Source: a bacterium (lineage in GTDB: Bacteria; Bdellovibrionota_C; UBA2361; SZUA-149; JAEUWB01). Taken from it: a stretch of 64,000 bases of DNA. Of the stretch, positions 1 through 64,000 are shown piece by piece. A program made the position numbers and the translations under genes. How positions within the stretch are numbered: position 1 is the stretch's first letter; every line of letters starts with the position of its first letter. The stretch lies in the NCBI GenBank assembly GCA_016786595.1, contig JAEUWB010000035.1, positions 3,182-67,181 on the forward strand, written 5' to 3'. The notes beneath the pieces are model-generated. The model worked only from the letters and a program-made list of their open reading frames with translations. It searched no databases and had not been told where the DNA came from.

Positions 1-285
1 ACCCTCGGACTATTCGCACTGGGGATTACGGCCTTAGCTACCTTACTTGCGGCGATTGCAGTGCAAATTTCTGGCTTAGGATTAGTTTTCGACATTTTAC
101 TTTTGCCCTTGGCCATTCCGCAGACGCTCGGTGTGCTGGCAGTCTTACAATCGAGCGTTGAGCGAGCGCCTAATATTTTTCTAAGTTCAGCAATGCTATT
201 GACTTTTGGATTTGCGATTTTAGTTGTAGGTTTGGGGTTGATCTTGTTTGAATTTTTAGTGAATTATGATCGTGCAAGGTAGGGG
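1..285 (+). CDS. ccmB: Heme exporter protein B, C-terminal fragment (gene starts upstream of the window)
   Basis: Frame-1 translation is hydrophobic and membrane-like (LGLFALGITALATLLAAIAVQISGLGLVFDILLLPLAIPQTLGVLAVL...). It lies immediately upstream of ccmC and ccmD in the canonical ccmABCD order. Confidence 0.5.
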
Positions 286-296
286 CGTTCAAGCAG

Positions 297-1019
297 ATGA
301 GTAATATTTTATCGCCAGAGCAGTTGATCTCCAGTGTTTGGGCCCGTTGGGTGCTGCCCAGTTTGAGTGTTTTACTAATCTGCCTCGTGCAATATCTGAT
401 TTTTATTGTTGTACCAGATGAAAATGTGATGGGCTCTGCGCAGCGCATTTTTTATTTTCATGTTGGCGCAGCTTTTACCAGCTATTTGATGATTGCCATA
501 CTTTTTATTGCCAGCGTTTATTATCTCTGGAGTGCGGACGCTCGATCTGATCACTTTGCTCGTGCTGCGGCAGAGATTGCGCTACTTTTTGCTTCAATCG
601 TGCTGATTACCGGCATGATTTGGGGGAAGTCTTCCTGGAACACGTATTGGCGTTGGGAGCCGCGCATCGTTTCACAGCTAATTTTATGGCTGACACTTGC
701 AGGCTACGTGCTTGTTCGTAAATTATTGGCCACAGAAGAAGTGCAGGCAGCGCGCTTTGCCGCTGTCTTAGGCGTGCTGGCAACGGTGTTGGTGCCTGTT
801 GTGATTTTTTCGATCAGACTGATTGAGCCAAGTGCACAACTCCATCCGCAGGTAATCTCCAACCAAGGACTACGTGCCCCCAGCTTTGTTTGGACCTTAC
901 TGACTGCTACGTTGGCACTCGGTACTTTCGCTAGCTGGTTGTGGTTACTCTTAGTAGCTAAACTTTTTTTACAAGCTGAGATCACTAACCTTTCTCGGCA
1001 GCGCCATCTTGAAGAATAG
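297..1019 (+). CDS. ccmC: Heme exporter protein C (cytochrome c-type biogenesis)
   Basis: 240 aa polytopic membrane protein with the Trp-rich WGxxxWxxxWxWEPR segment (WGKSSWNTYWRWEPRIV) typical of CcmC, followed by a small ccmD-like ORF. Confidence 0.75.
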   Translation: MSNILSPEQLISSVWARWVLPSLSVLLICLVQYLIFIVVPDENVMGSAQRIFYFHVGAAFTSYLMIAILFIASVYYLWSADARSDHFARAAAEIALLFASIVLITGMIWGKSSWNTYWRWEPRIVSQLILWLTLAGYVLVRKLLATEEVQAARFAAVLGVLATVLVPVVIFSIRLIEPSAQLHPQVISNQGLRAPSFVWTLLTATLALGTFASWLWLLLVAKLFLQAEITNLSRQRHLEE

Positions 1020-1028
1020 GGGAATTAT

Positions 1029-1181
1029 ATGAATTCTAACACTCCACAGACCTATTGGTACCTTTTTCTAGGCTATACAGCTTTCTGGTTGCTAATCAGC
1101 GCGTTTCTTGTTGTATTTGGCAATAAATTGAGAAAAATGAATGATGAAATTGTGCGTTTGAAGGAGCGCAATTCTAAATGA
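1029..1181 (+). CDS. ccmD: Heme exporter protein D-like small membrane protein (50 aa, absent from the ORF track because it is under 60 aa)
   Basis: ATG at 1029, single TM segment (YWYLFLGYTAFWLLISAFLVVF) then a basic tail, stop overlapping the galU start. Size, position after ccmC and topology fit CcmD. Confidence 0.45.
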   Translation: MNSNTPQTYWYLFLGYTAFWLLISAFLVVFGNKLRKMNDEIVRLKERNSK

Positions 1182-2056
1182 GCAAGCAAGTTAGAAAAGC
1201 TGTAATCCCAGCAGCTGGATTAGGAACGAGATTTTTACCGGCAACAAAATCTGTGCCCAAAGAGCTACTACCGATCGTTGACACCCCAACGGTGCAGTAT
1301 ATCGTGAAGGAAGCTTCTGATTCAGGAATTGAAACAGTTATTTTTATTACAGGTCGTGGCAAGAACGCGATTATTGATCATTTTGACATCTATCCTGAAC
1401 TTGAAGCTAAGCTTCAAGGGGAAGGCAAGTCAGAGTTATTGAAAGCTTTGCACGACACTAGCTATTTAGCGAAATTTGTAAGTGTCAGGCAGGGGGAGCC
1501 ACGCGGGCTTGGTCACGCAGTGCTCTGCGCCAAGGACGTAGTCGGGGAGGAGCCTTTTGTTGTGCTTCTCGGCGATGATTTAGTTGATGCCGTGACACCC
1601 TGCACGCAGCAAATGATTGATATTTACAATAAATATCAAAAATCAGTTGTGGCTTTGATGCGTGTTGGTGATGAGGATGTGTCTAAGTTTGGAATTTGTG
1701 GCGGGCACCAGATTGCAGAGCGCGTCTATGAATTAGACACGATGGTTGAAAAGCCGAGCTTAACTGATGCGCCTTCTAATTTAGCGATTGTCGGACGTTA
1801 CGTGCTTGGGCCAAACATTTTTAAATATCTCGAAGAGACCGATCCGGGTAAGAATGGAGAAATTCAATTAACTGATGCGATGGAGCGAATGATGAAGACA
1901 GAAGGCTTTATTGGTTACGAATTTAGTGGCCAACGCTTTGATGCGGGGGATAAATTCGGCTTCATCCAAGCTGGCATCCATTACGGCCTGAAGCGTCGTG
2001 ATATTGCTCCACGCCTTAAGGCCTACATGCGCGAGTTACTGAACAGTAATTCTTAG
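1178..2056 (+). CDS. galU: UTP--glucose-1-phosphate uridylyltransferase
   Basis: N-terminal AVIPAAGLGTRFLPATKSVPKELLPIVDTPTVQYIV is the classic GalU nucleotide-binding signature. 292 aa. Confidence 0.9.
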   Translation: MSKQVRKAVIPAAGLGTRFLPATKSVPKELLPIVDTPTVQYIVKEASDSGIETVIFITGRGKNAIIDHFDIYPELEAKLQGEGKSELLKALHDTSYLAKFVSVRQGEPRGLGHAVLCAKDVVGEEPFVVLLGDDLVDAVTPCTQQMIDIYNKYQKSVVALMRVGDEDVSKFGICGGHQIAERVYELDTMVEKPSLTDAPSNLAIVGRYVLGPNIFKYLEETDPGKNGEIQLTDAMERMMKTEGFIGYEFSGQRFDAGDKFGFIQAGIHYGLKRRDIAPRLKAYMRELLNSNS

Positions 2057-2068
2057 CGCATTTTTGCT

Positions 2069-5000
2069 ATGAACTGCAGTGACATTGCGTGGAAAATTTT
2101 ACTCTCCAACCAAGCTCACGCAGTTCGTAGCGGAATTATCCGAGAAAATCCAAGAAAGCTTACGCTAATTCAAGCTGAGTGTTTGCTACAGTGGGTGATC
2201 CAGCAAGCAGATCTCAGCAATCGATTGGTGAGCGGCACACTTTACCGTTACATCTCAGCGCTCAGGCATTTCGCGCTCGATGACCAAGCCTTTGCCGAGG
2301 TGATTGATGCTCATGGCCTTAGTCTGCCACATAAAAAATATCGTGAGCAGGCCTTATTGCTACGTGACCAATTTGACGAAGTGCAGCGCAGGCTGAATTA
2401 CTTCGCCGAGGAGCGCATTCTTGAACTGGCCTTTGAATTATTAAGTCAGGAACAAAGTAGTGCGCGTTTAATTTATCCAAAAAACGTGGAATTAAAACTT
2501 GAGACCGGTAAGCGAAGGTCAGAACTTGAAACTAAGTTTATTAACTTACTCTCGAAGCAGAGTGAAGTCAGTCAAACTGAGCTAGTTCATGATTCCAAGC
2601 TGGAGAATACTTTAATCCACACACCGCTTGCGCAAAAACTCCTCAGTTGCCTAGATGCTTGGCCGACTGCCGCAAAGGATAAGCTGAGTAGCGCGCAATT
2701 CCTCTCTTGGTATTCTGCTCAGAGGGTTAAGCTTGCTGATTATCGCCAAGCTTTAGCCAAGTTTGACCCGAAAATTAGTTCACAGTTACTCAGTGAACGA
2801 GTCCTGACACAACGCGCCATTACGCGATCGATTGTTGAAGCAAATCTTGCTTATCGATTGTTAATTGACCCAGATGCACCTGGGGTTGAACTAAAACCGC
2901 AAGATTCAATTTTAGGCTTTCAGGAGTGGAGTAAGATTCTACGACGTGTTCTTACTCAGAGTAGCTATGCCACACTAAGAACCAACGAATTTTACCAGAA
3001 CGTAGTAAGCGTAAGCTTGTCGGAAAAAGCTCCGGGTGAAACCGAGGATTTAGCGGCGCGTGCATTGCGGGCGATTCAGAGCCGCAGTTCTAACCAACTT
3101 ACCGCCTATGACGCTAAGTTTGAGGAGGAGTATCAAACTGCAACTGCCCTCAGCACCTATAGTGTTTCCGATCTGGAAATCCTAAGCGATTGCCCGCAGC
3201 GCTACTTTTTTCGCACAGTGCTTAAGCTTGAAAATTTAGATCAAGCCCCTGAGGATCGCATTCCAGCTGAAAGTGGAACACTCGTGCATGAAAGTTTGAA
3301 GCAATTCTATGCACTAAAAATTCCTGTCACCCGGGAAAATTTTCAAACTGCCTGTAATCATCTTAAGCAAATAGCACTTGAGCAATTTGAAAAGTCAAAA
3401 GAACGACAGCCTAGAGCAGCTTTAAAAGTGCTACCGACAATTGATTGGGATTCTTCAGCATTTTATCTTGCGGAAAAAGAATATATTCTTCGCGGTCTTG
3501 ATCAGGCGTTAGACGCAAAAGTAAAATTACGTGGCCCATTGCGACGTGCACTAGAACTGCAACTTAACTACTTTAGTAGTTATCCAATCGCGGTTGAAGC
3601 GCAGTCATATGCTAATAAATCTGACCCGTTTTTCTATTTGGAGCGAGTTCAAGTTCGTGGAATTGTCGATCGCATTGACCAAGAGCAAAACAGATTTCAC
3701 GTTTGGGACTATAAGACGGGCAGTGTCCCAAGTAGGGCTGATGTAAAGAAAAATCGAAGCCTACAGCCTGCGATTTATTCTGCAATTGTTGAAAAGCGTT
3801 TTGGTCAGGTTGCTCGTGTTGGCTTTATTCCGCTTGGCGGTAGAAACAATGAGCTCGAGGAGCCAACTGAAGTCACAGATTTGATTGATCAAGCAAAAAC
3901 TCAGGACTTAATTCATAGGCTCGATCAAAGAGTACGCCAGGGTGATTTTAGTCAAGTGCTAGAGACTACAGCTTGTTCCTATTGTGAATTCTCGCGCATT
4001 TGCTTTCGCGATCAGCGCTTACTTGAGAAAAAACTTTTAGCGCAGCAAGCACAAGCAAAAAACACCACGCAGTCGACTCAGCTCGTAGTGAAAATCAAGC
4101 AGGAGCCAAGCACGGAGGTAAGCTCAAGTAGCTTTAGCCTCAGTCCGCTGCAGTTACTTGCTGCCGACCCACTCAAGAGCGTAGCCGTTAGAGCTGGGGC
4201 TGGATCGGGAAAAACTCAAGTCTTAGTCACACGCTATCTAAGACAGATCTTAATTGGTGCATCAGTAAAAAGTATTCTCGTGATTACTTTTACCGAGAAA
4301 GCGGCAGAGGAATTAAAACGCCGAATTTATCACGCGCTTGAACGCATGCAAAGCAGTCGCGCCTTTCTCGGAAACGAAATTTCAGAGGAAGCACTTAAGT
4401 CGGTTGAACTTGCCCGAGTTGATTTCTCGCAGGCGCGAATTAGCACAATTCATGGTTTTGCACGTGCATTAATTTTAAGAAGTGGACTTGAGCGCTATCA
4501 GCATACTCGAATTATTGCACCGCTTGAGCGTGAAGAATTGCTCTCAGAGATTTTTAGATCTGTGCTAGTCAATTCTAAAAGTGATCAACTTTTAAAGCTA
4601 TACCGTCATGACATAGCTCGCCAGCGTCTCGCAGATTTAATCAAGCAAGCTATCTCTGAGCGCTTCCATGGTAAAGTTAAAGCTCAATATCAGCGTGAAG
4701 CATTGGAGCAGGATATTCGTTTACTACTGCAAGAACTTGCCGAAGTGAATTTTGAGAAGCTCATCTCACAATTAAAATTTTGGAATGAAGTTCAAAGACG
4801 CTGGTTTAGCGATGCTCAAGCAAGTCTTGAGACGCCGCAGCAGGAAATTTATGCGGGAATTCTAGAACGCACTGAAAAGCTTGAGCAGCAGCTAACCAGT
4901 CCAGCTGAGCTCAGTCAGCATCGCGAAAATATCGCTGAGCTATCGAATTATCTCAATCTTTATCGCCGCCGCGCACTCAAGAAACCGAAGAACTATTTAA

Positions 5001-6736
5001 AAATACTTGCCGACCTACTTGAGCAAATCTTACCTGAAATCTCATCTCTCGAGGCAGAATTAGCTTTTATTGAGTTGACTGAGGATTTTGAAAAAGTCGC
5101 AAGTGCGGTTGCCTACAACTACCAGCAGTCAAAGTTGCAGCGCGGAGCGGTGGATTTTTTCGATCTACTACTTGGTGCCGAGGAAATACTCAGCAACTAC
5201 CGAGGTGGAGGCGGCAACCAATCGAGTCATGCAGGGTTTAAGTATCTCGATCAGATTCGTCACCTCATGCTCGATGAATTTCAAGACACCGATGCACGAC
5301 AGTGGCAAATCGTTAAACATCTACTCACCGACGAAGGCCGAACACTTTTTGTTGTTGGCGATGAAAAGCAGTCGATTTATAGATTTCGTGGAGCTGAAGT
5401 CAATCTATTTCGCGAAGCTGTGCAGGCGGTTGAAGCACGTAACGGGCGGGTAATTTCACTAACCGAGAATTATCGTTCCGAGCCGCAAATTCTTGATTTT
5501 GTAAATCATGTTTTTGCTACCGAGATGGCAGATCTTAACTTTGAGCCGCTAACTGCAAAATTGCCGAGCAGTGGTAACTCAAGCGTGGAAGTATTTTTTG
5601 TCTCAGGAAAGGCAGATTCCGATAAAGACGCAGCTGAAGCCCAGCTCATTGCCCGTGAAATAAAAAGCCGGGAAATACAAAACGGGGGAACAAAAAACTG
5701 GATTGCACCGCAGCAAGAGATTGCAATTCTTGCGCGCACGCGCCTGCAACTAGAAAAGCTTGCTTTGGCATTAGGTGCCGCGGGCATTCCCTATACGGTC
5801 AAAAACAATCAAGCTTTCTTTGAATTGCAGGAAGTAAATGAGGTGGAGTTATTTTTAAAATTCATTGCAGCGCGGATTGATGGTAAACTTGATGCGATTT
5901 CTCTGGTAGGATTGTTGCGTTCTTCTTTGCTGGGTTATAGCGACCAGCAAATTTATAAATTGTCACTCCAGCACGATTCGTGGGAAAAGTGCGCACTGAG
6001 CTTGCCGCAAATTGCAACTTGGTGCCAGTTGGCACAAATCATTCCGGCAATTGACCTACTGGAAAGCATTTTCTTAAGTCCACACTTTGGTGGTGGGCTA
6101 CAAGCGCTAGGCTACGCTGAACGTATCGCGAATGTGCAGTTACTGATTGCGACCATGCGTGAGTTAGATCCGCTGCTACAGTCGTATGAGAAGCTTGCGC
6201 GCTGGATTGCATATGAGAGATCTAGTGGCGGACATGCGCTAGCAAATGACTCACTAGCGAAAAATAAATCAGTTGAGAATAGGGATCGCAATCAAGCACC
6301 TCTACCCGTTGTGCTTTCTACTATTCATGCGGCCAAGGGACTAGAATTTGATACAGTGATTTTACCATTTCTTTCCAGCAAATTGCGTGAACGCTCGGAT
6401 GCAATTCTTGGAAATTTAGGAAGTAATGAAATTCTTTGCTTGCCCCCGCGCAAGAATCAAAGCGTAGTCTATCAAACATTGAAAAAGTCAGAAAAAATTA
6501 GCGATCATCAGGAAGAGCTTCGCATTTATTATGTGGCTTGTACGCGAGCCAAAAAAAGACTACTATTGTCAGTGCGGGATGATGTGCTAAAGCAGCTGGA
6601 GAACGAAAGCAGTAAATATACGTTTGGAGCTACCTTGTTAAGTAAAGGACAGCTTGATGATGAAGAATCCCCTCATTGCTTCATCTACAATCAATCGCAA
6701 ATACCAGTAAAGGTATTAGATCTGAGTACGTTATGA
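2069..6736 (+). CDS. Fused AddB-like PD-(D/E)XK nuclease (N-terminal, Fe-S type) and UvrD/AddA-type superfamily 1 helicase (C-terminal), single 1555 aa polypeptide
   Basis: N-terminal half has RecB/Cas4-type nuclease motifs: SVSDLEILSDCPQRYFFRTV, GIVDRIDQ...VWDYKTG, and a Cys triad CSYCEFSRIC (CxxCxxxxxC). C-terminal half has UvrD motifs: Walker A AGAGSGKTQVL, motif III VGDEKQSIYRFRGA, TIHAAKGLEFDTVIL, YYVACTRAKKRLLL. There is no stop between the two domains. Confidence 0.8.
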   Translation: MNCSDIAWKILLSNQAHAVRSGIIRENPRKLTLIQAECLLQWVIQQADLSNRLVSGTLYRYISALRHFALDDQAFAEVIDAHGLSLPHKKYREQALLLRDQFDEVQRRLNYFAEERILELAFELLSQEQSSARLIYPKNVELKLETGKRRSELETKFINLLSKQSEVSQTELVHDSKLENTLIHTPLAQKLLSCLDAWPTAAKDKLSSAQFLSWYSAQRVKLADYRQALAKFDPKISSQLLSERVLTQRAITRSIVEANLAYRLLIDPDAPGVELKPQDSILGFQEWSKILRRVLTQSSYATLRTNEFYQNVVSVSLSEKAPGETEDLAARALRAIQSRSSNQLTAYDAKFEEEYQTATALSTYSVSDLEILSDCPQRYFFRTVLKLENLDQAPEDRIPAESGTLVHESLKQFYALKIPVTRENFQTACNHLKQIALEQFEKSKERQPRAALKVLPTIDWDSSAFYLAEKEYILRGLDQALDAKVKLRGPLRRALELQLNYFSSYPIAVEAQSYANKSDPFFYLERVQVRGIVDRIDQEQNRFHVWDYKTGSVPSRADVKKNRSLQPAIYSAIVEKRFGQVARVGFIPLGGRNNELEEPTEVTDLIDQAKTQDLIHRLDQRVRQGDFSQVLETTACSYCEFSRICFRDQRLLEKKLLAQQAQAKNTTQSTQLVVKIKQEPSTEVSSSSFSLSPLQLLAADPLKSVAVRAGAGSGKTQVLVTRYLRQILIGASVKSILVITFTEKAAEELKRRIYHALERMQSSRAFLGNEISEEALKSVELARVDFSQARISTIHGFARALILRSGLERYQHTRIIAPLEREELLSEIFRSVLVNSKSDQLLKLYRHDIARQRLADLIKQAISERFHGKVKAQYQREALEQDIRLLLQELAEVNFEKLISQLKFWNEVQRRWFSDAQASLETPQQEIYAGILERTEKLEQQLTSPAELSQHRENIAELSNYLNLYRRRALKKPKNYLKILADLLEQILPEISSLEAELAFIELTEDFEKVASAVAYNYQQSKLQRGAVDFFDLLLGAEEILSNYRGGGGNQSSHAGFKYLDQIRHLMLDEFQDTDARQWQIVKHLLTDEGRTLFVVGDEKQSIYRFRGAEVNLFREAVQAVEARNGRVISLTENYRSEPQILDFVNHVFATEMADLNFEPLTAKLPSSGNSSVEVFFVSGKADSDKDAAEAQLIAREIKSREIQNGGTKNWIAPQQEIAILARTRLQLEKLALALGAAGIPYTVKNNQAFFELQEVNEVELFLKFIAARIDGKLDAISLVGLLRSSLLGYSDQQIYKLSLQHDSWEKCALSLPQIATWCQLAQIIPAIDLLESIFLSPHFGGGLQALGYAERIANVQLLIATMRELDPLLQSYEKLARWIAYERSSGGHALANDSLAKNKSVENRDRNQAPLPVVLSTIHAAKGLEFDTVILPFLSSKLRERSDAILGNLGSNEILCLPPRKNQSVVYQTLKKSEKISDHQEELRIYYVACTRAKKRLLLSVRDDVLKQLENESSKYTFGATLLSKGQLDDEESPHCFIYNQSQIPVKVLDLSTL

Positions 6737-6754
6737 TACGAATTTTGGGGATTC

Positions 6755-9700
6755 ATGCGCCTAGAAACCTTTAGAAAAATTGTCAGTGAGAAAATTCTCG
6801 TGCTCGATGGGGGCATGGGAACAATGATTCAGGCTGCAAAGCTTAGTCCTGAAGATTACGCTGGGAAAATGCAGCTTGCCAAAGATCAAAAAGGCAATAA
6901 CGACTTGCTATCACTGACTCAGCCAGATCTGATTCGGCAAATCCACTCAACTTACCTCTCAGCAGGTGCCGATCTGATTGAGACCAATACTTTTAATGCC
7001 AATCAATTTTCCCAAGCAGACTTTGCCTGTGAGCACTTAGTTTATGAGATGAATCTGACAAGCGTTAACCTAGTGCGCGAAGCGATTAAGCTTAGCTCGC
7101 CGAGTCAAAGTGCTTATATTGCTGGGTCGATTGGGCCTTCAAATCGCTCTGTTACTTTGTCACCTGATGTTGAGCGTCCAGGTTATCGCGCTACGACATT
7201 TGCTGATGTTGTTCAGGCCTATACGCCACAAATCAATGCGCTGATTGACGGGCAAGTTGATTTCCTGCTCGTCGAGACAGTTTTTGATACGCTGCTTTGT
7301 AAGGCTATTCTGTTTGCAATCGATCAAGCGTTTGCACAAAAAAATACTCGCTTGCCGGTTATAGTTTCAGGCACGATTGTTGATTTAAGTGGCCGCACGC
7401 TCTCCGGGCAAACCGCCAAGGCTTTCTATCATTCGATCGCGCATGCCCCAGAACTTGCTGCGGTTGGCTTAAACTGCGCACTTGGCGCAAAGCAAATGCG
7501 ACCTTTTCTTGAAGAACTAGCTCGCGATATTCCTTATCCAGTCATTGCCTATCCGAATGCTGGACTACCCAATGAGTTTGGTGGCTACGACCAAACGCCG
7601 GGGCAGTTTTGTGGTGAATTAAAAGAGTTTTTGTCGCGCGGGCTGGTAAATTTAGTTGGTGGCTGTTGCGGAACAACGCCAGATCACATTCGCGAACTTA
7701 AAGACTTAGTCGAAGGTGTTAAGCCGCGAGTCATTCCGGAGCTTAAAGATCATTATCTTCATCTCTCTGGCTTAGAGCCATATACAAAAACTCCCGAGTC
7801 GAATTTTTTTAATATTGGCGAACGTACAAACGTAACTGGGTCGAAGAAATTTCTTGAACTAGTTAAAAATAATGATCTCGATACAGCTTTAACAATTGCG
7901 CGCGAGCAAGTGCTCTCTGGTGCCCAAGCTTTAGATCTCAATGTCGATGAGGGTTTGATTGATTCTCGGCAAATCATGCGTGATTTTGTGAATTTACTTG
8001 TATCCGAACCTGACATTTCGCGTGTTCCTTTCGTCTTTGATTCTTCAAAGTGGGAGGTGATTCAAGCTGGACTTGAATGCTGTCAAGGTAAGTCGATTGT
8101 TAACTCAATTAGCCTGAAGGAAGGGGAAGCGGAGTTTATTAAGCATGCCCGGCTTGCTCGTGCCTATGGGGCGGCTGTGATTGTCATGGCTTTTGATGAA
8201 AAGGGCCAAGCAGATACGCTCGATCGTCGCATTGAAATATGCCAGCGTGCCTATGATATTTTGACCAAGCAGGTTGGATTCCCGGCGGAAAATATTATCT
8301 TTGACCCCAACATTTTGGCTCTGGCGACGGGAATTGAAGAGCACAATAATTATGGCGTTGCCTTTCTTGATGCGGTGCGTTGGATTAAGACGAATTTGCC
8401 ACATGCTGGCGTAAGTGGCGGTTTAAGTAACGTCTCTTTTTCCTTCCGCGGAAATAATACGGTGCGTAGGGCGTTTAATACTATTTTCTTATACCACTCC
8501 ATTCGTGCCGGGCTTGACATGGCGATCGTCAATGCTGCTGAATTAGATGTTTATGAAAGTATTGACCCGACGTTACGTGATCACATTGAAGATGTTATTT
8601 TCAACCGTAGTCCTGATGCCACTGAGCGCTTGGTGCAATTTGCTGATAAATTAAAAGGAACTTCTACTGGAAAATCGGCAAGCGAGGATCTAACTTGGCG
8701 AAATCTCCCCGTAGCGGAGCGGCTGACGCATGCACTAGTCAAAGGCATTGCTGATTTTGTAGAAGATGACACCGCTGAAGCTTATCGTGAACTTAAAGAA
8801 CCAATGCTTGTAATTGAAGGCCCCTTAATGTCTGGGATGAACGTAGTGGGAGAACTTTTTGGCAGTGGCAAGATGTTTTTGCCGCAAGTTGTAAAAAGTG
8901 CGCGTGTAATGAAAAAAGCCGTTAGCGTGCTGCTGCCATATTTAGAAAACAAAAAGGCTGCAGTTAGCAAGAAGCATGGCAAGATCTTGCTTGCAACCGT
9001 TAAGGGCGATGTGCATGACATTGGGAAAAACATTGTCGGAGTTGTCTTGGGCTGTAACAACTACGAGATCCTCGATCTTGGTGTGATGGTTTCTTGTGAG
9101 AAGATTTTAGAAACAGCTCGACAGGAAGAGGTCGATATTATCGGCTTAAGTGGCTTAATTACTCCATCGCTTGATGAGATGGTGCATGTGGCTAAAGAAA
9201 TGGAGCGCTCAGGCTTTAAAATCCCGCTCTTAATCGGTGGGGCGACAACTTCACGCAAACACACTGCGGTGAAAATTGCTCCACATTACCAGCACGGCGT
9301 GGTGCATGTAAATGATGCCTCGCGAGCAGCACCGGTTGTCGGCAAGTTGATTAATAAAACGCTCAAGCCCGAATTCCTTGCGGAAATTAACTCTCAATAT
9401 CAGAAAATTGCCGATGAGTTTGCGCAAAAAAAACAAGACCGACATTATTTACCGATTCAAGAAGCCCGCAAGCATAAGCCACAGCTGAGCTATGACCCAG
9501 TTGTGCCAAAATTTTTAGGCGTCAAAGTTTATGACGATTTTCCGCTTGCTAGGTTAAGAAATTTCATTGATTGGGGACCTTTCTTTAATGCCTGGGAACT
9601 CCCGGGGCGGTTCCCAGAGATTCTAGATTCAGAGCAATATGGCAAGGAAGCTAGAAGCCTTTATCATGACGCAAGTCAGTTGCTAGATACCTTGATTGAC

Positions 9701-10414
9701 AAAAAACTGATCCGTGCCAAAGGCGTTGTTGGAATTTTTCCGGCAAATTCTACAGCTACAGATGATCTTAAAGTTTTTTCTTCGGAAGGTAAGTTGGAAG
9801 AGCTGATCACATTTAATATGTTGCGCCAGCAGGGGGAAAAGCGCGAAGGAATTTTTAACACTTCACTTGCCGATTATGTTGCTCCATTAGAGTCGGGGGT
9901 GCGTGATTACTTGGGCGCGTTTGCTGTGACGTCTGGAATTGGCTTAGCTGCGCTGGTTCAAGCTGCAGAAAAAGAGAACGATGACTACCGCTCGATTATG
10001 CTTAAGGCCTTAGCTGACCGTTTAGCTGAAGCTTTTGCTGAGTGTTTGCATCAGATCGTTCGTCGCGAGCTTTGGGCCTATGCGCCGGATGAGAATTTAA
10101 AGCCTGAGGCAATACTTCGCGAAAAATATCTAGGTATTCGTCCAGCGCCAGGCTATCCAGCCTGTCCCGACCACACGGAGAAGGAAAAGTTATTCAAGCT
10201 TCTAGCCGTAACTAAACACACTGGGATACAGCTTACGGAATCATATGCAATGACTCCGGCTGCAGCAGTTTGTGGACTTTATTTCGCCCATCCGGAAAGT
10301 CACTATTTTGGAATTGGTAGAATTCTTAAAGACCAAGTTGAAGAGTATGCAAAGCGTAAGGGCATGACAGTTGCTGCGGTGGAGCAGTGGTTAGCTCCGA
10401 ATTTGTTAGATTAA
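6755..10414 (+). CDS. metH: Cobalamin-dependent methionine synthase
   Basis: 1219 aa with homocysteine-binding, pterin-binding and B12-binding modules ([11 protein letters not shown] = DxHxxG cobalamin motif) and a C-terminal AdoMet reactivation domain. Confidence 0.92.
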
Positions 10415-10467
10415 TCAGACTGACCTTTAGGTAGCGCATCGAGAGGCAGTATGTTAAAATAGTTTTT

Positions 10468-10722
10468 ATGAGTGGTTTAAAGCAGCAACTTAAAGATTGC
10501 CCGATCGAGCTAGCGGATCAGCAAGGCAATATTGCCAGGTTTGGCAAGTTGGTCGATATGAACCGTTCTTTTGATATTAAATATTGGCAACAAAAAACCA
10601 CCTCAGAACGTATGCGCGCAGCTTGGGGGCTAGTAGTTTACGCTCTCCAACGTAAGGAGCAGATAAAAGATGAGCCCCGACTTCAAAGAGCTGTTACAAG
10701 CTTTCAACGACAATCACGTTGA
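10468..10722 (+). CDS. Hypothetical 84 aa protein
   Basis: ORF only; no motif recognised. Adjacent to the Fic locus. Confidence 0.3.
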   Translation: MSGLKQQLKDCPIELADQQGNIARFGKLVDMNRSFDIKYWQQKTTSERMRAAWGLVVYALQRKEQIKDEPRLQRAVTSFQRQSR

Positions 10723-10754
10723 GTATCTGCTAATCGGAGAAAAGTTGCAGTCCA

Positions 10755-11135
10755 CTAATTTGACTTCAGCCACTCTCGAAACATTGCCTGAAGACTTGTG
10801 TTTTTTTGCGTGGCGATAGCTCGGGCACGCTCAATATCTTTACGCTCTGCGCTTAGTGTAATTCTTCGAATTTCTATGTTGCGTTTTGGTGCACCGGCAT
10901 TTTTGCGATAACCCCCTTGTGAATGCGCCGAAGCCCAGGATTTAATTTCTCCTAATAATAATAACGTAGAATTTAAATTCATTCCTTTGACTAGCGTCCC
11001 GGTGGAAATCCATAAAAATACTTGCTCGATGTTAAGGCCTGGATATTTACTGAAATCTAGTGCTTCCAGGAATGCTTTGAACTGTTTGTGATCTTTTAGG
11101 TGCTTGAGTGCTTCTTGGTTGCTGAGGTTAATCAT
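10755..11135 (-). CDS. Hypothetical protein co-transcribed with fic (4 bp overlap); C-terminus resembles a ribbon-helix-helix DNA-binding tail
   Basis: Start overlaps the fic stop (ATGA). C-terminal ITLSAERKDIERARAIATQKNTSLQAMFREWLKS has an RHH-like pattern. Function not established. Confidence 0.4.
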   Translation of the reverse strand: MINLSNQEALKHLKDHKQFKAFLEALDFSKYPGLNIEQVFLWISTGTLVKGMNLNSTLLLLGEIKSWASAHSQGGYRKNAGAPKRNIEIRRITLSAERKDIERARAIATQKNTSLQAMFREWLKSN

Positions 11136-11899
11136 AGCGAGGTTAAGTGTTTATCCAAAAATTTTTCTAAATGCGAATACGAAATTTTAGCTTTATCTTT
11201 TACATATTGCCCAGTCATTTGCATCATAATCTTCAGGTGTTCAGGGCCATCATTGAGTTCAAAACGAAAGAAATATCCTAGTTCACTTGCAACCTTAGCA
11301 CTAACGAGAAACCGGCCGATACGTCCATTCCCATCAGTATAGGGATGCAGCATTTGAAAATGAAAATAGAGTTTTGCCAACGCACCGATTGCTAACTTTC
11401 GATTACTCGCTAAGTGCTTATTAATATGAAAATCAAGAAAAGCTTGATATTGTTCTTTAACCTCAATCGGATTTGCGTACTGTACTTCTACCAGCTTAGA
11501 ACCTTCTGTCCGCATTGTATAAGCACTGAGGTTAGTTGCGCCGCGATTTTTGCCTGGGGTTTTATCTCTTGGCTTTCCAATCCCACTCATTAAGATTTTG
11601 TGAGCTTGGTCTATATGTTTTGTAGTAATCAATTCATGTTGCAAGAAAATGCGATGAATATAACTTGCGCTTTGAATACCGTTTGTTAATTCAAGGTGTT
11701 CATCAACAGCATGTCCATGGATTACTTTACCGTTTAAGACTTGCTGGGCTTGATATTCTGTGAACGTAGAACCTTCGACTAGTGTTGAGCCAATTAAATG
11801 TCCTTCGATTAAACGCTTAATGAGTTTGTCATAGAGATGTTCTAGCTTTGGATTTAACTCCCTTAATTGCGAGATGCTTTTAGATGATATACTTTTCAT
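11132..11899 (-). CDS. fic: Fic/Doc family protein (AMPylation or related nucleotidyl/phosphocholine transferase)
   Basis: Canonical Fic motif HPYTDGNGRIGR (HPFx[DE]GNGRxxR) at aa 186-197. 255 aa. Confidence 0.8.
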   Translation of the reverse strand: MKSISSKSISQLRELNPKLEHLYDKLIKRLIEGHLIGSTLVEGSTFTEYQAQQVLNGKVIHGHAVDEHLELTNGIQSASYIHRIFLQHELITTKHIDQAHKILMSGIGKPRDKTPGKNRGATNLSAYTMRTEGSKLVEVQYANPIEVKEQYQAFLDFHINKHLASNRKLAIGALAKLYFHFQMLHPYTDGNGRIGRFLVSAKVASELGYFFRFELNDGPEHLKIMMQMTGQYVKDKAKISYSHLEKFLDKHLTSL

Positions 11900-12225
11900 G
11901 ATTTGATTATAGTACGTCTAATAATCAAAGGCAACAGGTGTCTACTGTCAGTAAATCGGAAATTCTGTAACTATTATAAGCTGTTAAATAGTCATTTAAT
12001 TTTGAGAGCTCGTACGGTCAGTAAAACAGCATAACAAATAAGCCTAACTCGTATCTTTGCTTGGAGTTTTTGCAAAAAAATTCGTGAAGGAGTGGGGGCC
12101 TTGCAGTCACTTTAAGTGGCTGAAGAAGAGTGTTCTCTGAAAATTATTTTTTTGCGGTAGAGGAAATTTAATCGCTGTTCAATTGGGTTTGGGGCGTGAG
12201 TACGAGTGGAATTAGCATTGCATTC

Positions 12226-12330
12226 ACGCTTAGGCTTGAACATGCACTTAAACTTATCCTTAGCTTTTGTTCGATTGTCTGAAGTAGATCGAGAAGGGGA
12301 AGCATAAGTTCGGGTGCAAGCCTAAGGCTA
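12226..12330. repeat. Repeat family B, inverted pair (partial reverse copy CTTAGGCTTGAAC..., forward copy GAGAAGGGGAAGCATAAGTTCGGGTGCAAGCCTAAGGC)
   Basis: Matches other copies at 22613-22685, 23323-23408, 49594-49637 and 50073-50103. Confidence 0.55.
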
Positions 12331-12478
12331 AACAGTTTCAACACGCCGATTCCAATCGAACAGCGACAGAGTTATTTAAGGTTTTATTTATTTTTATCAT
12401 GGTGCTTTGTGTCTTCACTCGAGCGCTTGGAAGTGAATCGTCACTTTCCAGAGTTCGTTCGGAGGACACAACAAAACC

Positions 12479-13354
12479 ATGTGGATCATTCTACTTATCG
12501 TCATCGCCGTTGCCGCGCTTTGCGCGTGGTGGGCGATCATCAACGCCAAGGAGTTAGCGAAAGCTAACTCCGAACTCAAGACTCTCAGGGCCAACTCAGC
12601 GGCCCAGACCGACCCGCTCGCAACGCAGATAACTGCGATGCAAGAGCAAGCGACAATCGATGCAGCAGAGAGAGATACTCTGAGGCAGAAATTGGCCAAC
12701 GCGGAAGCCTTGCTCAAGCAAAAGACCGAACTTGCTTCGACTGCACAGGAAACCAGCAAGCAAACTGGCTTTCAACTCAAGAATGCTCAGGATGCGCTGA
12801 AGCTCGCCCAGCAGCAGATCGATGCGCTCCAAAAAGAAGTCGCAACGCTGCAGGCGAAGTGCGACCCGACCTTGCTTGATCAGCTCAAAGCTGCGCAGGC
12901 AGAGCTCGAGACTACTCTCAAGCAAGTCGAAGCTCTGAACAAGGACAAAGAGCGTCTGCAGAAGGCGATCGAGGAAGGACAGGCAAAGGTTGCAGATCTG
13001 GAGAAGAGCAACGCGGGTCTCCGCAAGTATCTCCTCTGGTTCCAGCGCCTCTGGGCGTCTCTTGGGGACTATCCCAAGGCGTTTGGTGGCACTGACAAGG
13101 AGCTTGGCGCTTGGGATACGGTCGAAGAGGCTGATGTCCAAGCGCTCTGCAATAGAGTCGTTGCCTTCCATAAAGTTGCGATTCTGCTTGCTGGTGTGAT
13201 TGACAACATCGCTCGCCAAGTTGGTGACAACTTCCCGACTGCTGTTCAGATCGTCTCCGGCAAGGATGACGCTCGCAATCGCTTGAAGGACTTGATCGCC
13301 AAGCTTCAACTTCGGCAGGAAGATAAACCAGCCGAAGCGGAGCAAGGTAAGTAG
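12479..13354 (+). CDS. Membrane-anchored coiled-coil protein (N-terminal TM helix, about 250 aa heptad-repeat region); high-G+C gene
   Basis: TM segment MWIILLIVIAVAALCAWWAII followed by long coiled-coil-like sequence (LKQKTELAST..., ELETTLKQVEALNKDKERLQKAIEEGQAKVADLEK). Preceded by GGAGGA N ACAACAAAACCATG. Antisense ORFs 12596-13411 and 12918-13409 are interpreted as high-G+C artefacts. Confidence 0.55.
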   Translation: MWIILLIVIAVAALCAWWAIINAKELAKANSELKTLRANSAAQTDPLATQITAMQEQATIDAAERDTLRQKLANAEALLKQKTELASTAQETSKQTGFQLKNAQDALKLAQQQIDALQKEVATLQAKCDPTLLDQLKAAQAELETTLKQVEALNKDKERLQKAIEEGQAKVADLEKSNAGLRKYLLWFQRLWASLGDYPKAFGGTDKELGAWDTVEEADVQALCNRVVAFHKVAILLAGVIDNIARQVGDNFPTAVQIVSGKDDARNRLKDLIAKLQLRQEDKPAEAEQGK

Positions 13355-13356
13355 AA

Positions 13357-13431
13357 AGGAGTGTGTCCTCTTGGGGCGGAAAAGAGAAATCTGATCCGCC
13401 CCTGAACACACTCCTCCTACGACTTTTTTGG
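13357..13431 (+). terminator. Rho-independent terminator-like long GC-rich hairpin followed by a T-run
   Basis: AGGAGTGTGTCCTCTTGGGGCGG ... CCGCCCCTGAACACACTCCTCC, then TACGACTTTTTTGGG. Confidence 0.5.
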
Positions 13432-13630
13432 GCGACCTTTTTTGGCTACCTTTAGGTTACGAAACTCTGTCGCGTTCATTTTTATGATGTGATGTGCCGC
13501 AAGGTATAAATGTTTTTGCCTTGCACCCGCTGTGCGGGAGATTGCCGCGGCTACTAACGTAGCCTCGCAATGACAGTGAATGTCATTTTTATGATGTGAT
13601 GCAAAGCCAGTAGTCAATGGCATTACTGGC

Positions 13631-13757
13631 GTCATCTCGACCGAAGTAGTTCGTCTAAAATTTGTTTTAGACGAATTACGAGTGGAGAGATCTCCTAGAA
13701 TGATCCATTCTAGGATTTGGAGATTTCTCGACTCCACTTCGTGTCGCTCGAAATGAC
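13631..13757. repeat. Repeat family A: forward copy with a hairpin insertion (13631-13695) and a compact reverse copy (13715-13757), separated by the palindrome TAGAATGATCCATTCTAGG
   Basis: GTCATCTCGACCG...GAGTGGAGAGATCTCC on the forward strand, and on the reverse strand GTCATTTCGAGCGACACGAAGTGGAGTCGAGAAATCTCCAAAT. The whole 13417-13870 spacer is repeat-rich, including two copies of CATTTTTATGATGTGATG at 13474 and 13577. Confidence 0.6.
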
Positions 13758-13969
13758 GGTGCTTGTAGTTTTAAGCTGCTTTAGCAATCTCCAGCGCAAG
13801 CGGGGTTAGTGCTTTTAGTGTGTTCTTTGAAAATTTAATATGGGTGAGATTGGGAATATTTTAAGGTTATTATTTGTTTTATTTTTCATCGCTAATACGT
13901 TGTTTGGATTCCTCCCTGGTTTGCATTTTACCTGAAGTGCAAAGCCTGGAGGAATCCGACAACAAAACT

Positions 13970-15109
13970 ATGAAACTTTTCGATTGGCTTAACGGCCGCT
14001 TCGCCAGCGGCACCTCGTCAACCACGACCCCGCCGCCAGCGGCAGGGTCCACGACTTCGACTTCGACTCCGGCGGCAGCGCCAGCTCCGAGCCTTGTGAA
14101 ACAAGGATTCGGAGTCTTCGTGCGGACAGGGTTTTTCCTGGCCGCCTTCATCGTCGTCGGCGCGATCGCATTCTTTGCGATTCGTGCCGCCGTCCATAAG
14201 TCGCCCGAACAGGTGACTAAAGAGCGCGAGGCGAACGAACTTCGCATCGCGCAAGAAGAGAAGGTAAAAGCGGCCAAGGCTGCCTGGGACAAACCCAAGG
14301 CAGCATACGAAGACGCCGCTGCGGAACTTCCGGCGAAAGCTGAGGAAGTCCGCAAGGCCTTTGCCGCTCTCGACACCGTCGAGTTTGGCTCCGATGATCT
14401 CCACCCTGTGTGGAAGACCATGAAGGGCCGCGTTGACGGATTCTCTGATGAGAACGTCGACAAACTCCTCGATGCTGCTGAGCAAGCTGCCATCGCCGCC
14501 GAGACCAAGAAATCTCAAGGCCTCGATATTGCATGGCCAAGCGCTGAAACGGCAGTCGTTGAAGATGCTCTCGCGAAAGCGAAGGCACTCATCGGCGACA
14601 TTGCGGCTCTCGAAGCCAAGGGCACGTCCTTCACTGGAACCCCTGGCGCCGAGACTGCGTTAGCACGCTTCACGCGGGAAACCTCCGAACACGCTGCGGA
14701 TGTGGCGAAAGAAGAGGCGGATGCGAAAGTTGAGGACGCAAAGTTCGAGGCGGTCTGCTACGCGCAGTTCGACAAAATGGTCCTTAACGTGGATGCTAAA
14801 GGCAACCCGACGCCTCGAAAGATGCGCTGGCAAGCTCGCAGCATGTATCAGCTCGGCGAAAGTCTTCGCGAGTTCGAGACCGCCGTGTCTCTTGTCGCCA
14901 AGAAGGACAAGGCACGAGTGGGCTTTCTCTACGGTAATCCCGAAGAGATCAAAAAAGCCCACAAGTTTCTCAAAACTTGGATCGTCAACAACTTCGCTGA
15001 GTTTCTCACGGATCAAGAAGCACGCGACCTCGGTCAAGCGCTTCGCTATCCTGAGATCAAAGAGGTCCCCGACGTTGACGACATCAAGTCGCGCTGGAGT
15101 ATCGAGTGA
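13970..15109 (+). CDS. Membrane-anchored Ala/Glu/Lys-rich coiled-coil protein with a Thr/Pro/Ala-rich N-terminal linker; high-G+C gene. The ORF track starts it at 13874, but ATG 13970 carries the conserved leader.
   Basis: GGAGGAATCCGACAACAAAACTATG is a leader nearly identical to that of the 12479 gene. Low-complexity STTTPPPAAGSTTSTSTPAAAPAPS, TM helix FFLAAFIVVGAIAFFAI, then about 300 aa of charged helical sequence. Many long antisense ORFs (13879-14508, 14018-14518, 14217-14588, 14660-15037) indicate high G+C. Confidence 0.55.
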   Translation: MKLFDWLNGRFASGTSSTTTPPPAAGSTTSTSTPAAAPAPSLVKQGFGVFVRTGFFLAAFIVVGAIAFFAIRAAVHKSPEQVTKEREANELRIAQEEKVKAAKAAWDKPKAAYEDAAAELPAKAEEVRKAFAALDTVEFGSDDLHPVWKTMKGRVDGFSDENVDKLLDAAEQAAIAAETKKSQGLDIAWPSAETAVVEDALAKAKALIGDIAALEAKGTSFTGTPGAETALARFTRETSEHAADVAKEEADAKVEDAKFEAVCYAQFDKMVLNVDAKGNPTPRKMRWQARSMYQLGESLREFETAVSLVAKKDKARVGFLYGNPEEIKKAHKFLKTWIVNNFAEFLTDQEARDLGQALRYPEIKEVPDVDDIKSRWSIE

Positions 15110-15138
15110 GGCGGTGATGAAACTGTTGTCGGAAAAGT

Positions 15139-15185
15139 TCGAGAGTGGCCCAAAAGGCCCTCTCGACTTTTCCCTACTGTTTTTG
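15139..15185 (+). terminator. Terminator-like hairpin after the second high-G+C gene
   Basis: TCGAGAGTGGCC CAAAA GGCCCTCTCGA followed by CTTTTCCCTACTGTTTTT. Confidence 0.4.
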
Positions 15186-15282
15186 AGATTCCCAATCTCC
15201 CCGCCCTTTTATAATGATCGGGTTTAGATTGAATGATACAAATCGAATCAAGCAGTCATAACAATTACAAGAGTTTAAATTA

Positions 15283-15717
15283 ATGGACGAGAATTTAGAA
15301 AATTTAAAGCCAGCAAGGCTTGGCATCAAGGGTAAAATATTCTTTATTTCCTGTGGCTTAGGCTTTTTAGCCTTAGGCGTCTACGGTTCGGATTATATTG
15401 GAACAAATGGCCATGCATTTACCGCATCTGAAGAATCAGCAAGTTCTGTAAATGCAAACTATATTTGGGGCACTACTCCTTCTGGGGCTAGGCGGCCGAA
15501 TCCTGACATGGGATTTTTACAGAAAATCTTCTGCCGTGGGCGGAAAACATCAAGTTTCTGCACAGTCGAAGGATATCGCAGTGGCGATAACTACTTACAC
15601 CCATATTATCAATGGTGGTCAGACTGGGCCGCTCGCCCAGATGTAGATCTCGATGCACGCGGTAAACATGCCGCAGAGATGGAAGATATGGTCGGTAAGG
15701 CTCCAAATTCATTATAG
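15283..15717 (+). CDS. Hypothetical protein with an N-terminal hydrophobic segment
   Basis: ORF with TM or signal-like FFISCGLGFLALGVYG. No recognisable motif. Confidence 0.4.
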   Translation: MDENLENLKPARLGIKGKIFFISCGLGFLALGVYGSDYIGTNGHAFTASEESASSVNANYIWGTTPSGARRPNPDMGFLQKIFCRGRKTSSFCTVEGYRSGDNYLHPYYQWWSDWAARPDVDLDARGKHAAEMEDMVGKAPNSL

Positions 15718-15818
15718 TTTTTCTGGTTTAAACAATAATCGCATTTGAAAGGCACATCTTTTATTACAATCGCCATAACAGTTCTAGAAGTTAAAAATAC
15801 CTTAAGAGTTTAAGATTT

Positions 15819-16280
15819 ATGGATGTATTGAGCAAAGCAAATCTAAAAAAAATAAAGCTAAATTATTCGAAAGCTTGTAGCAGTTTTTATTCGCACTATC
15901 TGACTTTTACCTATCAACATCAGACCTTGATGTTGTTTGCACTTGGTTTTGTTACGCTAGCATGCGGACTTACAAGTGTTGCCATTGCTCAAGATGTAGG
16001 AATCGGTGACCCAAACTCAACAGGCGATACCAGAATCGGGGTATTTGCATGTCGGTTAATCCAACTTATTGAAGGTAATCTCGGCGCACTAATTATGATT
16101 GTCGCTGGTCTTGGCACAGTTATTTCTGCTGCGCTTGGCAGTTATGGACAAGCATTAAGTTTGCTGGTCGTGGCTTGTGCTTCATTTACACTGCGCTCAT
16201 TTGTAAGAATGTTTTTCGGCTATAATGGCGCTACAGTTCTAAATTGCGGAAATGGCGGAGGTTCTTCTTCGGCCGGTTAA
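15819..16280 (+). CDS. Small double-hydrophobic-segment membrane protein, candidate VirB2/TrbC-like T4SS pilin (hypothesis)
   Basis: Possible internal start at MLFALGFVTLACGLTSVAIA (signal-like). The mature part has two hydrophobic stretches (CRLIQLIEGNLGALIMIVAGLGTVISAALG and QALSLLVVACASF) and a Gly-rich C-terminus (GNGGGSSSAG), which resembles VirB2-type pilins. Followed by a strong terminator. Confidence 0.4.
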   Translation: MDVLSKANLKKIKLNYSKACSSFYSHYLTFTYQHQTLMLFALGFVTLACGLTSVAIAQDVGIGDPNSTGDTRIGVFACRLIQLIEGNLGALIMIVAGLGTVISAALGSYGQALSLLVVACASFTLRSFVRMFFGYNGATVLNCGNGGGSSSAG

Positions 16281-16305
16281 GTTAAAAATTTCATTTATCG
16301 CCCTA

Positions 16306-16346
16306 GAGCAGGTTTATGTGTTGCACGCTGACCTGCTCTTTTTTTG
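16306..16346 (+). terminator. Rho-independent terminator
   Basis: GAGCAGGT TTATGTGTTGCACGCTG ACCTGCTC followed by TTTTTTT. Confidence 0.65.
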
Positions 16347-16461
16347 TACACGACTTGAGCTCTACTCTGCCTTTTTGTTCTTTTCCAGCTAGAGCAGCTT
16401 TCCCAAAACATTCAGTGTCGCCTGTTTGGAGATCCTTCGGCTGTGCCGAGCAAAAATAAAT

Positions 16462-16563
16462 TTGGCTCGTGCTCGCTCAGGATGACAATCTTTTTAGCGT
16501 TATAGATAATAAATACCGTCATCTCGAGCGAGCACGAAGTGCGAGTCGAGAGATCTCCAAAAA
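16462..16563. repeat. Repeat family A inverted pair (reverse copy about 16462-16488, forward copy 16518-16560)
   Basis: GGCTCGTGCTCGCTCAGGATGAC (rc GTCATCCTGAGCGAGCACGAG), then GTCATCTCGAGCGAGCACGAAGTGCGAGTCGAGAGATCTCCAAAAA. The two copies can form a long hairpin. Confidence 0.65.
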
Positions 16564-16583
16564 TAAAACTACGAAAAGAGTGG

Positions 16584-17552
16584 CTACGACTGCCGCATGG
16601 AAGTGCGCAGCATCTCGGCCATAGCCAGCACCGTGCTGATATATGGCTCGGAGCGATTGTAGTGCCAAATTGCCTGACGCTTTGCGCTAGAAGTCATCTG
16701 TGCGCTGCTCCAGCCATGATGCGCAAGGAATTTTGCAACAGAATTAATTGCATCAGCAGGAGTGAAGATATCGACCCGGCCATTCCTGTCTCCATCTACA
16801 CCATAAGCGAGCACGTTTCCCGGAAGAAACTGAGGAATACCGAGCGCCCCGGCACCCGAGCCCCGTAAATCAAGCGGGCTTAAATTTGAGCGCGACGCTA
16901 GAATAATTGCCGCAACCACGTGCGGCATAAAAGTGTCTTCGAGATACTTTGCCCGCTGATATACAGCTTCTCGAGTTACATTTGGGTTTTCGGCTTTACG
17001 TCTGCGATATGTCGCCTCGAGGCTTTCTGCATCGGTTGCATTTGCCAGGCGTAGTAATCCATGGAAGGTAGGACGTTTGCCAGTATTTTTCCCGCAATAA
17101 GTTTCGACTTGTAGAATCGATAAAATCACACTTGCCGGAACATTAAACTCAGTTTCAGCACGAAGAAAATCTGTGCGGTGCTTACGATAGAAATTTAAAG
17201 CATTGGCGCGATTACGTTTGGTGTTAAGTTTGCGGTAAGGGTAGTGCGATTCACGTGGGTTAAGTGAGAAAATCAAAGGTTCATGGCGCGGTAGGCGCGG
17301 GTCAGATAAAATTGCTTCAAGGTGCTTTGGATCTATGCCCTTAGTGCTCAGGATTTTAAAGGCATGATCCCAGCCTCGTAAGCCCTGTTTTGGTTGATAT
17401 GAAGTGACCGTGCTCGATTGTTGCTGAGTAAAAAAGGGCTCTTTGCTTAATTCTTGTGAGAGTTTGCTTGCTAACATTGTGTCGATGGCAAACGCCGGAG
17501 ACGTGGCCCCCAGAATAATCAAGCTTAAATGTGCAAAGACACTTTTTTTCAT
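16584..17552 (-). CDS. mltB: Lytic murein transglycosylase (MltB family)
   Basis: Signal peptide MKKSVFAHLSLIILGATSPAFA, catalytic-region LSILQVETYCGKNTG, and C-terminal GAGALGIPQFLPGNVLAYGVDGDRNGRVDIF...AHHGW, typical of MltB-type transglycosylases. Confidence 0.85.
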   Translation of the reverse strand: MKKSVFAHLSLIILGATSPAFAIDTMLASKLSQELSKEPFFTQQQSSTVTSYQPKQGLRGWDHAFKILSTKGIDPKHLEAILSDPRLPRHEPLIFSLNPRESHYPYRKLNTKRNRANALNFYRKHRTDFLRAETEFNVPASVILSILQVETYCGKNTGKRPTFHGLLRLANATDAESLEATYRRRKAENPNVTREAVYQRAKYLEDTFMPHVVAAIILASRSNLSPLDLRGSGAGALGIPQFLPGNVLAYGVDGDRNGRVDIFTPADAINSVAKFLAHHGWSSAQMTSSAKRQAIWHYNRSEPYISTVLAMAEMLRTSMRQS

Positions 17553-17683
17553 CAGCCTTAGTCAATACTTATCATTCTACTATATGAGCAAGGAATGTTC
17601 TTTGTCGACAAAAATCTTGTAGAATAAGCGTTCAGGAAAGTAAAAGTTGGATAAAGCACTCCGCTTGGGTGTGCCCGGACTTT

Positions 17684-18661
17684 TTATAGCCAATCGGTGT
17701 TTTGGTACTGAATCGAATAGGGGTTTGCGAAATAGCCATTTTCGATCTTTTCTTTCAGTCCAACTAGGCTTGCTTCCAAGGAATACTTCGGGGTCCAGTC
17801 TAAAATTTTCTCAATCTTTGTCGAGGAAAGATGGTAATTTAAAAGGTCAGCATCCTCTTCTCCAATTTCAACTGCAGTGCCTGGAACCAGGCTATTAACA
17901 ACCTGAACAACGTCACTGACGGCTAGATTCTGGTCATTGTCTCCCAGATTAAAGGTCTCTCCGCTAATTAAATTTACATGAGCCCGGAGACAAGCCAAGA
18001 TTGCTTGAGCTACATCATCAACATGAATCATCGCCCGGCATTGCTCGGCGCTACCAATAAAAATTGACTTTTTGCATACAGCGTCGCGCATTAATTGATT
18101 TGCTACCGCATCAAAGCGCATCCGCGGAGAAAATCCATGACACTGTGCGATGCGTAGCACAGTAGAGTGAATCCCGGTGCGCTTGGCCCGAATCACGCGC
18201 TCTTCCATGCGCAGCTTTAAGCGCGCGTAAAGACTCACAGGTTCAGGGGTGGTAGTTTCAAAAACAACGCCACTGACATTGCCATAGACGCTGTCTGTCG
18301 AGGCGAAAATAAAGCGCTCCACTCCGTGCTCAATTGCAGCATCAAGCGCTACCGTTGAGGCAAGAAAATTAACATCGCGAATACCTGAATGCTTAACTTC
18401 TTGAAAACGGTGTCCGACCACAGCGGCAAGTAGGACAACAGCCTCGGCATCTCTGACTGCATGCGAAACTTCACGGACGTCACAGAGATCGCCATCCAGA
18501 ATTTCTAAATCGGGGGAATCAAGCCCTTTTAATCCATCATCGCCATAGCGAAAATTATCTAGCACTCTGACAGCGAAGCCATGATTGATTAAGTGCCGCA
18601 CAAGACTGGAGCCGATATATCCCGCGCCACCAAAAACGACAATTCTGGGTTTTGTAGTCAT
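17684..18661 (-). CDS. NAD-dependent epimerase/dehydratase (SDR family, GalE-like)
   Basis: N-terminal Rossmann motif IVVFGGAGYIGSSLVRHL. 325 aa. Confidence 0.8.
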   Translation of the reverse strand: MTTKPRIVVFGGAGYIGSSLVRHLINHGFAVRVLDNFRYGDDGLKGLDSPDLEILDGDLCDVREVSHAVRDAEAVVLLAAVVGHRFQEVKHSGIRDVNFLASTVALDAAIEHGVERFIFASTDSVYGNVSGVVFETTTPEPVSLYARLKLRMEERVIRAKRTGIHSTVLRIAQCHGFSPRMRFDAVANQLMRDAVCKKSIFIGSAEQCRAMIHVDDVAQAILACLRAHVNLISGETFNLGDNDQNLAVSDVVQVVNSLVPGTAVEIGEEDADLLNYHLSSTKIEKILDWTPKYSLEASLVGLKEKIENGYFANPYSIQYQNTDWL

Positions 18662-18681
18662 ATTCCAACTGAGCTTAAATA

Positions 18682-20172
18682 CTAACTTTGGCGTTTTAGT
18701 TTTGGTCCAGTCGCACTATCTTCAATTACAAACCCCTGGGCAAGAATTTTGTCGCGCAGCTCATCGGCAAGCTTGAAATCCTTGGCTTTTCTTGCAGCTT
18801 GGCGACCTTCAAGTAGCGTCAGTACTGCTGCTGGAATCTCTACTGTTCCTTCTTCCCAAGTTTCAATGCCAAGTCCAAGAACTTGGTCAAACTTGTAAAG
18901 TAGGCACAGCTTGTCGGCACTAGCCAAGCTGCTGTCGGATAAAAGCTGATGTAGTACGGCAATAGCTCGCGGCATGTTGAGGTCGTCGAAGAGTGCTGCG
19001 TTGAAAAGTTGGCTATATTGGTTTGACTGAGCCTGACGGACTTGTGATTGTGGGTTATTAGGGTCGGAGTGGACGAGATTGCCACGGTCGCTATCGCTCC
19101 CTTGCAATGACGAGCCCGAGACAGCTTTGATACTTAAGATCGTTGATTTAATTTTTTTCAAGGTGTTGATGCTTGCTTCGAGACTCTCCCAACTAAACGA
19201 TAACTCTTGGCTATATTTACTTGTGAAACAAAATAATCTGTAGGCGATAGGGTCGATTTTACGCTCAAGCAGTTTATCTAGTGTGAGAAACCCTCCTTTG
19301 GATTTTGACATTTTGTCATTGTTGTCCAGCAGAAACCCGCCGTGCAGCCAAAAGCGCGAAAAGGGTTTTCCAGTCGCACCTTCGCTTTGTGCAATCTCAT
19401 TGGTGTGATGCACAGGGATGTGATCAATCCCGCCGCAGTGAATATCGAAACTCTCCCCCAGGTATTTCATCGACATAGCGCTACATTCAATATGCCACCC
19501 TGGATAGCCTCGGCCCCAAGGTGAATCCCACTGGAGTTCCTGATTTTCAAACTTTGATTTGGTAAACCATAGCGCAAAGTCTAGGGTGTTACGCTTTTTG
19601 CTATCGACTTCAATGCGCGCTCCGGCTTGAAGTTGGTCGAGCGGCAAGCGAGCAAGCTTGCCGTAATCATCAACTTTAGTGATATCGAGATAGACGTTTC
19701 CTCCACTTTCGTAGGCAATGCCCTTAGCCTCAAGGCGCTTGATCAATTCAATCATTTCTTGGATGTGATCGGCGGCTTTACAGACGATCTCAGGACGTTG
19801 AATGTTTAATAGCGCACAGTGGTTAAAGAATATCTCTGTATAGTAGGCAGCTATTTCTGCTGAGCTCTTTCGCTCGCGCTTGGCGGCAAGAGCCATTTTG
19901 TCTTCGCCTTCATCGGCATCAGAAACAAGGTGACCAACGTCAGTAATATTCATCACGTGGCGCACGGAGTAGCCAGCAAATCTTAGGGTGCGGACTAGAA
20001 TGTCTTCGAAAATGTAGGTTCTTAAGTTGCCAATATGCTGATAATTATAGACCGTTGGCCCACAGCAATAGATTTTAACTTCGCCCTTGGATAAGGGTTC
20101 GAAGACATCTGTGGTTCTTGTGAGCGTATTGTATAGTTTAAGCTTTTCACCCATAAATTCTGCTTTGGCCAT
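18682..20172 (-). CDS. cysS: Cysteine--tRNA ligase
   Basis: HIGH motif (CCGPTVYNYQHIGNLRTY) and KMSKS motif (DKMSKSKGG). 496 aa. Confidence 0.92.
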   Translation of the reverse strand: MAKAEFMGEKLKLYNTLTRTTDVFEPLSKGEVKIYCCGPTVYNYQHIGNLRTYIFEDILVRTLRFAGYSVRHVMNITDVGHLVSDADEGEDKMALAAKRERKSSAEIAAYYTEIFFNHCALLNIQRPEIVCKAADHIQEMIELIKRLEAKGIAYESGGNVYLDITKVDDYGKLARLPLDQLQAGARIEVDSKKRNTLDFALWFTKSKFENQELQWDSPWGRGYPGWHIECSAMSMKYLGESFDIHCGGIDHIPVHHTNEIAQSEGATGKPFSRFWLHGGFLLDNNDKMSKSKGGFLTLDKLLERKIDPIAYRLFCFTSKYSQELSFSWESLEASINTLKKIKSTILSIKAVSGSSLQGSDSDRGNLVHSDPNNPQSQVRQAQSNQYSQLFNAALFDDLNMPRAIAVLHQLLSDSSLASADKLCLLYKFDQVLGLGIETWEEGTVEIPAAVLTLLEGRQAARKAKDFKLADELRDKILAQGFVIEDSATGPKLKRQS

Positions 20173-20331
20173 AACTTGTTGAAATAATTAGATTTGGTTC
20201 GACCCTAATTCATCACAGAACTAAGCATACATCAAAATAATAATAATTCTTTAGAAACTAAGCTGGAAATCCGTTCATCTAATTACAGCGAGCATAGAAA
20301 ATAGACAAATCAGATAGGAAGATAAGCTCCA

Positions 20332-21435
20332 GTGCGCCTGATGCCCTCAGAAAATTCAAGATCCGAATACACTCAGCTTGGCGACGCTTTGGTATTTAAA
20401 TTGCGCCCACTCTCGGGCGAGTTTCCTCGCATTGTAAATGTCTTGCCTGGAACGATTGCAGTCTTAAGAACAGGTGTAATCGAGGACCTACGTGAAATTA
20501 GAGAAAAATTCGATATTTGTACTCAAACTAAAAGTTTACGCGTCGATTTACGTGTCGGCGCACGAGAGCTCTACGAATCAGAACTCAGTTCTAATCGACT
20601 AGTCAATGCGCATTGGAACGATCAACCCTTAATTTTGATACTCGACCGTGTCAATCTACCACGACACCTAGCGGAAAAACTTCTCGGTTTAGCTGGCGTA
20701 GAAAATCCCGCAATGTTGTGGGCGCATGCGCCACATGCTGCGCGCGGCCTAGTGCGCCTGCTCAACGCAGTGATGACGCGCTCCCCGGTAATATACTTAG
20801 AAAACCCCTTCAGTGATTTCTCTTTGGCGTTAATGGAATGTTCAGCGAAGTTGATTATTGAAGAGCTGAGCATGCGCGATGCTAGATTGGTAGTCGTTGG
20901 CTTGGAGCGTCTTCCCGAAGCGTGGCGTAAATCTGACCGCGTAAGAGAAATCAGTTTGAATATGCTTGCTACTGAAGATCATTTGATCGCAAGTAGTATT
21001 CGTAAGGCGGCAAAATTAATTGACCAATTACGGATCGTGCATCAGGGCAATACGCTAAGCAATGAACACTTGATTGTTACTCGTCCACAGCGGATTTCAA
21101 TCAGTGCTTATCGCGAGGTTAGCGAGCAAATGCTCAGAGAAAATATCGTTAGCCCAGTTTTGAATGGCCAACTTGAGGCGCGGTCAGATACTAGAGTTTC
21201 CAGGCAGCGTCGCAAGGGCACGTTAACTCGAATGAATTTTTCTGAGCGACTGATGCTTCGTGCTGGGCGCATCTTGCTTGGTGCTTATCAGCAGGCGTCA
21301 AACTCCAAGCTGATGCATAGCGCTTCTGCGTTAATGCTTAAGCGCGGCAGTTTGCAACAGCAGCGACATTACTCGATGCTGAAAGTCCTAGTGTTCGGCT
21401 TGCTTTTGGCAGGGATACTGCTTTTTCCTAAGTAA
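20332..21435 (+). CDS. Hypothetical protein with a C-terminal TM helix
   Basis: ORF only; C-terminal VLVFGLLLAGILLF hydrophobic anchor. No motif recognised. Confidence 0.45.
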   Translation: MRLMPSENSRSEYTQLGDALVFKLRPLSGEFPRIVNVLPGTIAVLRTGVIEDLREIREKFDICTQTKSLRVDLRVGARELYESELSSNRLVNAHWNDQPLILILDRVNLPRHLAEKLLGLAGVENPAMLWAHAPHAARGLVRLLNAVMTRSPVIYLENPFSDFSLALMECSAKLIIEELSMRDARLVVVGLERLPEAWRKSDRVREISLNMLATEDHLIASSIRKAAKLIDQLRIVHQGNTLSNEHLIVTRPQRISISAYREVSEQMLRENIVSPVLNGQLEARSDTRVSRQRRKGTLTRMNFSERLMLRAGRILLGAYQQASNSKLMHSASALMLKRGSLQQQRHYSMLKVLVFGLLLAGILLFPK

Positions 21436-22129
21436 TCGCTTCTTTGCGATCTAAGAATTTCTGATGCTCAACTTTAATAATTGCTAAAGCCTCTGCGGGG
21501 GTTTCTACGACATGAATCCAACGCATGTCAGTTGGGCCGACAAGCCCACGGTCGATTTGCTGCTTGCGCATCCAGTCGAGTAGCCCTTGCCAGAATTTTG
21601 CATGGATTAAAATAATTGGCCGACTTGTGAGGTGTCCGATTTGCAGTAACTGCCAAAAGAAATAAAGCTCCAGCAGTGTGCCAATGCCTCCAGGCATGAC
21701 AACTACTGCATTGGAAAGGCGCATGAAGTCGTCGAGGCGTGTAGAAAATGTGCGGTGATGTTGTTTAATATCGAGATGCATGTTGGTATGTTTGGCTTCA
21801 ATCCCGCCTTGGATCGAAAGCCCGAACGACTTCGATTTGCTGCGCGTTTCATTGCGCCCTTCAGTTAAGCCTTTATTTGCAGCCTCCATTAGTCCTGGTC
21901 CACCGCCCGTGAGCACGTCAATGCCTTGATGGCCAAGTAGGTGCGCAAGCTCTTCTGTGATTTTGTAAAGCTCATCATCTTGCTTAATGCGGGCGCTGCC
22001 AAAGATGCAAACGCGGTAAAAGTCATTGGTGTATTCTAAAAGTTCTTGTTCGATAAAACGGATGCGATCGCGGAGGATATTTAAGCGATCGGTAAGACGC
22101 CTACGGCGCTGGCCTTTGTCTTCTTGCAT
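21428..22129 (-). CDS. LOG family protein (cytokinin riboside 5-prime-monophosphate phosphoribohydrolase-like / TIGR00730)
   Basis: VCIFGSARIKQDD...GIDVLTGGGPGLMEAANKG...PGGIGTLLELY matches the LOG-family GGGxGxM and PGGxGTxxE motifs. Confidence 0.8.
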   Translation of the reverse strand: MQEDKGQRRRRLTDRLNILRDRIRFIEQELLEYTNDFYRVCIFGSARIKQDDELYKITEELAHLLGHQGIDVLTGGGPGLMEAANKGLTEGRNETRSKSKSFGLSIQGGIEAKHTNMHLDIKQHHRTFSTRLDDFMRLSNAVVVMPGGIGTLLELYFFWQLLQIGHLTSRPIILIHAKFWQGLLDWMRKQQIDRGLVGPTDMRWIHVVETPAEALAIIKVEHQKFLDRKEAIT

Positions 22130-22134
22130 AATAT

Positions 22135-22560
22135 TTATTCGTCGTCGTTTGTGCCGGTTTTTTCAGTTTCGATGACGTCATGGTTACTATCGACGTCTTG
22201 TTGAATCCCATGCGTTAATAATTCGATGCGTTGACGCAGCAGTCTCGTCCAGTTTTCCCAGCCAGGCGCATCGCTGCGCTCGTCAATCATTTGCTCTAAT
22301 ACTTCAGGTTCGTCTCCTGGGTGCTCTTCGGAAATTTGATGAATTGAGGCAATTGCGAAATCTAGAGCAACGAGGATTTCTTCGTAATTTTCTTCTGATT
22401 TTAGACCGAGCGAGGCATTCTTCGATCGCACTTGAGCTCGGGCAATGGCCATGCGCAGCTCAGTTGCTGCTTGTTCAAGTTCACTAAGCTCTAATGCCCT
22501 GACCGGCTCAGAAATGAGGCGCGGGTTATGATGCGGATGGAAGTAGCGGTAAAGATCCAT
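22135..22560 (-). CDS. Hypothetical acidic protein
   Basis: ORF only, 141 aa, Glu/Asp-rich C-terminus. Confidence 0.4.
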   Translation of the reverse strand: MDLYRYFHPHHNPRLISEPVRALELSELEQAATELRMAIARAQVRSKNASLGLKSEENYEEILVALDFAIASIHQISEEHPGDEPEVLEQMIDERSDAPGWENWTRLLRQRIELLTHGIQQDVDSNHDVIETEKTGTNDDE

Positions 22561-22612
22561 TGACGAGTATTGTAGTGGGATATTTGGCTGTGCGCCAGAT
22601 ATTATTTACGAC

Positions 22613-22685
22613 CTTGAAGCTAGGCTTGAACTTCAGCTTTAAATTTAGGTTAAGGGGAAGGGTAAGTTCAAGCCTAAGCCAAAGA
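22613..22685. repeat. Repeat family B inverted pair
   Basis: CTTGAAGCTAGGCTTGAACTTCAG ... TTAAGGGGAAGGGTAAGTTCAAGCCTAAGCCAAAG. Confidence 0.6.
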
Positions 22686-22706
22686 CTAACCATTCAGTAA
22701 AATTTA

Positions 22707-23258
22707 CTATTTCCATTTAATCGAGCAGCCCACAGCGGATGTTAGCGCTGGATTGGGAGCTTCACCTGACAAAACAGCATCTAAGGCATCGCGTAGTGAA
22801 TGGACGGTCACTTTCTCTGGCTCTTGATAATTATCATCGATACGGCCGTGATAAATTAATTTTCGTTCGGCATTAAACATATAAACTTCTGGTGTGCATT
22901 GGGCGTCGTAGGCTTTGGCAACATTTTGATCGACGTCTTGGAGGTAAGGATAAGGTAAGGCCAAGGCTTTTGCCTTCTCAACCATTTTCTCAAAACTATC
23001 TTCAGGGTAGGCATCGGCGTTATTTGCGCAGATGGCAATAAACTGCACACCGCGAGGTTGATAAAATCGCGCAAGTTCGACAAGCCGAGTTTCGTAAGCT
23101 TGAGCGTAGGGGCAATGATTGCAAGTGAAAATCGTTACTAAAACTTGCTTATTGGCAAAGTCAGCTAATGAGTAGACGCGCCCATCAGTTGCTTTGAGGC
23201 TAAAATATGGTGCGGGATTTCCGAGTTTTAATTTAAGACCTTCGGCGAGACGTTCCAT
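22707..23258 (-). CDS. Thioredoxin-fold redoxin (thiol-disulfide oxidoreductase / AhpC-TSA-like)
   Basis: CxxC active site FTCNHCPYAQAY in a thioredoxin-like context. 183 aa. Confidence 0.65.
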   Translation of the reverse strand: MERLAEGLKLKLGNPAPYFSLKATDGRVYSLADFANKQVLVTIFTCNHCPYAQAYETRLVELARFYQPRGVQFIAICANNADAYPEDSFEKMVEKAKALALPYPYLQDVDQNVAKAYDAQCTPEVYMFNAERKLIYHGRIDDNYQEPEKVTVHSLRDALDAVLSGEAPNPALTSAVGCSIKWK

Positions 23259-23322
23259 AACTACTTACTTCCTTTACCGCGACTGTCGCAGGCTGCGCGG
23301 CCGATATAGTCTATTCAGTGGA

Positions 23323-23408
23323 TAAGGGGAAGAGGGAAAATCCCGCGCAGGCAAATTTTAGGATGAGGCACTACGATTTATGGGAAAGTTCAAGCCTATG
23401 CCTAAGCA
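23323..23408. repeat. Repeat family B copy with an internal insertion of about 45 bp
   Basis: GATAAGGGGAAGAGGGAAAATCCC...GGGAAAGTTCAAGCCTATGCCTAAGC. Confidence 0.5.
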
Positions 23409-23454
23409 AAATGCAAAGCACAAGTCGCGCTAAACAACTGATACTTGTATATTA

Positions 23455-25497
23455 TTGATAACCTTTATAAAAATAGCTCGTATGAAATTATCCGATTCAG
23501 AATTAAAACTTATTTCCGATACGATTGCCATGGTCTCCGCTGATGGCGTTGAAAAAGCAAAATCTGGCCATCCAGGTATGCCGATGGGGGCGGCCGATGT
23601 TGCCGCAGTTCTTTGGTTTGAATATCTCCAGTTGAATCCGCGCGATACTCAATGGATCAATCGCGACCGTTTTGTGCTCTCGAATGGTCACGGATCGATG
23701 TTGCTTTATGCTCTACTTGCGTTGTCAGGCACTGGGCTGACGCTTGAGGATTTGAAATCATTTCGCCAGCTGCATAGTAAAACTGCAGGGCATCCAGAGT
23801 TTCACTTAACTCCTGGTGTTGAAGCGACCACAGGACCACTGGGCCAAGGAATTTCAAATGCTGTCGGAATGGCCATTGGTGAAAAACTACTTGCAGCGCA
23901 AATGAATACAGCAAGTGAAGAAATTATTTCACACCGTGTTTTTTGTATGGTCGGCGACGGTTGTTTAATGGAAGGCATCAGTAGCGAAGCTTCTTCAATC
24001 GCGGGACACCTTGGGCTGGGCAACTTGATAGTGCTCTTTGACGACAATCATATTAGTATTGCCGGAGACACGAAGCTGGCGTTTACGGAAGATGTGCTTA
24101 AGCGTTACGAAGCTTATGGCTGGCAAACTGCACGAGTTGATGGGCATAATTATGCAGAAATTCGCCAGGCTTTAGCAGCTGCAGTGCAAGATCAAAACCG
24201 ACCGAGCATCATTGCTTGTCGAACAATTATTGGCAAAGATGCCCCACACAAAGCTAATACCGGAGAAGTCCACGGATCGCCGCTCGGTAAGGACGAACTT
24301 GAAGCTACAAAGAAAATCAAGGCTTGGCCGCTTGAACCAAGTTTTTATGTGCCTGATCAGGTCAAAGAATTTTTCTGTAAGCGTGCTGGTGAATGGCAAG
24401 AAAATTATGATGCTTGGCAGAAAAAATTTTCTAGCTGGAAAAGTCAAAACGCGGAAAAAGCTGAGCGCCTCACCCAGCGCTTAAATCGCACAATCCCAAA
24501 AAACTTAGATCAAAAATTTCTTAGCGTTGTGCCTAGTGATGGCAAGGCAATTTCTACTCGTAAATTATCCTCGGACATTTTGCAGGTTGCTGCCAAGGAA
24601 CTGGAATTTCTGGTTGGCGGGTCTGCGGATCTCGAACCTTCGTGTTTGACTTTGATTAAAGATTCAACCGATGTGCAGAGCGGTCAATTTACGGGAAGGA
24701 ACTTGCGCTTCGGAGTTCGTGAACATGCGATGGGCGCAATCGGTAACGGGCTTGCTTATTATGGCGGCTTTATCCCTTATGGATCGACCTTTTTGTGCTT
24801 TTTTGACTATCAAAAGCCGAGTGTGCGTCTGGCTGCTTTATCTGAATTACAAAATCTATTCATTTACACGCACGACAGTATCTTTCTGGGTGAAGACGGA
24901 CCAACGCACCAACCAATTGAGCACGTCAACGCGCTGCGGATGATTCCGAACATGCGTGTTTTTCGACCAGCTGATGGACTTGAGGTTGCAGTGGCTTATG
25001 CGCAAGCATTAGAACATCAAAATGGTCCCGCTGCGCTAATCCTCACCCGGCAGAATTTAGAACCAATTAAACGTAGTGCAAATGTTACTGCGCAAAACGT
25101 GCGTTGTGGCGGATATGTTGTTCTTGAAGCCGGCGCTGCAAACTTGCCGCTTTGTGTGCTTGTTGCCACCGGCTCTGAGGTTAGTTTAGCTTGTAAGACA
25201 GTTGAATTATTGCCCAAGACCTATCGATATCGCGTGGTCTCAATGCCCTGTGTTGAAATATTCAAATCACAAGACCGGAAGTATCGTGACGAAGTTATCC
25301 CGAAGACAGCTAAAATCGCGACCCTTGAAGCTGGGTCGACATTTGGCTGGTTACAGCATGTCGAAGGTAACTCGCAGAGCACTTTAACGGTCGGCATCGA
25401 TAGCTTTGGCGCCTCGGCTCCGGCTGAAGCTTTAGCCGAATACTTCGGCTTTACGCCGCAGAAAGTGGCAGAAAGGATCGAGAAAGAATTGCTCTAA
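23455..25497 (+). CDS. tkt: Transketolase (alternative in-frame start at 23482, MKLSDSELK)
   Basis: TPP-binding N-terminus GHPGMPMGAADVAAVLW, GDGCLMEGIS, and C-terminal transketolase domains. 680 aa. Confidence 0.92.
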   Translation: MITFIKIARMKLSDSELKLISDTIAMVSADGVEKAKSGHPGMPMGAADVAAVLWFEYLQLNPRDTQWINRDRFVLSNGHGSMLLYALLALSGTGLTLEDLKSFRQLHSKTAGHPEFHLTPGVEATTGPLGQGISNAVGMAIGEKLLAAQMNTASEEIISHRVFCMVGDGCLMEGISSEASSIAGHLGLGNLIVLFDDNHISIAGDTKLAFTEDVLKRYEAYGWQTARVDGHNYAEIRQALAAAVQDQNRPSIIACRTIIGKDAPHKANTGEVHGSPLGKDELEATKKIKAWPLEPSFYVPDQVKEFFCKRAGEWQENYDAWQKKFSSWKSQNAEKAERLTQRLNRTIPKNLDQKFLSVVPSDGKAISTRKLSSDILQVAAKELEFLVGGSADLEPSCLTLIKDSTDVQSGQFTGRNLRFGVREHAMGAIGNGLAYYGGFIPYGSTFLCFFDYQKPSVRLAALSELQNLFIYTHDSIFLGEDGPTHQPIEHVNALRMIPNMRVFRPADGLEVAVAYAQALEHQNGPAALILTRQNLEPIKRSANVTAQNVRCGGYVVLEAGAANLPLCVLVATGSEVSLACKTVELLPKTYRYRVVSMPCVEIFKSQDRKYRDEVIPKTAKIATLEAGSTFGWLQHVEGNSQSTLTVGIDSFGASAPAEALAEYFGFTPQKVAERIEKELL

Positions 25498-25571
25498 GCG
25501 CGCGCTGGTCGGGTCGTTGCGATTGAACAAAATTCTTACTAGATCTGCTTCAATCTGCTATCCTTTTCTCC

Positions 25572-26297
25572 GTGACGCAGGCTGAAAAAATTCTCTTCTA
25601 CAAGAAAAAATTACCCAAGTTTATTTGGAGACTACTGCGTCGCCAATTATGGAATAACTTCTGGATCGCCGAAGAAGAGCAGCAACGCCAACTCCATCAA
25701 GGAGTTTTGCCCGGGCCAATTCGCGACACTGAAAGGGCAAAGCTGATAGAAGCAATTCTCGAGCAGTATCCATTTAGGTCCTTACTAGAAATTGGTGCTT
25801 CTTATGGGACAAATTTTCACACTTTGGGAAAACTCCTTCCTGAAGTTGAATTTCTCGGCATCGATCAAGACAAAATGCGGATTGATGCGGGAAATATTCA
25901 GCTTCAAGCAGCTGGTCTTAAGCATTGCAAATTAGATCGATGTTCGGCCCAGAGCTTGGCGCGACGCTTTCCGGAGAATTCCTACGATTTGGTGATTTCG
26001 TCTGCGTGCATGCTTTATATTCCACCAGATGACATTAGCTTAGTGCTTTCCAACATGTTGGCAATTGCGAGGCAATCAGTGATTTTACTTGAGCAGCATC
26101 TGCCTGGGCTTAGTCAAGACCAGCGCTGCGAGGAGCAGGGACGTTGGCCTTATTTTTTAAGAGATTATCTAGCTTACTTTAAAACCCTGACTACGGCAGG
26201 CAAAACTACTGTGTTTAAAGTTCCAAATCCTATCTGGCCAAACGAGAAGTGGAAAGAGTATGGATCAGTGATTGTTGTCTCCAAGAAGAAGGCTTAA
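25572..26297 (+). CDS. Class I SAM-dependent methyltransferase
   Basis: Motif I-like LLEIGASYGTNFHTL and downstream acidic-residue motif (FLGIDQD). Confidence 0.65.
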   Translation: MTQAEKILFYKKKLPKFIWRLLRRQLWNNFWIAEEEQQRQLHQGVLPGPIRDTERAKLIEAILEQYPFRSLLEIGASYGTNFHTLGKLLPEVEFLGIDQDKMRIDAGNIQLQAAGLKHCKLDRCSAQSLARRFPENSYDLVISSACMLYIPPDDISLVLSNMLAIARQSVILLEQHLPGLSQDQRCEEQGRWPYFLRDYLAYFKTLTTAGKTTVFKVPNPIWPNEKWKEYGSVIVVSKKKA

Positions 26298-26309
26298 TTA
26301 CTTTATCGC

Positions 26310-27944
26310 ATGATCAGCGCTGCTGTCGAACTCCGTGCCGAAGATTTTGTTAATCGTTTCGATTTTCTTGCCAGCTATTCGCCGCTCTATAAACTCGATG
26401 GCAATTGGCCAAGTGTTGGTATTGTAGATTTAATTACGCATTCATTACGCGGCAAATCGCAGCTTGATGCCGAAGACCAACAAACCCTGGCTGGGGCTGC
26501 TTGCTATCTGGCAAGAGTTTTGGATCCGCTTTGGGAGGCTGCGGGGCTGAAAGTTAGTGCAGTGCTTGTCGATGATATTTTGGAAGTTTGGTTTGAGCAC
26601 CCTGAGCAAACTGGAGCGCGTGGCGTGCTGCCGCTAGAAAAAGCTATCGGCGCATTTCTCTATCAACCGATTTTACCGCTGCCGATCACTAAGGATTATT
26701 TTCGCATCATTCCCCCGCAGAATAATTTCTTAAGCTTACTTGCGCTTGGGTTTGCTAACTTAGCGAGCCCATTTTTTAGCCAAGACTTCCCCAGAGTGCC
26801 TGCTCCTGATGCGTGGCGAGAGCTCCTTGCCAAACAAACTGCAGTGTCCTGGAAGTTACTCTATCCTAAGCGCACCTATGGGTTAGATTATAAATTATAC
26901 GACAGGGGGTTATTTTGGCCTCCACTTGCGTGTGGAGAGACTCCCCCAGGAATAAATCACCTCAAGCTTGCTTATCAGTATTTTAGCGACCAAAAATATT
27001 CTAGTGAGCAGTTGCTCGATGCAGCGCAATTTATGGCCGTGCACCCTGATGATCAAATCTCTCTTGTGGGTCTAATGCTTTGCGCGGGGTTAAGCAAACG
27101 CGATTTACCCACCGAGGTCGTGCTGCAAGCGCGAACTAAGGGTGTCGTGATGGCGGAGCTGCGTAGTGCCGTTTCTCAATTTCGACGCGAACTGGCTGAA
27201 AGCCAAGCCCAAGTTAAGGGCGGCGCGCAGCGCAGTGTTGCTGGCGATGATTGGTTTGCCGACACGTTATTTACGCCGCAAGATAAATTTAGGTTTGAGC
27301 TTGAGCGTAAGCTTGGAATGCTGCCTTGGTTTGTGATTGATGCGCAAGATTTGCTGTTGCGGATCAAGGATTTGCAACTACTTGTGACGGCTTTAGCGTA
27401 TCTTGATCTTGATACGGCGCTTCAGGAGGCGGATCGAATTTTAGAAGCAACCCCTGGAGATTTACTGATTGCAGTTCAAAAAAATGTGCTGCTCATGATT
27501 CAAGGCAAATTCGATGATGCCCAAGCAAACTTTGAAACGCTTGCTACTGAAGTTGGAGCGGAAGAGGACGCCTTAGTGCAGGAACAGCGTGGGTTGTGTG
27601 CTTTAGCGCGAGGCGATCAGGCGCTGGCCTTGTCATGTTTGACGCGAGCAAGTGTGCTTGCCGCGACGAAGAGTAGAGAAAGTCTTTCACGAATTGGCAA
27701 TAATTATGCCTGGGCATTGATGCTTGCTAACGATTACGAGGCCGCTTTAAAAATTCTTGACGATATAATTTCTATCGATCAATACCCGGTGACAGCCCTA
27801 TTAAATAAGTTATTTATCTTGCGGGTGCTAGGCAAAGATGAAGCGGCTAAGCCGCTAGAACTAGCCTTGGCTAAATTTGCGCCCTTGGACCGTCGGGTTG
27901 TTGAGCAGTTGATTGTGGGGCAGCGGGCGGCTCAGGAGTCTTAG
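26310..27944 (+). CDS. Hypothetical 544 aa protein with a TPR-like C-terminus; paralog of the 28577-30232 ORF
   Basis: N-terminal blocks align by eye with 28577-30232 (DFVNRFDFLASYSPLYKLDGNWPSVGIVDLITHSLRGKSQ vs WQTRFQKFPLLHLDHSWFSLGTVDHLALGLRGQKDY). The C-terminal helical repeats resemble TPR. Confidence 0.6.
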   Translation: MISAAVELRAEDFVNRFDFLASYSPLYKLDGNWPSVGIVDLITHSLRGKSQLDAEDQQTLAGAACYLARVLDPLWEAAGLKVSAVLVDDILEVWFEHPEQTGARGVLPLEKAIGAFLYQPILPLPITKDYFRIIPPQNNFLSLLALGFANLASPFFSQDFPRVPAPDAWRELLAKQTAVSWKLLYPKRTYGLDYKLYDRGLFWPPLACGETPPGINHLKLAYQYFSDQKYSSEQLLDAAQFMAVHPDDQISLVGLMLCAGLSKRDLPTEVVLQARTKGVVMAELRSAVSQFRRELAESQAQVKGGAQRSVAGDDWFADTLFTPQDKFRFELERKLGMLPWFVIDAQDLLLRIKDLQLLVTALAYLDLDTALQEADRILEATPGDLLIAVQKNVLLMIQGKFDDAQANFETLATEVGAEEDALVQEQRGLCALARGDQALALSCLTRASVLAATKSRESLSRIGNNYAWALMLANDYEAALKILDDIISIDQYPVTALLNKLFILRVLGKDEAAKPLELALAKFAPLDRRVVEQLIVGQRAAQES

Positions 27945-27959
27945 TAACAGAACTTTATT

Positions 27960-28026
27960 TTGGAGATCTCTCCACTATGCACATCGCCACTTTAAAGTGA
28001 CGATGTGCTTCGGTCGAGATGACGCG
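27960..28026. repeat. Repeat family A, reverse-orientation copy with an internal palindrome
   Basis: TTGGAGATCTCTCCAC...GCACATCGCCACTTTAAAGTGACGATGTGC...GGTCGAGATGACGCG. Confidence 0.65.
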
Positions 28027-28105
28027 ATTTTGAATGTCGATAGTAAAACTTAGCAACATATTTGGTAAGTGCTGCTGTCTTCATTTCTAATACCGACAAC
28101 CAGCG

Positions 28106-28172
28106 TCGTCATTTCGAGTGTAGCCTGAACGAACGGAGAGAGTGAAAGGCGAAGTCGAGAAATCTCCAAAAA
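28106..28172. repeat. Repeat family A, forward copy
   Basis: CGTCATTTCGAGTGTAGCC...GAAGTCGAGAAATCTCCAAAAAG. Forms an inverted pair with 27960-28026. Confidence 0.65.
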
Positions 28173-28207
28173 GATGTTCTAGGGGCGCTTGTTTCGTATG
28201 AACTTAA

Positions 28208-28516
28208 TTAGGCTGGCTTATTCACTCCTTGATTTAGCTCTTCGAATAGATCTCGCATCGCATAGTTACATTTGCTTATGAGTTCTAGCTTTTTCTTTCG
28301 CCCCCAGCGCTTGAGCTGTTTCTCTCTTTCGAAGGCATGATAAATGTCGAAGAATTCCTCAAAATATACTAGTTTACTAGTGCAGTATTTGTGCGCAAAT
28401 CCCGATTTTAGGCCCATTCTGTGCTGTAAAACTCTGTTAATTAGATCTGCTGTAACTCCAATATACAGCACCGTGTTCCAAGCGTTAGATAAAATATATA
28501 CGTAACTGATTTTCAT
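28208..28516 (-). CDS. GIY-YIG nuclease family protein (UPF0213-like small endonuclease)
   Basis: N-terminal YVYILSNAWNTVLYIGVTADLINRVLQHR shows the GIY...YIG spacing and downstream R/E residues. 102 aa. Confidence 0.75.
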   Translation of the reverse strand: MKISYVYILSNAWNTVLYIGVTADLINRVLQHRMGLKSGFAHKYCTSKLVYFEEFFDIYHAFEREKQLKRWGRKKKLELISKCNYAMRDLFEELNQGVNKPA

Positions 28517-28576
28517 GTGATCGTCCTCCTCGAGTATATTATCGTCCCGATCAGAAGAATTATTGCTGGAGGATGA

Positions 28577-30232
28577 CTAAAGTTTCCCTAAAACTTCCTT
28601 TGTCCACTCGGGCGAATCAGGGTCAGTGAAGTAGAGGATATTTCTAAAAACCTCAGGATGGGTGGGTAAGAAATTCATCGTGGTTTTCACGTCTTGGGTA
28701 ACTAAATCAAATTTTTGCAATTGGGAATTAATCACGGCGCGATTAATTAATGAAAAAATATGCAGTGGCCGTGCTTCCAGAATATCAGAAAAGGCCTTGA
28801 GTGCTTGCTCGTTTTCGTTTTTTACCATTAAAAGTGTTGCTAAATTTGTGCGGATTAAAAGGTCTTGGCGCCTAAAGCCGCGCACTAATGATTGTGCAGT
28901 GCGAAAATAGTCAAAAGCTTGATCTGGCTTATTCATGCGTAGCGCACACAATCCCAGTAAATAATGAATCTGGGCCTCATCTTTACATTCAGGCCCATCC
29001 TTCAGGGCATCCTGTAGATTCGTGTATGCCTCCTGCATGCCGCCACGTAACATGACTAAATAGGCAGCTTGGGCACGTACGGCCGGTGCTTCGCTGGCAA
29101 GTAATTTTAAGTCCTCGCTAATTTGGCAGGCTGATTTTAGATCTAGTGCGGCAATTGCCGAAAGTAGTGGTCGCAAGCGATTACGCATTAAGTCGGCGTG
29201 TTCAAGTTTGAGCCAGGGGTGAAATCCCAACTCGGTTTCAAGTAGAATGGCATCAGCTTCGGGCTCAGCTAATTTTTCGATTTCAGTCCAGCGCTCCGTT
29301 CCCCAAATAATTTGATAGGCTTGGGCGTAGGCTTCACGCAGTTGGCAAATCCTTAGGCCTTTTGCTTCTGAAATAGCTAAGACTTCTTCAGGTAGAGCTG
29401 ATCCGGATGTTGCGGCAAGTAAAATAAATCCAAAATCAGACAACTGCTCTTCAGCAACTCGCGCTAAATTTGTGCTAAAGGCGCTAATATGATCTGTGCC
29501 AATACCAACTTCAGCTGCGTATTCGAGAAAGCGGTTAATTGCTCTAGTGTAGGGATAATCTTCTTCAATATATGGAGGCGGAAAAAGTACACCTTCCATG
29601 TAGACTTCTGGGGATTGGCCCACGAGCTCGGCAGGAAAGAGCTTGCCGTAAGTATCGGCGCAGGATTGAGCAATTTTTTTCACAGCTTGCTCTAGGGTTG
29701 GTTGGTAATCGAGAAAGCTTAATTTTTTTTCATTACCTTCACTCTGGGCACATAGTCCTAGAGCTAAACTTGCCGCGAAGAGGTTGATTAGTTGGGAATT
29801 AAAGGCGACGGGACGCAGGGTGTCTCCGATGTAGGGGAAAAGAATTTCGGGACGGCTGAGGCGTTGTGCGATTTTCTCCTGGATATGGACGAAGTATGGT
29901 GTCGGGGATTTGTCGGCAAGATTTTCCAGTGAATTTTGTGCCTCGAGGTAGATGCCGATGCGCTCACTAAATTTAATTAGTCCTTGGTCGGACTTGATGC
30001 CGACTGATTCTAGAATTGGGGCAATGATTGTGCCGAGGTAAGCTGAGATTCCGGTTAGTAATTCGAGGTCTGCGCTAGAATAGTCTTTCTGTCCGCGAAG
30101 TCCCAGGGCGAGGTGATCGACCGTGCCGAGGCTGAACCAGGAGTGATCGAGGTGGAGGAGGGGGAATTTCTGGAAGCGGGTTTGCCAGTAGGCAGCAAAG
30201 TCTTGTGCGATTTTTGAGGTTTGCTCTGTCAC
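28577..30232 (-). CDS. Hypothetical 551 aa protein with TPR-like C-terminus; paralog of 26310-27944
   Basis: See 26310-27944. Convergent orientation with its paralog. Confidence 0.6.
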   Translation of the reverse strand: MTEQTSKIAQDFAAYWQTRFQKFPLLHLDHSWFSLGTVDHLALGLRGQKDYSSADLELLTGISAYLGTIIAPILESVGIKSDQGLIKFSERIGIYLEAQNSLENLADKSPTPYFVHIQEKIAQRLSRPEILFPYIGDTLRPVAFNSQLINLFAASLALGLCAQSEGNEKKLSFLDYQPTLEQAVKKIAQSCADTYGKLFPAELVGQSPEVYMEGVLFPPPYIEEDYPYTRAINRFLEYAAEVGIGTDHISAFSTNLARVAEEQLSDFGFILLAATSGSALPEEVLAISEAKGLRICQLREAYAQAYQIIWGTERWTEIEKLAEPEADAILLETELGFHPWLKLEHADLMRNRLRPLLSAIAALDLKSACQISEDLKLLASEAPAVRAQAAYLVMLRGGMQEAYTNLQDALKDGPECKDEAQIHYLLGLCALRMNKPDQAFDYFRTAQSLVRGFRRQDLLIRTNLATLLMVKNENEQALKAFSDILEARPLHIFSLINRAVINSQLQKFDLVTQDVKTTMNFLPTHPEVFRNILYFTDPDSPEWTKEVLGKL

Positions 30233-30332
30233 GGCAGTAAAAGGCTTATTTGTAAGTTCCTATAATAACTAGCTTTTTCTTATCATACGCTTTCTTTTGG
30301 CCTTGGGCCAGGCCTCTTTTTCTGCGCATCCA

Positions 30333-30423
30333 CAAGTAGGGGGGCTACTTTCTGGAGCAGAGGGGGGCAAGGTACGGGGTTACTTTTTGAGCTTTTAGGC
30401 AAGTAGGGGGGCTACTTTTTGTC
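30333..30423 (+). promoter_or_regulatory. Two direct repeats of CAAGTAGGGGGGCTACTTT(C/T)TG, 67 bp apart, with a related G6 element between them, upstream of the 30560 operon
   Basis: 30333-30355 and 30400-30423 are near-identical. 30361-30391 (AGGGGGGCAAGGTACGGGGTTACTTTTTGAG) is related. Confidence 0.4.
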
Positions 30424-30559
30424 GGAGTTATAGGTCACACCTCCCGCCGATGAATCCATAACAATTCTAGGAAGATAGCCCTCGATCTGGGGCATGCAAT
30501 TGAGAAGTCCTGATAAGTGACTGTAACCGGGGCGAGTCTATCTTCAGAGAGTTTGTAAA

Positions 30560-31663
30560 ATGCAGAAATTCATATTGATATTCTCATGCGTATTGGTGAG
30601 CGGATTTTTACCGGCACATATTGTTGCCGCCGAAGTTTGCACGAGCTTTTTCTGTGACAAGAATTCCGACCCAAACAAACTCGGATCGAAATTAATTGCT
30701 AGCACGCCAGAAGAAAATACTTCTGAAAATAAAGCAGTAGCTAATTCGAGTCCAAAGATCGAAACAACCGAGCAATCCTCTGCAACTCAGATCCAATTTG
30801 TAAATAGCGACCCGAAGTCGCACATCGTTTCCCCCGACAAGGACCCAGCGATTCGTATCAATCCTGAAGCACCTGGACCATTCAAGGCTATGGCTGAGCG
30901 CTTCCAAGCCGGCGATATGCAAACTGCATTTGCATACGCACGCCAATATGCGCGCTATCAGAATCGCCTGATGGCAGACGTTTCCGCATTAACTGCCTTA
31001 ATTGGAAAGGCGATGATTGCCGAAGGAATCATCACTGAAGAGCAATGGTTTGGAGCAGATCAATATTTAAAATACAATTTGGCGAAAGCACGCAAAGACT
31101 CAAACTCCCCGTTGAAAATTACCGAGAAAGATACGCTACCACTGATTAAGTCTGTTTCAGGCGGTGAGATTGAAATCTTTTATTTCTTTACGGTGCAAAG
31201 TGAGCACGCGCGCAGAATGAGTCCGGAAGTAGAGCGTTTGTATCGCATACTTAAAAATGATTCGCGCGTAAAAATGCTGGCTTTGAGTATGATCGATGAA
31301 AAACAAGAAATCATCGATCAATATAAACAATACACTGGGTTGACAATGCCCATCGCTCGCGGTGAAGAAATGTCAAAAGCGATGGGTATCGCCTTTGCTC
31401 CAGCAGTGGTCGTTTTATCCAAAAACGATAAGCGCGGGTACTCACGTTCTGGAGAACAAGGTTTTGAAAGTCTCTACACCTTTGTCAAGACGATTCAAGG
31501 CGAGAAAGTTGATTTAACTGCACTTGAGCAGTCAGGAATTTTATCAACGCCGATTGGAGCTGCAGCGAAATCACGTGAAGACTCAATCCGTGCCCAGTAC
31601 AAATCAGTCAAAGGAAAAGCTCAGCCAGCCAATTCTTCAGCGTCAGGGTTAAGTAGGTTTTAG
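30560..31663 (+). CDS. Secreted thioredoxin-fold protein without CxxC, candidate TraF/TrbB-like (F-type T4SS periplasmic) protein (hypothesis)
   Basis: Signal peptide MQKFILIFSCVLVSGFLPAHIVAA, then a Ser/Thr/Glu-rich linker. C-terminal 150 aa (EIFYFFTVQSEHARRMSPEVERLYRIL...KMLALSMIDE...TGLTMPIARGEEMSKAMGIAFAPAVVVLSKND) resembles the TraF thioredoxin-like fold lacking catalytic cysteines. Confidence 0.4.
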   Translation: MQKFILIFSCVLVSGFLPAHIVAAEVCTSFFCDKNSDPNKLGSKLIASTPEENTSENKAVANSSPKIETTEQSSATQIQFVNSDPKSHIVSPDKDPAIRINPEAPGPFKAMAERFQAGDMQTAFAYARQYARYQNRLMADVSALTALIGKAMIAEGIITEEQWFGADQYLKYNLAKARKDSNSPLKITEKDTLPLIKSVSGGEIEIFYFFTVQSEHARRMSPEVERLYRILKNDSRVKMLALSMIDEKQEIIDQYKQYTGLTMPIARGEEMSKAMGIAFAPAVVVLSKNDKRGYSRSGEQGFESLYTFVKTIQGEKVDLTALEQSGILSTPIGAAAKSREDSIRAQYKSVKGKAQPANSSASGLSRF

Positions 31664-31668
31664 GTGCA

Positions 31669-33537
31669 GTGATGAAACAAGTCAAAAGTTTTAATGGGAA
31701 AAATTTAATGGTGATGAATATGTTAGTAAAAATGTTTTCTCCAAATAAAATTTATACAATTTTAGTTTTGAGTGTGCTGCTTGCAAGTAGCGCGAGTGCG
31801 CAAGATAGTTCTACGGATACGGGCGGCCTTGCTGGCGTTACTGGAGCAACCGGAACGACAGGGCAAGAAAAACAAGATGACCGTGAAACGTTCTGTAAAA
31901 CACTTAGCGCAGAGCGCCGCCGCATTGATCCCTGGTGTTCACCCGAGGCGAAGGCGATGCGTGCTCGTAAAATGGATGAATTCTCCAGTGAAAGTGCCAG
32001 CTTCTTCTATCAAGATACGCAAACTGGTGACAGTAACTATAAAGAGAAAGATTACTATAAGAAGAATAACCTTGCTAAAGATGCTGGAGGTTGGAGCTTC
32101 CAATTAAATGGAATGGTTGGCGACCCGCTAGTCATTCAAAAGCTTCCACTTGAAAAAGAAGCTGGGATTAAGCAAAATGTTATTCCCGCCAATGAGCTTT
32201 ATCGCCAGTTTACTATCCAGGACTTATCTAACGACAATCAAGTTGTTTTGACTTCGATGGCGCAATTTCAGCCACTTTCTGCAATGCGCGCAAGTGCAGT
32301 GGAAAATCAAGAAATTGTTGACCAGCACATGCAATTATTTAGCACTTTGAAAGGTGTTTCTGATCTGACACTTGCATATCTCGATAAAACAGTTGCTTCG
32401 GGTTTAAATGCGGTACAGAACCAAGCTGACGCGCAAGTAACGCAAATGTTATTAAAGCAAATTTCCTGGGCAGCTAATAAGCAAGCTTCTCCTGAATTGT
32501 CACATGCATTCGCCAATACTGAAATGGCGCTGCAGAATTGCATGCAACAGTGTAACGGCGAGTTTGTTCCTGGCGTTTGTGACTACGCAGGCTGCCTAGC
32601 TAAGGTCGAGCAACTGGCAGGCAAGAAGATTGTGGATCCATTTACGCGCAAGGAAATGCCTGACGAAAGTGAATGGTCTTTGGTGCGCAAAGTTTTTGGA
32701 ATTCCACAAGGTATTAAGCTTGCTACGCCTCCACCTGCCGATATCGCGCCACGATTAAAATATGCATGTCGTTTTGCCACACATTTTGGCGATTTGACGA
32801 CTAGAGCAACCGCTGGTGCTACTGGAGGCAACGCACTTAATTACAGCTTTAGGGCTGCAAAGAATGCTCCAGCTGGCGATGAAACAAGAACCACTTGGTA
32901 TATCGACCGCTTCGCACGCAGAATTGAACGAGCAATGGTATGCGCAGTAGAGTGCTACGATAAAAACAAAAATCTTCAAAATTCAGAAGAGGGCATTATC
33001 TGTCAGGCAACAGAAGTATCACGGCCAATATGTATGTATAGTGGGGCAAATGAGGGCTCGAATGTGCAAAACATCGCCTGCGAAAAAATGAATTTCCGCG
33101 TTGCTTTAGAACGCGCTTCGCTAGGCGCGAATGTTACCTTTGCAGATATCATGCATGTTTCATCGATGCCGGAATCAACACGTTGCCGTTTTATCGAAAA
33201 CTTTTCAGGCAACTCTGCAATTGTAGCTTACTCCAAGTACCTACGCACAATGGCTGCGCAAGCAGAAGATATTTTTGTCACGCAGCGCATGGTTCCAGAG
33301 AATGAAAAAGAACTTGTTCGCGGATTAACAACTCGTGCATTCAACAAGATTAACTATGCATTTAATAACATGGCGGCAGAAAGCACGATTAAAACGATGC
33401 TTTTAGAGGCTTGGACGGAATACGACAAGCGTCGCCTTGCTGAGCAAGAAGCTGCAGCAGCCGCAAACCAGTCTGGTCGACTTAATACCGGAACACAGCA
33501 AGGACTTAAAGGTTACGGACGACCAGGTTCTCAATAA
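31669..33537 (+). CDS. Secreted Cys-rich 622 aa protein; TraN-like is a possibility, unverified
   Basis: Signal-like LVLSVLLASSASAQD and about 17 cysteines clustered in the C-terminal two-thirds (CMQQCNGEFVPGVCDYAGC, MVCAVECYDKN, GIICQATEVSRPICMYSG, NIACEKMNF). Size and Cys pattern resemble F-type TraN outer-membrane proteins. Confidence 0.5.
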   Translation: MMKQVKSFNGKNLMVMNMLVKMFSPNKIYTILVLSVLLASSASAQDSSTDTGGLAGVTGATGTTGQEKQDDRETFCKTLSAERRRIDPWCSPEAKAMRARKMDEFSSESASFFYQDTQTGDSNYKEKDYYKKNNLAKDAGGWSFQLNGMVGDPLVIQKLPLEKEAGIKQNVIPANELYRQFTIQDLSNDNQVVLTSMAQFQPLSAMRASAVENQEIVDQHMQLFSTLKGVSDLTLAYLDKTVASGLNAVQNQADAQVTQMLLKQISWAANKQASPELSHAFANTEMALQNCMQQCNGEFVPGVCDYAGCLAKVEQLAGKKIVDPFTRKEMPDESEWSLVRKVFGIPQGIKLATPPPADIAPRLKYACRFATHFGDLTTRATAGATGGNALNYSFRAAKNAPAGDETRTTWYIDRFARRIERAMVCAVECYDKNKNLQNSEEGIICQATEVSRPICMYSGANEGSNVQNIACEKMNFRVALERASLGANVTFADIMHVSSMPESTRCRFIENFSGNSAIVAYSKYLRTMAAQAEDIFVTQRMVPENEKELVRGLTTRAFNKINYAFNNMAAESTIKTMLLEAWTEYDKRRLAEQEAAAAANQSGRLNTGTQQGLKGYGRPGSQ

Positions 33538-33577
33538 CTGGGAGTTATTTGGCACTGAACCAGGTTTTTTCGGGTAG

Positions 33578-36343
33578 ATGGCACAGGATGTAATACAATC
33601 AGCTGGGACATTAATCGCCGCCGCTTTAGAGACGGCAGGATATGTCTCGCAGTCGGAGGTCTTGCATGACTTCCAAGCGCTATTCGATGATTGGGCAGCG
33701 TTACTCTATATGGTTGCTGCTCTTGGCGCGATTGTTTCAGTTGCTATCTACGGAAGCTATCGAGCTGCGCGTTACTTCGTTTTCGGTCCCGCCCTTTTCC
33801 AATTATTTGTTTATTCCGTAACTCCCGCTGAAAATGTGCAATGGGCAATGGGGTCAACCCCAGTTGCTCAAGAAGCAGTGCAGGGGGCATTATCTGGAGA
33901 TCTTGCGACTTATAACGTTACGAGTGACACCAAGGTTTCTTGGGTATTTGATCAATACACAAGGTTTGTCAGTAGTGTAGTCAATAAAATTACCTCGACA
34001 ATTGTTGGAGCAAGCGAGCAGACAAATGCCGAAGGCAAGAATGAGCTTTTATTTCTTACACGCGGTGTAGTTTTGGATCAAATGTTCGCGAGCGACTTAG
34101 TCGATGGTAACTTAGTTGCAGTAGTTCGTAGCTCATTGAATCGAGAGTGCGGAGAGCTTTCAGCCGCATATCTTGGAGTTGCTGATCCGAAGCTGCAATA
34201 TGATTACTTCGAGCATCTTACAAAGAAAGCGAGTGAAATTAGAACTGAAATTGCAGCTGATGCTCCTCCGGAATCAAAGGAAGTTGCGATTGCTCAAGCG
34301 GTTGAGCTTGAAAAGGCCGTGGAGCAAGGAAAGGCAACGCGGGAGCAATACGAGGAGATTATCTGTCGCGCTGAAGAGTATAATGTAAGTCTTAAGGGTG
34401 ACCCGACTTTAAGGGAGTATTTAGTTAAAGATTTAGGCACGACAGATCTTGCGGGGTTTAAGGATCGATATGGACTGCAGCTGAATCCTTTAACTTACAA
34501 AGAAGTTGAAGCCCCTGATTTTACAATGACCTGTGGAGAATTATGGTCGTATATAGCAGCTGGAGTAAAGAAAAACGCAAAATATAGGATCGAAGAAGTG
34601 CTTGCCGAGTACACTGGCCGACCTGGCCAACCGAAGCAAAGAGTTCTGTGCAATGAAATTCGACAAGTCTTTGGAATGTCTCCGCTGCCTTCTGAGCAAA
34701 CGCCACGGGGTCAGCGAACACGTTTACGCTGTGGAAAAGAAGTTCTTGTGCAGGGTGACGTGACCGATCCCGGCGGAAATTCTGTTATCGAAGAATGTAA
34801 TTTAGAAAACGTTTTAGGTGCGATGTTGATTAAGCGCGCAATCGGACAACGTGCACCGTCGCGGTGGCTTCAAGATTTCGGATCAAGAGTGCAATTAGAT
34901 GCTAAGCTTTCAGCAGCGCAAGTTAAGTCTGAACTTGAATCTGCACAGCAAGCAGGAACTCAAATGCCAGAAGTGCTTGAGGTCGAATTCAAAAAAATTG
35001 CTTCTGTAGATGCTTTTAATAACGCTTTCGGTGAGCAGCAGACATATACCTCCTATGGATTAAGACAAGCGATTTTCTCTGCAGCTTTAACCTTTCCATA
35101 TTTTCAGGGAGTAATTTTATATCTACTCTGTATTGTTTTCCCTTTTATGGCAGTGGTTCTTGTTATGCCCGGCAAGGCAGAGTCGATTTTCACTTGGTTC
35201 TTGCTCTGGTTCTGGGTCAAATCTTGGGATATTGGTTTTGCGGTTGCGATGGTTCTGGAGAAAGTGCTTTGGAACTTAATGCCACACTATGATGTTCTCG
35301 AAAAAACATCTCTCACTGCAATTCCTCCGGAAGACATTTTAACACACGCATTATCGGGGGATCCGATATATCATATCAATACCTATTATGCGTTGATGGC
35401 GATGTCGATCATGTCGACACCAGTCTTAATGGGCTTTGGCATTTTAAAAGGTCGTGCCGCGATTCTTTCAAGTTTTACTCATGCAGTAAGTCAAACTGCT
35501 GATGAGTCAAAAGAGTTAGGAGAAGGTCGCTATGCTGTAAAGGTCATGAACATGAACCATGCGGCAATGACAGCATTTAAAAACGCCGCGGGCTTAAGTG
35601 CGCGCAGCCGGGACCTTGCTTATTCGGATCTTGCCCCATGGGGGGAAAGCGGTAGAGGAAAAACTAATGAAAGTAGCGATGGCGGTGCTGTCACAGATCA
35701 TGCACGCCAGAGTGGAATGATTCGTGGCGTTAGCTCTGGTGCTGGAGAGGTGATGAGTAGTATTCCAGGCCTTGCAGGCAAGGCTGGTAATTTTTCAAAA
35801 GGTTCTAAGGCTTCAAAGTTAGATAAGAAAAATGCCAAGCTAGATTCAATTGACTCAGGGCTGGGAATTGCCCAAACGGGCATTGATAAATATCTCAGTA
35901 ACTATAAAAGACTCTATGGCGCTGGCATGAGTCGTGAGTTTCAAGAACAGCATTGGAAAGTGCGACTTTCACATTCAGTTTTTACAATGATTGCGCAATA
36001 TAACTCGATTGATGGCGGCGGTGGCTTTGAGCTTGAGCTTTATGAGGTCAAAGCGCTTTGGTCTAGTCTCTCAAGCGCGTACAAAGAAGATACAGAAACT
36101 TTTGTTGGAGCTGCAGAAGATTTGGGTGGCGGTGCTGTAAAGGGTTTGAGTGGCGGTTTCGATAAGTTAATTGGGGGCAATCAAAAAGCCGGAAATTTTG
36201 GCCCTGTTACGGGTGGGGCGATCAAGGGTTTTGTGCGTAGTGATCTTGCAACGTCACTATATCTCTGGTCGCAAAACGACGAGGGCAATGAATTATCACC
36301 AGTGCCAATGCAAATTGATGTCTGGGAAAAGGAGCGTAAATAG
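33578..36343 (+). CDS. Tandem paralog 1 of 5: large polytopic membrane protein, VirB6/TrbL/TraG-N-like layout (hypothesis)
   Basis: N-terminal AGTLIAAALETAGYVSQSEV helix plus TM (LLYMVAALGAIVSVAIYGSY), about 400 aa Cys-containing soluble region, TM cluster with shared signature PYFQGVILYLLCIVFPFMAVVLVMPGK...WFLLWFWVKSWDIGFAVAMVLEKVLW, and a Gly-rich C-terminal domain. Confidence 0.7.
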   Translation: MAQDVIQSAGTLIAAALETAGYVSQSEVLHDFQALFDDWAALLYMVAALGAIVSVAIYGSYRAARYFVFGPALFQLFVYSVTPAENVQWAMGSTPVAQEAVQGALSGDLATYNVTSDTKVSWVFDQYTRFVSSVVNKITSTIVGASEQTNAEGKNELLFLTRGVVLDQMFASDLVDGNLVAVVRSSLNRECGELSAAYLGVADPKLQYDYFEHLTKKASEIRTEIAADAPPESKEVAIAQAVELEKAVEQGKATREQYEEIICRAEEYNVSLKGDPTLREYLVKDLGTTDLAGFKDRYGLQLNPLTYKEVEAPDFTMTCGELWSYIAAGVKKNAKYRIEEVLAEYTGRPGQPKQRVLCNEIRQVFGMSPLPSEQTPRGQRTRLRCGKEVLVQGDVTDPGGNSVIEECNLENVLGAMLIKRAIGQRAPSRWLQDFGSRVQLDAKLSAAQVKSELESAQQAGTQMPEVLEVEFKKIASVDAFNNAFGEQQTYTSYGLRQAIFSAALTFPYFQGVILYLLCIVFPFMAVVLVMPGKAESIFTWFLLWFWVKSWDIGFAVAMVLEKVLWNLMPHYDVLEKTSLTAIPPEDILTHALSGDPIYHINTYYALMAMSIMSTPVLMGFGILKGRAAILSSFTHAVSQTADESKELGEGRYAVKVMNMNHAAMTAFKNAAGLSARSRDLAYSDLAPWGESGRGKTNESSDGGAVTDHARQSGMIRGVSSGAGEVMSSIPGLAGKAGNFSKGSKASKLDKKNAKLDSIDSGLGIAQTGIDKYLSNYKRLYGAGMSREFQEQHWKVRLSHSVFTMIAQYNSIDGGGGFELELYEVKALWSSLSSAYKEDTETFVGAAEDLGGGAVKGLSGGFDKLIGGNQKAGNFGPVTGGAIKGFVRSDLATSLYLWSQNDEGNELSPVPMQIDVWEKERK

Positions 36344-36346
36344 CTT

Positions 36347-38836
36347 ATGGCTGACTACGTATCCGCCGGAACAGAAATGGCAGCAATGCTACAGACTGCA
36401 GGTTACTTCGCGCAATCTGAAATTCTTGCCCACTTAGGCTGGATGTTTGATCAAATTGGCGTAGTGATTCTACTAGGCTGCGCAATTTTTGCCATAGTCT
36501 CTTTTGTTGTTTACGGGCGTGCCGATGCGACAAAATGGTTCTTATTGGGACCACCGCTATTTATTTGGATCCTCAGTTCTCGTATCGAAGCGCATGGAAC
36601 TAAATGGCAGTTTGGTACCTTCGACCGCGGTACTCCTAATGCAGCAGAAGTCTTTCCTTCGATGGAAGGTAAACAGATTAAAGTCTCCTGGGCCTTCCAT
36701 CAGTGGGATTTATTTGTCTCTGAGCTTTCACGCCAACTGATCGACATGTTGACCAAGAGTAGCGAAAAGCCAGATTTGCTTTTTAATGTACGTCAGCAAG
36801 TTATGGATAAAGTGATGTCATCGCGTGTTGCCGATCCGGGATTACTTGAATTAATCCATCTAAGCATGCGCGGACAGTGCGCTGAGAATACGAATTTAAT
36901 TCAACGCATGGTCGATATCGAAACGCAAGATTTGTACAGGAAATATAAAAACCCAACCGACCGTGGCGGATTAAGTCCAGAGGAAGTAAGAGCGGCTGAG
37001 GCTTTAGAGCGCGATTGGAATGCGACCAAGTATCAGCTCGATCTTAAAAGCGGTTCGCGTGAAAATAAACTTAGCGAATCGGCGCGAAACTATGTCCGTG
37101 GGAACTTAACAATTATTGAGAAGACAGGAACTGCAAGTGCCAGTGCTCCAACGGATGTCTCCTATGATGAGTGCATTGGTATAACTGGAACAGAATTAGC
37201 GAAAATGAATTTGGATCTTGCCTGTTCAAACGGAGCTGCTTGCACTGAGGAGCCGAGTGAGTTTTACGATAATGTTTCCTGCGCTCATATCTGGAATTGG
37301 GTTTATCTCGGTGCTAAGCAAGAAGCTTGTGGTGCGATTACCGAAGCGATTGACGGGAGTTTGACCACTAACGCTCAGCAGCCAGAATTGCGTGTAGAAG
37401 TAGCTAAAGAACTTTTGAGTAAGTTGACTAACGGTTCTGGAGGCGAGGCCCCCTCAGCCTATTTGCCACAGATTGTTGCCGGTTATTTTATTCGGAATGA
37501 GCTGACTCGTGACCCAAGTCGCAACTGGGCAAGCACCTTGCACCAACACCTCAGTATTGACGGCATTGAATACGATTATAAAATCAAAACCGAGTACGAA
37601 AATAATGTGCCGGGGGACTTCAGTAAAAATGAGGATATCTATAAAGGTTCGCGACTTTTACGTGAAGCACTAGATTCTTATACGCATCGCTTTACACTTT
37701 ACAGCACGGCTATGGCGATGCCCTACTTTCAAGGTGTATTGCTTTATATACTCGCACTACTATTTCCGTTCTTCTGTATTTTTATTCTTGTTCCAGGTTT
37801 TGCCGGGGCATTCTTTATTTGGCCTGCGCTTTGGATGTGGGTGAAATTCTGGGATGTCGGGTTTGCAATGGTTAAGGTCCTCGATGAATTTCTCTGGGAA
37901 ATTATGCCACACGCAAATTACGATTGGCGCTCTGCGATGGAAGGCACCGGAGAGATTACGCGAGCACCGGTTGATGCCTTGCGTGTAGCTTTTGGTTATG
38001 ATCCGGGTTACAGCCTCTCAAATTACTACCACATTCTTTCTGTTGCGCTTGTGAGTATCCCTGTAGTTTTTGGACAGGCGATTCTTGGCGGCAAAGCCGC
38101 ACTAGTGTCTCCATTTTTAAATGGCGCTAAGGCGCTTGGGCAGAAGCGTGGCGCAGATGCAGACATGATGTACGGTTCATATCAGGCAGGTGTTATCGAT
38201 AAACTGCGTGAAAAATACGCGGTAAAAACAGTTAAAAACCGCCTTCGTAAAGGCCAAGTCGCTCGAACAGGGCGTAGGGAACTCCTTGGAATTAAAGAAC
38301 AAATTGATGCCACCGAAGCAAGTCAGTCGCAAAACCTGATTAATGGTGGGGTAGGGATGGTGCTAGGCGGAGTAGCTACAGTCGCTGGAGTTATCTGCTG
38401 TTTTACTGGAGTGGGTGCTGTGGTTGGAGCACCGTTAATCGGTGCAGGAGTAGGTGCGATGGCTAGTTCAGGAATGTCTACAGCAGGGGCAATGATTGAT
38501 AAGCGTCGTTTAGCAAATCAAGGGCGAGCTGGTTACACGAAATTAAATGCAAGAATGTTATACCAAGATTTACAGAAAGACCGCAGTTATCAGGCCTTTG
38601 ATATGTATCGTGCAGCAGTTACTGACCGTATTGAGTTTTGGAACTTGCCGGATGTTGACAGTCAATCAATAGCTAAGTTGGCAACTTTTGCGACAGAGAT
38701 GCAAGCAAAAACTGGCAGCATCGATACACATCAGATCGGGAAAATGCTGGGAGATACTGCTGAGCTAGCTGAAATTGGATCATGGTTTTCTGGCAAGGGT
38801 GGTGGACCTAAACCAGGTGGAGTTGGGACACCGTAA
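36347..38836 (+). CDS. Tandem paralog 2 of 5 (829 aa)
   Basis: AGTEMAAMLQTAGYFAQSEIL, TM, soluble region, PYFQGVLLYILALLFPFFCIFILVPGF...WPALWMWVKFWDVGFAMVKVLDEFLW, and a Gly/Ala-rich hydrophobic C-terminal segment (GGVGMVLGGVATVAGVICCFTGVGAVVGAPLIGAGVGAMA). Confidence 0.7.
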   Translation: MADYVSAGTEMAAMLQTAGYFAQSEILAHLGWMFDQIGVVILLGCAIFAIVSFVVYGRADATKWFLLGPPLFIWILSSRIEAHGTKWQFGTFDRGTPNAAEVFPSMEGKQIKVSWAFHQWDLFVSELSRQLIDMLTKSSEKPDLLFNVRQQVMDKVMSSRVADPGLLELIHLSMRGQCAENTNLIQRMVDIETQDLYRKYKNPTDRGGLSPEEVRAAEALERDWNATKYQLDLKSGSRENKLSESARNYVRGNLTIIEKTGTASASAPTDVSYDECIGITGTELAKMNLDLACSNGAACTEEPSEFYDNVSCAHIWNWVYLGAKQEACGAITEAIDGSLTTNAQQPELRVEVAKELLSKLTNGSGGEAPSAYLPQIVAGYFIRNELTRDPSRNWASTLHQHLSIDGIEYDYKIKTEYENNVPGDFSKNEDIYKGSRLLREALDSYTHRFTLYSTAMAMPYFQGVLLYILALLFPFFCIFILVPGFAGAFFIWPALWMWVKFWDVGFAMVKVLDEFLWEIMPHANYDWRSAMEGTGEITRAPVDALRVAFGYDPGYSLSNYYHILSVALVSIPVVFGQAILGGKAALVSPFLNGAKALGQKRGADADMMYGSYQAGVIDKLREKYAVKTVKNRLRKGQVARTGRRELLGIKEQIDATEASQSQNLINGGVGMVLGGVATVAGVICCFTGVGAVVGAPLIGAGVGAMASSGMSTAGAMIDKRRLANQGRAGYTKLNARMLYQDLQKDRSYQAFDMYRAAVTDRIEFWNLPDVDSQSIAKLATFATEMQAKTGSIDTHQIGKMLGDTAELAEIGSWFSGKGGGPKPGGVGTP

Positions 38837-38841
38837 CTTTT

Positions 38842-38983
38842 AGACTGAGTGCCAAAATAGCTGTTAATTAGGCTGTAGTTGAGGCACTCAGTCTAATCGT
38901 CCAGTAAACTGATTTTACTGGACAAAATAAATAAATACCCGTTGACGAAAGTTTCGTTAATCGAAAAAACTTTTGGCAACGGG
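38842..38983 (+). promoter_or_regulatory. Structured intergenic region splitting the paralog array: a 12 bp-stem hairpin (AGACTGAGTGCC/GGCACTCAGTCT), a second hairpin (CCAGTAAA...TTTACTGG), and a third (CCCGTTG...CAACGGG) containing a TTGACG -35-like element
   Basis: Read directly from the sequence. This is the only untranslated gap longer than 4 bp among the five paralogs, so it is a probable terminator plus internal promoter. Confidence 0.45.
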
Positions 38984-39009
38984 TTTAGGTAAAGATTTTT
39001 AAAAATAAT

Positions 39010-41145
39010 ATGCCACCAGAAACGGATGGAGTTGCAATTGGTGCTGTAGGGCACTTAATCGCTGCAGTGATGCAGACAGCTGGCATGTATGGCCAGTCTG
39101 AGATTCTTGCGACTATGCAGTTCTGGTTTCAACAAATGGGAGCGCTGATTTTTATTGCTTTCGCAGCAATGGCTCTCGGCCAACTTGTCATTTTTGGATC
39201 CTATCGCGGCGCGCTTTGGTTTGTGATCGCGCCTGTTCTCTTTCAATATGTAATTTTCTCTAAGCAAAATGTTGAGCTTACCAATTGGAAGTTTGGTAAC
39301 CGTTACGGTGAGAATGCCGGGCTAAATAGTGGAGAAGAGGAGTCAAAGGCTGCGATTGAGGAAAAGCTCAAGGAACTTAAGGTAGAGCTTCCAGAAAATG
39401 GAACAGCCTACTTATCGAATATATTTGTTGAATTTGACAAAGCAGTTTCTGCTATCGTGCAAAACACAGTAGCATTTCTAGTCGACCAAGATCGCCAAAG
39501 CGACCTTAAGTTTGTTGCCCGCATGAAATTATTCGAATCGCTCTTTCAAGAGCGACCCAATAGCGCAGGCTTGCATGAACTGATTATGACGGGTCTTGTC
39601 GGTGAGTGCGGGCAAGCGACAAATAATATGCAATCGCTCTCAAGTATTAAAATTCTAGAAGAGAAAGCCCGTGCTAAGGGTTCGAGTTTAGATCCGAAAA
39701 TTTTAGAACAGAAAAGCAAACTCGAAGAAGAACAAGCTCGCATATTTAGTGACCGCAAAGTGCAGTTTTCACGACCAGTTTGTCAATACTTGCAAGACTT
39801 ACAAGGTTGCTTCATTGGCAGCAATTTTCAGGAATTAAATTGCACACGTCCGGACTTGTACGGCTGCTATGAGCCACTATCCTACCTGCGCCCGAGTGAA
39901 CGCGGGAGTCAAGACTCGGCATCATGTAGCGACGTTTGGAAATATGTTTTCTTAGGTACATACCAGGAAGCAAAATATAAATTTGAAAAACTTGCTAAGG
40001 AAAACACCAAGCTTGGGTTGAAATGGGAAGACTTAGCAAAAGAAGTCTTGGAGAAAATTCCAGCCACTGGGGAGATTGATAATCCTGAAGTTTCTTCAGC
40101 AGCGTTTCAAGTGATTGCCGGACATTTACTACAGAACCATGTGCTGAGAACTCCTCACGGCGCATTAACTAGTGGCCTTTATGGTCGTCTGACTGAACAC
40201 TCGCAGATGACTAGTGAGATATTTGAATGGGGACAAGATGCTGAATCAATCGGGGATCAAGCATACTTATTAACGCTCAGTGGAATGCTACCTTATATTC
40301 AAGGTGTGGCCTTGTTTCTACTGTCGATTACTTTCCCATTCTTTGCGTTGTTCTTATTAATGCCAGGAAGAGTGAATACATTTTTCATGTGGCCTGCAAT
40401 GTGGATTTGGGTCAAGTCTTGGGATATTGGCTATGCACTTGTGCACATGATCGAGCAGCTGCTTTGGGAATTCATGCCGCATGTTGTACGTAGTGAACTT
40501 AGTGCTTACACAGCAGACTGGACGAATCCGAATTCAATTTGGACCACAATCTTTAGCAATGACCCAGTTTATTCGCCGAATTTATATTACTCCGTTTTAG
40601 GCGTATCGACTTTAGCAATTCCGGTGATCACGGCCCACCTGACCATGGCCAGTACTGACTTACTTGATGTATTTAACTCACGCCTGTCTTCATATGGCTC
40701 TCGTGTTCAAGCGCGTCAAAAGAACGTCGAGCGTAACCGCTTAGGAGGAACTCGAGATAATGAGTGGAAAATGGCTACTGGTGAAGCATGGGATAATGCA
40801 CGTGTCGCCTTAATGAAAAGTGAAGCTGGTAAAGCTAAGAAAAAACAAGGCGATGGTCTTTATGCCCGCTACGTCGATGCTAAAGCAAATCTTGCGCGTT
40901 TTGAGCGCAGTCACGATGATGACATTATTTGGCAAAAATCTTCAGCCAATATGCTGCGGGGTGCTCGTAAGATGAACTACAGCGCTAAATACACACAACA
41001 AGCAATCGATTCAGAAGCAGAATTGTATATCCAGGAAAAGGGATACGAGAGTGGCTTCTATGGATCAGAGAATTACGATACTACAGCGACGAATGCAGAT
41101 GCTTCAGTTTCGTCGGGTGGTGATAATGATGGTTCTGGAGAATAG
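39010..41145 (+). CDS. Tandem paralog 3 of 5 (711 aa)
   Basis: VGHLIAAVMQTAGMYGQSEIL, TM (IFIAFAAMALGQLVIFGSY), LPYIQGVALFLLSITFPFFALFLLMPGR...WPAMWIWVKSWDIGYALVHMIEQLLW. Confidence 0.7.
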   Translation: MPPETDGVAIGAVGHLIAAVMQTAGMYGQSEILATMQFWFQQMGALIFIAFAAMALGQLVIFGSYRGALWFVIAPVLFQYVIFSKQNVELTNWKFGNRYGENAGLNSGEEESKAAIEEKLKELKVELPENGTAYLSNIFVEFDKAVSAIVQNTVAFLVDQDRQSDLKFVARMKLFESLFQERPNSAGLHELIMTGLVGECGQATNNMQSLSSIKILEEKARAKGSSLDPKILEQKSKLEEEQARIFSDRKVQFSRPVCQYLQDLQGCFIGSNFQELNCTRPDLYGCYEPLSYLRPSERGSQDSASCSDVWKYVFLGTYQEAKYKFEKLAKENTKLGLKWEDLAKEVLEKIPATGEIDNPEVSSAAFQVIAGHLLQNHVLRTPHGALTSGLYGRLTEHSQMTSEIFEWGQDAESIGDQAYLLTLSGMLPYIQGVALFLLSITFPFFALFLLMPGRVNTFFMWPAMWIWVKSWDIGYALVHMIEQLLWEFMPHVVRSELSAYTADWTNPNSIWTTIFSNDPVYSPNLYYSVLGVSTLAIPVITAHLTMASTDLLDVFNSRLSSYGSRVQARQKNVERNRLGGTRDNEWKMATGEAWDNARVALMKSEAGKAKKKQGDGLYARYVDAKANLARFERSHDDDIIWQKSSANMLRGARKMNYSAKYTQQAIDSEAELYIQEKGYESGFYGSENYDTTATNADASVSSGGDNDGSGE

Positions 41146-41147
41146 GC

Positions 41148-43577
41148 ATGCCGGATCCAGTCAATAGCATCGAATCAGGATCTTTAGGAACAGCAGGTTC
41201 TCTGATTGCTGCCGCCTTGGAAACTGGCGGGCATTATCTCCAATCCGGAATAATTGATACTTTCTCGCAGGGACTTTCCAATGAAATTGGCGCCGTGCTC
41301 TATATCGCTGCAGCAATTGGCGCAATTATGACTGTTGCCCTTGGCGGCAGATATCTGCACGCAATGTGGTTTATCGCTGGGCCAATTCTTTTTCAAGCAG
41401 TTGTTTTTTCGCGCACCCCTTCAATTGGCCCATCCTTTTCGATGGGGCAGCGGCCAATTACCATGGACGAGAAAAAAGCTGCGTTGAATGAAGCGATTGA
41501 TAGCCCCTCGTTGGAACTGCTCAAGCAAGCGAAAGTTTCAGTGTTTTTTAGCACCTGGGTGCAAATTGTAGATAGTGTCAACCAGGGCTTGATTAAGGTT
41601 ATTTTTCAAATCAAGGATCAAGATCAATTACAATTCTTATTACAAAGCCAAATTTATGCAGCGATGCTCAATTCCCGCATTGAAGATCCTGCACTTCAAA
41701 CATTAACAAAGCTTGTCTTGCTCAAAGAATGTGCTCCCTATGTATCGGCCGCAAGAAGTGCTTATGACGATAACTTAACTACTAAAAATCAACTCGAAGC
41801 TCAGGGTTTAATGCGGGATTATGGGGCCTTCCCTGTGTCTTTAGATACGCACCCGTATTTAAGGCAGTTTATGGATTCACCTTTTGCAAAAAGCATGTTC
41901 GAGAATCCTAACGCTGAGTGTAAGGACCCACACATCGCAGGTAAAACAAATATAGCCTGCGCTGATATTTGGAATTTGGCATTTTGCTCACTGAAGCAAG
42001 AAGCGCGCAGAATGGTGCTAGATACGATGAGCTCAGTGCCGCAAGAAGTGACAGATGCATCTGTAATGCAAGCGATTTTAAAAAAGCTAAACCCTGACAC
42101 TGCGGCGCACACTCCTGCTGAGCAATTTAACATTGTCTATAATGCAGTTGCTGCACGGATGATGAATAAAGCATTGAAGGAATTGAATCCAGGCTCGCAG
42201 TATTTGCTTGCCGACCGGGATTTTAAGCTGGCCAATGATCAAGTTTTTTCGGTCAATAAAATTGTTTCCAAAATTAACGTTCCAGAACGCTATAAAGGTG
42301 TCGGTGATTTTCTTGAGGCGATGTTAGCTCTGCCCTATGTGCAAGGCATGCTTCTATTTTATTTGTCACTTGCCTTTCCATTTTTTGCTTTAGCTTTGAT
42401 CATTCCTGGTAGATATGAACTTTTCTTGGCTTGGATGGCTTTGTGGGCATGGGTTAAATCTTGGGATGTTGGCATGGCAGCAGTCATGCTCTTAGAGAAA
42501 ATTCTCTGGTCAACCTTGCCCGGCACTCACGCAATTGATGATCGTTTTGCCGAAGATCCGGGGCTAGTCTTTAAGCAGGTGCTAGGGTCAGATCCACTTT
42601 ACTCGATGAATACGCATTATCTAATTATTGCTGGAGCGATGGCCGCAGTGCCAGTGTTGACGGGATTTATCGTTAAACGCGGAGCCGGTGAAATTATTGA
42701 TGCTGTTGGCAATAGTATGGGTAAGTTTGCTGGCCGCATCGGTAACGCAATGCGCGACTACGAATCTTCGATTCACGCCCAGAACGAAGTTGCCTTGATG
42801 GCTAAGAAAAAAGAAGATGCCGTGATGGCAGCCCGTGGCGGAGCATTTGCCCGCGCCTCAGACGCTTACGAGAAAAGAATGGTCCTTAGTAGCGCAAGCC
42901 AAGCCTCGAAAGGTGGTATTGTTAATAATGTCTTGATTAATCCTAAGTCAGTGCTGCAGGGACAATCTACTAAGAGCGCCAATATTGCCGGTTCAATTAT
43001 GGACTTTGAAATGGCGAATAACGTCTATAAGGCAAGTATCTCTAAAGATGTCTTAAAGCATGCTTGGAGTGCGGTCTCTTACGGTTGGTATAACCACGAT
43101 TTCCAAGACGAGCCGGTCTGGGATTACAAACGTAAATTCGAATTGGCGAAACTAGGTCAATTTGAGCGTAAGGGATATTCTGAACCTTTTAAGTGGTTTA
43201 CCGATGTGGCTTATCAAGGGAAAGAAGTGCGAGGCGTAGGAGATATTTATGCACAAATTCCGCGAGAACTCACTGTGATGGCTGGGTTGTTCAGTAGTGG
43301 GAGTCCCGCGAGTTTCGTATTGCAGCCATTGTATACCCACCAAATTACTTCGACGATTGCGCACGAACAGCGCCCAGACCTACGCCGCGATGGTATGGAC
43401 TTGGCTAACGTTGTCCAACGCAGCACTTACTCAGGGACTCGTATTGATGGAGGGGATATCATGCTCGGTCGATCTGAAAATCGCATGACTAAGTATCAAG
43501 ATCGCGCTGAAAACGATCAGTATATCGCCTATCAGAGAAAATACTTAGGCACTGGTGGGGGAATTGAGGGAAGGTAA
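41148..43577 (+). CDS. Tandem paralog 4 of 5 (809 aa)
   Basis: GTAGSLIAAALETGGHYLQSGII, TM (VLYIAAAIGAIMTVALGG), LPYVQGMLLFYLSLAFPFFALALIIPGR...WMALWAWVKSWDVGMAAVMLLEKILW. Confidence 0.7.
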   Translation: MPDPVNSIESGSLGTAGSLIAAALETGGHYLQSGIIDTFSQGLSNEIGAVLYIAAAIGAIMTVALGGRYLHAMWFIAGPILFQAVVFSRTPSIGPSFSMGQRPITMDEKKAALNEAIDSPSLELLKQAKVSVFFSTWVQIVDSVNQGLIKVIFQIKDQDQLQFLLQSQIYAAMLNSRIEDPALQTLTKLVLLKECAPYVSAARSAYDDNLTTKNQLEAQGLMRDYGAFPVSLDTHPYLRQFMDSPFAKSMFENPNAECKDPHIAGKTNIACADIWNLAFCSLKQEARRMVLDTMSSVPQEVTDASVMQAILKKLNPDTAAHTPAEQFNIVYNAVAARMMNKALKELNPGSQYLLADRDFKLANDQVFSVNKIVSKINVPERYKGVGDFLEAMLALPYVQGMLLFYLSLAFPFFALALIIPGRYELFLAWMALWAWVKSWDVGMAAVMLLEKILWSTLPGTHAIDDRFAEDPGLVFKQVLGSDPLYSMNTHYLIIAGAMAAVPVLTGFIVKRGAGEIIDAVGNSMGKFAGRIGNAMRDYESSIHAQNEVALMAKKKEDAVMAARGGAFARASDAYEKRMVLSSASQASKGGIVNNVLINPKSVLQGQSTKSANIAGSIMDFEMANNVYKASISKDVLKHAWSAVSYGWYNHDFQDEPVWDYKRKFELAKLGQFERKGYSEPFKWFTDVAYQGKEVRGVGDIYAQIPRELTVMAGLFSSGSPASFVLQPLYTHQITSTIAHEQRPDLRRDGMDLANVVQRSTYSGTRIDGGDIMLGRSENRMTKYQDRAENDQYIAYQRKYLGTGGGIEGR

Positions 43578-43579
43578 GT

Positions 43580-46378
43580 ATGGCAGACCCTGTCTCAGTT
43601 GGCTCATCAGCATTAATGGTTGCTTCAGCTCTGGAGACTGCTGGTTATTATTACCAGTCCTATGTGCTTGATTCATTCAGCTCTACAATCATGGGGCCAC
43701 TTGGTGCGATTGCCTTTATTGTTGCAGGGATACTAGCAATTACTCAGTATGTTGTTGCCGGTGAATATAAGGCTTTTCTTTGGTTTGTAGTTGGTCCGGG
43801 GTTATTAGCAGCTGTTATTTTGACGCGCGAACCTACGACAGGCTCAAATTGGATTTTTGGCGATGAAGCTCGCGATCAAGCCGAAAAAAATGAAGTGATC
43901 CAATCAATCACAACAATCGATAATACAAATACCCCAAAAGTTTCTTCTTTCTTTGCTTGGTACAATAATTTAACGAGCGAACTTGTGCGCTCAATTGTTA
44001 CAAAACTAGTAGAGCAGCGTCAAAAAGCGGATATGACCTTTGTCGCGCGCACGCAGTTGCTACAAACTGCCGTGACTCAATCGATTTCAGATCCGCGCTT
44101 GAGTTCCATGATTCACGCAGGTCTTTGGGGACATTGTGGTGAGCTTGCTAAGGCCGCAAGGCAAACTCATCTTGCCAGCCTTGGTGATCGTGGCGCTGAT
44201 CCAAAGGGTGAGTATCAACGCTTTTATAGTCAAAATAAAGATCAAGAAATTGTTCCCTATAGTCAATACACAATTGATTATTTGGTTTCGCGTGCTGATC
44301 CTGCGAATCGTGCAAATGTGGCAAAAGAAGCGCAACGATCGTACTCCTGCCAAGAAATTTGGGATTTAGTTTACGAAGATCTCCTAGATCAATCAGCTCA
44401 AATCCAGACTCGCTTAACTGAGCGAGCCAAGTCCTTAGGTATCCCTGAGGAGAAATTTGAGGCAGATCTAACAAAAGCTCTAGGCGGCATGACTGCTGAC
44501 GATCCAAATCGTGGGCATGAACTGCATCAAGTATTAGCTAAGCATTTATTGAAAATTGAGTCGCACAAGGGATCAAGCGCACGCTATCCTCAAATGCTTG
44601 CGCGACAAGGTGGCGAAGCGGGCTCTGTTGCTAAGGTAGAACGCATGAAATGGTCGGGCCGCGAGCAAGAGCATAAAAGTAGGCTGGTCACAACTGCGAT
44701 GACGCTACCATACTATCAAGGGCTAATGCTTTACTTCTTGGCCTATACTTTTCCATTCTTTGCGATCCTTTTAGTGATCCCTGGTAAGTATACGGGCGCG
44801 TTAATGTGGTGCGTGCTCTGGTTGTGGGTGAAGAGCTGGGATATTGGCTATGCTGTTGTAATGATGCTTGATGATATTCTGTTTGGAATGTTTGCAGCTA
44901 ATCAAGATCCTACGGCATCGCAATTTTCCAATGATTTGGGCACCGTGATGGCCAGTCTTTCGGCATACGACCCGACGATGAATTTATCGACTTATTATTA
45001 TATTGTGGGCGTTTGCTTTTCTACTATTCCGGTGATCATGGGCTATATGGTGATGGGTGCGGCGAAAGGCGGAGCCCAGCTGATTGAAAACGGCGCAAAA
45101 ACATATGCGACTTCAATCGGAACTGGTGCTGGGTTATCGCAAAACCAAGGCCAGAACTTACAACTTCGCGCAGGAGAATTTAGAGCAGCAACGAATAATA
45201 TTTTTAACCGCTTAAGAAATGACAATGCGAAAACTCGTAATGACATGTCAGATATGGAATATCAGTCGCGCAAGGGTGGACTGCCAATAATGCCCAATAA
45301 CCGCGTTGATTCTATTAGTGGGCGCAGCATTCAGCAGTTGAAAGATGATTTTGTGTATTGGAGTGCTTGGGAGGGAGCGTTTGAAGGGTATAAAGGAAGC
45401 GGCCTTGTGCGTAAATTCGCAGGAGATTTAGGCATTGCTGGAAATATCGAGACTCCTGGGAAGGACGCGCAAAATGTGGATGTTGACAACGCATTAACTC
45501 CAATTACTTTTGCAACCCGCCGCTTAGCAGGAACAGCCTTACCAAAAGTAGCATTTGAGAAAGAATCTGCTTACAAGCATATGCAAGCTCGAGTTGGGCA
45601 AGTTATTGCCGAAGAAATGTTTGACTATTCACTTTCTTTTGCAGGCATGGCTCATGCGCAAGACAGACGCGTTTATCGAGGCTTTGAATTGCCATCGGCA
45701 TATGACGATCCGGGCGAAAGTATTTACGCCGCTAGAATGGTTAAAGACCAACGGTTAATTGAGAGCGCTAAGGCAATTAGTAACACGGGATTCAATCTTA
45801 CTCGCGGTGGCGTGCAGTTTATCGAGAACTACGGTAAAGGCAAAAAAATGCGAGGTAGCGTAGATAAGGCGGGTAAAAAAGGTGGGGGCTTCGGAGGTAA
45901 AACTAATGGCACCCCTCTCATCGGTGGACAGCTTGAGCCAATTTTTATTACATTAGGCGTAGCTGATCAGCTAGAAATGGGAGATTTCGGCTACACTCCA
46001 AACCAACACATGGACATCGCACTGGATCAACAAACTTTCCATGACAATGCAATTGGCAGTGGTCCAGGAGGACGTGCTCCGGAAATGCCTGGTTATGCAG
46101 GAGTTGTTGAGAAAGTGGTCGGATCAAACCTACAAGATTGGAACCAGCGTTCTTATGGGACAATGGATTTAAGTGAAGCTTCAATCGCGGAGCGTAAGCA
46201 CGTAACTGCACGCTTAGAGCAGGCAATCGACGATGCTCGGCTTGGTAACCGCGAGGCTGATATAGCTAGAAACTTGTTAGCAGATCGCTACACTTCGATG
46301 GCGGATTTGAAACAATCCTTAGATCGCCTACTTGAGGAAAATCAAAAACTCGCTAAGACGGAAAAATCCGGCAATTAA
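43580..46378 (+). CDS. Tandem paralog 5 of 5 (932 aa)
   Basis: SALMVASALETAGYYYQSYVL, TM (AIAFIVAGILAITQYVVAGEY), LPYYQGLMLYFLAYTFPFFAILLVIPGK...WCVLWLWVKSWDIGYAVVMMLDDILF, long C-terminal soluble domain. Confidence 0.7.
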   Translation: MADPVSVGSSALMVASALETAGYYYQSYVLDSFSSTIMGPLGAIAFIVAGILAITQYVVAGEYKAFLWFVVGPGLLAAVILTREPTTGSNWIFGDEARDQAEKNEVIQSITTIDNTNTPKVSSFFAWYNNLTSELVRSIVTKLVEQRQKADMTFVARTQLLQTAVTQSISDPRLSSMIHAGLWGHCGELAKAARQTHLASLGDRGADPKGEYQRFYSQNKDQEIVPYSQYTIDYLVSRADPANRANVAKEAQRSYSCQEIWDLVYEDLLDQSAQIQTRLTERAKSLGIPEEKFEADLTKALGGMTADDPNRGHELHQVLAKHLLKIESHKGSSARYPQMLARQGGEAGSVAKVERMKWSGREQEHKSRLVTTAMTLPYYQGLMLYFLAYTFPFFAILLVIPGKYTGALMWCVLWLWVKSWDIGYAVVMMLDDILFGMFAANQDPTASQFSNDLGTVMASLSAYDPTMNLSTYYYIVGVCFSTIPVIMGYMVMGAAKGGAQLIENGAKTYATSIGTGAGLSQNQGQNLQLRAGEFRAATNNIFNRLRNDNAKTRNDMSDMEYQSRKGGLPIMPNNRVDSISGRSIQQLKDDFVYWSAWEGAFEGYKGSGLVRKFAGDLGIAGNIETPGKDAQNVDVDNALTPITFATRRLAGTALPKVAFEKESAYKHMQARVGQVIAEEMFDYSLSFAGMAHAQDRRVYRGFELPSAYDDPGESIYAARMVKDQRLIESAKAISNTGFNLTRGGVQFIENYGKGKKMRGSVDKAGKKGGGFGGKTNGTPLIGGQLEPIFITLGVADQLEMGDFGYTPNQHMDIALDQQTFHDNAIGSGPGGRAPEMPGYAGVVEKVVGSNLQDWNQRSYGTMDLSEASIAERKHVTARLEQAIDDARLGNREADIARNLLADRYTSMADLKQSLDRLLEENQKLAKTEKSGN

Positions 46379-47445
46379 ATACTGCCGCGTTTGCGGGAGA
46401 GCCAGCCATCTTCAAGTAATTCTCGTGGCGAAAAGTTACTGGCCTCTGAGCAGTGTAAGACCGGAACACAAACACATTCTCTCAGATTATATTGCTGATT
46501 TTGGTGATAAAGTATTGCCGCAACTCCAGCATCGCGGATCGCTTGGTTGAATCTAACTTGAATTTTCCCTTGAGGTGGCAGGAAGCTATTGTTCGCATAT
46601 AATTTATGCTCACGAAGTGTATTTAAAGTGTGTTCAATCTCTTTGGGTAAATCATCGGTGCCAAGCTCAACTAAAGGGCGAAAAGTATGAGTGCTCAGGC
46701 CAATCGTAACATGATTGTTGGAGAGTTCGGTTAAATGCTGCCAAGACATAAACGTGACATCACTCTTTAGCTCGGCGTAGTTGCGGGCAAGCTCTCCGTA
46801 GAGCCCTAAGATTATAAAGCGATTTTCTGGAGAACTTTGAGCAAGTGCTTCGGTGAGTTCATCTAAGGCGAGATAAAAATCGTTGTCGGATTCTTTTTCT
46901 AAAAGACGAAACAGCAAATCGCGCGTCGGATCTACTTTGTCTTTGGTTAGGCCTTGCTCACTTAAGTCTCTGAGTATTTTTTTACGAGATCTGAAGCAGG
47001 TGAGTAGGGCCAGAGCAAGCTTGTCTTGCCAGAGCATTTCCGCGGTCCCAAGGTATGCCGTAGCCGGAAAGATTGTGACCGGAAGTTTGAGTTCTTGAAT
47101 AATTGGCAGTGCAATGAAGTAATGTTCCAGATATGCGCCTTCTAAGATTAGACTTACCGTGAGGGGATTGATCTTGTGATTGTGACTTCGTGCTTCGATT
47201 AGATCTTCTAAAGGCATTACGGTCATATGCCTAGCAACCCAGCGCAATAAGTTTTCAAAATGTTCCGGTGTGATATAGCGGTTGCTAGCAATCGGATAGG
47301 GAAGCTTCTCTGGATCAATAATTCTTTCAAATGCAAGTAGGCGATGATTTAATCCCCTGAGGCTTGCAATTTTTTTTAAAATCCCTGAATGAAAGCTAAT
47401 TGTTTTAGCTGCTAGAAGAAAGAGATCGGCCCAAGGAGAACTCAT
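46375..47445 (-). CDS. Hypothetical protein, possibly a divergent polysaccharide deacetylase (NodB-fold)-like protein
   Basis: Weak resemblance (VSLILEGAYLEHYFIALPIIQELKLPVTIFPATAYLG vs the NodB TFDDG...PATFF pattern), but the Asp-Asp motif is not conserved. Low confidence. Confidence 0.35.
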   Translation of the reverse strand: MSSPWADLFLLAAKTISFHSGILKKIASLRGLNHRLLAFERIIDPEKLPYPIASNRYITPEHFENLLRWVARHMTVMPLEDLIEARSHNHKINPLTVSLILEGAYLEHYFIALPIIQELKLPVTIFPATAYLGTAEMLWQDKLALALLTCFRSRKKILRDLSEQGLTKDKVDPTRDLLFRLLEKESDNDFYLALDELTEALAQSSPENRFIILGLYGELARNYAELKSDVTFMSWQHLTELSNNHVTIGLSTHTFRPLVELGTDDLPKEIEHTLNTLREHKLYANNSFLPPQGKIQVRFNQAIRDAGVAAILYHQNQQYNLRECVCVPVLHCSEASNFSPRELLEDGWLSRKRGSI

Positions 47446-47447
47446 AT

Positions 47448-47891
47448 TTAACTCATTTTGCTAGGGAAATTATGCAGGGCTTTCTTGAGTTGTTCTGGTA
47501 AAGGGCAAATCTCAAATTCATGAGTTGGGCTTGTTTTTACAAAAACGTGCTTGGTGCGCCCATGGTGTAATAAATCTGTAATTGCAGATTTGCGTGAAGA
47601 GAAAATATTATAATTTGCTTGAAAGCTCGCTTTGCCGATTTCAGAAAAATATAATTCAACTACTAATTCGTTACCGTAGCGAATTGGTTTTTTATACTGT
47701 AGCTCTGCGTCAATGACCGCCAAGTGATAATTTTCTTTTACTAAGTCCGAGTAGGGCAGGGCGATTGAGCGCAAAAAATCTTCGCGCGCACGTTCGTAGA
47801 TTACAAAATAATTTGCGTGGTAAAGCACTCCGCCTAAATCAAAAAGACCAAGCTGAAGATTGTCGATCGTTGTGATGAAGGGCTGGTTCAA
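47448..47891 (-). CDS. Hotdog-fold acyl-CoA thioesterase (YbgC/4HBT-like)
   Basis: LGLFDLGGVLYHANYFVIYERAREDFL pattern typical of 4HBT thioesterases. 147 aa. Confidence 0.6.
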   Translation of the reverse strand: MNQPFITTIDNLQLGLFDLGGVLYHANYFVIYERAREDFLRSIALPYSDLVKENYHLAVIDAELQYKKPIRYGNELVVELYFSEIGKASFQANYNIFSSRKSAITDLLHHGRTKHVFVKTSPTHEFEICPLPEQLKKALHNFPSKMS

Positions 47892-47930
47892 TTGATCTAA
47901 TCTCAGCCACTAGGCGATTAATATTTGTGC

Positions 47931-48137
47931 TTAAATATCTTTTTGCGCAGTTTGAATTAAACGCAATGATAAATTGTGATCTGTTTGCGGAATTTCTCCG
48001 CTACTGTATTTCTCTACTAACTGCTCACGCGTTAATTCTAAATCACTAGAGCGCGTATTATCTCTAGTTGTTAAGACAGCAGAAAGTGCAATTACAAGCA
48101 GTGCTGATCCTAAAACTATTGAGAGATGATTTTTCAT
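47931..48137 (-). CDS. Small secreted hypothetical protein (68 aa)
   Basis: Signal-like MKNHLSIVLGSALLVIALSAVL. ORF only. Confidence 0.3.
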   Translation of the reverse strand: MKNHLSIVLGSALLVIALSAVLTTRDNTRSSDLELTREQLVEKYSSGEIPQTDHNLSLRLIQTAQKDI

Positions 48138-48251
48138 AAGTGCCTGATTGGATTCACTAAAAAAGCGCCACTAATACGCTGGACTTTAATCGAGTTTAAC
48201 TGAGTAGACAAGATTAGAATTCTAATCTTAACGTAATTTTTCGGAAAAAAT

Positions 48252-48923
48252 TTAGTCTGATCGCTCGGGATGAATGAAAATCCAAAAAATAAAAAAGCCT
48301 GTCAAAAATCCTCCGATGTGGCCCCACCATGCAACATTCTCCTGGCCGGCAGCAGCACCAAGCTGGCTGCCAGCAAGAATCTGCGCAATAAACCAAACAG
48401 CGATATAGAAAAATGCTCGAATTTGAATGAAGTAGGGAATGATAATGATAGGGATCACAGTAATGATTTTTGCCCCGGGATACATAAACGCATACGCAGC
48501 TATCACCCCTGACACAGCCCCAGAAGCTCCAATCACAGGCATGGAGGAATTCTTAAATACCACTGCATGCACAATCCCTGAACCTAAGCCGCAGAGAATA
48601 TAGAAGAAAATAAAGCGCCCAACCCCCATGCGGTCTTCGACATTGTCGCCGAATAGGTGCAAGGTCCACAGATTAAGCGCTAGATGTAGCAAGCTCCCAT
48701 GTAAGAAAAGACTCGTCAGTAAAGGGAGGAAGCGACTCTGCCAGCTTATTGCTTCAGCAGTCAGGAGTTCCCTCGGAACTAGCGCGTATAATTTAATCGC
48801 GTCTTCAATCGATCGCTTGTCTAATGTTGTTTCCCAGAAAAATACTAGTATATTTATAATAATTAATGTCCAAGTCGCCGCAGGGAAATTAGATGGACGC
48901 TTATTGTCTCGTAATGGGAACAT
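48252..48923 (-). CDS. Rhomboid family intramembrane serine protease
   Basis: Catalytic GASGAVSGV (GxSG) in a TM helix and a downstream HIGGFLTGF histidine helix. Six TM segments. Confidence 0.8.
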   Translation of the reverse strand: MFPLRDNKRPSNFPAATWTLIIINILVFFWETTLDKRSIEDAIKLYALVPRELLTAEAISWQSRFLPLLTSLFLHGSLLHLALNLWTLHLFGDNVEDRMGVGRFIFFYILCGLGSGIVHAVVFKNSSMPVIGASGAVSGVIAAYAFMYPGAKIITVIPIIIIPYFIQIRAFFYIAVWFIAQILAGSQLGAAAGQENVAWWGHIGGFLTGFFIFWIFIHPERSD

Positions 48924-48947
48924 GCCTATGCCTTATACGAAGAAAAT

Positions 48948-49580
48948 ATGTTTAAGCACATAAAAAATATACTGATTTTGATGATTGCGACGGTTTTGCT
49001 GGCCAGTATTTTTATTGGACCCGAGCTCGTTACCGAATATCTGCCGCGCTTAATCTTCAAACGAAATTTTGCAGAAATTATCCCAGGAGAATTTTATCGA
49101 TCAGGGCAAATGTCACATCAACGGTTGGCCCGCACAATTACAAGCAATAAAATCAGAACAGTCCTGGATTTGCGTTATGGAGAAGACGACCCAGAAGCAG
49201 ATGGCAAGCGTGAAAAAGATATTGTTGCGGAACTCGGCGGCAAATATCTCCATTTCCCACTGCGCGCATCCCGCCGTCCAGAGCAGAAAACGATTCAAGA
49301 ACTCATTCAAATTTTAGACACGCTAGAAAGCCCGGTGCTTGTGCATTGTAGTGACGGAGCGCATCGCACCAGTGTCGTCAGTGCGATTTGGATGTTAACC
49401 CAGGCGCATGAAGATTTGAGTCTAGCACTCGAGCAAATGAGTCCGCGTTACGGTTTTGTCAAAGCGGAACGCCAGTTTGCTGAATTCTTAAATGGCTACC
49501 CGACCATCGATGATTTGATTTGGGATTATCAGCAAGAAACAAACGGTCAAATGCCCTTTCGTGAATGGGTCGCGAAGTAG
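48948..49580 (+). CDS. Membrane-anchored protein-tyrosine/dual-specificity phosphatase-like protein
   Basis: CX5R active site VLVHCSDGAHRTSVV. N-terminal TM helix. Confidence 0.7.
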   Translation: MFKHIKNILILMIATVLLASIFIGPELVTEYLPRLIFKRNFAEIIPGEFYRSGQMSHQRLARTITSNKIRTVLDLRYGEDDPEADGKREKDIVAELGGKYLHFPLRASRRPEQKTIQELIQILDTLESPVLVHCSDGAHRTSVVSAIWMLTQAHEDLSLALEQMSPRYGFVKAERQFAEFLNGYPTIDDLIWDYQQETNGQMPFREWVAK

Positions 49581-49593
49581 GGGGGTGATGCTG

Positions 49594-49637
49594 CTTCGGC
49601 TTAGGCTTGCACTGCTCCTTATCCTTACTCTTAACCT
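49594..49637. repeat. Repeat family B, reverse-orientation copy upstream of the four-helix-bundle gene
   Basis: CTTCGGCTTAGGCTTGCACTGCTCCTTATCCTTACTCTTAACC (rc about GGTTAAGAGTAAGGATAAGGAGCAGTGCAAGCCTAAGCC). Confidence 0.5.
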
Positions 49638-49700
49638 GCTGTTTTCATAAATTTTCGCTTCATTTCCGCAACAAGCACACAGAAACGGAGGAATATAGAT

Positions 49701-50078
49701 ATGGAGGCAATTGCATCTATGTTCAGTCATCAAAAATTATATGTATATCAAAAGGCTATAACTTATTTTTCAAAAATTGCAGACATTCTTGTCCAAATTC
49801 CACCGGGGAACAAAGACATCGTAAGCCAGTTGAGGAGGGCAGCGATCTCAATAGCGCTTAATATTGCCGAAGGTGCAGGTAAGACAAGTTCTATGGATAA
49901 AAGACGTTTTTATTCGATAGCACGTGGCTCTGCTTTAGAATGTGCTGCGATATTTGATTTATTGGTTATCTTGAAGCTTTCAAGTGAGGAAGAATTGAGC
50001 GAATGTCGCGCACTTCTGAGCGAAATTGCGTCAATGTTTTCAGCTATGACACAGGTGAACAAAAAGGTCGAAGGCTAA
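49701..50078 (+). CDS. Four-helix-bundle protein (TIGR02436 / S23p type, the family typically encoded inside 23S rRNA intervening sequences)
   Basis: YQKAITYFSKIADIL...LRRAAISIALNIAEGAGKTSSMDKRRFYSIARGSALECAAIFDLL is the characteristic pattern of this family. The stop codon lies inside the downstream family-B repeat. Confidence 0.75.
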   Translation: MEAIASMFSHQKLYVYQKAITYFSKIADILVQIPPGNKDIVSQLRRAAISIALNIAEGAGKTSSMDKRRFYSIARGSALECAAIFDLLVILKLSSEEELSECRALLSEIASMFSAMTQVNKKVEG

Positions 50079-50103
50079 GGGGAAGTTCAAGCCTAAGCCT
50101 AAG
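50073..50103. repeat. Repeat family B, forward copy immediately downstream of, and overlapping the stop of, the four-helix-bundle gene
   Basis: GGCTAAGGGGAAGTTCAAGCCTAAGCCTAAG. Confidence 0.55.
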
Positions 50104-50123
50104 AGACAACCTTCGCACTGAGT

Positions 50124-52001
50124 CTACAACTCAACCTGCAAGCCAATTTCCAAAACTTGATTTGGTGGAATCTTGAAATACTGCGTTGCGGGCTGCGAAT
50201 TACGCTGCAAGAAAGCAAATAATTTCTCGCGCCAAATTGCCATGCCCGGACGCGGGGTCGCAAGTAAAATTTCGCGCCCAAGAAAGAATGTCACTTCCTC
50301 AGTGCGCACTTCTAAATCGTGAGCGAGGCAGGCACTTAAGATATTCTCAATTGAGGGTTTTTGCATGAAGCCATAACGTGCCAGAATCCGATAAAAGCCG
50401 TGATCGAGTTGTTGAATCGAAACTCGTTCGTGAAATGGGATTACTGGAGTTTGTTCGAAAAGCACTGTAATAAAAAGAACGCGCTCGTGTAGCACTTTGT
50501 TATGACGCAGATTGTGCACTAATGCTGGCGGGATACCTGAAGTCGAGCCAGTCATGAAAATTGCCGTCCCGGAAACTCGCGAAATCTGACGTGTTGGAAG
50601 TTCGCTGAAAAATTTATCAAGCGGCACGGTCTGTTCACGCAGGCGTTCAGCAAGAATACCTCGACCGCGTTGCCAGGTTGTCATCATTGCAAAAATTACT
50701 ATGCCTGTAACCAGCGGGAACCAGCCGCCATCTGCTATTTTTAAACAGTTGGCCCCGAGAAATAAGAGTTCAATTATGAGTATTGGTAAAATTACAACTA
50801 TCGACTTGACCCATGACCATTTCCAGACTCCACGCGTCACGTAGAACATCATTGATGTTGTTAGCACCATCGTCAATGATACTGCTACGCCATACGCGCC
50901 AGCAAGTGCGCTTGACGTGCGAAAGGTTAATACTAGCCAGAGCGTGGTAACTAGTAGGGCAGTATTTATCGAAGGTACGTAAATCTGGCCGATTTGCTCT
51001 GCTGAAGTATGGGTGACGCGCACACGCGGAAAATATCCGAGTTGAATCGCTTGGCGAGTTAGTGAAAAAACTCCCGAGACGATTGCTTGAGAGGCAATCA
51101 CAGTAGCTGCTGTTGCTAGCGCAACTAATGGAATTAGTCCCCAGGTTGGTGCAAGCATGTAAAACGGATTCTTAATTGATAAGGGATCGTGCAAGAGTAG
51201 TGCTCCCTGGCCAAGATAGTTTAAGAGCAGTCCAGGCAGGGCAAAGAAAAACCAGCCATACTTAATAGGAATCCGTCCAAAATGTCCCATGTCGGCGTAG
51301 AGCGCTTCGCCACCAGTGACCACTAGAAATACTGAACTGAGCAGAAAAAAAGCGTGAGCTGGATCATCAAGTGCTAGTTCAATGGCATAGCTTGGATTGA
51401 AAGATAAAAATACTGAAGGCTCTTTGAGAATCCCGTAAATACCTAAAAGTCCCAATACCGCGTACCAGAGGATAATGATTGGCCCAAAAACAGTCCCAAT
51501 CCGTGCCGTGCCGAAACGTTGACTCATGAAAAAGAAAAGTAAAATTAGAATGGTAATGCCGATCACATATTTTTCGAATACTGGTGTAACAATTGCTAGG
51601 CCTTCAACTGCGCTGAGCACTGAGATTGCCGGAGTAATTACTCCATCACCAAAAAGTAAGGCAGTTCCAAAAAGTCCCATGACAATAATGCCCACAGTCA
51701 GAGTCGAATGGTCGCGCGGCTTGGCCAGGGCCATTAACGCCAAGATTCCGCCTTCACCTTGGTTATCGGCACGCATCACAAAAGTTACATATTTAATGCT
51801 GATCAAAATAATTAAAGACCAGATAATTAAGGAGAGTACCCCGAGTACATGGCTAGGTGTTAAACTTAATCCATGTGCTTCGGAGAAGCATTCCCGCATC
51901 GCATATAATGGACTGGTTCCGATATCTCCGAAAACAACTCCCAGCGCTCCGAGGGTTAGTTCCCATGTTGTAGTTTTAGATTTTTGATTATTATCTGACA
52001 T
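50124..52001 (-). CDS. kup: KUP/HAK/KT potassium uptake transporter
   Basis: 625 aa, 12 TM segments, N-terminal LTLGALGVVFGDIGTSPLY signature of Kup. Confidence 0.9.
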   Translation of the reverse strand: MSDNNQKSKTTTWELTLGALGVVFGDIGTSPLYAMRECFSEAHGLSLTPSHVLGVLSLIIWSLIILISIKYVTFVMRADNQGEGGILALMALAKPRDHSTLTVGIIVMGLFGTALLFGDGVITPAISVLSAVEGLAIVTPVFEKYVIGITILILLFFFMSQRFGTARIGTVFGPIIILWYAVLGLLGIYGILKEPSVFLSFNPSYAIELALDDPAHAFFLLSSVFLVVTGGEALYADMGHFGRIPIKYGWFFFALPGLLLNYLGQGALLLHDPLSIKNPFYMLAPTWGLIPLVALATAATVIASQAIVSGVFSLTRQAIQLGYFPRVRVTHTSAEQIGQIYVPSINTALLVTTLWLVLTFRTSSALAGAYGVAVSLTMVLTTSMMFYVTRGVWKWSWVKSIVVILPILIIELLFLGANCLKIADGGWFPLVTGIVIFAMMTTWQRGRGILAERLREQTVPLDKFFSELPTRQISRVSGTAIFMTGSTSGIPPALVHNLRHNKVLHERVLFITVLFEQTPVIPFHERVSIQQLDHGFYRILARYGFMQKPSIENILSACLAHDLEVRTEEVTFFLGREILLATPRPGMAIWREKLFAFLQRNSQPATQYFKIPPNQVLEIGLQVEL

Positions 52002-52066
52002 CTATTCTGAATACTTGATCCGCGTTAAGTTAATCGTTAAATATTAAAACATAGATAATTTTAAGC

Positions 52067-53053
52067 ATGAAGTCAGTAACATTTTCATTTCGCACGGAAA
52101 CAGCGCTTTTTTCTTTGGCCTTTGGCGGGCTGCCACTGCGTGAGCAGGCGTTTAAGGGGGCAATGCGCTACTGGTATAGGGCCTTCTGTGCTTCTGCTTA
52201 TAATCTTAAATCTCTTGCGCATAAAGAGTCGCAAATTTTTGGCTCTAGTGGGAGACAAGGCCAGGCCACGAGGGGAGTGCGTCTCCAACTAATCCGACCA
52301 AACGTCCTGCCCCAAGAAATCTCGCCACAGCCACACAAGGAACGGGTTAAACCTTTGCGCGCCTTGCCAGCGCGGCATGAATTTCAACTTGTGTTATCAC
52401 AACCACACTCGATGCGTGACGAGGATTTTCTAAAAGCCTGTGCTGCACTTTGGCTTGCTGCTACAATCGGTGGATTTGGTCGGCGTTCGCGACGTGGAGC
52501 GGGAGGAGTGCGGGTTATTTCAATCTCAGGTTCGTATCAACTGAACTTGCCAGTAATCCATCAGCAGTGGTCGAGTGACGAACTTAAGAATGCATTAAGT
52601 GCCGGTTTAATTGAAGCCAGAAAAATATTATTCGAAGGCGGAAAAAATATTGAAACTCCCAATCAGTTGCGCGGCGATATCCCACAACTGGTTAGCGGTA
52701 AAGATGGTTCGCATATTATTATTTCTGACCTCGGCCCTAGTAGCGAAGCCGAAGCGCGCGCTAAGCTCATGCTTAAGTTACGGCAATTTAAAAACCAAAT
52801 TTTTGGTTTGCCGTTGAAGATCAATCAGGGAGAGAATGGAGCGCAGGCAGAACGAAAAGAGCGCTTCAGTCGAGAAGGTTCCAAGCGTTATGCATCACCA
52901 GTATGGATCAGGCTAATTGAGTTAAAGAGCGGGTGGACAATGATTGTCACACTCTTATTGCCGCTGCCCCGAGTTAAAACGGCCAATCGAGATAAGCTAG
53001 ATGAATTTTTAGCTGCGCTCAAGCAGAACCGTAAAGAGGTTGCAATTCCATGA
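52067..53053 (+). CDS. cmr1: Type III CRISPR RAMP protein, Cmr1-like
   Basis: N-terminal TETALFSLAFGGLPLREQAFKGAMRYWYRAF matches the Cmr1 LFxGG...RxxSxKGALRFWFRA signature. QIFGSS block. Gly-rich loop GGFGRRSRRGAGGVRV. First gene of a four-gene operon with overlapping stops and starts. Confidence 0.6.
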   Translation: MKSVTFSFRTETALFSLAFGGLPLREQAFKGAMRYWYRAFCASAYNLKSLAHKESQIFGSSGRQGQATRGVRLQLIRPNVLPQEISPQPHKERVKPLRALPARHEFQLVLSQPHSMRDEDFLKACAALWLAATIGGFGRRSRRGAGGVRVISISGSYQLNLPVIHQQWSSDELKNALSAGLIEARKILFEGGKNIETPNQLRGDIPQLVSGKDGSHIIISDLGPSSEAEARAKLMLKLRQFKNQIFGLPLKINQGENGAQAERKERFSREGSKRYASPVWIRLIELKSGWTMIVTLLLPLPRVKTANRDKLDEFLAALKQNRKEVAIP

Positions 53054-53844
53054 GCGAGAAAACAGTTTTTATTCATGCCTTAACGGGCATTGGCTCGACC
53101 GGTGAGAAAACTGCAAGCCTGACTTATCTACCACGCGCGGCCATGGAAGCGGCCATAGACACGGATTTAAAAATTCCAGTCATCAGAACCTCAACCTTAA
53201 TGCGGGCGTTGCGGCATGCTAAAATTACAATCAATCCTGAGAATATTTCTTATGACCCGAGCTTATTGCTTTTACCGGTGCGCACCCCCGCGGGACTTTT
53301 TGCCTGGATCACTTGTCCGGCAGCGCTCGGGAAAATGAAATTACTCGGGTCGAATAGCAATCAAACGATCCAAGGCTTTACTTTTAATCCTGAAGTTCAA
53401 GCTTACGTTACACGGTCGTGTCAAATTTTACTCGATCGGGAATTAATAATTGAAGAATATTTCTTACGTTCAAAATACAGTAATGAACTTGATGTGATCG
53501 CGCTTGAACTTGCAAAAAATATTTTTTCTGACCCAGGATATGAATGGTGGCAAAAGAAACTCCAAATGGATCTCGTTGTCGTCAGTAACCAAACCTTTGC
53601 TGCAATGCTGCAAACGGCCCTGGAAATACGCGCACGTGTTGCCGGCAATTCCGCTCAAATCGCAAGGAAGACTCCCTACCTCTACGAAGAGCTATTTCCA
53701 GCAGAAGCGGTGCTAATTACCGCTTTAGCTGCAGAAAACTTGCCAACAGAGACAAAATTAATTGAACTCGGGAATAATCTTAGCACCGGACGAGGGCTAT
53801 CTCGACTAATTATGAGAGCAAGTAGTTATGACCTTGGAGCATAA
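53050..53844 (+). CDS. cmr4: Type III CRISPR backbone RAMP, Cmr4
   Basis: Start overlaps the cmr1 stop (ATGA). Cmr4 signature blocks: LLLPVRTPAGLFAWITCPAALGKMK (thumb region: L.PVRS..G.FAyvTSP.vL.R), ARKTPYLYEELFPAEAVLITAL (gaLfyeE.lPaesvfy), and terminal Gly-rich loop ELGNNLSTGRGLSRL. The N-terminal IPVIRTSTLMRALRHA corresponds to the IPGSSLKGVLR block but is divergent. Confidence 0.65.
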   Translation: MSEKTVFIHALTGIGSTGEKTASLTYLPRAAMEAAIDTDLKIPVIRTSTLMRALRHAKITINPENISYDPSLLLLPVRTPAGLFAWITCPAALGKMKLLGSNSNQTIQGFTFNPEVQAYVTRSCQILLDRELIIEEYFLRSKYSNELDVIALELAKNIFSDPGYEWWQKKLQMDLVVVSNQTFAAMLQTALEIRARVAGNSAQIARKTPYLYEELFPAEAVLITALAAENLPTETKLIELGNNLSTGRGLSRLIMRASSYDLGA

Positions 53845-54259
53845 AACAGCTGATCGCGGAACTGCGGTAGTTGCTGCGGCAGACAATTTATTTTCTGCTG
53901 CACTAAAGCGCCGAAAATCTGGCGCAACTAAAGCGCTGATTTATCGTATGCCGGTTGTGATTGCACGCCATGGTATCGGACAAGCTATTGCTGAATTAGA
54001 GCAGAGTCCAGTAGGTAAAATGGTTCGACATTATTTAGGACTTTGGATCTGTGAACAAGCAGGAAGCGATGCTCAAAAGCTTAAAAATTTTCGCACTGCA
54101 GCTTGGGAAAGCGATTCGCAGTTGGTAATGTCAATCACTAGCGCAGCGCTCAAATTTTTTGCCCTGCAAGCTCAGCAATTCACGCAAGTGCAGACTGATT
54201 TGCAGGAGAATCTGGAAAGTCCCGAACAGACAGCCACAATTGATCAACTAAACGAGTAA
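53828..54259 (+). CDS. cmr5: Small alpha-helical subunit, Cmr5-like (143 aa)
   Basis: Overlaps the cmr4 end. All-helical, right size, and MPVVIARHGIGQAIAEL resembles the Cmr5 aPVmIlsnGLlQTLAFL block. Weakest of the four assignments. Confidence 0.45.
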   Translation: MTLEHKTADRGTAVVAAADNLFSAALKRRKSGATKALIYRMPVVIARHGIGQAIAELEQSPVGKMVRHYLGLWICEQAGSDAQKLKNFRTAAWESDSQLVMSITSAALKFFALQAQQFTQVQTDLQENLESPEQTATIDQLNE

Positions 54260-54280
54260 CACTGAACGAGTAAGACTGAG

Positions 54281-55498
54281 ATGAGCGAAAAAACAGGCAA
54301 GATCATTAGCTATAATGCTGCCAACAAAATGGGAGAAATCGCTTTTGCCGGTTTTGATGTCCCTGCGCGGTTCTATCTTTCTGTTGTTACGAACCCGACA
54401 CCTGAACCAGTTAAGGGTGACCAAGTGAGTTTCGCAGCAGCAGATCCGGTAAAAAATAAAAAAGGAAAATACTCGCCTGTAACTGCAAGTACGGTAACTA
54501 TTACTGAGCGTTCTCCCGTACGGGAAGAGGAGAAAAAATTTGATGCAACTGCTCAAAGTTTTCGCACGACACTGCAGCGTGGAGCTCGTAATGACCGCTC
54601 CAGAAACAACCGCACAAAATCAGCTTCAAAAATTTCGCAGCAAGCTCAAGAATTACGTGTGATCCCTAAGCGACAACTTTCGCTACGCATTGCCCATGAT
54701 GCAACTCCACTGCCGCGTGATATGCGTCGACGTATGGTCAATTGGGGCACTGCTAATCCAGCTTTTTTGCTAGCAAAGGGCATTTCCTGGAAGCATGCTG
54801 AAAATAATGAATTTGAGCGTAATCGCGATCATTTTCGGCATTTTATGCACAAAACATTTCTGCCGGTTTATCAAAATGCAGTGAAGAATCTTATCCCTTT
54901 AGAGGCACTCAAAACTCGGCAGATCCAAATTTATAAATCCCTACGAACTCAGGGCTATTTACTCGATCATCGTGTTTTAAAATTATCTACACCACTAGTG
55001 CTTGGGCAGAATGCTTCTAGTTTATTACGGCAAATCAGTGTCGTTACTGACCATCTTTATGGTTATCCTGTGGTGCATGGGTCAATGATCAAGGGAACTT
55101 TTAAAGAATATCTACAAAACTTACTGGCTGGAGATCCTGGACTTGCAGTAGCTAGAGATTTTGAACAAATTTTTGGGACAACAGAGGCACCAGGCCGGGT
55201 GATCTTCTTTGATTCTTTTCCTACGCGGGCTTTGCCTGATCTTGGATTTGAAACTCTGCAGGATTCATTCCCTGCTTGGTATCATGGCCGGGGTTCTGCA
55301 GCTGATACTCAGTTACCTGAACGAGACTATCTATCTGTGATTAAACCTGGAGCTGAATATACATTTAGTTTTGCGTTGAGGCCTGGCTCAGAAGAGTCGC
55401 TACTTGGCACGGTAGGGAACTTATTGCAGCAAATGCTTGTTGAGTTTGGGCTGGGATCAAGAACCGCCCTAGGATATGGGCGATTCAGGGTTAACTAA
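54281..55498 (+). CDS. cmr6: Cmr6-type RAMP with an N-terminal cold-shock domain (CSD) fusion
   Basis: aa 1-70 KTGKIISYNAANKMGEIAFAGFDVPARFYLSVV...KGDQVSFAA follows the CspA pattern (GxVKWFNxxKGFGFI...VFVHxSxI...GxxVxF). The C-terminal half has Cmr6 blocks PVVHGSMIKGTFKEYL (pyIPGSSlKGvlR), EQIFGTTEAPGRVIFFDSFP (lFGs...G.v.F.DA.P), DSFPAWYHG (tPHy.pYY) and the terminal Gly-rich loop EFGLGSRTALGYGRFRV. Confidence 0.6.
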   Translation: MSEKTGKIISYNAANKMGEIAFAGFDVPARFYLSVVTNPTPEPVKGDQVSFAAADPVKNKKGKYSPVTASTVTITERSPVREEEKKFDATAQSFRTTLQRGARNDRSRNNRTKSASKISQQAQELRVIPKRQLSLRIAHDATPLPRDMRRRMVNWGTANPAFLLAKGISWKHAENNEFERNRDHFRHFMHKTFLPVYQNAVKNLIPLEALKTRQIQIYKSLRTQGYLLDHRVLKLSTPLVLGQNASSLLRQISVVTDHLYGYPVVHGSMIKGTFKEYLQNLLAGDPGLAVARDFEQIFGTTEAPGRVIFFDSFPTRALPDLGFETLQDSFPAWYHGRGSAADTQLPERDYLSVIKPGAEYTFSFALRPGSEESLLGTVGNLLQQMLVEFGLGSRTALGYGRFRVN

Positions 55499-55584
55499 GG
55501 AAGCTCTAATAAGTCCGATCTTGGCTCAACCTCGAACTTAATCATAGCTTCCTTAGAGCATTCATGATTCTATCCGTTCCAGTG

Positions 55585-56088
55585 TTAGCAAGTCGAACTG
55601 TTATAGCACTTTGTCGGATTTGGAATGCGGTAGCACTTTCCAGTTTTTCCTACAGCAAACACGGTAACTGAGCCTGTATTTGCTTTTGCTTTTGACGCCA
55701 TTGATTTTGTGCTTTGGCAATTTGCGCCCGGTGTGCCGCAACCATAGTAGCGGAATTTATACAATGCACCTGCAGGAGTATAAGGTCCCCAACTGGCGAT
55801 TCGATTGCCTTTATTATCAACTATTTTCCCAGAAAATGTTACTGCGCAACCACGCTTAGCAATTAGTGATCCGCTTTTGTGGCGAGGATTATTCCGTGGA
55901 ATATGCGCTGATTGCTTTTTGCCTTTGTAAATCAAACAACCCGGTAAGGAAGCAACCGATTTACAGACATCCGAAAAAGCGCTGGTTGAGCGAGTTAGAT
56001 CTTCTAATTCGTCAGCAATTGAATCTAACTCATCTGCCAAAGCCGGTAAGGGCATGATCAATGTTAAAAGTAATAAATATTTTTTCAT
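55585..56088 (-). CDS. Secreted Cys-rich small protein, paralog 1 (167 aa)
   Basis: Signal peptide MKKYLLLLTLIMPLPALA, acidic propeptide-like DELDSIADELEDLTRS, and 8 Cys including the C-terminal TGKCYRIPNPTKCYNSSTC. Confidence 0.55.
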   Translation of the reverse strand: MKKYLLLLTLIMPLPALADELDSIADELEDLTRSTSAFSDVCKSVASLPGCLIYKGKKQSAHIPRNNPRHKSGSLIAKRGCAVTFSGKIVDNKGNRIASWGPYTPAGALYKFRYYGCGTPGANCQSTKSMASKAKANTGSVTVFAVGKTGKCYRIPNPTKCYNSSTC

Positions 56089-56119
56089 GAGCTTTCTAAT
56101 CCTTTTAATTAATTAAAAA

Positions 56120-56671
56120 TTAGCAACCTGAGCTGTTGTAGCATTTGCGTGCATCAGGGATTTCTACGCAGCGTTTATTTTTGCCAACGGCGTAAATTGT
56201 TCCTGAGCCTGTGTTTTGGACTGCGGTGTTATAGATTGATCGAGCACGGCGGCAACATCCGCTACAGCTTTGTACTCCTTGTGTGCAGTAAAATCTGTAG
56301 GCATAAGTTTTGCCAGAGTTATTATAGCGCACAAGGCTATTCACGACATTGCCCTTACTGTCGACGAAATTCATTTTATTGCCGTAACGTTTTGTGCAAC
56401 CACGAAAGCCAATCCAAGTGTTGCCCTTAGCTCTTGGATTGCTGTTGCCGATATGTCCTGAGATCTTAGTTTTGTATACAGCGCATTTGCCTTCGCTCTT
56501 GATGTTCACGATTGTTGAGCAGACATCTTGAAGTGCCTTAGTCGAATGATTGATTTCGGTGTTGTTAGTCGAAACTTCATTGATCGCATCCACTAAATCT
56601 TCTAAATCATCTGCAAATGAAAATGATGGGATTAGTAGAGTGATAAGGGAGAGAATAATTTTATTTCTCAT
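56120..56671 (-). CDS. Secreted Cys-rich small protein, paralog 2 (183 aa)
   Basis: Signal peptide MRNKIILSLITLLIPSFSFA, acidic DDLEDLVDAINEV, and C-terminal KNKRCVEIPDARKCYNSSGC parallel to paralog 1. Confidence 0.55.
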   Translation of the reverse strand: MRNKIILSLITLLIPSFSFADDLEDLVDAINEVSTNNTEINHSTKALQDVCSTIVNIKSEGKCAVYKTKISGHIGNSNPRAKGNTWIGFRGCTKRYGNKMNFVDSKGNVVNSLVRYNNSGKTYAYRFYCTQGVQSCSGCCRRARSIYNTAVQNTGSGTIYAVGKNKRCVEIPDARKCYNSSGC

Positions 56672-56884
56672 GACAGCTGAATCTCCTTAGTTTAGGCAAG
56701 TCGTAATTAGTTTTCACTTATGAGCTATCCTTATGCTAGTTAGATAAAAGAGGGCAAGCATAAATTCAACAGAATTAAAGCAGTTCTCAAGGACCACCCA
56801 GGACCATTTTGTCTGGTGCTTGAAAATACAGTGCTTTCGCGCTATATCGGCAGTTCATTGGAATCTTCATCTTGATTAAAATAA

Positions 56885-57721
56885 ATGCACGATAACGTAA
56901 AAAATACACTTCCTGATATCATGGCCTCAGCTAATCCATTTATGGATGCGCAGGTCAGCATTCCAGTTGTGGGCATTAAAAATTTAAAATTACCACTTAC
57001 ATTTTCGTTCTCGAATGCGCTGAATTCAAAATTAGAAACTCAGATTGATGTGAGTGTTAGTTTAGCTCAAGAGGCGCGGGGGATTAATATGTCGCGCTTT
57101 GTTGAATTATTTTCTGAATCTACAGTGCTTGAATATTCCTGGAAAGCTTTAGACGAGTTAGCGCAGCGACTTTGTCAATTGATGGGTAGTAAGTCTTGTG
57201 AGATTGCTTTTGGTTTTAATTATCAAATCGATCAAGTTAGCTTACGCACGCAAGTGCGCGCGCCGCGTTTTTATCCTGTGAAAATTCAAATCAAAAAAGA
57301 GCATAATTTGCCTAGCCGCGTCAGTTTGAATTTTTCATTTTTGTATTCGTCTGTTTGCCCCTGCTCACAGCTTTTATCTGAACATGCAGAAACGTTTCGT
57401 GGAGTTTCTGCCGTGCCGCATTCGCAGCGTAGTTTGGCTGTAGTCGATCTAACTTTTGCTGCACAACAACTCTTAACAATTGAAGCAGTGCAGTCACTGC
57501 TGGTTAGTGCACTGAAGACTGAAGTGCAAACATTGGTAAAACGTGGCGACGAGCAGGCTTTTGCTGAGCTTAATGCTGAGCATCCAAAGTTTGTTGAAGA
57601 CGCAGTGCGGTTGCTATACGCAGAGCTTCGTAAAGAACCGCGTATTGAGCATGCCCAGATAAAAGTTACGCATTTTGAGTCACTGCATGAGCATGATGCG
57701 GTGGCCGAGTTGTCGTATTGA
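56885..57721 (+). CDS. folE2: GTP cyclohydrolase FolE2/MptA family (type IB) protein, probable
   Basis: 278 aa with a GINMSRF block resembling the conserved GxHMSRF of FolE2, and the CPCS pair (YSSVCPCSQL). Moderate confidence. Confidence 0.5.
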   Translation: MHDNVKNTLPDIMASANPFMDAQVSIPVVGIKNLKLPLTFSFSNALNSKLETQIDVSVSLAQEARGINMSRFVELFSESTVLEYSWKALDELAQRLCQLMGSKSCEIAFGFNYQIDQVSLRTQVRAPRFYPVKIQIKKEHNLPSRVSLNFSFLYSSVCPCSQLLSEHAETFRGVSAVPHSQRSLAVVDLTFAAQQLLTIEAVQSLLVSALKTEVQTLVKRGDEQAFAELNAEHPKFVEDAVRLLYAELRKEPRIEHAQIKVTHFESLHEHDAVAELSY

Positions 57722-57724
57722 TCT

Positions 57725-57870
57725 AGATTTGCGAGAGATGACAAGAAGTGAAATCGAACGCTCGGGTCTAAGATAAGATCACAGTGGTAGATGACAATCT
57801 ATTTGCGTTTTGTGTCATTGCTTCGGTCGCTACCCTCCCTCGCTATGACTGGTGAAAACTTAGTGAACAG
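57725..57870. repeat. Degenerate repeat family A cluster (several GTCAT...GAG termini in both orientations)
   Basis: GCGAGAGATGACAAG, GTAGATGACAATC, GTGTCATTGCTTCGGTCGC...CTCGCTATGACTGG. Confidence 0.45.
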
Positions 57871-57934
57871 ATTGCGGAGCCTGCCCTGAGCAGTGTTAAA
57901 CGGGATCAACATGACAGGGCTGTAGTATACCTCT

Positions 57935-59269
57935 CTAGTACAACTCGCGGTCGATTTCCCAAGCCTCTAAGTACTTGGTCACATATTGTAAGAACATCCC
58001 ACCAAGTGAACCGTCAATTACGCGATGGTCGTAACTTAACGTTAAGTAAACCATGTCACGAATTGCAATTGCGTCATTCACTACCATCGGGCGCTTCTTC
58101 ACGGCACCAATACTTAAAATCGCAAGTTGCGGCTGGTTAATGATCGGGTTCCCAATAATGTTACCAAAAACACCCGGATTAGTGACGGTAAATGTGCCGC
58201 CTTGAGTGTCGTCAGGGTTTAACTTTTTATTTCGTGCCCGCTGGGCTAAGTCATTCAGTGAAGAGGCAATGCCTGTGAGTGATAAAGTCTCTGAGTTCTT
58301 AATCACCGGAACAATCAAGCCTGTGTTTCCAAGCGCAACCGCGCAACCCAAATTAACATTTTTCTTTAAAACAATTTCATCGCCTTCGACTGAAGCATTC
58401 ACATGTGGATAAGCAATCAGAGCTTTAATTGCGGCTTCCAAAAACGGCGGAGTCATTGTTAATTTAAAGCCCTCGCGAGCTTGAAATTGTGACTGCACGC
58501 GTTCACGCCATTTCACAATGTTTGTAACATCGACTTCAGCAGTGGAATAAACGTGCGCACTCGTGGCCTTGGAGCGGACCATATGCTCGGCAATGCGTTT
58601 ACGCATATTGTCCATTTTCTCACGGCGGGTTCCGTCAGGACCATATTCGAGTTGTGGAGCCGCAGGTAGATCGAGGCTTTTCTTTGACGGCGCACCACCT
58701 TTCATGTCCCGGAATTGGGCATAAGTCATCACGTCAGTTTTTGTAACGCGACCTTGCACTCCAGATCCTGGAATCGATGCTAATTCTGTTGGCGTCATGC
58801 CATAAGCTGCACCGACATTGCGTGCAACCGGAGATAGGAATTTATTGCCGTAGTCACGAGGAATTTCATGCGCAGTTACTGCGACTTGTGGCGCTGGGTT
58901 AGCAGTCGGGCTTGGTTGTGTGACCACAGGCGCAGGGGCCAGCTTTGTAGCTTCTTTCTTGGCTTCGGCTTTAGTTTCAACTGGAGCTGACTTAGCTGCG
59001 CCGTTTGTTGTAGCTTTAACCGCAGCACCACCTTCAGAATCAATCACTGCGATTACAGATTTAACAGCAACTGTTTGGCCTTCTATCGCCTTAAGCTCGA
59101 CTAAAACTCCACTGGCGGGAGCAGGAATTTCTGAATCAACTTTGTCAGTTGAAATCTCTAAGATCGTCTCATCTTTTTTGACATTATCGCCGATTTTTTT
59201 GTGCCACTTTAAAATTGTAGCTTCGGCGATTGATTCGCCCATCTGGGGCATTACCATTTCTGTCTTCAT
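57935..59269 (-). CDS. Dihydrolipoamide acyltransferase (E2) of a pyruvate/2-oxo-acid dehydrogenase complex. The ORF track extends to 59314, but ATG 59269 has an AGGAGA ribosome-binding site.
   Basis: Lipoyl domain ILEISTDKVDSEIPAPASGVL (lipoyl-Lys), Ala/Pro linker, catalytic C-terminal LTLSYDHRVIDGSLGGMFL (DHRxxDG). Confidence 0.9.
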   Translation of the reverse strand: MKTEMVMPQMGESIAEATILKWHKKIGDNVKKDETILEISTDKVDSEIPAPASGVLVELKAIEGQTVAVKSVIAVIDSEGGAAVKATTNGAAKSAPVETKAEAKKEATKLAPAPVVTQPSPTANPAPQVAVTAHEIPRDYGNKFLSPVARNVGAAYGMTPTELASIPGSGVQGRVTKTDVMTYAQFRDMKGGAPSKKSLDLPAAPQLEYGPDGTRREKMDNMRKRIAEHMVRSKATSAHVYSTAEVDVTNIVKWRERVQSQFQAREGFKLTMTPPFLEAAIKALIAYPHVNASVEGDEIVLKKNVNLGCAVALGNTGLIVPVIKNSETLSLTGIASSLNDLAQRARNKKLNPDDTQGGTFTVTNPGVFGNIIGNPIINQPQLAILSIGAVKKRPMVVNDAIAIRDMVYLTLSYDHRVIDGSLGGMFLQYVTKYLEAWEIDRELY

Positions 59270-59528
59270 ATTATCTCCTATACGGCGAGCACTTTTGGCC
59301 AAATACTTGGTCACGGGATATTAGCTAAAATCCTCGTTTATTTCAAATAAAGTCCGGTTTTGGCAAATTACCGGTAATCATCTTTGCCTCAAAATTTTTC
59401 GCCTTGATTTTCAAGCCCAAAGCAGCTGCAAAGCCCTTGTGCTTTATATCTTCAGCAAACGGATACTTAGTGTAACAGCTCCGAAGAGTTTATTTTAATC
59501 CAAACTACTCAAGTTATTAAGCGTAGTG

Positions 59529-61628
59529 TTAATAAGCAAGTAGTTGCCTTAACCCTTCGGTGATCCACTCAGTTTGTGGCAAAATCTGCGCCTCTAGAAC
59601 TGGTGAATGTGGAATGGGCGATGCTTTGCCGCCAATTCGTTTAACCGGAGCGTCAAGATACTCAAAAGCATGCTCTGCTACAAATGCCGCAATTTCTGCG
59701 CCAAAACCCATAAAAAGCACATCTTCATGAGCAACGAGTAAGCGACTAGTTTTCTTCACGCTTTCTAAAATAGTTTGCGTATCAAGCGGAACAATTGTTC
59801 GTAGGTCGATTACTTCAACCTCGGCGCCTGCTTTAGCAAGTTCTTCTGCAGCAAGGAGACTTTTTTGCACTAAGGCGCCCCAGGTCACAATTGTTGCATG
59901 CTTACCAGGTCGTACTACCTTAGCGCGCCCGAGCGGAATTAAGTCATCAGCTCCGCCTTCTTTGCCCTTGGCATAAACTTGGCGATATAGACCTTTGTGC
60001 TCCAAGAATAACACTGGGTCCTTGCCGCGAATTGCCGATTTTAAAAGCCCCTTGGCGTCTGTCGCATTTGAGGGCAGCACTACATAGAGCCCGGGAAAGT
60101 GTGCAAAAGTCGCTTCGATATTTTGCGAGTGATAGACCGCACCATGAATGTATCCGCCAATTGGAACACGTAGCACTGCTGGACAAGTCCATGTGCCGTT
60201 AGATCTGTAGTTCATGATTGCAAGCTCGTTACGAATTTGCATCATTGCAGTCCAGATATAATCTCCAAATTGAATTTCTGCGACAGGCCGCATGCCCACA
60301 GCAGCCATGCCCACAGCAGCTCCAGCAATTGAAGCTTCAGCAAGAGGCGCGTTAAACACGCGCTTAATGCCGTATTTAGCAGTCAGTCCAGCTGTTACCG
60401 TGAACACTCCACCTTTGCCATGCGCGACATCTTGCCCGAAGATCACCATCTCAGGATTCCGTGCGAGCTCTTCGTCAAGTGCATGGTTAATTGCGTCAAC
60501 GATAAATGTTTCTTCGCCAGTTGCTGGTTTTTCAACAATGCCCGCACCGGGATCGAGATCTACATAGACATGATCTAGTGCAGTATGCGGAGCTGGCTCT
60601 GGCTGCGCTTCAGCCCAGTTTGCACCAGCGTCGACTTCTTGAATGACTTCTTCGCGAATTTTCTTTAGTTCTGTCGTGCTAAAACCTGCCGTAGCAGTAA
60701 GATAGGATTCCATGCGTAGTAGCGGGTCACGCTTTTGATCTCCGAGGATGTCCTTTTCGTCGCGGTATTTAGCCTGGTTATCAGAGATCGAATGGCTTTG
60801 TAGGCGCACAACTTTGGCGACTACAACTGTTGGGCCGCCTCCTGAGCGTGCGCGTTCAACTGCTGTGGCAAAGACTTGATGCGAAGCTTCAAAATCTAAG
60901 CCATCAACTTCTACGACCTCCAATCCGTCGTAGCCCGAGGAAATCCCGGCAACACTTTTGCCGGCAGTTTGCTCAGAGATATGGACTGAAATCGCGTATT
61001 CGTTATCTTCGACAAGGAACACGACGGGAAGTTTTTCGCGTGCGGCCCAGTTTAAAGCCTCGTGATAATCGCCTTGGGAAGTTGTGCCTTCGCCAGTAGA
61101 GACATAAACGACTTGGTCGGTGCCACGGTATTTCGCCGCCATGGCAGTTCCGACGGCTTGAAGGAACTGTGTTCCAGTAGGTGAGCTTTGATTGATGATG
61201 TTGAGTTGATTGTGTCCATAGTGCATCGGCATTTGACGACCGCCAGAATTTGGATCGTCTGCGCGATTCATGGCGTTAAGCATTAATTCCTTTGTGGTCA
61301 TGCCTACGCCAACGCAAAAAGCCATGTTGCGGTAGTACGGATAAAAATAATCGTAGCTAGGCTTAAAATTGTATGCAGCTGCGATTTGGACAATTTCATG
61401 TCCAGCGCAGCCAATTTGGAAGTGGCACTTATTTTGCTTGTATAAGACAATCGTCTTTTCATCGGCTAACCTCGCGCGGAGCGCGTCGCGATAGGCGCGA
61501 GCGAGCAGCTCTTTAGTTAGCGTTGAGCTAGTCTTAGGTTTTTTGCTGGAGGCGACAAGAACGCTGGAGCTGGTCTTTCCGCTGCTGCTTTTTTTGTTCT
61601 TAGATGTGGATTGCTCTTCCAAGCGCAT
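59529..61628 (-). CDS. 2-oxo-acid dehydrogenase E1 component, fused alpha and beta subunits (TPP-dependent)
   Basis: 699 aa single ORF. The N-terminal half has the TPP-binding alpha subunit pattern (GEGTTSQGDYHEALNWAA) and the C-terminal half is a transketolase-like beta subunit (VFGQDVAHGKGGVFTVTAGL). Confidence 0.85.
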   Translation of the reverse strand: MRLEEQSTSKNKKSSSGKTSSSVLVASSKKPKTSSTLTKELLARAYRDALRARLADEKTIVLYKQNKCHFQIGCAGHEIVQIAAAYNFKPSYDYFYPYYRNMAFCVGVGMTTKELMLNAMNRADDPNSGGRQMPMHYGHNQLNIINQSSPTGTQFLQAVGTAMAAKYRGTDQVVYVSTGEGTTSQGDYHEALNWAAREKLPVVFLVEDNEYAISVHISEQTAGKSVAGISSGYDGLEVVEVDGLDFEASHQVFATAVERARSGGGPTVVVAKVVRLQSHSISDNQAKYRDEKDILGDQKRDPLLRMESYLTATAGFSTTELKKIREEVIQEVDAGANWAEAQPEPAPHTALDHVYVDLDPGAGIVEKPATGEETFIVDAINHALDEELARNPEMVIFGQDVAHGKGGVFTVTAGLTAKYGIKRVFNAPLAEASIAGAAVGMAAVGMRPVAEIQFGDYIWTAMMQIRNELAIMNYRSNGTWTCPAVLRVPIGGYIHGAVYHSQNIEATFAHFPGLYVVLPSNATDAKGLLKSAIRGKDPVLFLEHKGLYRQVYAKGKEGGADDLIPLGRAKVVRPGKHATIVTWGALVQKSLLAAEELAKAGAEVEVIDLRTIVPLDTQTILESVKKTSRLLVAHEDVLFMGFGAEIAAFVAEHAFEYLDAPVKRIGGKASPIPHSPVLEAQILPQTEWITEGLRQLLAY

Positions 61629-63000
61629 CTGCCATTGCCTCCATCATTGCTTCGGATAGTGTTGGGTGAGCGTGGATAGTATTAGCTACGCTCGTTGCTG
61701 TGCCTTCTAATGAGCGAATCACTGAAGCTTCAGCAATTAATTCTGTAGCCTCAGGATGTAAAATGTGGACTCCTAGTACTTCATCAATGTCGGCATCGAC
61801 AACGACTTTCACGAATCCATCTGTTTCATTAGAAGCTACTGCTTTGCCGCTGGCGCTAAAGGGGAAGCGCCCGATGCGGACATTTTTCCCTGCGTCGCGT
61901 GCGGCTTTTTCGGTCATGCCAATTGAGGCGACTTGTGGTTTGCAATAGGTGCAACCCGGGATACTCGTATAGTCGAGTGGATGAGTGTGGTGGTTGGCGA
62001 TGACTTCTGCGGCGATAATGCCTTCATGACTTGCGACGTGGGCAAGTAGTGGTGGGCCAATCACGTCTCCAATCGCGTATACGCCGGGCACGCCAGTACG
62101 ATAATATTGGTCAACTTTAATAAAAGATTTTTCAGGTCGAATGCCGATTTTTTCAAGGCCAAGATCTTCTACATTGCCTTGAACGCCGACAGCCACGAGG
62201 CAATAGTCGCCCGACCATTGTTCGACTTTATCGCCGCTTTTAAGAAGTGCGTTAACGCTATTACCTTTGCGCGTTAGGCTTTCGACGACAGTTTTAGTTT
62301 TAATTTCGATTTTCTGATTTTTAAAGATTTTTTCTAAGCCTTTTGCGCAGTCTTGGTCCTCGATCGGTAGGATTTGATCTTGAAATTCAACGACTGTTAC
62401 TTCTGCGCCGAAGGTGCTGTAGAAGTAGGCAAATTCGATGCCGATTGCACCGGCACCAACGACAAGTAATTTCTTTGGACATTCGTTGAGGGCCAAGGCG
62501 TGGCGATAAGTAATCACGCGTTCGCCGTCGACGGGAAGGCTGGGCAGTGTTTTTGCGCGGGCTCCTGTAGCGATAATTACATTCTTGTAACTATAGGATG
62601 TTGCTTTGCCGGCTGAGTCTTTAACGACAACAAAGTTGCCAGCTTCAAGGGATGCGGTTCCGGGGATGAGATCGACTTTGTTTTTTTTGAGCAGGAATTT
62701 TACTCCGCCAGTCATTTTATCGACAACGTTACGAGAGCGTTTGATGATTGCCGGGAAGTCAGCTGTAATGCCGGAGGCGTTTAGTCCGTAGCTGCTAGCG
62801 TGTTGCATGGTTTGAAATACTTCTGCGCTTTTGAGCAGCGCCTTTGTAGGAATACAACCCCAGTTTAGGCAGATGCCGCCGGGGGATTCTTTTTCGATGC
62901 AGGCTGTTTTTAGGCCAAGTTGTGCGGCGCGGATTGCGGCGACGTAGCCGCCTGGGCCTGATCCGATGACGATGCAATCATATGAATTTGTTGCTGACAT
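61600..63000 (-). CDS. lpd: Dihydrolipoyl dehydrogenase (E3)
   Basis: FAD motif IVIGSGPGGYVAAIRAAQLG, redox disulfide GGICLNWGCIPTK, NAD motif, and C-terminal HAHPTLSE. Confidence 0.92.
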   Translation of the reverse strand: MSATNSYDCIVIGSGPGGYVAAIRAAQLGLKTACIEKESPGGICLNWGCIPTKALLKSAEVFQTMQHASSYGLNASGITADFPAIIKRSRNVVDKMTGGVKFLLKKNKVDLIPGTASLEAGNFVVVKDSAGKATSYSYKNVIIATGARAKTLPSLPVDGERVITYRHALALNECPKKLLVVGAGAIGIEFAYFYSTFGAEVTVVEFQDQILPIEDQDCAKGLEKIFKNQKIEIKTKTVVESLTRKGNSVNALLKSGDKVEQWSGDYCLVAVGVQGNVEDLGLEKIGIRPEKSFIKVDQYYRTGVPGVYAIGDVIGPPLLAHVASHEGIIAAEVIANHHTHPLDYTSIPGCTYCKPQVASIGMTEKAARDAGKNVRIGRFPFSASGKAVASNETDGFVKVVVDADIDEVLGVHILHPEATELIAEASVIRSLEGTATSVANTIHAHPTLSEAMMEAMADALGRAIHI

Positions 63001-63180
63001 ACTTTTGTCCGTTGATATAGTTTCTTTGTTTATCTAAGTTAAAGAATTTAAAGCAGAGAAACTAGGATATTCTTCGCGAGATAACAAGGGGTGCAAAATA
63101 AGCACTTAACATCGGGTATCTTGTTGAAAACTTTACTCATTCGGCAATCCGTTTTAGATTGCTGAGAAGTGGCAAATGTG

Positions 63181-63254
63181 CGCCCTTAGCTCAGCTGGAT
63201 AGAGCAACTGGCTTCGAACCAGTAGGTCGGGAGTTCGAATCTCTCAGGGCGCGA
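63181..63254 (+). tRNA. tRNA-Arg (anticodon UCG)
   Basis: Cloverleaf folded by hand: acceptor GCGCCCT/AGGGCGC, D-arm GCTC-AGCTGGATA-GAGC, anticodon arm ACTGG-CTTCGAA-CCAGT (UCG), T-arm GGGAG-TTCGAAT-CTCTC, discriminator G. No encoded CCA. Confidence 0.85.
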
Positions 63255-63535
63255 TGGCTAGAGAAGTGCAGAGGATTTGCAACTAGAGGATTCGAACCGG
63301 GCGGCCGTTAGGCTGCCGAATCAGTAGGGTGAATCTCTCAGGGCGCGATGGCTAGAGAAGTGCAGAGGATTTGCAACTAGAGGATTCGAACCGGGCAGCC
63401 GTTAGGCTGCCGAATCAGTAGGGTGAATCTCTCAGGGTGCGGTGGCTAGAGAAGTGCAGAGGATTTGCAACTAGAGGATTCGAACCGGGCGGCCGTTAGG
63501 CTGCCGAATCAGTAGGGTGAATCTCTCAGGGCGCG
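63255..63535 (+). repeat. Three tandem 93-94 bp direct repeats, each ending with the last 17 nt of the adjacent tRNA-Arg (GAATCTCTCAGGGCGCG)
   Basis: Units 63255-63347, 63348-63441, 63442-63535, differing only by a few substitutions and one 1-bp indel. Begins exactly at the tRNA 3-prime end. Confidence 0.85.
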
Positions 63536-63554
63536 CTTAAAATCGCTTACTGTT

Positions 63555-63614
63555 GTCATCTTGAGCGGAGCGAGTTTCGCTTTGCGAAGCTCGCGGAGTC
63601 GAAAGATCTCCAAA
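63555..63614. repeat. Repeat family A copy
   Basis: GTCATCTTGAGCGGAGCGAGTTTCGCTTTGCGAAGCTCGCGGAGTCGAAAGATCTCCAAAT. Confidence 0.6.
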
Positions 63615-63643
63615 TTAGTTTTGCCAGATACGTAGGAATGCAT

Positions 63644-64000
63644 ATGAAAATCATAGTTGCCCAGACCCTTGCTAACCGTGTGAAGTCTGGTGAGTTAATT
63701 GGCCTTGGTTCGGGGACGACTGTTGAGCTTGCGATTGAGTGCATTGGTAAGCGGATTGCAGAAGAGGGTCTTAAAGTTACCGGAGTGCCTACGTCAATTC
63801 GAGTTGCCCAGCAGGCGGCTAAATCTGGTTTTACGTTGCTACCTTTACAAGCGCAGGCCGACATTAACTGGTCTTTTGATGGGGCTGATGAGGTTGATCC
63901 ACATTTGAATTTAATCAAGGGTCGTGGCGGGGCGATGACTTGTGAAAAGATTTTAGCTCGAGTTAGTCGTCGTCTAGTGATTATTGTGAGTGAGGATAAA
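63644..64000 (+). CDS. rpiA: Ribose-5-phosphate isomerase A, 5-prime partial (continues beyond the window)
   Basis: IGLGSGTTV, GVPTS, DGADEVD and IKGRGGAMTCEKI motifs of RpiA. Confidence 0.8.
   Translation, partial: MKIIVAQTLANRVKSGELIGLGSGTTVELAIECIGKRIAEEGLKVTGVPTSIRVAQQAAKSGFTLLPLQAQADINWSFDGADEVDPHLNLIKGRGGAMTCEKILARVSRRLVIIVSEDK

Follow-up and report, generated by a model that had tools for sequence, protein, structure and literature searches.

The analysis of the window, i.e. the whole stretch of 64,000 nucleotides, revealed an operon of seven genes, composed of a thioredoxin-fold gene, a gene for a Cys-rich protein and five TraG_N paralogs (Table 1). Homology searches show, at the level of sequence, that the last five genes are ancient, strongly diverged paralogs of the TraG_N ('extended VirB6') family, whose members are inner-membrane subunits of type IV secretion systems (T4SS) and build their central stalk or the base of their channel. 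This central pentameric stalk or protochannel (VirB6, TraG, DotA) is the least understood part of these systems. To our knowledge, the Rickettsiales are so far the only well-known lineage that has multiplied a VirB6-type subunit, and the present array appears to be a second, independent case, derived from an F-type and not from a P-type system. The operon is chromosomal, lies in conserved synteny and is kept in the same gene order by at least 26 uncultured species of Bdellovibrionota, a phylum whose cultured members are bacterial predators. The original prediction had delimited a unit of five ORFs; these ORFs are genuine, and two upstream genes of the same operon had been overlooked.

Table 1. 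Features of the operon and of its surroundings (window positions; protein lengths from translation).
Feature	Position	Strand	Length (aa)	Description
Conserved neighbour	26310-27944	+		TPR protein, paralogous to the next; small GIY-YIG ORF between the two
Conserved neighbour	28577-30232	-		TPR protein
Gene 1	30560-31663	+	367	Secreted thioredoxin-fold protein, TraF-like; QSEH at the CXXC position
Gene 2	31669-33537	+	622 (GTG start) or 601 (ATG at 31732)	Cys-rich secreted protein
p1	33578-36343	+	921	TraG_N-like core and position-1-specific tail
Most conserved stretch (in p1)	35207-35286	+		W-x-W-V-K-[SF]-W-D-x-G...L-W
p2	36347-38836	+	829	TraG_N-like core and tail with Gly-rich hydrophobic hairpin (residues ~650-710)
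Equivalent stretch (in p2)	37832-37911
p3	39010-41145	+	711	Shortest paralog; structure model made
Equivalent stretch (in p3)	40402-40481
p4	41148-43577	+	809
Equivalent stretch (in p4)	42444-42523
p5	43580-46378	+	932	Longest tail (~420 aa)
Equivalent stretch (in p5)	44819-44898
Conserved neighbour	46375-47445	-		Polysaccharide-deacetylase-like protein (Pfam)
Conserved neighbour	47448-47891	-		4HBT thioesterase (Pfam)

The five large plus-strand ORFs were confirmed in tandem at positions 33578-46378, with exactly the coordinates and sizes first proposed, and successive paralogs are separated by 3, 173, 2 and 2 nt. In a MAFFT alignment, the other paralogs share 23-26% identity with p1 and about 48 columns are invariant. 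The shared N-terminal helix, Cys-containing soluble region and PY-x-QG/W-rich signature that had been predicted were all recovered among these columns, which include, in p1 numbering: (i) A14, T19, G21, Q25 and S26 in the N-terminal helix, (ii) two Cys of the soluble region (C191 and C319) and (iii) the signature P507-Y-x-Q-G...F521-P-F...P531-G...W540...W544-x-W-V-K-x-W-D-x-G-x-A...L564. Each of the five paralogs scores far above chance (683-834 bits) against a profile built from their cores. The soluble region and the variable C-terminal tails are both present as predicted, with wider ranges of length (about 290-420 aa and 145-420 aa, respectively) than the 350-400 aa and 150-350 aa first given. 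The tails were also said to be Gly-rich only in p1, p2 and p5, which the orthologs contradict, glycine making up about 8-11% of the tails at all five positions. At the DNA level, the only repeats between copies are an 80-nt stretch (60-73% identity; the most conserved stretch of Table 1) and a 39-nt family located just upstream of it, with 60-77% identity over the two together. Because this similarity is so limited, and because an independent ENA scaffold carries p3-p5 at 100% identity, the copies are not an assembly artefact, and the misassembly of one repeated gene was ruled out. A scan for promoters and terminators gave counts equal to the shuffled expectation and was uninformative.

All five paralogs match the Pfam family TraG_N (PF07916) with E-values from 1e-9 to 8e-4, four of them below the curated gathering score of 36.1 bits. 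In brief, p5 (38.4 bits, E 1e-9) is the sole paralog above this score, p4 (35.6 bits, E 7e-9, model positions 100-456 of 462) and p1 (35.0 bits, E 1e-8) fall just below it, and p3 (26.6 bits) and p2 (19.0 bits, E 8e-4) fall well below it. The PF07916 annotation is precomputed for many orthologs. In the public annotation of the MAG (locus tags JNK13_, proteins MBL7662186-92), just two of the five genes are marked as TraG-like; p4 is named 'TraG N-terminal domain-containing protein' by NCBI and p1 is hypothetical. Furthermore, the single-copy TraG_N genes of four T4SS loci (L027, L028, L030 and L032) share homology with all five paralogs (BLASTP E 1e-17 to 1e-30), and that of L030 belongs to a T4SS cluster that also encodes TraC_F_IV/VirB4, TrbI/VirB10, TraE and a TraG-D_C (VirD4-type) coupling protein. 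The likeness to VirB6/TrbL and F-type TraG channel subunits noticed at first is thus borne out for TraG by PF07916 and by these T4SS-embedded homologs; it did not extend to TrbL/VirB6 (PF04610), which none of the five paralogs matched at E <= 1. The TraG_N homology also excludes the entirely novel membrane system that had been considered as an alternative. NCBIfam gave nothing useful apart from a marginal TraG N-terminal match (PRK13735, TraG, 922 positions; p1 residues 480-641, E 0.045), and a PDB sequence search with profiles of 5 and 31 sequences returned only low-complexity noise (Huntingtin polyQ, rad21).

Of the two upstream partners, gene 1 ends 5 nt before the start of gene 2. Its product gives weak Pfam Thioredoxin_8/2 matches (residues 206-296) and shares homology with the thioredoxin-like proteins of T4SS loci (BLASTP E 1e-11 to 1e-16). 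In an alignment of its orthologs with the thioredoxin-like genes of T4SS loci, which precede TraG_N by 1.5 kb there, CXXC was kept in one of the 11 aligned members (CTYC, in locus L012). Like gene 1, TraF of the F system lacks CXXC (PMC7555446). Gene 1 combines, as TraF does, a thioredoxin fold without CXXC with a location near gene 2 and the TraG_N genes; the Pfam family named TraF was absent among its reported matches. The product of gene 2 has a signal-peptide-like N-terminus, conserved Cys clusters and a long C-terminal helix. This gene occupies the slot of TraH in F-like systems, and in at least 10 related loci an ortholog of it immediately precedes p1. With hhalign, its family aligns with that of the proteins whose genes adjoin TraG_N on the upstream side in T4SS and orphan loci of Bdellovibrionota (94.6% probability, E 7e-8). 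Gene 2 is a candidate 'TraH', its product being linked by this alignment to the counterpart that T4SS loci encode at the TraH position. Pfam TraH matched neither gene 2 nor any of 20 family members (11 array-linked, 9 T4SS- or orphan-linked), and the AF2 model of gene 2, made with 7 homologs, was too poor for use (pLDDT 41). As for the suggestion of an orphan channel, it holds in that no T4SS core gene is found nearby, and fails in that TraF-like and TraH-position partners have been retained.

The region is flanked by housekeeping genes (MetH, CysS, transketolase, Kup, PDH) and its GC content is flat. The two TPR proteins upstream of the operon, for which Pfam and NCBIfam report TPR only, have homologs beside the array in the majority of related loci, where one of them typically follows p5 on the opposite strand, and members of the deacetylase and thioesterase families follow the array in at least 15 related loci. 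These housekeeping flanks, recurring neighbours and flat GC content point to chromosomal, vertical inheritance, probably away from any VirB4, VirD4 or VirB10 gene in the examined loci. The scanned ORFs include neither an integrase nor a relaxase, and cargo of a mobile island was rejected as an origin on account of the flanks, the synteny and the uniform GC. As originally stated, no T4SS ATPase or other core gene is present in the window: a Pfam scan of the large ORFs across its 64 kb detected no VirB4, VirB11 or VirD4. BLAST, applied to the window and to array and orphan loci amounting to about 514 kb, likewise found no homolog of VirB4, VirD4 or VirB10; of the proteins of T4SS loci, only the thioredoxin-like protein and TraG_N have homologs there. 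VirB4, VirD4, VirB10 and TraE are also absent within about 10 kb of the array in every related locus. In those Bdellovibrionota that do have a T4SS, all of its genes are contiguous.

A search for the peptide motif of the most conserved stretch among 185,579 species genomes found 37 loci, whose MAGs all carry the label Bdellovibrionota, Oligoflexia, Deltaproteobacteria or unclassified. The check on variability that had been proposed gave an invariant result, the copy number being exactly five in each of the 16 complete arrays, which comprise all contigs that span the whole array, and the order of the paralogs fixed, with best matches that follow position. Indeed, in an NJ tree with the T4SS-linked and orphan single-copy TraG_N of Bdellovibrionota as outgroup, each position forms a nearly pure clade, p1, p2 and p5 falling in the clades of their own positions. 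The tails are alike only within a position and never between positions. A tblastn search of 72,556 plasmids with p5 gave no match. The trio of a thioredoxin-like gene, 'TraH' and a single TraG is also present as an orphan in four further genomes, in unrelated chromosomal contexts. No paper on this array was found in the literature on Bdellovibrio or Bdellovibrionota with TraG, TraH, VirB6 or T4SS.

The closest parallel among known systems, already noticed in the original prediction, is rvhB6a-e of Rickettsia, likewise five tandem paralogs of a T4SS stalk or channel subunit, and an array of this type (four or five diverged tandem paralogs) is what the 16 complete loci display. The sizes are comparable (674-1154 aa in rvhB6, 711-932 aa here), the divergence between copies is about 75-80% in both, and in both a lineage-wide array keeps only a short hydrophobic, Trp-containing core between copy-specific divergent flanks. 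However, rvhB6 belongs to VirB6/TrbL (PF04610) and is of P-type T4SS origin, whereas the array belongs to TraG_N (PF07916), with F-like ancestry; the rvhB6 array adjoins virB3-virB4a, with other rvh islets known, whereas no T4SS core gene is found near the array of Bdellovibrionota. Since family, ancestry and phylum differ, the array is an analogue of rvhB6 and not a member of it, the resemblance being apparently convergent.

With the F system, the array shares the order of a thioredoxin-like gene, a gene for a Cys-rich secreted protein and TraG, and the organization of TraG itself, whose N-terminal half is anchored in the membrane and bears a large loop with Cys, while the C-terminal half is long and variable. 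It differs from the F system by its five copies instead of one, by a 'TraH' partner without Pfam TraH match and by a chromosomal, syntenic and vertically inherited locus. Moreover, the C-terminal halves show no similarity to the mating-pair-stabilisation domain of TraG (PRK13735 covers only the segment of p1 given above), and TraC/VirB4, TraB/K/V, pilin, TraN, TraU, TraW, TraD and relaxase are all lacking near the array.

The N-terminus and the Cys-containing domain are predicted to be periplasmic from the net negative charge of the N-tail, the positive charge of the two short loops and the N-terminal signal peptide that position-2 orthologs often carry. For the C-terminal tails, the indications conflict: the initial part of each carries a net positive charge, pointing to the cytoplasm, whereas Cys is entirely missing from the tails at positions 1, 3, 4 and 5, pointing to export. 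Comparison of 65 tails with Pfam yielded no shared family or domain. The tail of p2 matches DUF4225 with 27.2 bits, just above the cut-off of 25.9, and scores far below the cut-offs of SseC and NheB. Given tails without recognisable domain and conflicting membrane-side signals, the idea of an adhesin family found no support.

Taken with middling confidence, the preferred explanation is that a TraF/"TraH"/TraG segment has been domesticated and that the five paralogs build a hetero-pentameric, VirB6/DotA-like ring. The source of the operon would be an F-like T4SS of Bdellovibrionota, of which it would represent the TraF-'TraH'-TraG segment, and its five non-interchangeable paralogs would most likely form one ring, with one subunit of each kind. 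The N-terminal helix hairpin would anchor the ring. On the periplasmic side, its Cys-containing domains would be accessible to the thioredoxin-like and Cys-rich partners, which could act on them or dock to them, and each subunit would add a different, Cys-free C-terminal extension. Such a ring could provide a conduit across the envelope or a platform for assembly there, either as the VirB6 component of a T4SS encoded elsewhere, as in Rickettsia, or as a self-contained device. The hetero-pentamer is proposed because TrwI/VirB6 of R388 and DotA of the Legionella Dot/Icm system (in the DotA-IcmX protochannel) are pentamers (PMC9259494, PMC12857230) and because the paralog set is fixed at five; it is thus drawn from this number and from analogy. 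The Anaplasmataceae manage with four VirB6 paralogs (PMC2653234), so that five need not mirror the stoichiometry of a ring. The coincidence of five fixed paralogs with the subunit number of the VirB6/DotA ring makes the hetero-pentamer idea directly testable.

The first of the two outcomes for the ring overlaps with another explanation, which differs only in the dependence of the module on a T4SS and which is a serious contender of somewhat lower probability: a scattered chromosomal T4SS similar to rvh of Rickettsiales, in which the VirB6/TraG part and the TraF- and TraH-like helpers would come from the array, and the ATPases, core complex and pilin from other islets of the chromosome. The T4SS of Rickettsia is indeed spread over five islets and includes five tandem diverged VirB6 genes (PMC2653234). 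The array derives from a T4SS-embedded ancestor, and the motif search retrieved a second, T4SS-linked TraG_N from none of the 26 array-bearing MAGs (0/26), which fits an array acting as the sole TraG for a T4SS. However, the virB6 array of Rickettsia adjoins virB3-virB4, while VirB4, VirD4, VirB10 and TraE are lacking in the window and in the 10 kb around related arrays, and T4SS genes are contiguous in the T4SS-bearing Bdellovibrionota. The orphan trios also suggest that the trio acts as a unit alone.

The second outcome, a T4SS-independent device, is put forward more tentatively: a (probably predatory) lineage of Bdellovibrionota may have turned part of a conjugation system into a ring of the VirB6/TraG type, hetero-pentameric and equipped with TraF-like and Cys-rich partners, that works without any VirB4-type ATPase, for example for prey contact or invasion, or for the export of its own Cys-free C-terminal extensions. 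The separation from the T4SS core in the examined loci and the existence of one-copy orphan versions make it conceivable that the TraF/"TraH"/TraG sub-assembly works alone. If true, the ring would be without precedent among VirB6-family rings in two respects, being the first shown to function outside a T4SS and the first that is an obligate hetero-oligomer.

It is improbable that the paralogs are instead five independent TraG-like homo-oligomers used alternatively, for example as variant specificities for mating-pair stabilisation or exclusion, or in the remodelling of a T4SS provided in trans. SGI1 shows that traH and traG homologs can exist without the rest of a T4SS: its orphan traN, traH and traG (TraN_S/TraH_S/TraG_S) substitute into the T4SS of a helper plasmid (PMC5389848). 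Tails that are wholly different between positions are expected of specificity determinants, and the C-terminal half of F TraG acts in mating-pair stabilisation and entry exclusion (PMC7555446). However, SGI1 is a mobilisable island that hijacks this T4SS, whereas the array, with five TraG copies, is a fixed chromosomal locus among conserved housekeeping neighbours, and its flanks, synteny, uniform GC and lack of integrase or relaxase in the scanned ORFs do not fit carriage on an island. Furthermore, families under alternative use or in an arms race normally vary in copy number and order, in contrast to the exact five copies, fixed order and single clade per position of the 16 complete arrays, and the spacing of 2-3 nt between genes fits co-translation in equal amounts.

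Finally, the two scenarios that the original prediction had named as its own refutation, a polytopic transporter family of other origin and the misassembly of one repeated gene, are hardly credible. In favour of a transporter stand MscK, MurJ, MFS and ClC transporters among the top Foldseek matches of the p3 model in PDB, none of the matches being significant. Both ideas are refuted by the TraG_N homology, the divergence of the copies at the DNA level and the ENA scaffold.

Five open reading frames (ORFs) on the + strand occupy exactly the positions at which the original prediction had placed a tandem array of large membrane proteins (p1 to p5, see table), with intergenic gaps of 3, 173, 2 and 2 nt and a GC content (0.44-0.46) equal to that of the flanks. 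The copies share 23-26% identity with paralog 1 and about 48 invariant alignment columns, and a profile built from their cores scores each of them at 683-834 bits. Indeed, the alignment of p1-p5 recovers the common architecture that had been proposed, namely (i) the N-terminal helix signature A..T.G...QS, (ii) two invariant cysteines in the soluble region and (iii) the block PY.QG..L..L...FPF.......PG.......W...W.WVK.WD.G.A........L. An assembly artefact of one repeated gene can be rejected, since DNA likeness among the copies is confined to one 80-nt and one 39-nt stretch (60-77% identity) and since p3 to p5 are present at 100% identity on an independent ENA scaffold; the copies are therefore old paralogs.

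Concerning the family, all five proteins match the Pfam family TraG_N (PF07916, E values of 1e-9 to 8e-4), p5 above the gathering score and the other four below it, p1 and p4 being within about 1 bit of the threshold. As to the other proposed relationship, none of the five paralogs matched TrbL/VirB6 (PF04610) in Pfam; profile searches of PDB sequences with the paralog family gave nothing relevant. In the NCBI annotation, only p4 and p5 are recognised as containing TraG_N; p2 is called 'DUF4225', and p1 and p3 are hypothetical proteins. A motif-seeded scan covering 185,579 species, each represented by one genome, yielded 37 loci, every one of them from a MAG labelled Bdellovibrionales, Bdellovibrionota, Oligoflexia, 'Deltaproteobacteria' or unclassified. 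In four of them (L027, L028, L030 and L032), TraG_N is present as a single gene encoding about 700 aa. A Pfam scan of L030 revealed an F-like T4SS cluster (VirD4-type coupling protein TraG-D_C, TraE, TrbI/VirB10 and TraC_F_IV/VirB4); the other three were compared with it by gene layout, which agrees across the same span in L032 and over the contig-covered part in L027 and L028. The single-copy TraG_N proteins of these T4SS loci match all five paralogs (BLASTP E values of 1e-17 to 1e-30), so that by transitive homology the membership of p1-p5 in the TraG_N lineage is secure, although four of them fall below the Pfam cut-off. Among 1.84 billion representatives, the family counts only 814 members at E <= 1e-3 (683 at E <= 1e-30) and is a compact, lineage-restricted clade.

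The unit exceeds the five genes initially described, and includes two further genes located directly upstream of p1 on the same strand, the first ending 5 nt before the second and the second 40 nt before p1. Gene 1 encodes a secreted thioredoxin-fold protein with QSEH at the position of the active-site CXXC, and the T4SS loci encode homologs of it about 1.5 kb ahead of TraG_N (BLAST E values of 1e-11 to 1e-16). The absence of CXXC is the hallmark distinguishing F TraF from TrbB (PMC7555446). Only one of 11 aligned members of this family keeps a CxxC, the CTYC of the partner encoded in the related locus L012, which suggests that the ancestral protein was redox-active, like TrbB. The family of gene 2, a Cys-rich secreted protein, aligns with that of the gene immediately preceding TraG_N in T4SS and orphan loci (hhalign probability 94.6%, E value 7e-8). 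It has no match to Pfam TraH and its predicted model is too poor to use (pLDDT 41); it is accordingly designated here as a putative 'TraH-position' protein, by place only. From these homologies, the operon mirrors the F-like order thioredoxin-like protein, Cys-rich protein, TraG, and F-type TraG_N with TraF and TraH is its closest known family.

Features located in the window and in related loci (L handles)
Sequence	Positions	Strand	Feature	Basis
Window	30560-31663	+	Gene 1, secreted thioredoxin-fold protein	Pfam
Window	31669-33537	+	Gene 2, Cys-rich secreted protein	hhalign to T4SS/orphan-locus family
Window	33578-36343	+	p1 (921 aa)	
Window	36347-38836	+	p2 (829 aa)	
Window	39010-41145	+	p3 (711 aa)	
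Window	41148-43577	+	p4 (809 aa)	
Window	43580-46378	+	p5 (932 aa)	
Window	35504-36340		Cys-free tail of p1	
Window	38147-38833		p2 tail, Gly-rich double hydrophobic helix (residues ~627-753)	
Window	40705-41142		Cys-free tail of p3	
Window	42738-43574		Cys-free tail of p4	
Window	45113-46375		Cys-free tail of p5	
L019	6240-7049		Separate p2-tail ORF	
L022	6218-6976		Separate p2-tail ORF	
L023	6300-7082		Separate p2-tail ORF	
L024	6321-7118		Separate p2-tail ORF	
L029	4313-5092		Separate p2-tail ORF	
L039	6944-13339		Orphan single-copy module	
L040	6759-13093		Orphan single-copy module	
L012	3-494		Thioredoxin-like partner with CTYC	
Window	26310-30232		Two TPR paralogs	
Window	28208-28516	-	Small GIY-YIG ORF	
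Window	52067-55498	+	Two RAMP-superfamily proteins (328, 405 aa), Cmr5-like protein (143 aa), unassigned 264-aa ORF	
Window	10755-11899	-	Fic/DOC-family protein (255 aa), 126-aa ORF	
Window	49701-50078	+	'23S rRNA intervening sequence protein' family gene	
Window	12479-16280; 20332-21435; 55585-56671		Several ORFs (144-411 aa), one a 291-aa coiled-coil protein	

When the ORFs of all fetched loci were searched with the core profile, exactly five tandem copies were found on every contig long enough for the whole array. Copy number and order, whose variability between genomes had been in question, are thus constant in 16 complete arrays including that of the window; counting fragments, the array occurs in 26 MAGs. 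Best BLAST hits track gene position, and in a neighbour-joining tree of 95 cores, with the T4SS-embedded and orphan single copies as outgroup, the copies group by position into nearly pure clades, with the topology ((p4,p5),((p2,p3),p1)). The four duplications are therefore older than the radiation of the array genomes, and all copies have been kept in order since. Conservation extends to the neighbours (TPR genes, one or two polysaccharide-deacetylase-like genes and one for a 4HBT thioesterase), and the rest of the window is housekeeping in nature (MetH, an AddA-like helicase-nuclease, CysS, transketolase, Kup and PDH) plus Cmr genes, which indicates vertical inheritance on the chromosome rather than as an island. 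The TPR genes are arranged differently in the window, where both paralogs precede the operon and are separated by the GIY-YIG ORF, than in most related loci (L002, L004, L007, L010 and others), which have one TPR gene downstream of p5, in the opposite orientation; this is a local rearrangement or insertion. One MAG, CAYOAK01, has partial arrays with overlapping positions (p1-p4 and p2-p4) on separate contigs (L013 and L021), reflecting either two arrays in the genome or a bin mixing two strains.

The original prediction had also noted the lack of VirB4, VirB11 and VirD4, and indeed Pfam found none among the large ORFs scanned in the window. Moreover, all T4SS-locus proteins of at least 100 aa were compared by BLAST with the window and with array and orphan loci totalling about 514 kb, and the thioredoxin-like and TraG_N families were the only ones recovered; across these sequences, the operon is locally isolated from T4SS core genes. 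The operon of TraF-like, TraH-position and five TraG_N genes derives from an F-like T4SS, with the five paralogs fixed. The stalk or protochannel formed by VirB6/TrwI and by DotA is a pentamer (PMC9259494, PMC12857230). By analogy, five paralogs that are obligatorily retained together, packed tightly and not interchangeable are best explained as one hetero-pentameric ring, in which every subunit would carry a C-terminal extension of its own and the periplasmic products of genes 1 and 2 would act as chaperones or docking factors.

The evidence tilts slightly towards such a ring working by itself. The same three-family module recurs as an orphan in four other MAGs (L037-L040: thioredoxin-like, TraH-position and a single TraG_N of 1000-1100 aa), in mutually unrelated contexts beside fliF/H/I, ABC-F or aaRS genes, and T4SS genes are contiguous in those Bdellovibrionota that possess one. 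Alternatively, the ring could possibly work within a scattered, Rickettsia-like T4SS encoded elsewhere in the genome. Across 34 species-level genomes, array (26), T4SS-embedded single copy (4) and orphan single copy (4) never occur together. In L039, fliF, fliH and fliI immediately precede the module, and L038 apparently has two TraH-position genes.

With respect to topology, charges averaged over 80 array proteins are net negative for the N-terminal tail and the TM4-TM5 loop and net positive for the short TM1-TM2 and TM3-TM4 loops, and position-2 orthologs often have a signal peptide just ahead of the conserved helix. Together, these features place the N-terminus and the large Cys-containing domain in the periplasm, matching the secreted thioredoxin-like and Cys-rich partners. 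The signal-peptide-like extension measures 35-65 aa in P0002, P0004, P0005, P0007, P0012 and other position-2 orthologs; in the window, p2 starts at the helix itself, and the sequence leaves no room for a longer ORF. The W-rich 'TM4' of the array proteins carries about four charged residues. In TrwI, membrane insertion is limited to helices 1 and 2, and the remaining hydrophobic helices build the core of the pentamer (PMC9259494, PMC12857230); the label 'polytopic' may therefore be an overstatement.

The C-terminal tails are alike only within one position, never across positions, and have no Pfam domain apart from isolated single-member hits. Cysteine is absent from all 64 tails at positions 1, 3, 4 and 5 of the 16 genomes (mean lengths of about 200-460 aa), against 0.55-0.84% Cys in the corresponding cores, a bias more typical of exported or extended polypeptides; these tails may thus be exported or threaded unfolded. 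However, the first 40 tail residues are net positive, which suggests a cytoplasmic tail and a five-TM model, in conflict with export. The Gly-rich double hydrophobic helix of the p2 tail matches DUF4225 (E value 3e-6) and, weakly, SseC, NheB and SseD, which are translocon and pore-former families; the T4SS-embedded TraG_N of L030 has a Gly-zipper match at the equivalent place. In one subclade, p2 is only about 690 aa long, and between it and p3 stands an additional ORF (about 260 aa) with the motif that ends full-length p2 tails (RDW..YR..E..RAY..NR.EWF). The tail appears to have split off by gene fission; its occurrence as an ORF of its own shows that it is a separable module.

The closest analogue of the array is Rickettsia rvhB6a-e, five tandem VirB6 genes (674-1154 aa) that differ from one another by about 80% and have divergent flanks (PMC2653234). 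The two sets differ in Pfam family, phylum and T4SS ancestry (F-like here, P-type in Rickettsia), and adjacency to virB3/virB4 is a feature of rvhB6a-e and not of the Bdellovibrionota array; their likeness therefore appears convergent. The array is a second, apparently independent, five-fold multiplication of the pentameric T4SS subunit, and it makes the hetero-pentamer question testable. A precedent for traH and traG without a T4SS is the orphan TraN/H/G module of SGI1 (PMC5389848), which, unlike the Bdellovibrionota operon, is on a mobile island. Literature searches turned up no earlier account of the array, nor of a TraG/VirB6 system in any of the Bdellovibrionota; the operon may represent a T4SS sub-assembly that a predatory phylum has co-opted for a different function.

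Elsewhere in the window, several ORFs without a Pfam family had no BLAST homolog in the Bdellovibrionota T4SS loci. The Cmr genes are part of a type III-B CRISPR-Cas effector cluster, and the gene of the 23S rRNA intervening sequence protein family stands alone, with no rRNA in view. The Fic/DOC-family gene is followed immediately downstream, with a 4-nt overlap, by the 126-aa ORF, which weakly matches DUF6364, and the two may form a toxin-antitoxin pair.

Follow-up and report, generated by a model that had tools for sequence, protein, structure and literature searches.

A PF05635 four-helix-bundle gene lies between inverted arrays of 6-nt repeats in a possible intervening-sequence-like cassette outside rRNA

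A gene for a 125-aa four-helix-bundle protein of family PF05635 was found outside rRNA, between two protein-coding genes, and was enclosed by inverted arrays of 6-nt units that can pair as a long stem. Most free-standing PF05635 copies appear to be enclosed by inverted short tandem-repeat arrays. The cassette is best explained, with a probability of roughly 0.55, as a promoter-less element resembling the ORF-bearing intervening sequences (IVSs) of 23S rRNA, located at intergenic or intra-operon sites and accompanied by ORF-less derivatives. PF05635 has mainly been encountered as the ORF carried by rRNA IVSs and, frequently, as a passenger of operons, cas operons among them, and to our knowledge the family is without known function outside diversity-generating retroelements (DGRs). 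A full-text search, which took in few subscription journals, found no literature linking PF05635/S23p genes to flanking tandem-repeat arms.

RESULTS

Structure of the cassette and its arms

The cassette was approximately 513 bp in size (49594-50106 of the window, that is, of the whole 64-kb stretch of DNA that was analysed) and was composed of the following features.

49594-49641, + strand: 5' arm, eight 6-nt units (CTTNNN)8, from array, inverted-repeat and pairing analysis
49642-49700, + strand: spacer from the 5' arm to the ORF, read from the sequence
49701-50078, + strand: PF05635/TIGR02436 four-helix-bundle ORF, 125 aa, from HMM matches, an AF2 model and Foldseek
50071-50106, + strand: 3' arm, six 6-nt units (AAGNNN)6, from array, inverted-repeat and pairing analysis

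The 5' arm begins 14 nt past the stop codon of the upstream gene and is made up of the units CTTCGG, CTTAGG, CTTGCA, CTGCTC, CTTATC, CTTACT, CTTAAC and CTGCTG. The 59-nt spacer carries a ribosome binding site (RBS), GGAGG at 49687-49691, which is 9 nt ahead of the ATG at 49701. The 3' arm (AAGGCT, AAGGGG, AAGTTC, AAGCCT, AAGCCT and AAGAGA) covers the stop codon of the ORF (50076-50078), as the first-pass annotation had described, and ends 17 nt short of the stop codon of kup, which is convergent with the ORF. Only three of the six positions of the unit are fixed. The 6-nt periodicity was absent from the first-pass annotation, which had named the repeat family B.

When the arms were aligned with each other, 49594-49626 and 50071-50103 were found to be complementary at 85% over 33 nt, with 444 nt between them and a longest unbroken pairing run of 12 bp (read from the sequence). 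The duplex energy of the arms was -44.9 kcal/mol compared to -22.6 +/- 4.3 kcal/mol for shuffles. In each of the contexts folded (531, 900 and 1353 nt), 29 of the 33 pairs had P>0.5, and the pairing probability was approximately 0.85, also inside a co-transcript with the upstream gene. The minimum free energy (MFE) fold of the 531-nt region was closed by the arm stem, and the fold as a whole was only marginally better than shuffles (z = -1.8). Structure prediction is thus in agreement with the earlier proposal that the flanking repeats can close a stem.

The upstream neighbor is a PTP-like phosphatase gene (48948-49580, + strand) and the downstream neighbor a Kup K+ transporter gene (50124-52001, - strand), both identified with Pfam. 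A search with Rfam found no rRNA in the window and one tRNA only. No sigma-70-like promoter was found in the cassette and no own promoter or terminator was found across 48800-50400, and there were no long direct repeats near the gene. A Cmr-like module begins at 52067, approximately 2 kb downstream of the cassette gene. No reverse transcriptase was found with Pfam among the larger ORFs of 41148-62997, a scan that was run apart from three ORFs for which precomputed Pfam marks gave 4HBT (47448-47891), no hit (47931-48137) and Rhomboid (48252-48923).

The protein belongs to the PF05635 family

The ORF matched PF05635 (23S_rRNA_IVP; E 1.3e-23, 83.7 bits compared to a cut-off of 33.8) and the NCBIfam model TIGR02436 'four helix bundle protein' (E 8.8e-23, 80.6 bits, cut-off 24), which together with the lack of rRNA in the window upholds the earlier identification of an S23p-type gene outside rRNA. 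An alternative start codon, ATG at 49719, follows a GGAGG at 49703-49707, and since homologues start at the residue equivalent to Met-7, this may be the true start. The AF2 model of the 125-aa protein had a pLDDT of 93.4 and four helices (residues 14-30, 38-59, 64-90 and 96-117). In Foldseek, the protein matched 2GSC (TM 0.82-0.91) and 2RLD (TM 0.75-0.89), structures with five chains each, followed by the DGR protein Avd (4DWL/8UB7) at a TM of approximately 0.7-0.8, with only 8-11% sequence identity to Avd.

The family is large, with 7,406 cluster representatives at 50% identity and E<=1e-3. Its conserved motif has been given as GxxRxxxSxxxNxxE (PMC3936711), of which R46, S50, N54 and E57 were present here. 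The first position of the motif, a G, was Q43 both here and in 36/36 aligned homologues. Polar residues Q43, R46, E57, S77 and E80 were invariant among the homologues, and S50, N54 and R75 were kept in at least 90% of the sequences. No catalytic domain was detected in the 125-aa helical bundle by Pfam, Foldseek and PADLOC searches, PF05635 being its sole Pfam match, and none of the PADLOC defence models matched the gene.

Family B occurs elsewhere in the window with and without the gene

Family B was present in the window as three complete copies and one degenerate copy. Apart from the cassette, these were the following.

12229-12329, no strand assigned: ORF-less family-B hairpin, loop of approximately 30 nt, from arrays, folding and alignment
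22613-22693, no strand assigned: ORF-less family-B hairpin with a tight loop, from arrays and folding
23323-23427, + strand: degenerate family-B forward arm with an insertion of approximately 54 nt, from repeat search, folding and alignment

The half-site AAGTTCAAGCCTAAGCC had five matches at <=3 mismatches in the 64-kb window compared to 0.30 expected. Arrays of (CTTNNN) were found only at 12229, 22613 and 49594, and arrays of (AAGNNN) only at 12294, 22652 and 50071; there were none of either in shuffles. The arms of the different copies align with one another. The first hairpin lies between a Fic-domain gene (- strand) and a coiled-coil gene (+ strand), and the second lies 13 nt past the stop codon of a peroxiredoxin gene (22707-23258, - strand), ahead of the next gene, which has the same orientation. 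The inverted pairs that the first-pass annotation had listed near these positions were therefore recovered as ORF-less hairpins. Its third copy, at 23323, was recovered in part: the forward arm and the insertion were found, and there was no convincing reverse arm in 23323-23427, where folding was no better than in shuffles. In a contig collection that did not contain the host genome, a deep Bdellovibrionota/Oligoflexia-like MAG, an exact 17-mer of family B gave 50 scattered single matches and no family-B hairpins.

Relatives are bracketed by periodic inverted repeats of differing sequence

Bracketing was defined as an inverted repeat of score >=14 around the ORF. By this measure, 43 of 72 metagenomic relatives were bracketed compared to 0/368 ORFs of random genomes (Fisher p = 1e-40) and 3/127 ORFs of the same loci (Fisher p = 1e-20), p-values that are optimistic because the related loci are not phylogenetically independent. 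The first-pass annotation had allowed that the repeats might have no association with the S23p gene; as far as the association is concerned, these counts contradict that possibility. None of 80 related loci contained rRNA, and no rRNA-embedded relative was found among them.

The arm sequences differed among relatives and yet were nearly always tandem arrays, with a period of 6 in close relatives. Self-identity of the arms in relatives was 0.70 at lag 6 compared to approximately 0.22 at other lags. There were 118 strictly periodic arrays in 270 kb of related loci and eight in 361 kb of controls. The positions of the arms were consistent: the 3' arm started at a median of 4.5 nt past the stop codon, and the 5' arm ended at a median of 34 nt ahead of the ORF. 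The closest homologues of the cassette protein (58-59% identity) had related arms. A C-N-T reading as a universal hexamer motif fitted many arms and was dropped, since the variable column differs between loci. Some ORFs run into the 3' arm, for instance those of the gap-pgk set, which have (H/Q-E)n tails. Translation as an explanation of the arms was rejected, as about half of the ORFs stop ahead of the 3' arm.

Among named plasmid copies, 8/9 had a bracketing inverted repeat. Inverted arms of period 7 or 8 were found on plasmids of Nostoc, Aulosira, Anabaena, Calothrix, Picosynechococcus and Gemmatirosa, and the heptamer arrays of a Pseudanabaena copy were direct, not inverted. Cassette genes of cultured organisms include NPUN_RS33770 and NPUN_RS35280 of Nostoc punctiforme and ANA_RS23230 of Anabaena sp. 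90. On the Anabaena plasmid pANA02, heptamer arrays occur just twice in 50 kb, once on each side of the free-standing gene, and the avd gene of a DGR on the same plasmid is without them.

Sites, orientation and strand symmetry of the related loci

Some relatives fit tightly between gap and pgk, leaving spacers of 3-25 nt, three lie directly downstream of tRNA genes, and one close relative lies antisense inside a type II secretion system (T2SS) operon. Upstream genes at a distance of <=30 nt were co-oriented with the relative in 11/12 cases. The overall orientation of neighbors was near random (18:14 upstream and 16:13 downstream).

The 5' arm was pyrimidine-rich in 39 loci compared to 15, a weak strand asymmetry, and the arms of cyanobacterial copies had the opposite purine/pyrimidine polarity. 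A G:U wobble signature was absent. Over all arms there were 62 mismatches of the G:U type and 67 of the A:C type, and the isolated mismatches of arms that were 85% identical or more showed no excess either (18 G:U-compatible and 20 A:C). Sense-strand RNA pairing is therefore not favored over a strand-symmetric DNA palindrome by the mismatches of the arms.

Spread and loss of copies

Direct repeats next to the arms occurred at the shuffled expectation in 56 loci, and no target-site duplications were found there or in the window. The cassette was accordingly not classed as a MITE or cut-and-paste transposon. A phage origin was also rejected, as only two relatives were found in 2.9 million viral contigs. 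In one related locus, L079, an arm pair surrounds only a 3' remnant of the gene. Internal deletion can generate ORF-less copies, and this locus is an intermediate.

DISCUSSION

A model of the cassette

The arrangement described above is consistent with the following model. Read-through from the upstream gene, which has the same orientation, would supply the transcript of the cassette, and the arms may then pair as a long stem that presents the RBS and the ORF in its loop. In favor of read-through are the lack of a promoter-like site, the narrow spacers of the gap-pgk copies, the shared orientation of upstream genes at <=30 nt and the three relatives next to tRNA genes. Against the model stand the near-random overall orientation, the antisense relative in the T2SS operon, the lack of a G:U excess, the marginal fold of the whole 531-nt region, the reversed polarity of cyanobacterial arms and the direct arrays of the Pseudanabaena copy. 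By analogy with IVSs, the stem is a likely substrate of RNase III, whose cleavage would set the ORF RNA free from the surrounding transcript. The product, presumably a pentamer, probably binds imperfect stems, either its own or those of ORF-less copies. Such binding is proposed because Avd, the sole characterized relative, grips an RNA stem-loop through flipped-out bases, all five protomers touching a stem-loop of 11 bp (10.1101/2023.10.23.563531). Copies probably spread and are lost through recombination or templated repair between arms, and not by cut-and-paste transposition.

Comparison with known systems

A close counterpart is the ORF-containing 23S IVS of Leptospira and Coxiella burnetii, which carries a protein of the same family in its loop and has terminal inverted repeats that form a long stem. 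The terminal stem of the Coxiella IVS is 28 bp and is cut by RNase III (PMC4990558), compared to a stem of 33 nt here. Sizes are similar as well (about 430-750 nt for IVSs and 513 nt for the cassette), and both systems occur in ORF-bearing and ORF-less forms. In contrast to IVSs, the cassette and the 80 related loci are outside rRNA genes, and the element occupies intergenic or intra-operon sites between protein-coding genes. We know of no description of tandem 6-nt arms such as these for IVSs.

The arrays are also like the STRR heptamers of heterocystous cyanobacteria and the (GGGAATC)n repeats of Xanthomonas (PMC4692102), which are intergenic arrays of 6-8-nt units, often in convergent, hairpin-capable pairs and a few nt from gene ends inside operons. 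The heptamer arrays that flank cyanobacterial PF05635 genes are of this STRR-like kind. Xanthomonas campestris has 186 copies of (GGGAATC)n, with convergent pairs in 70 cases; the copies are found in operons, only a few nt from the ends of genes, and repeat #15 directly adjoins XCC0516, whose PF05635 protein is the one in PDB 2GSC (PMC4692102). These families were described without a link to any protein and were read earlier as G-quadruplex formers, fingerprinting markers or translational regulators, and they differ from the arms found here, which have a period of 6 with three of six positions fixed.

Two further kinds of element are similar in form. Correia/nemis elements of Neisseria and ERIC/IRU of enterobacteria are small palindromic, co-transcribed MITEs with stems that RNase III or RNase E cleaves. 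They share the small size, the palindrome and the intergenic location; however, their terminal inverted repeats are defined, they show target-site duplications and they lack a gene, whereas the cassette has periodic arms and no duplication. Integron cassettes are likewise compact promoter-less ORFs with an imperfect palindromic site that are expressed from outside, but neither an integrase nor an attC-type site is present here, and the two halves of the palindrome lie on either side of the ORF instead of together on its 3' side.

Alternative explanations

The arms could instead act at the level of DNA, in a partnership of gene and repeat like that of REP/RAYT (REPINs), in which a PF05635 factor recognizes the hairpins that abundant, genome-specific palindromic repeats form in DNA, either single-stranded or cruciform, and serves to maintain or disperse the repeats, RNA folding being incidental. 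We regard this as unlikely, though it has several points in its favor. As with REP/RAYT, a single gene is flanked by inverted, dispersed intergenic palindromes that are also present without the gene, and in the window the ORF-less copies are at least as numerous as the loaded ones (two hairpins and a half-copy compared to one cassette). The arms are strand-symmetric in that they are without G:U bias, the copy number, pairing and operon sites of (GGGAATC)n and its adjacency to XCC0516 fit such a partnership, and numerous short contigs terminate at arms. The conserved residues listed above (Q43, R46, E57, S77 and E80, together with S50, N54 and R75) suggest, from their conservation in the alignment, a specific binding or active site. 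Against this, the 125-aa four-helix bundle, with PF05635 as its sole match, is not a Y1/HUH transposase and has no known or detected catalytic domain; its arms are periodic tandem arrays instead of unique 20-40-nt REP sequences; target-site duplications are absent; Avd binds RNA; and the polarity of gene to arm is non-random, which would not be expected from a purely symmetric role in DNA.

It is improbable that the gene is an accessory of a CRISPR-Cas or defence locus and a partner of the Cmr-like module, with the repeats being leftovers of insertion. PF05635 genes have been found in type I, II and III cas loci, including between cmr3 and cmr2 (PMC3936711), and plasmid copies were found here between cas10 and cmr3 and between cas6 and cas4. 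The cassette gene is nevertheless separated from its Cmr-like module by kup on the opposite strand and has no PADLOC match, and the neighbors of most related loci are housekeeping or unrelated genes (gap-pgk, T2SS genes and tRNA genes). Moreover, arms of the same type flank the copies within cas operons, suggesting that these copies were inserted into operons that tolerate them.

That a generic REP-like repeat came to lie by chance on both sides of an unrelated small gene is very improbable: family B is indeed also found without the gene, but the comparative data already contradict coincidence, namely the bracketing of relatives by arms of unrelated sequence, the consistent positions of arms relative to start and stop codons, and the two arrays of pANA02. 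A remnant or orphan Avd of a DGR hardly comes into question; the fold is the same (Foldseek) and Avd-like proteins fall under Pfam PF05635 (PMC10053308), but identity to Avd is 8-11%, there is no reverse transcriptase in the ORFs scanned and no TR/VR here, relatives are nearly absent from viral contigs, and on pANA02 it is the free-standing gene and not the true avd gene that has arms. For the IVS-like cassette that we favor, the Avd pentamer on an imperfect RNA stem-loop, contacted through flipped-out bases, may still serve as a model of the proposed binding.

Implications for the PF05635 family

The first-pass annotation had treated the S23p gene as an occasional cargo of the repeat element. 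The link between gene and repeat proved to be general, as the comparison of 43/72 relatives with 0/368 controls showed, but 'cargo' may be the wrong word: a Xanthomonas family of 186 copies with a PF05635 gene abutting one of them suggests that the gene could be a partner and not a passenger. A wider proposal, which we put forward as tentative and on balance doubtful, is that each PF05635 protein is the cognate partner of a genome-specific family of tandem-repeat hairpins with a short period and is encoded inside one copy of that family. The families in question would be family B here, STRR-type heptamers in cyanobacteria and (GGGAATC)n in Xanthomonas. If this proposal is true, an Avd-like pentamer recognizes the very hairpin family that encloses its gene, the hairpins colonize gene ends, operon spacers and the helix tips of stable RNAs, and the classical 23S rRNA IVS is a copy that landed in rRNA. 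The S23p/IVS protein, without an explanation since 1993, and the repeat families, without one since 1990, would then be one system. STRRs of RNase P RNA lie in a helix of the molecule, and this would be a parallel to the IVSs of rRNA helices. STRRs within the gene for RNase P RNA were reportedly described in heterocyst-forming cyanobacteria by Vioque in 1997.

The arms have practical consequences as well. They break short-read assemblies, and they put stable stems into operons such as gap-pgk, comparable to the Xanthomonas arrays in atp and groESL spacers. The bracketing arrays give the PF05635 family a defined candidate nucleic-acid partner and connect a protein family that lacks an explanation with short tandem-repeat families that lack one too. 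They also suggest an origin or function for abundant repeats like the cyanobacterial STRR and the GGGAATC of Xanthomonas, and rRNA IVSs would become one case of a more general hairpin-cassette element.

A PF05635 gene lies in the loop of an inverted-repeat cassette outside rRNA

The window element is a cassette of the type of the 23S rRNA intervening sequences (IVSs), situated outside rRNA; its arms belong to a repeat family, family B, that also has copies without an ORF in the window. The cassette, its neighbours and the other family-B copies were located as follows.

48948-49580, + strand: PTP-like phosphatase gene, upstream neighbour
49594-49641: 5' arm, eight 6-nt units CTTNNN
49701-50078, + strand: PF05635/TIGR02436 four-helix-bundle ORF, 125 aa, from profile matches
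50071-50106: 3' arm, six 6-nt units AAGNNN, overlapping the PF05635 stop codon
50124-52001, - strand: kup K+ transporter gene, downstream neighbour
12229-12329: ORF-less family-B hairpin, folding better than shuffles on both strands
22613-22693: ORF-less family-B hairpin, folding better than shuffles on both strands
23323-23427: incomplete family-B copy, forward arm only, split by ~54 nt, unstructured

The 125-aa protein is a PF05635 member. Its ORF matched Pfam PF05635 (23S_rRNA_IVP) with an E value of 1.3e-23 and 83.7 bits (cut-off 33.8), and also NCBIfam TIGR02436, 'four helix bundle protein'. The AlphaFold2 model had four long helices and a pLDDT of 93, and its top structural matches were pentameric 2GSC (XCC0516) and 2RLD ('S23 ribosomal protein family'), followed by 4DWL and 8UB7, entries of Avd, the accessory protein of diversity-generating retroelements (DGRs). 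Because aligned homologues begin at the residue equivalent to Met-7, the true start may be the ATG at 49719; GGAGG was found upstream of both candidate ATGs (49701 and 49719). Tandem double-PF05635 proteins of ~250 aa, a fused-dimer form of the family, were frequent among proteins P0241-P0384.

No rRNA was found in the 64-kb window with Rfam. The cassette begins 14 nt past the phosphatase stop codon, and neither a sigma-70-like promoter nor an intrinsic terminator was found within it. The first-pass annotation, which had placed an S23p-type gene between protein-coding genes and between inverted family-B repeats able to form a stem, was correct in its finding, and its interpretation holds. The arm segments 49594-49626 and 50071-50103 (33 nt each) were 85% complementary, with a duplex energy of -44.9 kcal/mol compared to -22.6 +/- 4.3 with shuffled partners. 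In RNA structure prediction, 29 of the 33 base pairs between the arms had P>0.5 at folding lengths of 531, 900 and 1353 nt alike, the longest of which takes in the whole upstream gene. The 6-nt periodicity of the arms had been missed.

In a whole-window scan, (CTTNNN) arrays occurred only at 12229, 22613 and 49594 and (AAGNNN) arrays only at 12294, 22652 and 50071, and none of either kind occurred in shuffled window sequence. The window therefore contains three complete family-B members, the third being the gene-bearing cassette, and the arms of all three align with one another. The inverted pairs previously reported elsewhere in the window are the two ORF-less hairpins, with folding z scores of -2.6 to -3.2 against shuffles. 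For the copy near 23323, the reported insertion was recovered as the ~54-nt interruption, but only a forward arm is present. Between hairpin 22613-22693 and the stop codon of the preceding minus-strand peroxiredoxin gene lie 13 nt. Hairpin 12229-12329 is adjoined by a Fic/DOC-domain gene (11132-11899) and its small upstream partner ORF (10755-11135).

Three further features of the window were recorded. Five large tandem genes (711-932 aa, + strand, 33578-46378), each with a weak TraG_N-like match, form an uncommon array of paralogues, putatively membrane proteins of conjugation or secretion. A Cmr-like module at 52067-55498 (RAMP protein, unknown protein, Cmr5, RAMP protein) had no Pfam-detectable Cas10, and no CRISPR array was found in the 46-64 kb part of the window; the module is possibly a type III effector module in reduced or orphan form. 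At 63179-63535, tRNA-Arg(TCG) is followed by three tandem units of 94 nt, all terminating in a copy of the tRNA 3' end (GAATCTCTCAGGGCGCG), which resemble repeated attachment sites of an integrative element.

Short-period inverted arrays bracket most PF05635 genes in related loci

Relatives of the window protein (39-54% identity over the best aligned segment) were taken from 80 metagenome-contig loci, and in each locus the 250 nt upstream of the start were searched for inverted repeats with the 250-300 nt around and after the stop. A strict score (ungapped, +1 match, -2 mismatch, threshold 14) was passed by 43 of 72 testable loci, compared to 0 of 368 control ORFs (maximum 13) and 3 of 127 ORFs elsewhere within the related loci; the Fisher p values of ~1e-40 and ~1e-20, respectively, are optimistic, as the related loci are phylogenetically non-independent. 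The 368 controls were mechanical ORFs of 90-200 aa from random genome pieces and this window, whose own PF05635 gene scored 18. When mismatches were penalised less, 58 of 75 related loci and 10 of 325 controls passed.

Arm sequences varied between loci, each pair being self-complementary and nearly all being tandem arrays. Arm self-identity was 0.70 at lag 6 and approximately 0.22 at other lags. Strictly periodic arrays numbered 118 in 270 kb of related loci and 8 in 361 kb of control DNA; the upstream flank had a best period of 6 or 12 in 49 of the 80 loci and the downstream flank in 54, compared to 7 of 300 control segments with any period. Geometry was constant: the median arm length was 39 nt, the 5' arm ended a median of 34 nt ahead of the ORF, and the 3' arm began a median of 4.5 nt past the stop or overlapped the ORF end. 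The two nearest relatives (58-59% identity) had arms visibly akin to family B. These comparisons place the window cassette within a general architecture, in which the loop of a short-period-array palindrome contains a PF05635 gene. The literature searched, of which coverage was partial, gave no account of tandem-repeat arms around PF05635 genes.

A tblastn search against PLSDB plasmids gave 12 records. Eight of the nine copies examined lay between inverted tandem arrays with a period of 7 or 8.

Nostoc punctiforme NPUN_RS35280 and NPUN_RS33770: (TCAGGAG)n paired with (CTCCTGA)n
Aulosira laxa NIES50_69540: (TCAGGAG)n paired with (CTCCTGA)n
Anabaena sp. 90 ANA_RS23230: (GGTGACA)n
Calothrix brevissima NIES22_67910: (GGGTGTA)n
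Calothrix PCC 7716 CAL7716_106740: inverted arrays, period 7 or 8
Picosynechococcus PCC 7003 AWQ21_RS15215: between cas10 and cmr3; inverted arrays, period 7 or 8
Gemmatirosa kalamazoonensis plasmid 1: inverted arrays, period 7 or 8
Pseudanabaena galeata pPg_01 OA858_RS22715: between cas6 and cas4; direct heptamer arrays on both sides

The Pseudanabaena copy (L143), with ~14 units CTAAAAG and ~12 units CCAAAAG in direct rather than inverted order, departs from the hairpin design. In Anabaena sp. 90, plasmid pANA02 is an internal control for the link between gene and arrays: exactly two period-7 arrays occur in its 50 kb, both bracketing the free-standing gene, and none occurs at its true DGR avd gene beside the reverse transcriptase.

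Genomic context and derivation of ORF-less hairpins

No rRNA was found in the 80 related loci. Three relatives without clear inverted arms had tRNA genes directly upstream on the same strand (L095, 2631-2897; L126, 2672-2744; L128, 971-1058), and this tRNA-adjacent placement is another stable-RNA transcription unit. In four loci (L113, L119, L124 and L132) the cassette separates gap from pgk and shares their strand, with the 5' arm directly after the gap stop codon, just 3-25 nt between this arm and the ORF, and the pgk start codon after the 3' arm. Upstream genes within 30 nt of the 5' arm were co-oriented in 11 of 12 cases. Related loci had no overall orientation bias relative to neighbours, and one close relative is antisense to the T2SS operon in which it lies. 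The co-oriented close upstream genes, the tight gap-pgk spacing and the lack of a promoter or terminator in the window cassette fit a cassette without its own promoter that relies on outside transcription, some copies being antisense to their neighbours.

Locus L079 contains two elements of one arm family side by side. One is a full cassette (arms 2807-2909 and 3346-3448). The other has 86-nt arms (1738-1823 and 2039-2124, 94% complementary) enclosing 215 nt that hold a remnant of the PF05635 gene 3' end (DQIRPAYDLLARILG), and is a deletion intermediate toward an ORF-less hairpin; a loaded hairpin can therefore give rise to an ORF-less one. Beside cassettes in L074, L084, L114, L127 and on the Gemmatirosa plasmid, solo hairpins with the local type of arm were also found. 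IS5-like transposase genes have inserted between the 5' arm and the ORF of three metagenomic cassettes unrelated to one another, with both arms still in place (L058, 554-1435; L099, 296-1042; L106, 242-1138); this site may be a hot spot or merely tolerated DNA.

Relation to known systems and possible action

ORF-bearing 23S rRNA IVSs carry a PF05635-family protein inside a stem of terminal inverted repeats, as in Coxiella, where a 28-bp stem is cut by RNase III; IVS protein function and IVS origin are called unclear (PMC4990558). The IVS is the system nearest to the cassette in its working, the cassette RNA being presumably processed. As a class, an rRNA IVS was rejected on its defining location, since the element is outside rRNA. 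In gene-repeat relationship the nearest system is REP/RAYT, which as a class was also rejected, the Y1 transposase being absent. A DGR component was rejected for want of a reverse transcriptase among the larger ORFs scanned with Pfam between 41148 and 62997, and a MITE because target-site duplications at the arms did not exceed chance.

Earlier accounts place PF05635 genes in insertions within the rRNA of CPR bacteria and in cas loci (PMC3936711), and treat them as the Avd-like family of DGRs (PMC10053308). In Xanthomonas campestris, 186 (GGGAATC)n arrays were described, 70 cases being convergent pairs, typically a few nt from gene ends within operons such as gltBD, groESL and atp (Rehm et al., PMC4692102). 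Repeat #15, (GGGAATC)4 at 622956-622983 of strain ATCC 33913, overlaps the start of XCC0516, 6 nt from bccP (PMC4692102, S2 Table A). XCC0516 is the PF05635 protein of PDB 2GSC; the repeats are not connected with this protein in PMC4692102. The cyanobacterial STRR heptamers are a comparable repeat family; where they are part of RNase P RNA, they sit in a helix. In heterocyst-forming cyanobacteria, the gene for this RNA reportedly contains them (a 1997 finding credited to Vioque).

Selection on pairing in the sense transcript would make arm mismatches favour G:U over A:C. Among the arm pairs with 85% identity or more (41 pairs), isolated mismatches showed no G:U excess (18 G:U compared to 20 A:C). 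The 5' arm was pyrimidine-rich in 39 loci compared to 15, with T>A in 42 compared to 13, loci that are not independent; arm polarity was opposite in cyanobacterial copies. The bias of the 5' arm shows a non-random orientation of the PF05635 gene within the palindrome and so argues for some strand-specific constraint. Spread and loss of copies probably involve recombination between arms or templated repair and not cut-and-paste transposition.

One hexamer column is variable within arrays, and inter-arm mismatches cluster there (28% compared to 6-9% in other columns); the stems are therefore imperfect at regular intervals. Cryo-EM of a DGR ribonucleoprotein shows all five Avd protomers touching an 11-bp RNA stem-loop, with flipped-out bases slotted between protomers (10.1101/2023.10.23.563531). 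This structure is the only biochemical precedent for the action of such a protein, and since the Avd pentamer contacts an RNA stem-loop, it is reasonable to propose that the PF05635 protein would bind the imperfect, periodic stem of its own cassette.

Follow-up and report, generated by a model that had tools for sequence, protein, structure and literature searches.

How could a type III-B (Cmr) effector operate when it is encoded without Cas10, Cmr3, Cas6, adaptation genes and a CRISPR array? The question is raised by four co-directional open reading frames at positions 52067-55498 on the + strand of a 64-kb window (the whole stretch of DNA analyzed), whose products are homologs of Cmr1, Cmr4, Cmr5 and Cmr6 (Table 1). 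Our profile, structure and context analyses support the preliminary description of a Cmr1/Cmr4/Cmr5/CSD-Cmr6 operon lacking these partners and its view that such a Cmr-type module is not a standard subtype. Of the options that it offered, our results most favor a reduced or repurposed filament that binds RNA, the same architecture being present at five deeply diverged loci. No description of a cassette of this kind was found in the literature searched.

Table 1. Coordinates of the cassette, its parts and its flanking elements in the window.
Feature	Position	Strand	Evidence
Intergenic region, 65 bp, AT-rich, between divergent kup and cmr1-like genes	52002..52066	+	presumed promoter
cmr1-like gene, 328 aa	52067..53053	+	profile, PDB and ortholog matches
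cmr4-like backbone gene, 264 aa, predicted non-slicing	53050..53844	+	profile matches, hhalign
Tyr26 codon, catalytic Asp column of Cmr4 (P. furiosus D26)	53125..53127	+	MAFFT (two alignments), hhalign
cmr5-like (Cas11 small subunit) gene, 143 aa	53828..54259	+	PF09701, PADLOC
CSD-cmr6 ORF, 405 aa	54281-55498	+	profiles (RAMP part), structure (CSD part)
Cold-shock domain (CSD), Cmr6 N-terminus, residues 1-78	54281..54514	+	AF2 and Foldseek
Basic low-complexity linker and Cmr6 N-terminal extension, residues 79-232	54515..54976	+	composition
Cmr6 RAMP domain, residues 233-405	54977..55498	+	TIGR01898, PADLOC, PDB
Inverted repeat, 16-nt arms, 30-nt loop, across the cmr6 stop codon	55495..55556	.	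repeat search

The four genes had been described as overlapping throughout, which holds for cmr1/cmr4 (4 nt, ATGA) and cmr4/cmr5 (17 nt), whereas cmr5 and cmr6 are separated by a gap of 21 nt. All four reading frames are intact and show translational coupling, and the frameshifts that had been named beforehand as a sign against a functional cassette are absent from each of them. Because a scan for consensus sigma-70 sites gave none in the region upstream of the cmr1-like gene, its promoter role is presumed from its position. The inverted repeat at the other end, which was not called in a terminator consensus scan, is a possible terminator hairpin; it sits between convergent genes.

Profile searches against Pfam, TIGRFAM and PADLOC place all four proteins inside the RAMP/Cmr families. 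The Cmr1 homolog, named Cmr1 by NCBI (MBL7662200.1), matched PADLOC Cmr1 (1.4e-18 and 9.1e-18; residues 22-312), Pfam RAMPs (1.2e-10) and TIGR01894 (4.2e-8), its top PDB match being 9z7q_I, 'Cmr1-MntA' (2.8e-13), and it shares 32% identity over its full length (E 3e-38) with an ortholog at a related locus, L005. The Cmr4 homolog, annotated by NCBI as 'hypothetical protein' (JNK13_05555), matched PADLOC Cmr4 at 4.9e-20 and TIGR02580 at 2.6e-18, the latter match beginning only at residue 69 and scoring 66.9 bits, below the 87-bit cutoff; alignment with a 20-sequence Cmr4 profile by hhalign covered residues 2-256 (Prob 99.9, E 3e-34), and the top PDB match was the Cmr4 chain 9arw_C (4.2e-14). The Cmr5 homolog scored above the gathering score of PF09701 (2.8e-5; 24.7 bits against a cutoff of 21) and matched PADLOC Cmr5 at 9.6e-5, and the genes in the cmr5 position at four related loci (L004, L005, L006 and L007) also match Cmr5. 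In Cmr6, profile matches span residues 205-404 overall and include TIGR01898 (3.7e-19, residues 233-402, above cutoff) and PADLOC Cmr6 (1.2e-23, compared with 4.8e-5 for the type IV Cas7 model), while PDB matches comprise the Cmr6 chains 9l7c_I and 3x1l_H (1.8e-18) and 9arw_H, 'CSD domain-containing protein Cmr6' (3.1e-9); identity with the L005 protein is 30% over the full length.

The fusion of a CSD to Cmr6, as proposed earlier, was confirmed by structure even though CSD-cmr6 gave no Pfam match. The AF2 model of this region (pLDDT 92.1, pTM 0.78) has five strands, and its top Foldseek matches in the PDB were cold-shock domains, the first being CspA (1mjc; E 1.8e-4, TM 0.69/0.79). By sequence alone the signal is weak, with PDB profile matches, all to CSDs, at E 0.5-1.2 and an hhalign comparison with CspA/B at E 0.0045 (Prob 7.7%). 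The CSD is also the most conserved part of the cassette, with a mean column identity of 71% across the five loci. Residues 79-150 of the linker that follows contain 25% K+R and carry a net charge of +10 (35-37% K+R in the equivalent linkers of L005 and L006), and a family search with residues 79-232 gave no match.

Neither cas10, cmr3, cas6 nor cas1/2 was found in the 64-kb window, in which large and unannotated ORFs were searched singly against Pfam and PADLOC, and a bulk search of 35 ORFs against PADLOC/NCBIfam, which counts as weaker evidence because a UvrD helicase crowded the PADLOC matches, yielded no other cas gene among the matches listed. The region free of other cas genes and arrays, previously put at 5 kb or more on each side, extends to 52 kb upstream and 8.5 kb downstream of the cassette, and TRF, a spaced-repeat search and Rfam agree with the earlier statement that the 64 kb hold no CRISPR-like array. 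The flanking genes for a K+ transporter (Kup) and PDH were confirmed as well, two Cys-rich flank proteins had no family match in Pfam or PADLOC, and the window as a whole is ordinary core chromosome.

The same cassette, which the preliminary description had suggested looking for in other genomes, is present in four other very distant contigs. The full cmr1-cmr4-cmr5-CSD-cmr6 set lies on a 231-kb contig (L005) among mdh, sucCD, ndk, rlmN, dnaJ and clpB, with no CRISPR array within 20 kb and no Rfam RNA adjoining it, while cmr4-cmr5-CSD-cmr6 directly follows menaquinone genes in L004, L006 and L007, the gene before cmr4 being menC or UbiA/MenA-like (the latter recognized from its translation only). 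A Phd/YefM antitoxin gene is located 480 bp downstream of the L005 cassette and a DUF6036 nucleotidyltransferase gene 4.7 kb upstream. Cassette proteins share 25-40% identity between loci, and GC content across the compared loci ranges from 38% to 61%. Between L006 and L007 identity is 38% for MenC, 34% for Cmr4 and 40% for Cmr6, so that the divergence of the cassette appears to be about that of the neighboring menC. The cassette family is extremely rare: a search of 1.84 billion representatives turned up no Cmr4 closer than 31% identity, and neither genomes nor JGI metagenomes, viral contigs or plasmids yielded another member when scanned.

Since the MAG is fragmentary and the window covers 64 kb of an 86.8-kb contig, cas10 and cmr3, perhaps with an array, could be encoded elsewhere in the genome and form an ordinary III-B complex with these four subunits. 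Such a split locus would agree with the canonical III-B systems that are the nearest kin of the Cmr4, Cmr1 and Cmr6 sequences, with P0004, which adjoins cmr3, and with PDB 9arw, which holds a Cmr3 chain together with CSD-Cmr6. However, we consider it unlikely, because cas10-cmr3 is not found directly upstream of cmr4 at any of the five loci, where cmr1, menC or a MenA-like gene is located instead; for L004, L006 and L007, with contigs of 2.4-3.3 kb, 'no cas10' means only that it is not immediately upstream of cmr4. Moreover, cmr1 abuts cmr4 in the window and L005, their start and stop codons overlapping or being spaced by 4 nt, a junction suggestive of cas10-cmr3 having been cleanly lost rather than of an assembly break, and the catalytic loop, G-rich loop and SSLKG motif of Cmr4 are degenerate compared with Cmr4 of working III-B complexes.

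Every sequence motif quoted in the preliminary description is present in the translations, including the hallmark Cmr4 blocks, but Cmr4 departs from the canonical pattern in its degenerate N-terminal catalytic loop. In hhalign and in both of two MAFFT alignments, Y26 (SLTYLPR) lines up with the near-invariant Asp of 'IDLP', and M50 stands where SSLKG has Lys; the filament-interface Asp is retained (D69, corresponding to Pf D86). In P. furiosus, slicing by Cmr4 is abolished by D26A (PMC4333402). Because Tyr stands where the catalytic Asp would be, the window complex is predicted to be an RNA binder that does not slice. The catalytic loop is degenerate in all five members, and three of the five Cmr4 homologs (P0005, P0065 and P0144) have the catalytic-column Asp; the loss of slicing therefore does not characterize the family, in which RNA cleavage may persist.

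These Asp-keeping members would also fit a guide-dependent, Cas10-independent effector that receives crRNAs from an array (and Cas6) elsewhere in the genome and binds complementary transcripts, or slices them in the relatives with Asp, as a pared-down type III module for RNA interference or silencing. [quoted passage not shown] We nevertheless regard this explanation as rather doubtful, since Cmr3 (Cas5) is absent and P. furiosus crRNA remains unbound without Cmr2 and Cmr3, neither the 64 kb of the window nor 20 kb of L005 contain an array, and the core chromosomal setting and neighbor-like divergence are atypical of defense loci. Cmr3, earlier taken for the binder of the crRNA 3' end, in fact reads the 5' tag, whereas the 3' region belongs to Cmr1 and Cmr6 (PMC4215187).

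The explanation that we favor, with moderate confidence, is that the locus encodes a reduced type III-B derivative, domesticated and vertically inherited, that acts as an array-independent RNA-binding complex. Domestication and vertical inheritance are suggested by the core-gene neighborhoods and by the housekeeping-like divergence, for which five loci and one neighbor gene (MenC) were compared. The cassette would have kept the parts that assemble into a polymer on RNA, namely the Cmr4 backbone, the filament of Cmr5 small subunits and the 'head' made of Cmr6 and Cmr1, and would have lost the Cas10-Cmr3 'foot', and with it crRNA 5' tag recognition and the signalling and DNase activities, together with Cas6, the adaptation genes and the array. 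Since crRNA binding in P. furiosus needs Cmr2, Cmr3, Cmr4 and Cmr5 (PMC4215187), a module without Cmr2 and Cmr3 needs another route of RNA loading. The CSD and basic linker of Cmr6 probably capture single-stranded RNA in place of tag recognition, and CSD-Cmr6 on the captured RNA would then nucleate a Cmr4/Cmr5 filament capped by Cmr1. The resulting complex may serve in RNA binding, sequestration or regulation rather than as a mobile adaptive-immunity module. Guide-free RNA binding by array-less type III derivatives has precedents in type IV-B, HRAMP and ARAMP (PMC8730458; PMC12669027). As a counterpoint, Cmr5 is retained, and canonical Cmr5 lines the target strand, which hints that guide and target may still pair into a duplex.

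Known array-less CRISPR derivatives have been read as defense systems (PMC8730458), and by analogy with HRAMP, ARAMP and a Streptomyces I-E/STAND derivative the CSD might sense phage RNA and the RAMP filament trigger an effector encoded elsewhere. The antitoxin and nucleotidyltransferase genes near the L005 cassette and the Cmr1-MntA (nucleotidyltransferase) fusion of a related canonical system (PDB 9z7q) would be in line with such innate defense, which we likewise judge improbable, given that none of the five loci links the cassette to an effector gene, be it a nuclease, STAND, CARF or any other, that its neighbors are core metabolic genes and that men synteny is held at roughly 35-40% protein identity, unlike in fast-turnover defense islands. 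The suggestion of a decaying III-B remnant without current function is disfavored still more strongly. Although the catalytic Asp is gone along with Cas10 and Cmr3, Cmr4 scores below its TIGRFAM cutoff and the sequence is an orphan (nearest relative at 31%), the reading frames are intact and coupled, the architecture is common to five loci at 60-75% sequence divergence, and the CSD and filament-interface residues are conserved, which makes decay very unlikely.

Among known systems, canonical III-B complexes with CSD-Cmr6 (9arw, 9z7q, 9z7v and 9z7x) provide the best or near-best PDB matches for Cmr4, Cmr1 and Cmr6, and the depositors' name for the 9arw Cmr6 chain denotes the same fusion architecture as in the window. 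However, the 9arw complex contains Cmr3 (chain B) and, by its chain lettering, presumably Cas10, whereas the window cassette has neither, carries Tyr in the catalytic-Asp column of Cmr4 and has no CRISPR array nearby; in comparison with 9z7q, its Cmr1 lacks the MntA fusion. [quoted passage not shown] Type III-E systems have their own array and crRNA processing and a TPR-CHAT protease as partner. Type III-E (Cas7-11 or gRAMP) is also a cas10-less type III derivative (PMC12669027), but consists of one fused multi-Cas7 protein derived from III-D rather than separate III-B-type subunits without an array. Type III-G loci likewise lack the adaptation module and array and have an unconserved Cas7 catalytic Asp (PMC12669027), but they keep Cas5 as well as a Cas10 that carries an HD nuclease, and are predicted to target DNA with crRNAs supplied in trans. 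Type IV-B (Csf1, Csf2/Cas7, Csf3/Cas5, Cas11 and CysH-like) is similarly a reduced type III derivative without array, adaptation genes or nuclease; in contrast to the cassette it retains Cas5 and a large-subunit substitute (Csf1), and it resides on plasmids and ICEs with CysH-like linkage, whereas the cassette is part of the core chromosome, has subunits that are clearly of Cmr type and carries a CSD. The locus thus belongs among the array-less CRISPR derivatives, and by analogy type IV-B may be the closest model for how it works.

The four open reading frames of the cassette were recovered on the forward strand at the positions given in the preliminary description, every motif quoted there is present in the translations, and all four proteins match Cmr families in profile searches (PADLOC, TIGRFAM, Pfam). 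The Cmr1-like protein was recognized by PADLOC (1.4e-18) and TIGR01894 (4.2e-8, above cutoff), the Cmr5-like protein by PF09701 (2.8e-5, over the gathering score) and Cmr6 by TIGR01898 (3.7e-19, residues 233-402, above cutoff). The Cmr4-like protein matched its PADLOC model (4.9e-20) and, over residues 2-256, a 20-sequence Cmr4 profile (hhalign Prob 99.9%, E 3e-34), while its match to TIGR02580 (2.6e-18) begins at residue 69 and with 66.9 bits remains below the 87-bit equivalog cutoff. The cassette contains the Cmr4 (Cas7) backbone of type III-B as well as Cmr5 (Cas11), Cmr6 and Cmr1. In the NCBI annotation, on an 86.8-kb contig of a bacterial MAG, the first and last genes are named Cmr1 (MBL7662200.1) and Cmr6, and the Cmr4 homolog is listed as 'hypothetical protein JNK13_05555'. 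The genes had been described as overlapping throughout, which holds for cmr1/cmr4 (4 nt, ATGA) and cmr4/cmr5 (17 nt) but not for cmr5 and cmr6, which lie 21 nt apart.

Features of the window and of contigs carrying related or Cas10-distal cmr genes (positions refer to the respective sequence)
Sequence	Feature	Position	Strand	Length
Window	PD-(D/E)XK nuclease (residues 364-645) fused to UvrD-type helicase (700-1500)	2069-6736	+	1555 aa
Window	Fic-like protein	11132-11899	-	
Window	39-nt element, two copies	30316-30421		
Window	Five TraG_N-like paralogs	33578-46378	+	921, 829, 711, 809, 932 aa
Window	cmr1-like	52067-53053	+	328 aa
Window	cmr4-like	53050-53844	+	264 aa
Window	cmr5-like	53828-54259	+	143 aa
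Window	CSD-cmr6	54281-55498	+	405 aa
Window	Cys-rich protein	55585-56088	-	167 aa
Window	Cys-rich protein	56120-56671	-	183 aa
Window	tRNA-Arg(TCG)	63179-63254	+	
Window	Repeats of tRNA end	63237-63535		94-nt unit
L005 (ENA ERZ25071427, 231-kb contig)	DUF6036 nucleotidyltransferase	3893-4339		
L005	cmr1-cmr4-cmr5-CSD-cmr6			325, 284, 175, 424 aa
L005	Phd/YefM antitoxin	13147-13461		
L004	UbiA/MenA-like prenyltransferase, then cmr4, cmr5, CSD-cmr6	1-582 (prenyltransferase)		
L006	menC, then cmr4, cmr5, CSD-cmr6	1-528 (menC)		
L007	menC, then cmr4, cmr5, CSD-cmr6	1-999 (menC)		
L009 (also L010, L011)	cmr6 (C-terminal fragment)-cmr1-cmr4-cmr5-cmr6 (N-terminal fragment)	1-3306		

None of the ORFs in the 64-kb window matched Cas10, the signature large subunit of type III-B, and none gave a PF09700 or PADLOC match to Cmr3. 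As had been proposed from the sequence for at least 5 kb on either side of the cassette, cas10, cmr3, cas6, cas1 and cas2 were not found among the window's other ORFs, a result of individual and bulk profile scans that leans mostly on the former, the bulk PADLOC matches listed being dominated by UvrD helicase. Likewise, TRF, a search for spaced direct repeats and Rfam revealed no CRISPR-like array in the 64 kb. Within the window the cas-free span around the cassette extends over 52 kb on the upstream and 8.5 kb on the downstream side. No guide RNA gene was found beside the cassette, Rfam matches and spaced repeats being absent both from the window cassette and from the 479 bp that follow cmr6 in the related cassette on contig L005.

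The window represents ordinary core chromosome with ccmC, galU, metH, cysS, transketolase (tkt), kup and the genes for PDH E1, E2 and E3, of which kup and the PDH genes had correctly been placed beside the cassette region, and its GC content is level across the cassette. A plasmid or ICE setting, prompted by five upstream TraG_N-like genes and a downstream tRNA with repeats, was rejected because the genes around the cassette, among them kup, PDH, cysS, metH and tkt, are core genes. The TraG_N-like genes are consecutive, each with a weak TraG_N-like region, and follow genes for a thioredoxin-like protein and for a 622-aa protein without family; in a region that is otherwise core chromosome, they form an unusual tandem expansion of a conjugation/mating-pair-stabilisation-type membrane protein. 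The final ~17 nt of the tRNA-Arg(TCG) gene are reiterated within 3.2 copies of the repeat unit (97-100% identity), which look like stacked attachment sites from serial integration and excision at this tRNA. Directly downstream of the cassette and convergent with it are two adjacent Cys-rich proteins with signal peptides and no meaningful family match, apparent paralogs by eye that both carry a C-terminal KCYNSS(T/G)C. Further away, the AddA/AddB-like nuclease-helicase protein draws many GajB/UvrD PADLOC matches, and for the Fic-like protein PADLOC gives matches to two candidate defence families, PDC-S04 (2.4e-18) and SoFic (1.4e-15). The two 39-nt elements (77% identical, 67 nt apart), each holding an AAGTAG-GGGGG-CTACTT hairpin, are intergenic between divergent genes and not CRISPR-like.

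A survey of other genomes for the same cassette, as suggested in the preliminary description, demonstrated that the architecture recurs on four contigs (L004, L005, L006 and L007), cmr1 lying upstream in L005 only. Searched exhaustively with HMMER, 1.84 billion cluster representatives yielded 587 Cmr4 relatives, the closest being just 31% identical to the window Cmr4, and the locus contexts of the nearest matches fell into two kinds, canonical and Cas10-less. In L005 the cassette is flanked by brkB, pnp, rlmN, ndk, sucCD and mdh versus Phd/YefM, glycosyltransferase, dnaJ and clpB, with no cas gene, including Cas10, within ~9-10 kb on either side and with no CRISPR array or Rfam RNA found. In addition, a DUF6036 nucleotidyltransferase gene lies 4.7 kb upstream and the Phd/YefM antitoxin gene about 480 bp downstream of this cassette. 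The L004, L006 and L007 contigs terminate within cmr6. Menaquinone-pathway genes stand immediately before the cassette in these three loci, menC overlapping cmr4 in L007 and the prenyltransferase of L004 being a membrane protein as judged from its translation alone; this synteny is retained despite roughly 35-40% protein identity, and the men-linked subfamily has no upstream cmr1.

Between the window and L005, the Cmr1 proteins (32% identical, E 3e-38) and the Cmr6 proteins (30%, E 5e-60) are full-length orthologs, L006 and L007 share 38% identity in menC, 34% in Cmr4 and 40% in Cmr6, and GC content among the five loci ranges from 38% to 61%. Since the cassette has diverged about as far as the neighboring menC, its divergence is that expected from long vertical co-inheritance and not from decay or from a defence island that moves rapidly. 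The earlier suggestion of a decayed III-B locus is largely refuted by this conservation. It also appears very doubtful that the cassette is an innate defence sensor working with an unlinked effector, as no effector is linked to it in any of the five loci and its neighbors are core genes.

The cassette family is very rare. Homologs of the Cmr4-like and Cmr6-like proteins were sought in a word index, which returned essentially self-matches, and a profile search added a few relatives on short contigs. Logan contig L001 matches the window at 100% identity and is therefore uninformative on selection. No further member was found in GTDB species genomes, JGI metagenomes or IMG/VR viral contigs with a few degenerate peptide patterns of limited sensitivity, and a tblastn search of 72,556 PLSDB plasmids gave matches solely to the RAMP part of canonical Cmr6. 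Of three candidate sister loci, those of the Cmr4 homologs P0004 and P0152 were rejected as canonical, both genes directly following cmr3 and a Cas10 fragment lying upstream of P0152. The third, P0153 (contigs L009-L011), was not counted in the family, since the N-terminus of its Cmr4 is canonical and its Cmr6 lacks a CSD. As in the window, cmr1 directly precedes cmr4 in L009 with no cas10 or cmr3 between them, an arrangement that may reflect either duplication of a module or a second type of Cas10-distal Cmr cassette.

In the window Cmr4 the catalytic aspartate of III-B (D26 in Pyrococcus furiosus) is absent. Two MAFFT alignments and hhalign placed Tyr26 (SLTYLPR, nt 53125-53127), which is followed by a 5-residue insertion, against the near-invariant Asp of 'IDLP', and Gly15 and Met50 align with the conserved His of the G-rich loop and the Lys of 'SSLKG', respectively. 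In P. furiosus Cmr4, target slicing is abolished by D26A, and D86 is a filament-interface residue (PMC4333402), the equivalent of which is conserved in the window protein (D69). Thus, judged from its sequence, the window Cmr4 appears to be capable of polymerising but incapable of slicing. Among the related Cmr4 homologs the catalytic column is Asp in P0005 (L005), P0065 (L004) and P0144 (L007), and Asn in P0118 (L006). At both termini the men-linked homologs P0065, P0118 and P0144 carry long low-complexity tails rich in K, P, E and A, which are not present in canonical Cmr4, the window protein or L005.

Immediately 5' of cmr4, all five loci have cmr1, menC or a MenA-like gene and never cmr3, which does occupy this position in the canonical relatives L003 and L012. 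A split locus, with cas10-cmr3 encoded elsewhere in the genome, is quite improbable given that the pair is missing beside cmr4 in five independent loci, that the cmr1-cmr4 junction is clean and that the Cmr4 motifs are degenerate.

Residues 1-78 of the window Cmr6 are predicted to form a cold-shock domain (CSD). The AF2 model of this region, built from a two-sequence MSA, shows five strands (pLDDT 92.1, pTM 0.78), and its top Foldseek matches in the PDB are cold-shock domains, led by E. coli CspA (1mjc, E 1.8e-4, TM 0.69/0.79). The assignment was made because the predicted structure supports it, sequence methods alone being weak: the region had no Pfam match, a PDB profile search returned CSD proteins exclusively, but with E values of 0.5-1.2, and hhalign gave a weak match (E 0.0045, Prob 7.7%) to CspA/CspB, the sequences for comparison being CspA, CspB and a Thermotoga Csp. 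A single-sequence AF2 model of full-length Cmr6 (pLDDT 34) was set aside. The CSD has a mean column identity of 71% across the five loci, compared with 25-40% identity in the RAMP parts, and the basic low-complexity linker that follows it contains 25% K+R in the window and 35-37% in the relatives. Cold-shock domains bind nucleic acids through aromatic motifs, RNP1 (K-G-F-G-F-I) and RNP2 (V-F-V-H-F). In the hhalign and HMMER registers Y11, F31 and Y32 do not vary among the five loci, the two Phe positions of RNP1 are not aromatic in the family (M/F/Q and E/Y/Q/K), and an additional P-x-K-N-K-x-G-K loop is invariant.

In the canonical Cmr complex, the foot that holds the 5' tag of the crRNA consists of Cmr2(Cas10) and Cmr3, and the two filaments are built from Cmr4 and Cmr5. 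Target capture and capping of the crRNA at its 3' region fall to Cmr6 and Cmr1, and crRNA binding requires Cmr2, Cmr3, Cmr4 and Cmr5 together (PMC4215187). The cassette retains exactly the filament and head subunits. Since the foot is absent and Cmr2 and Cmr3 are needed for crRNA binding, a module of this composition would be unable to load tagged crRNA in the canonical way. Because the CSD, an ssRNA-binding fold, is with its basic tail the most conserved element of the family, we propose that it captures single-stranded RNA and nucleates the polymerisation of Cmr4 and Cmr5, with Cmr1 capping the filament where present; in the window genome the product would be a non-cleaving RNA-coating complex owing to Y26. 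The nearest mechanistic precedent is type IV-B, in which heterogeneous small RNAs are bound on a Cas7/Cas11 filament independently of an array (PMC8730458). Alternatively, crRNAs could be supplied by a distant array elsewhere in the genome. It is common for type III loci to rely on Cas6 and crRNA encoded elsewhere, as is predicted also for the array-less III-G (PMC12669027), and the catalytic-column Asp is kept in three of the five Cmr4 homologs; however, the cassette has no Cas5, and we consider this alternative unlikely. The most far-reaching interpretation, somewhat less likely than not, is that the cassette may encode a bacterial, vertically inherited, CRISPR-derived RNP without Cas10 or a Cas5 tag-reader, guide-free, in which CSD-Cmr6 would load cellular or invading ssRNA into a Cmr4/Cmr5 filament.

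If this interpretation is true, the cassette would represent a domesticated machine that coats, regulates or protects RNA, and an undescribed class of type III-B exaptation. The question that the cassette raises is whether a Cas7/Cas11 filament can be loaded onto RNA without a repeat-derived tag. A guide-independent complex would be a new CRISPR exaptation beside type IV-B, HRAMP/ARAMP and CAST, and in this case the core chromosomal context points to a cellular RNA function rather than defence. A guide-dependent one would be the smallest known multisubunit type III RNA-binding effector, predicted to be naturally slicing-dead in the window genome, and would be attractive as a compact RNA binder that can be programmed. 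Both outcomes are testable with four small proteins and are relevant to CRISPR evolution, a significance tempered by the few loci and by the possibility that missing parts are supplied in trans.

No description of a Cas10-less Cmr module consisting only of Cmr1, Cmr4, Cmr5 and Cmr6 was found in the searchable literature, which largely excludes subscription journals, and nothing relevant on CSD-Cmr6 or Cmr1-MntA was found in the literature searched. The best-matching solved structures (PDB 9arw, 9z7q, 9z7v and 9z7x) are of a III-B complex, and chains of the 9arw/9z7q type are named Cmr3, Cmr4, 'CSD domain-containing protein Cmr6' and 'Cmr1-MntA'. The CSD-Cmr6 fusion is therefore present in canonical systems and older than the loss of Cas10 and Cmr3. 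The DUF6036 nucleotidyltransferase of L005 recalls the nucleotidyltransferase MntA fused to Cmr1 in 9z7q, which may be a coincidence. Every classified type III subtype but III-E retains some form of Cas10, and, to our knowledge, multisubunit class 1 effectors retain a Cas5 as the anchor for the 5' handle of the crRNA. III-E has fused subunits, whereas those of the cassette are separate, and from type III-B the cassette differs in lacking Cas10, Cmr3, an array (in the window) and the catalytic Asp. Type IV-B systems combine Csf1, Csf3 (Cas5), Csf2 (Cas7) and a CysH-like gene on a plasmid or ICE. The cassette has no Csf1 or Cas5 and resides in core chromosome and not on a plasmid; the sole match to a type IV model (typeIV_Cas7, 4.8e-5, at the Cmr6 C-terminus) was far weaker than those to Cmr6 models. 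The 2025 classification recognizes nine type III subtypes and describes HRAMP and ARAMP as array-less, nuclease-associated type III derivatives (PMC12669027). In a 2022 review they are archaeal Cas5+Cas7 modules (PMC8730458), hosted by Haloarchaea or Asgard archaea and associated with HNH or PD-(D/E)xK nucleases (PMC8730458, PMC12669027). The cassette is likewise array-less and type III-derived, but it has no Cas5 homolog and no adjacent nuclease in any locus, and its source is bacterial. In summary, the cassette is a real, intact, conserved and very rare reduced derivative of type III-B, which we file among the array-less, exapted CRISPR derivatives, outside every current subtype.
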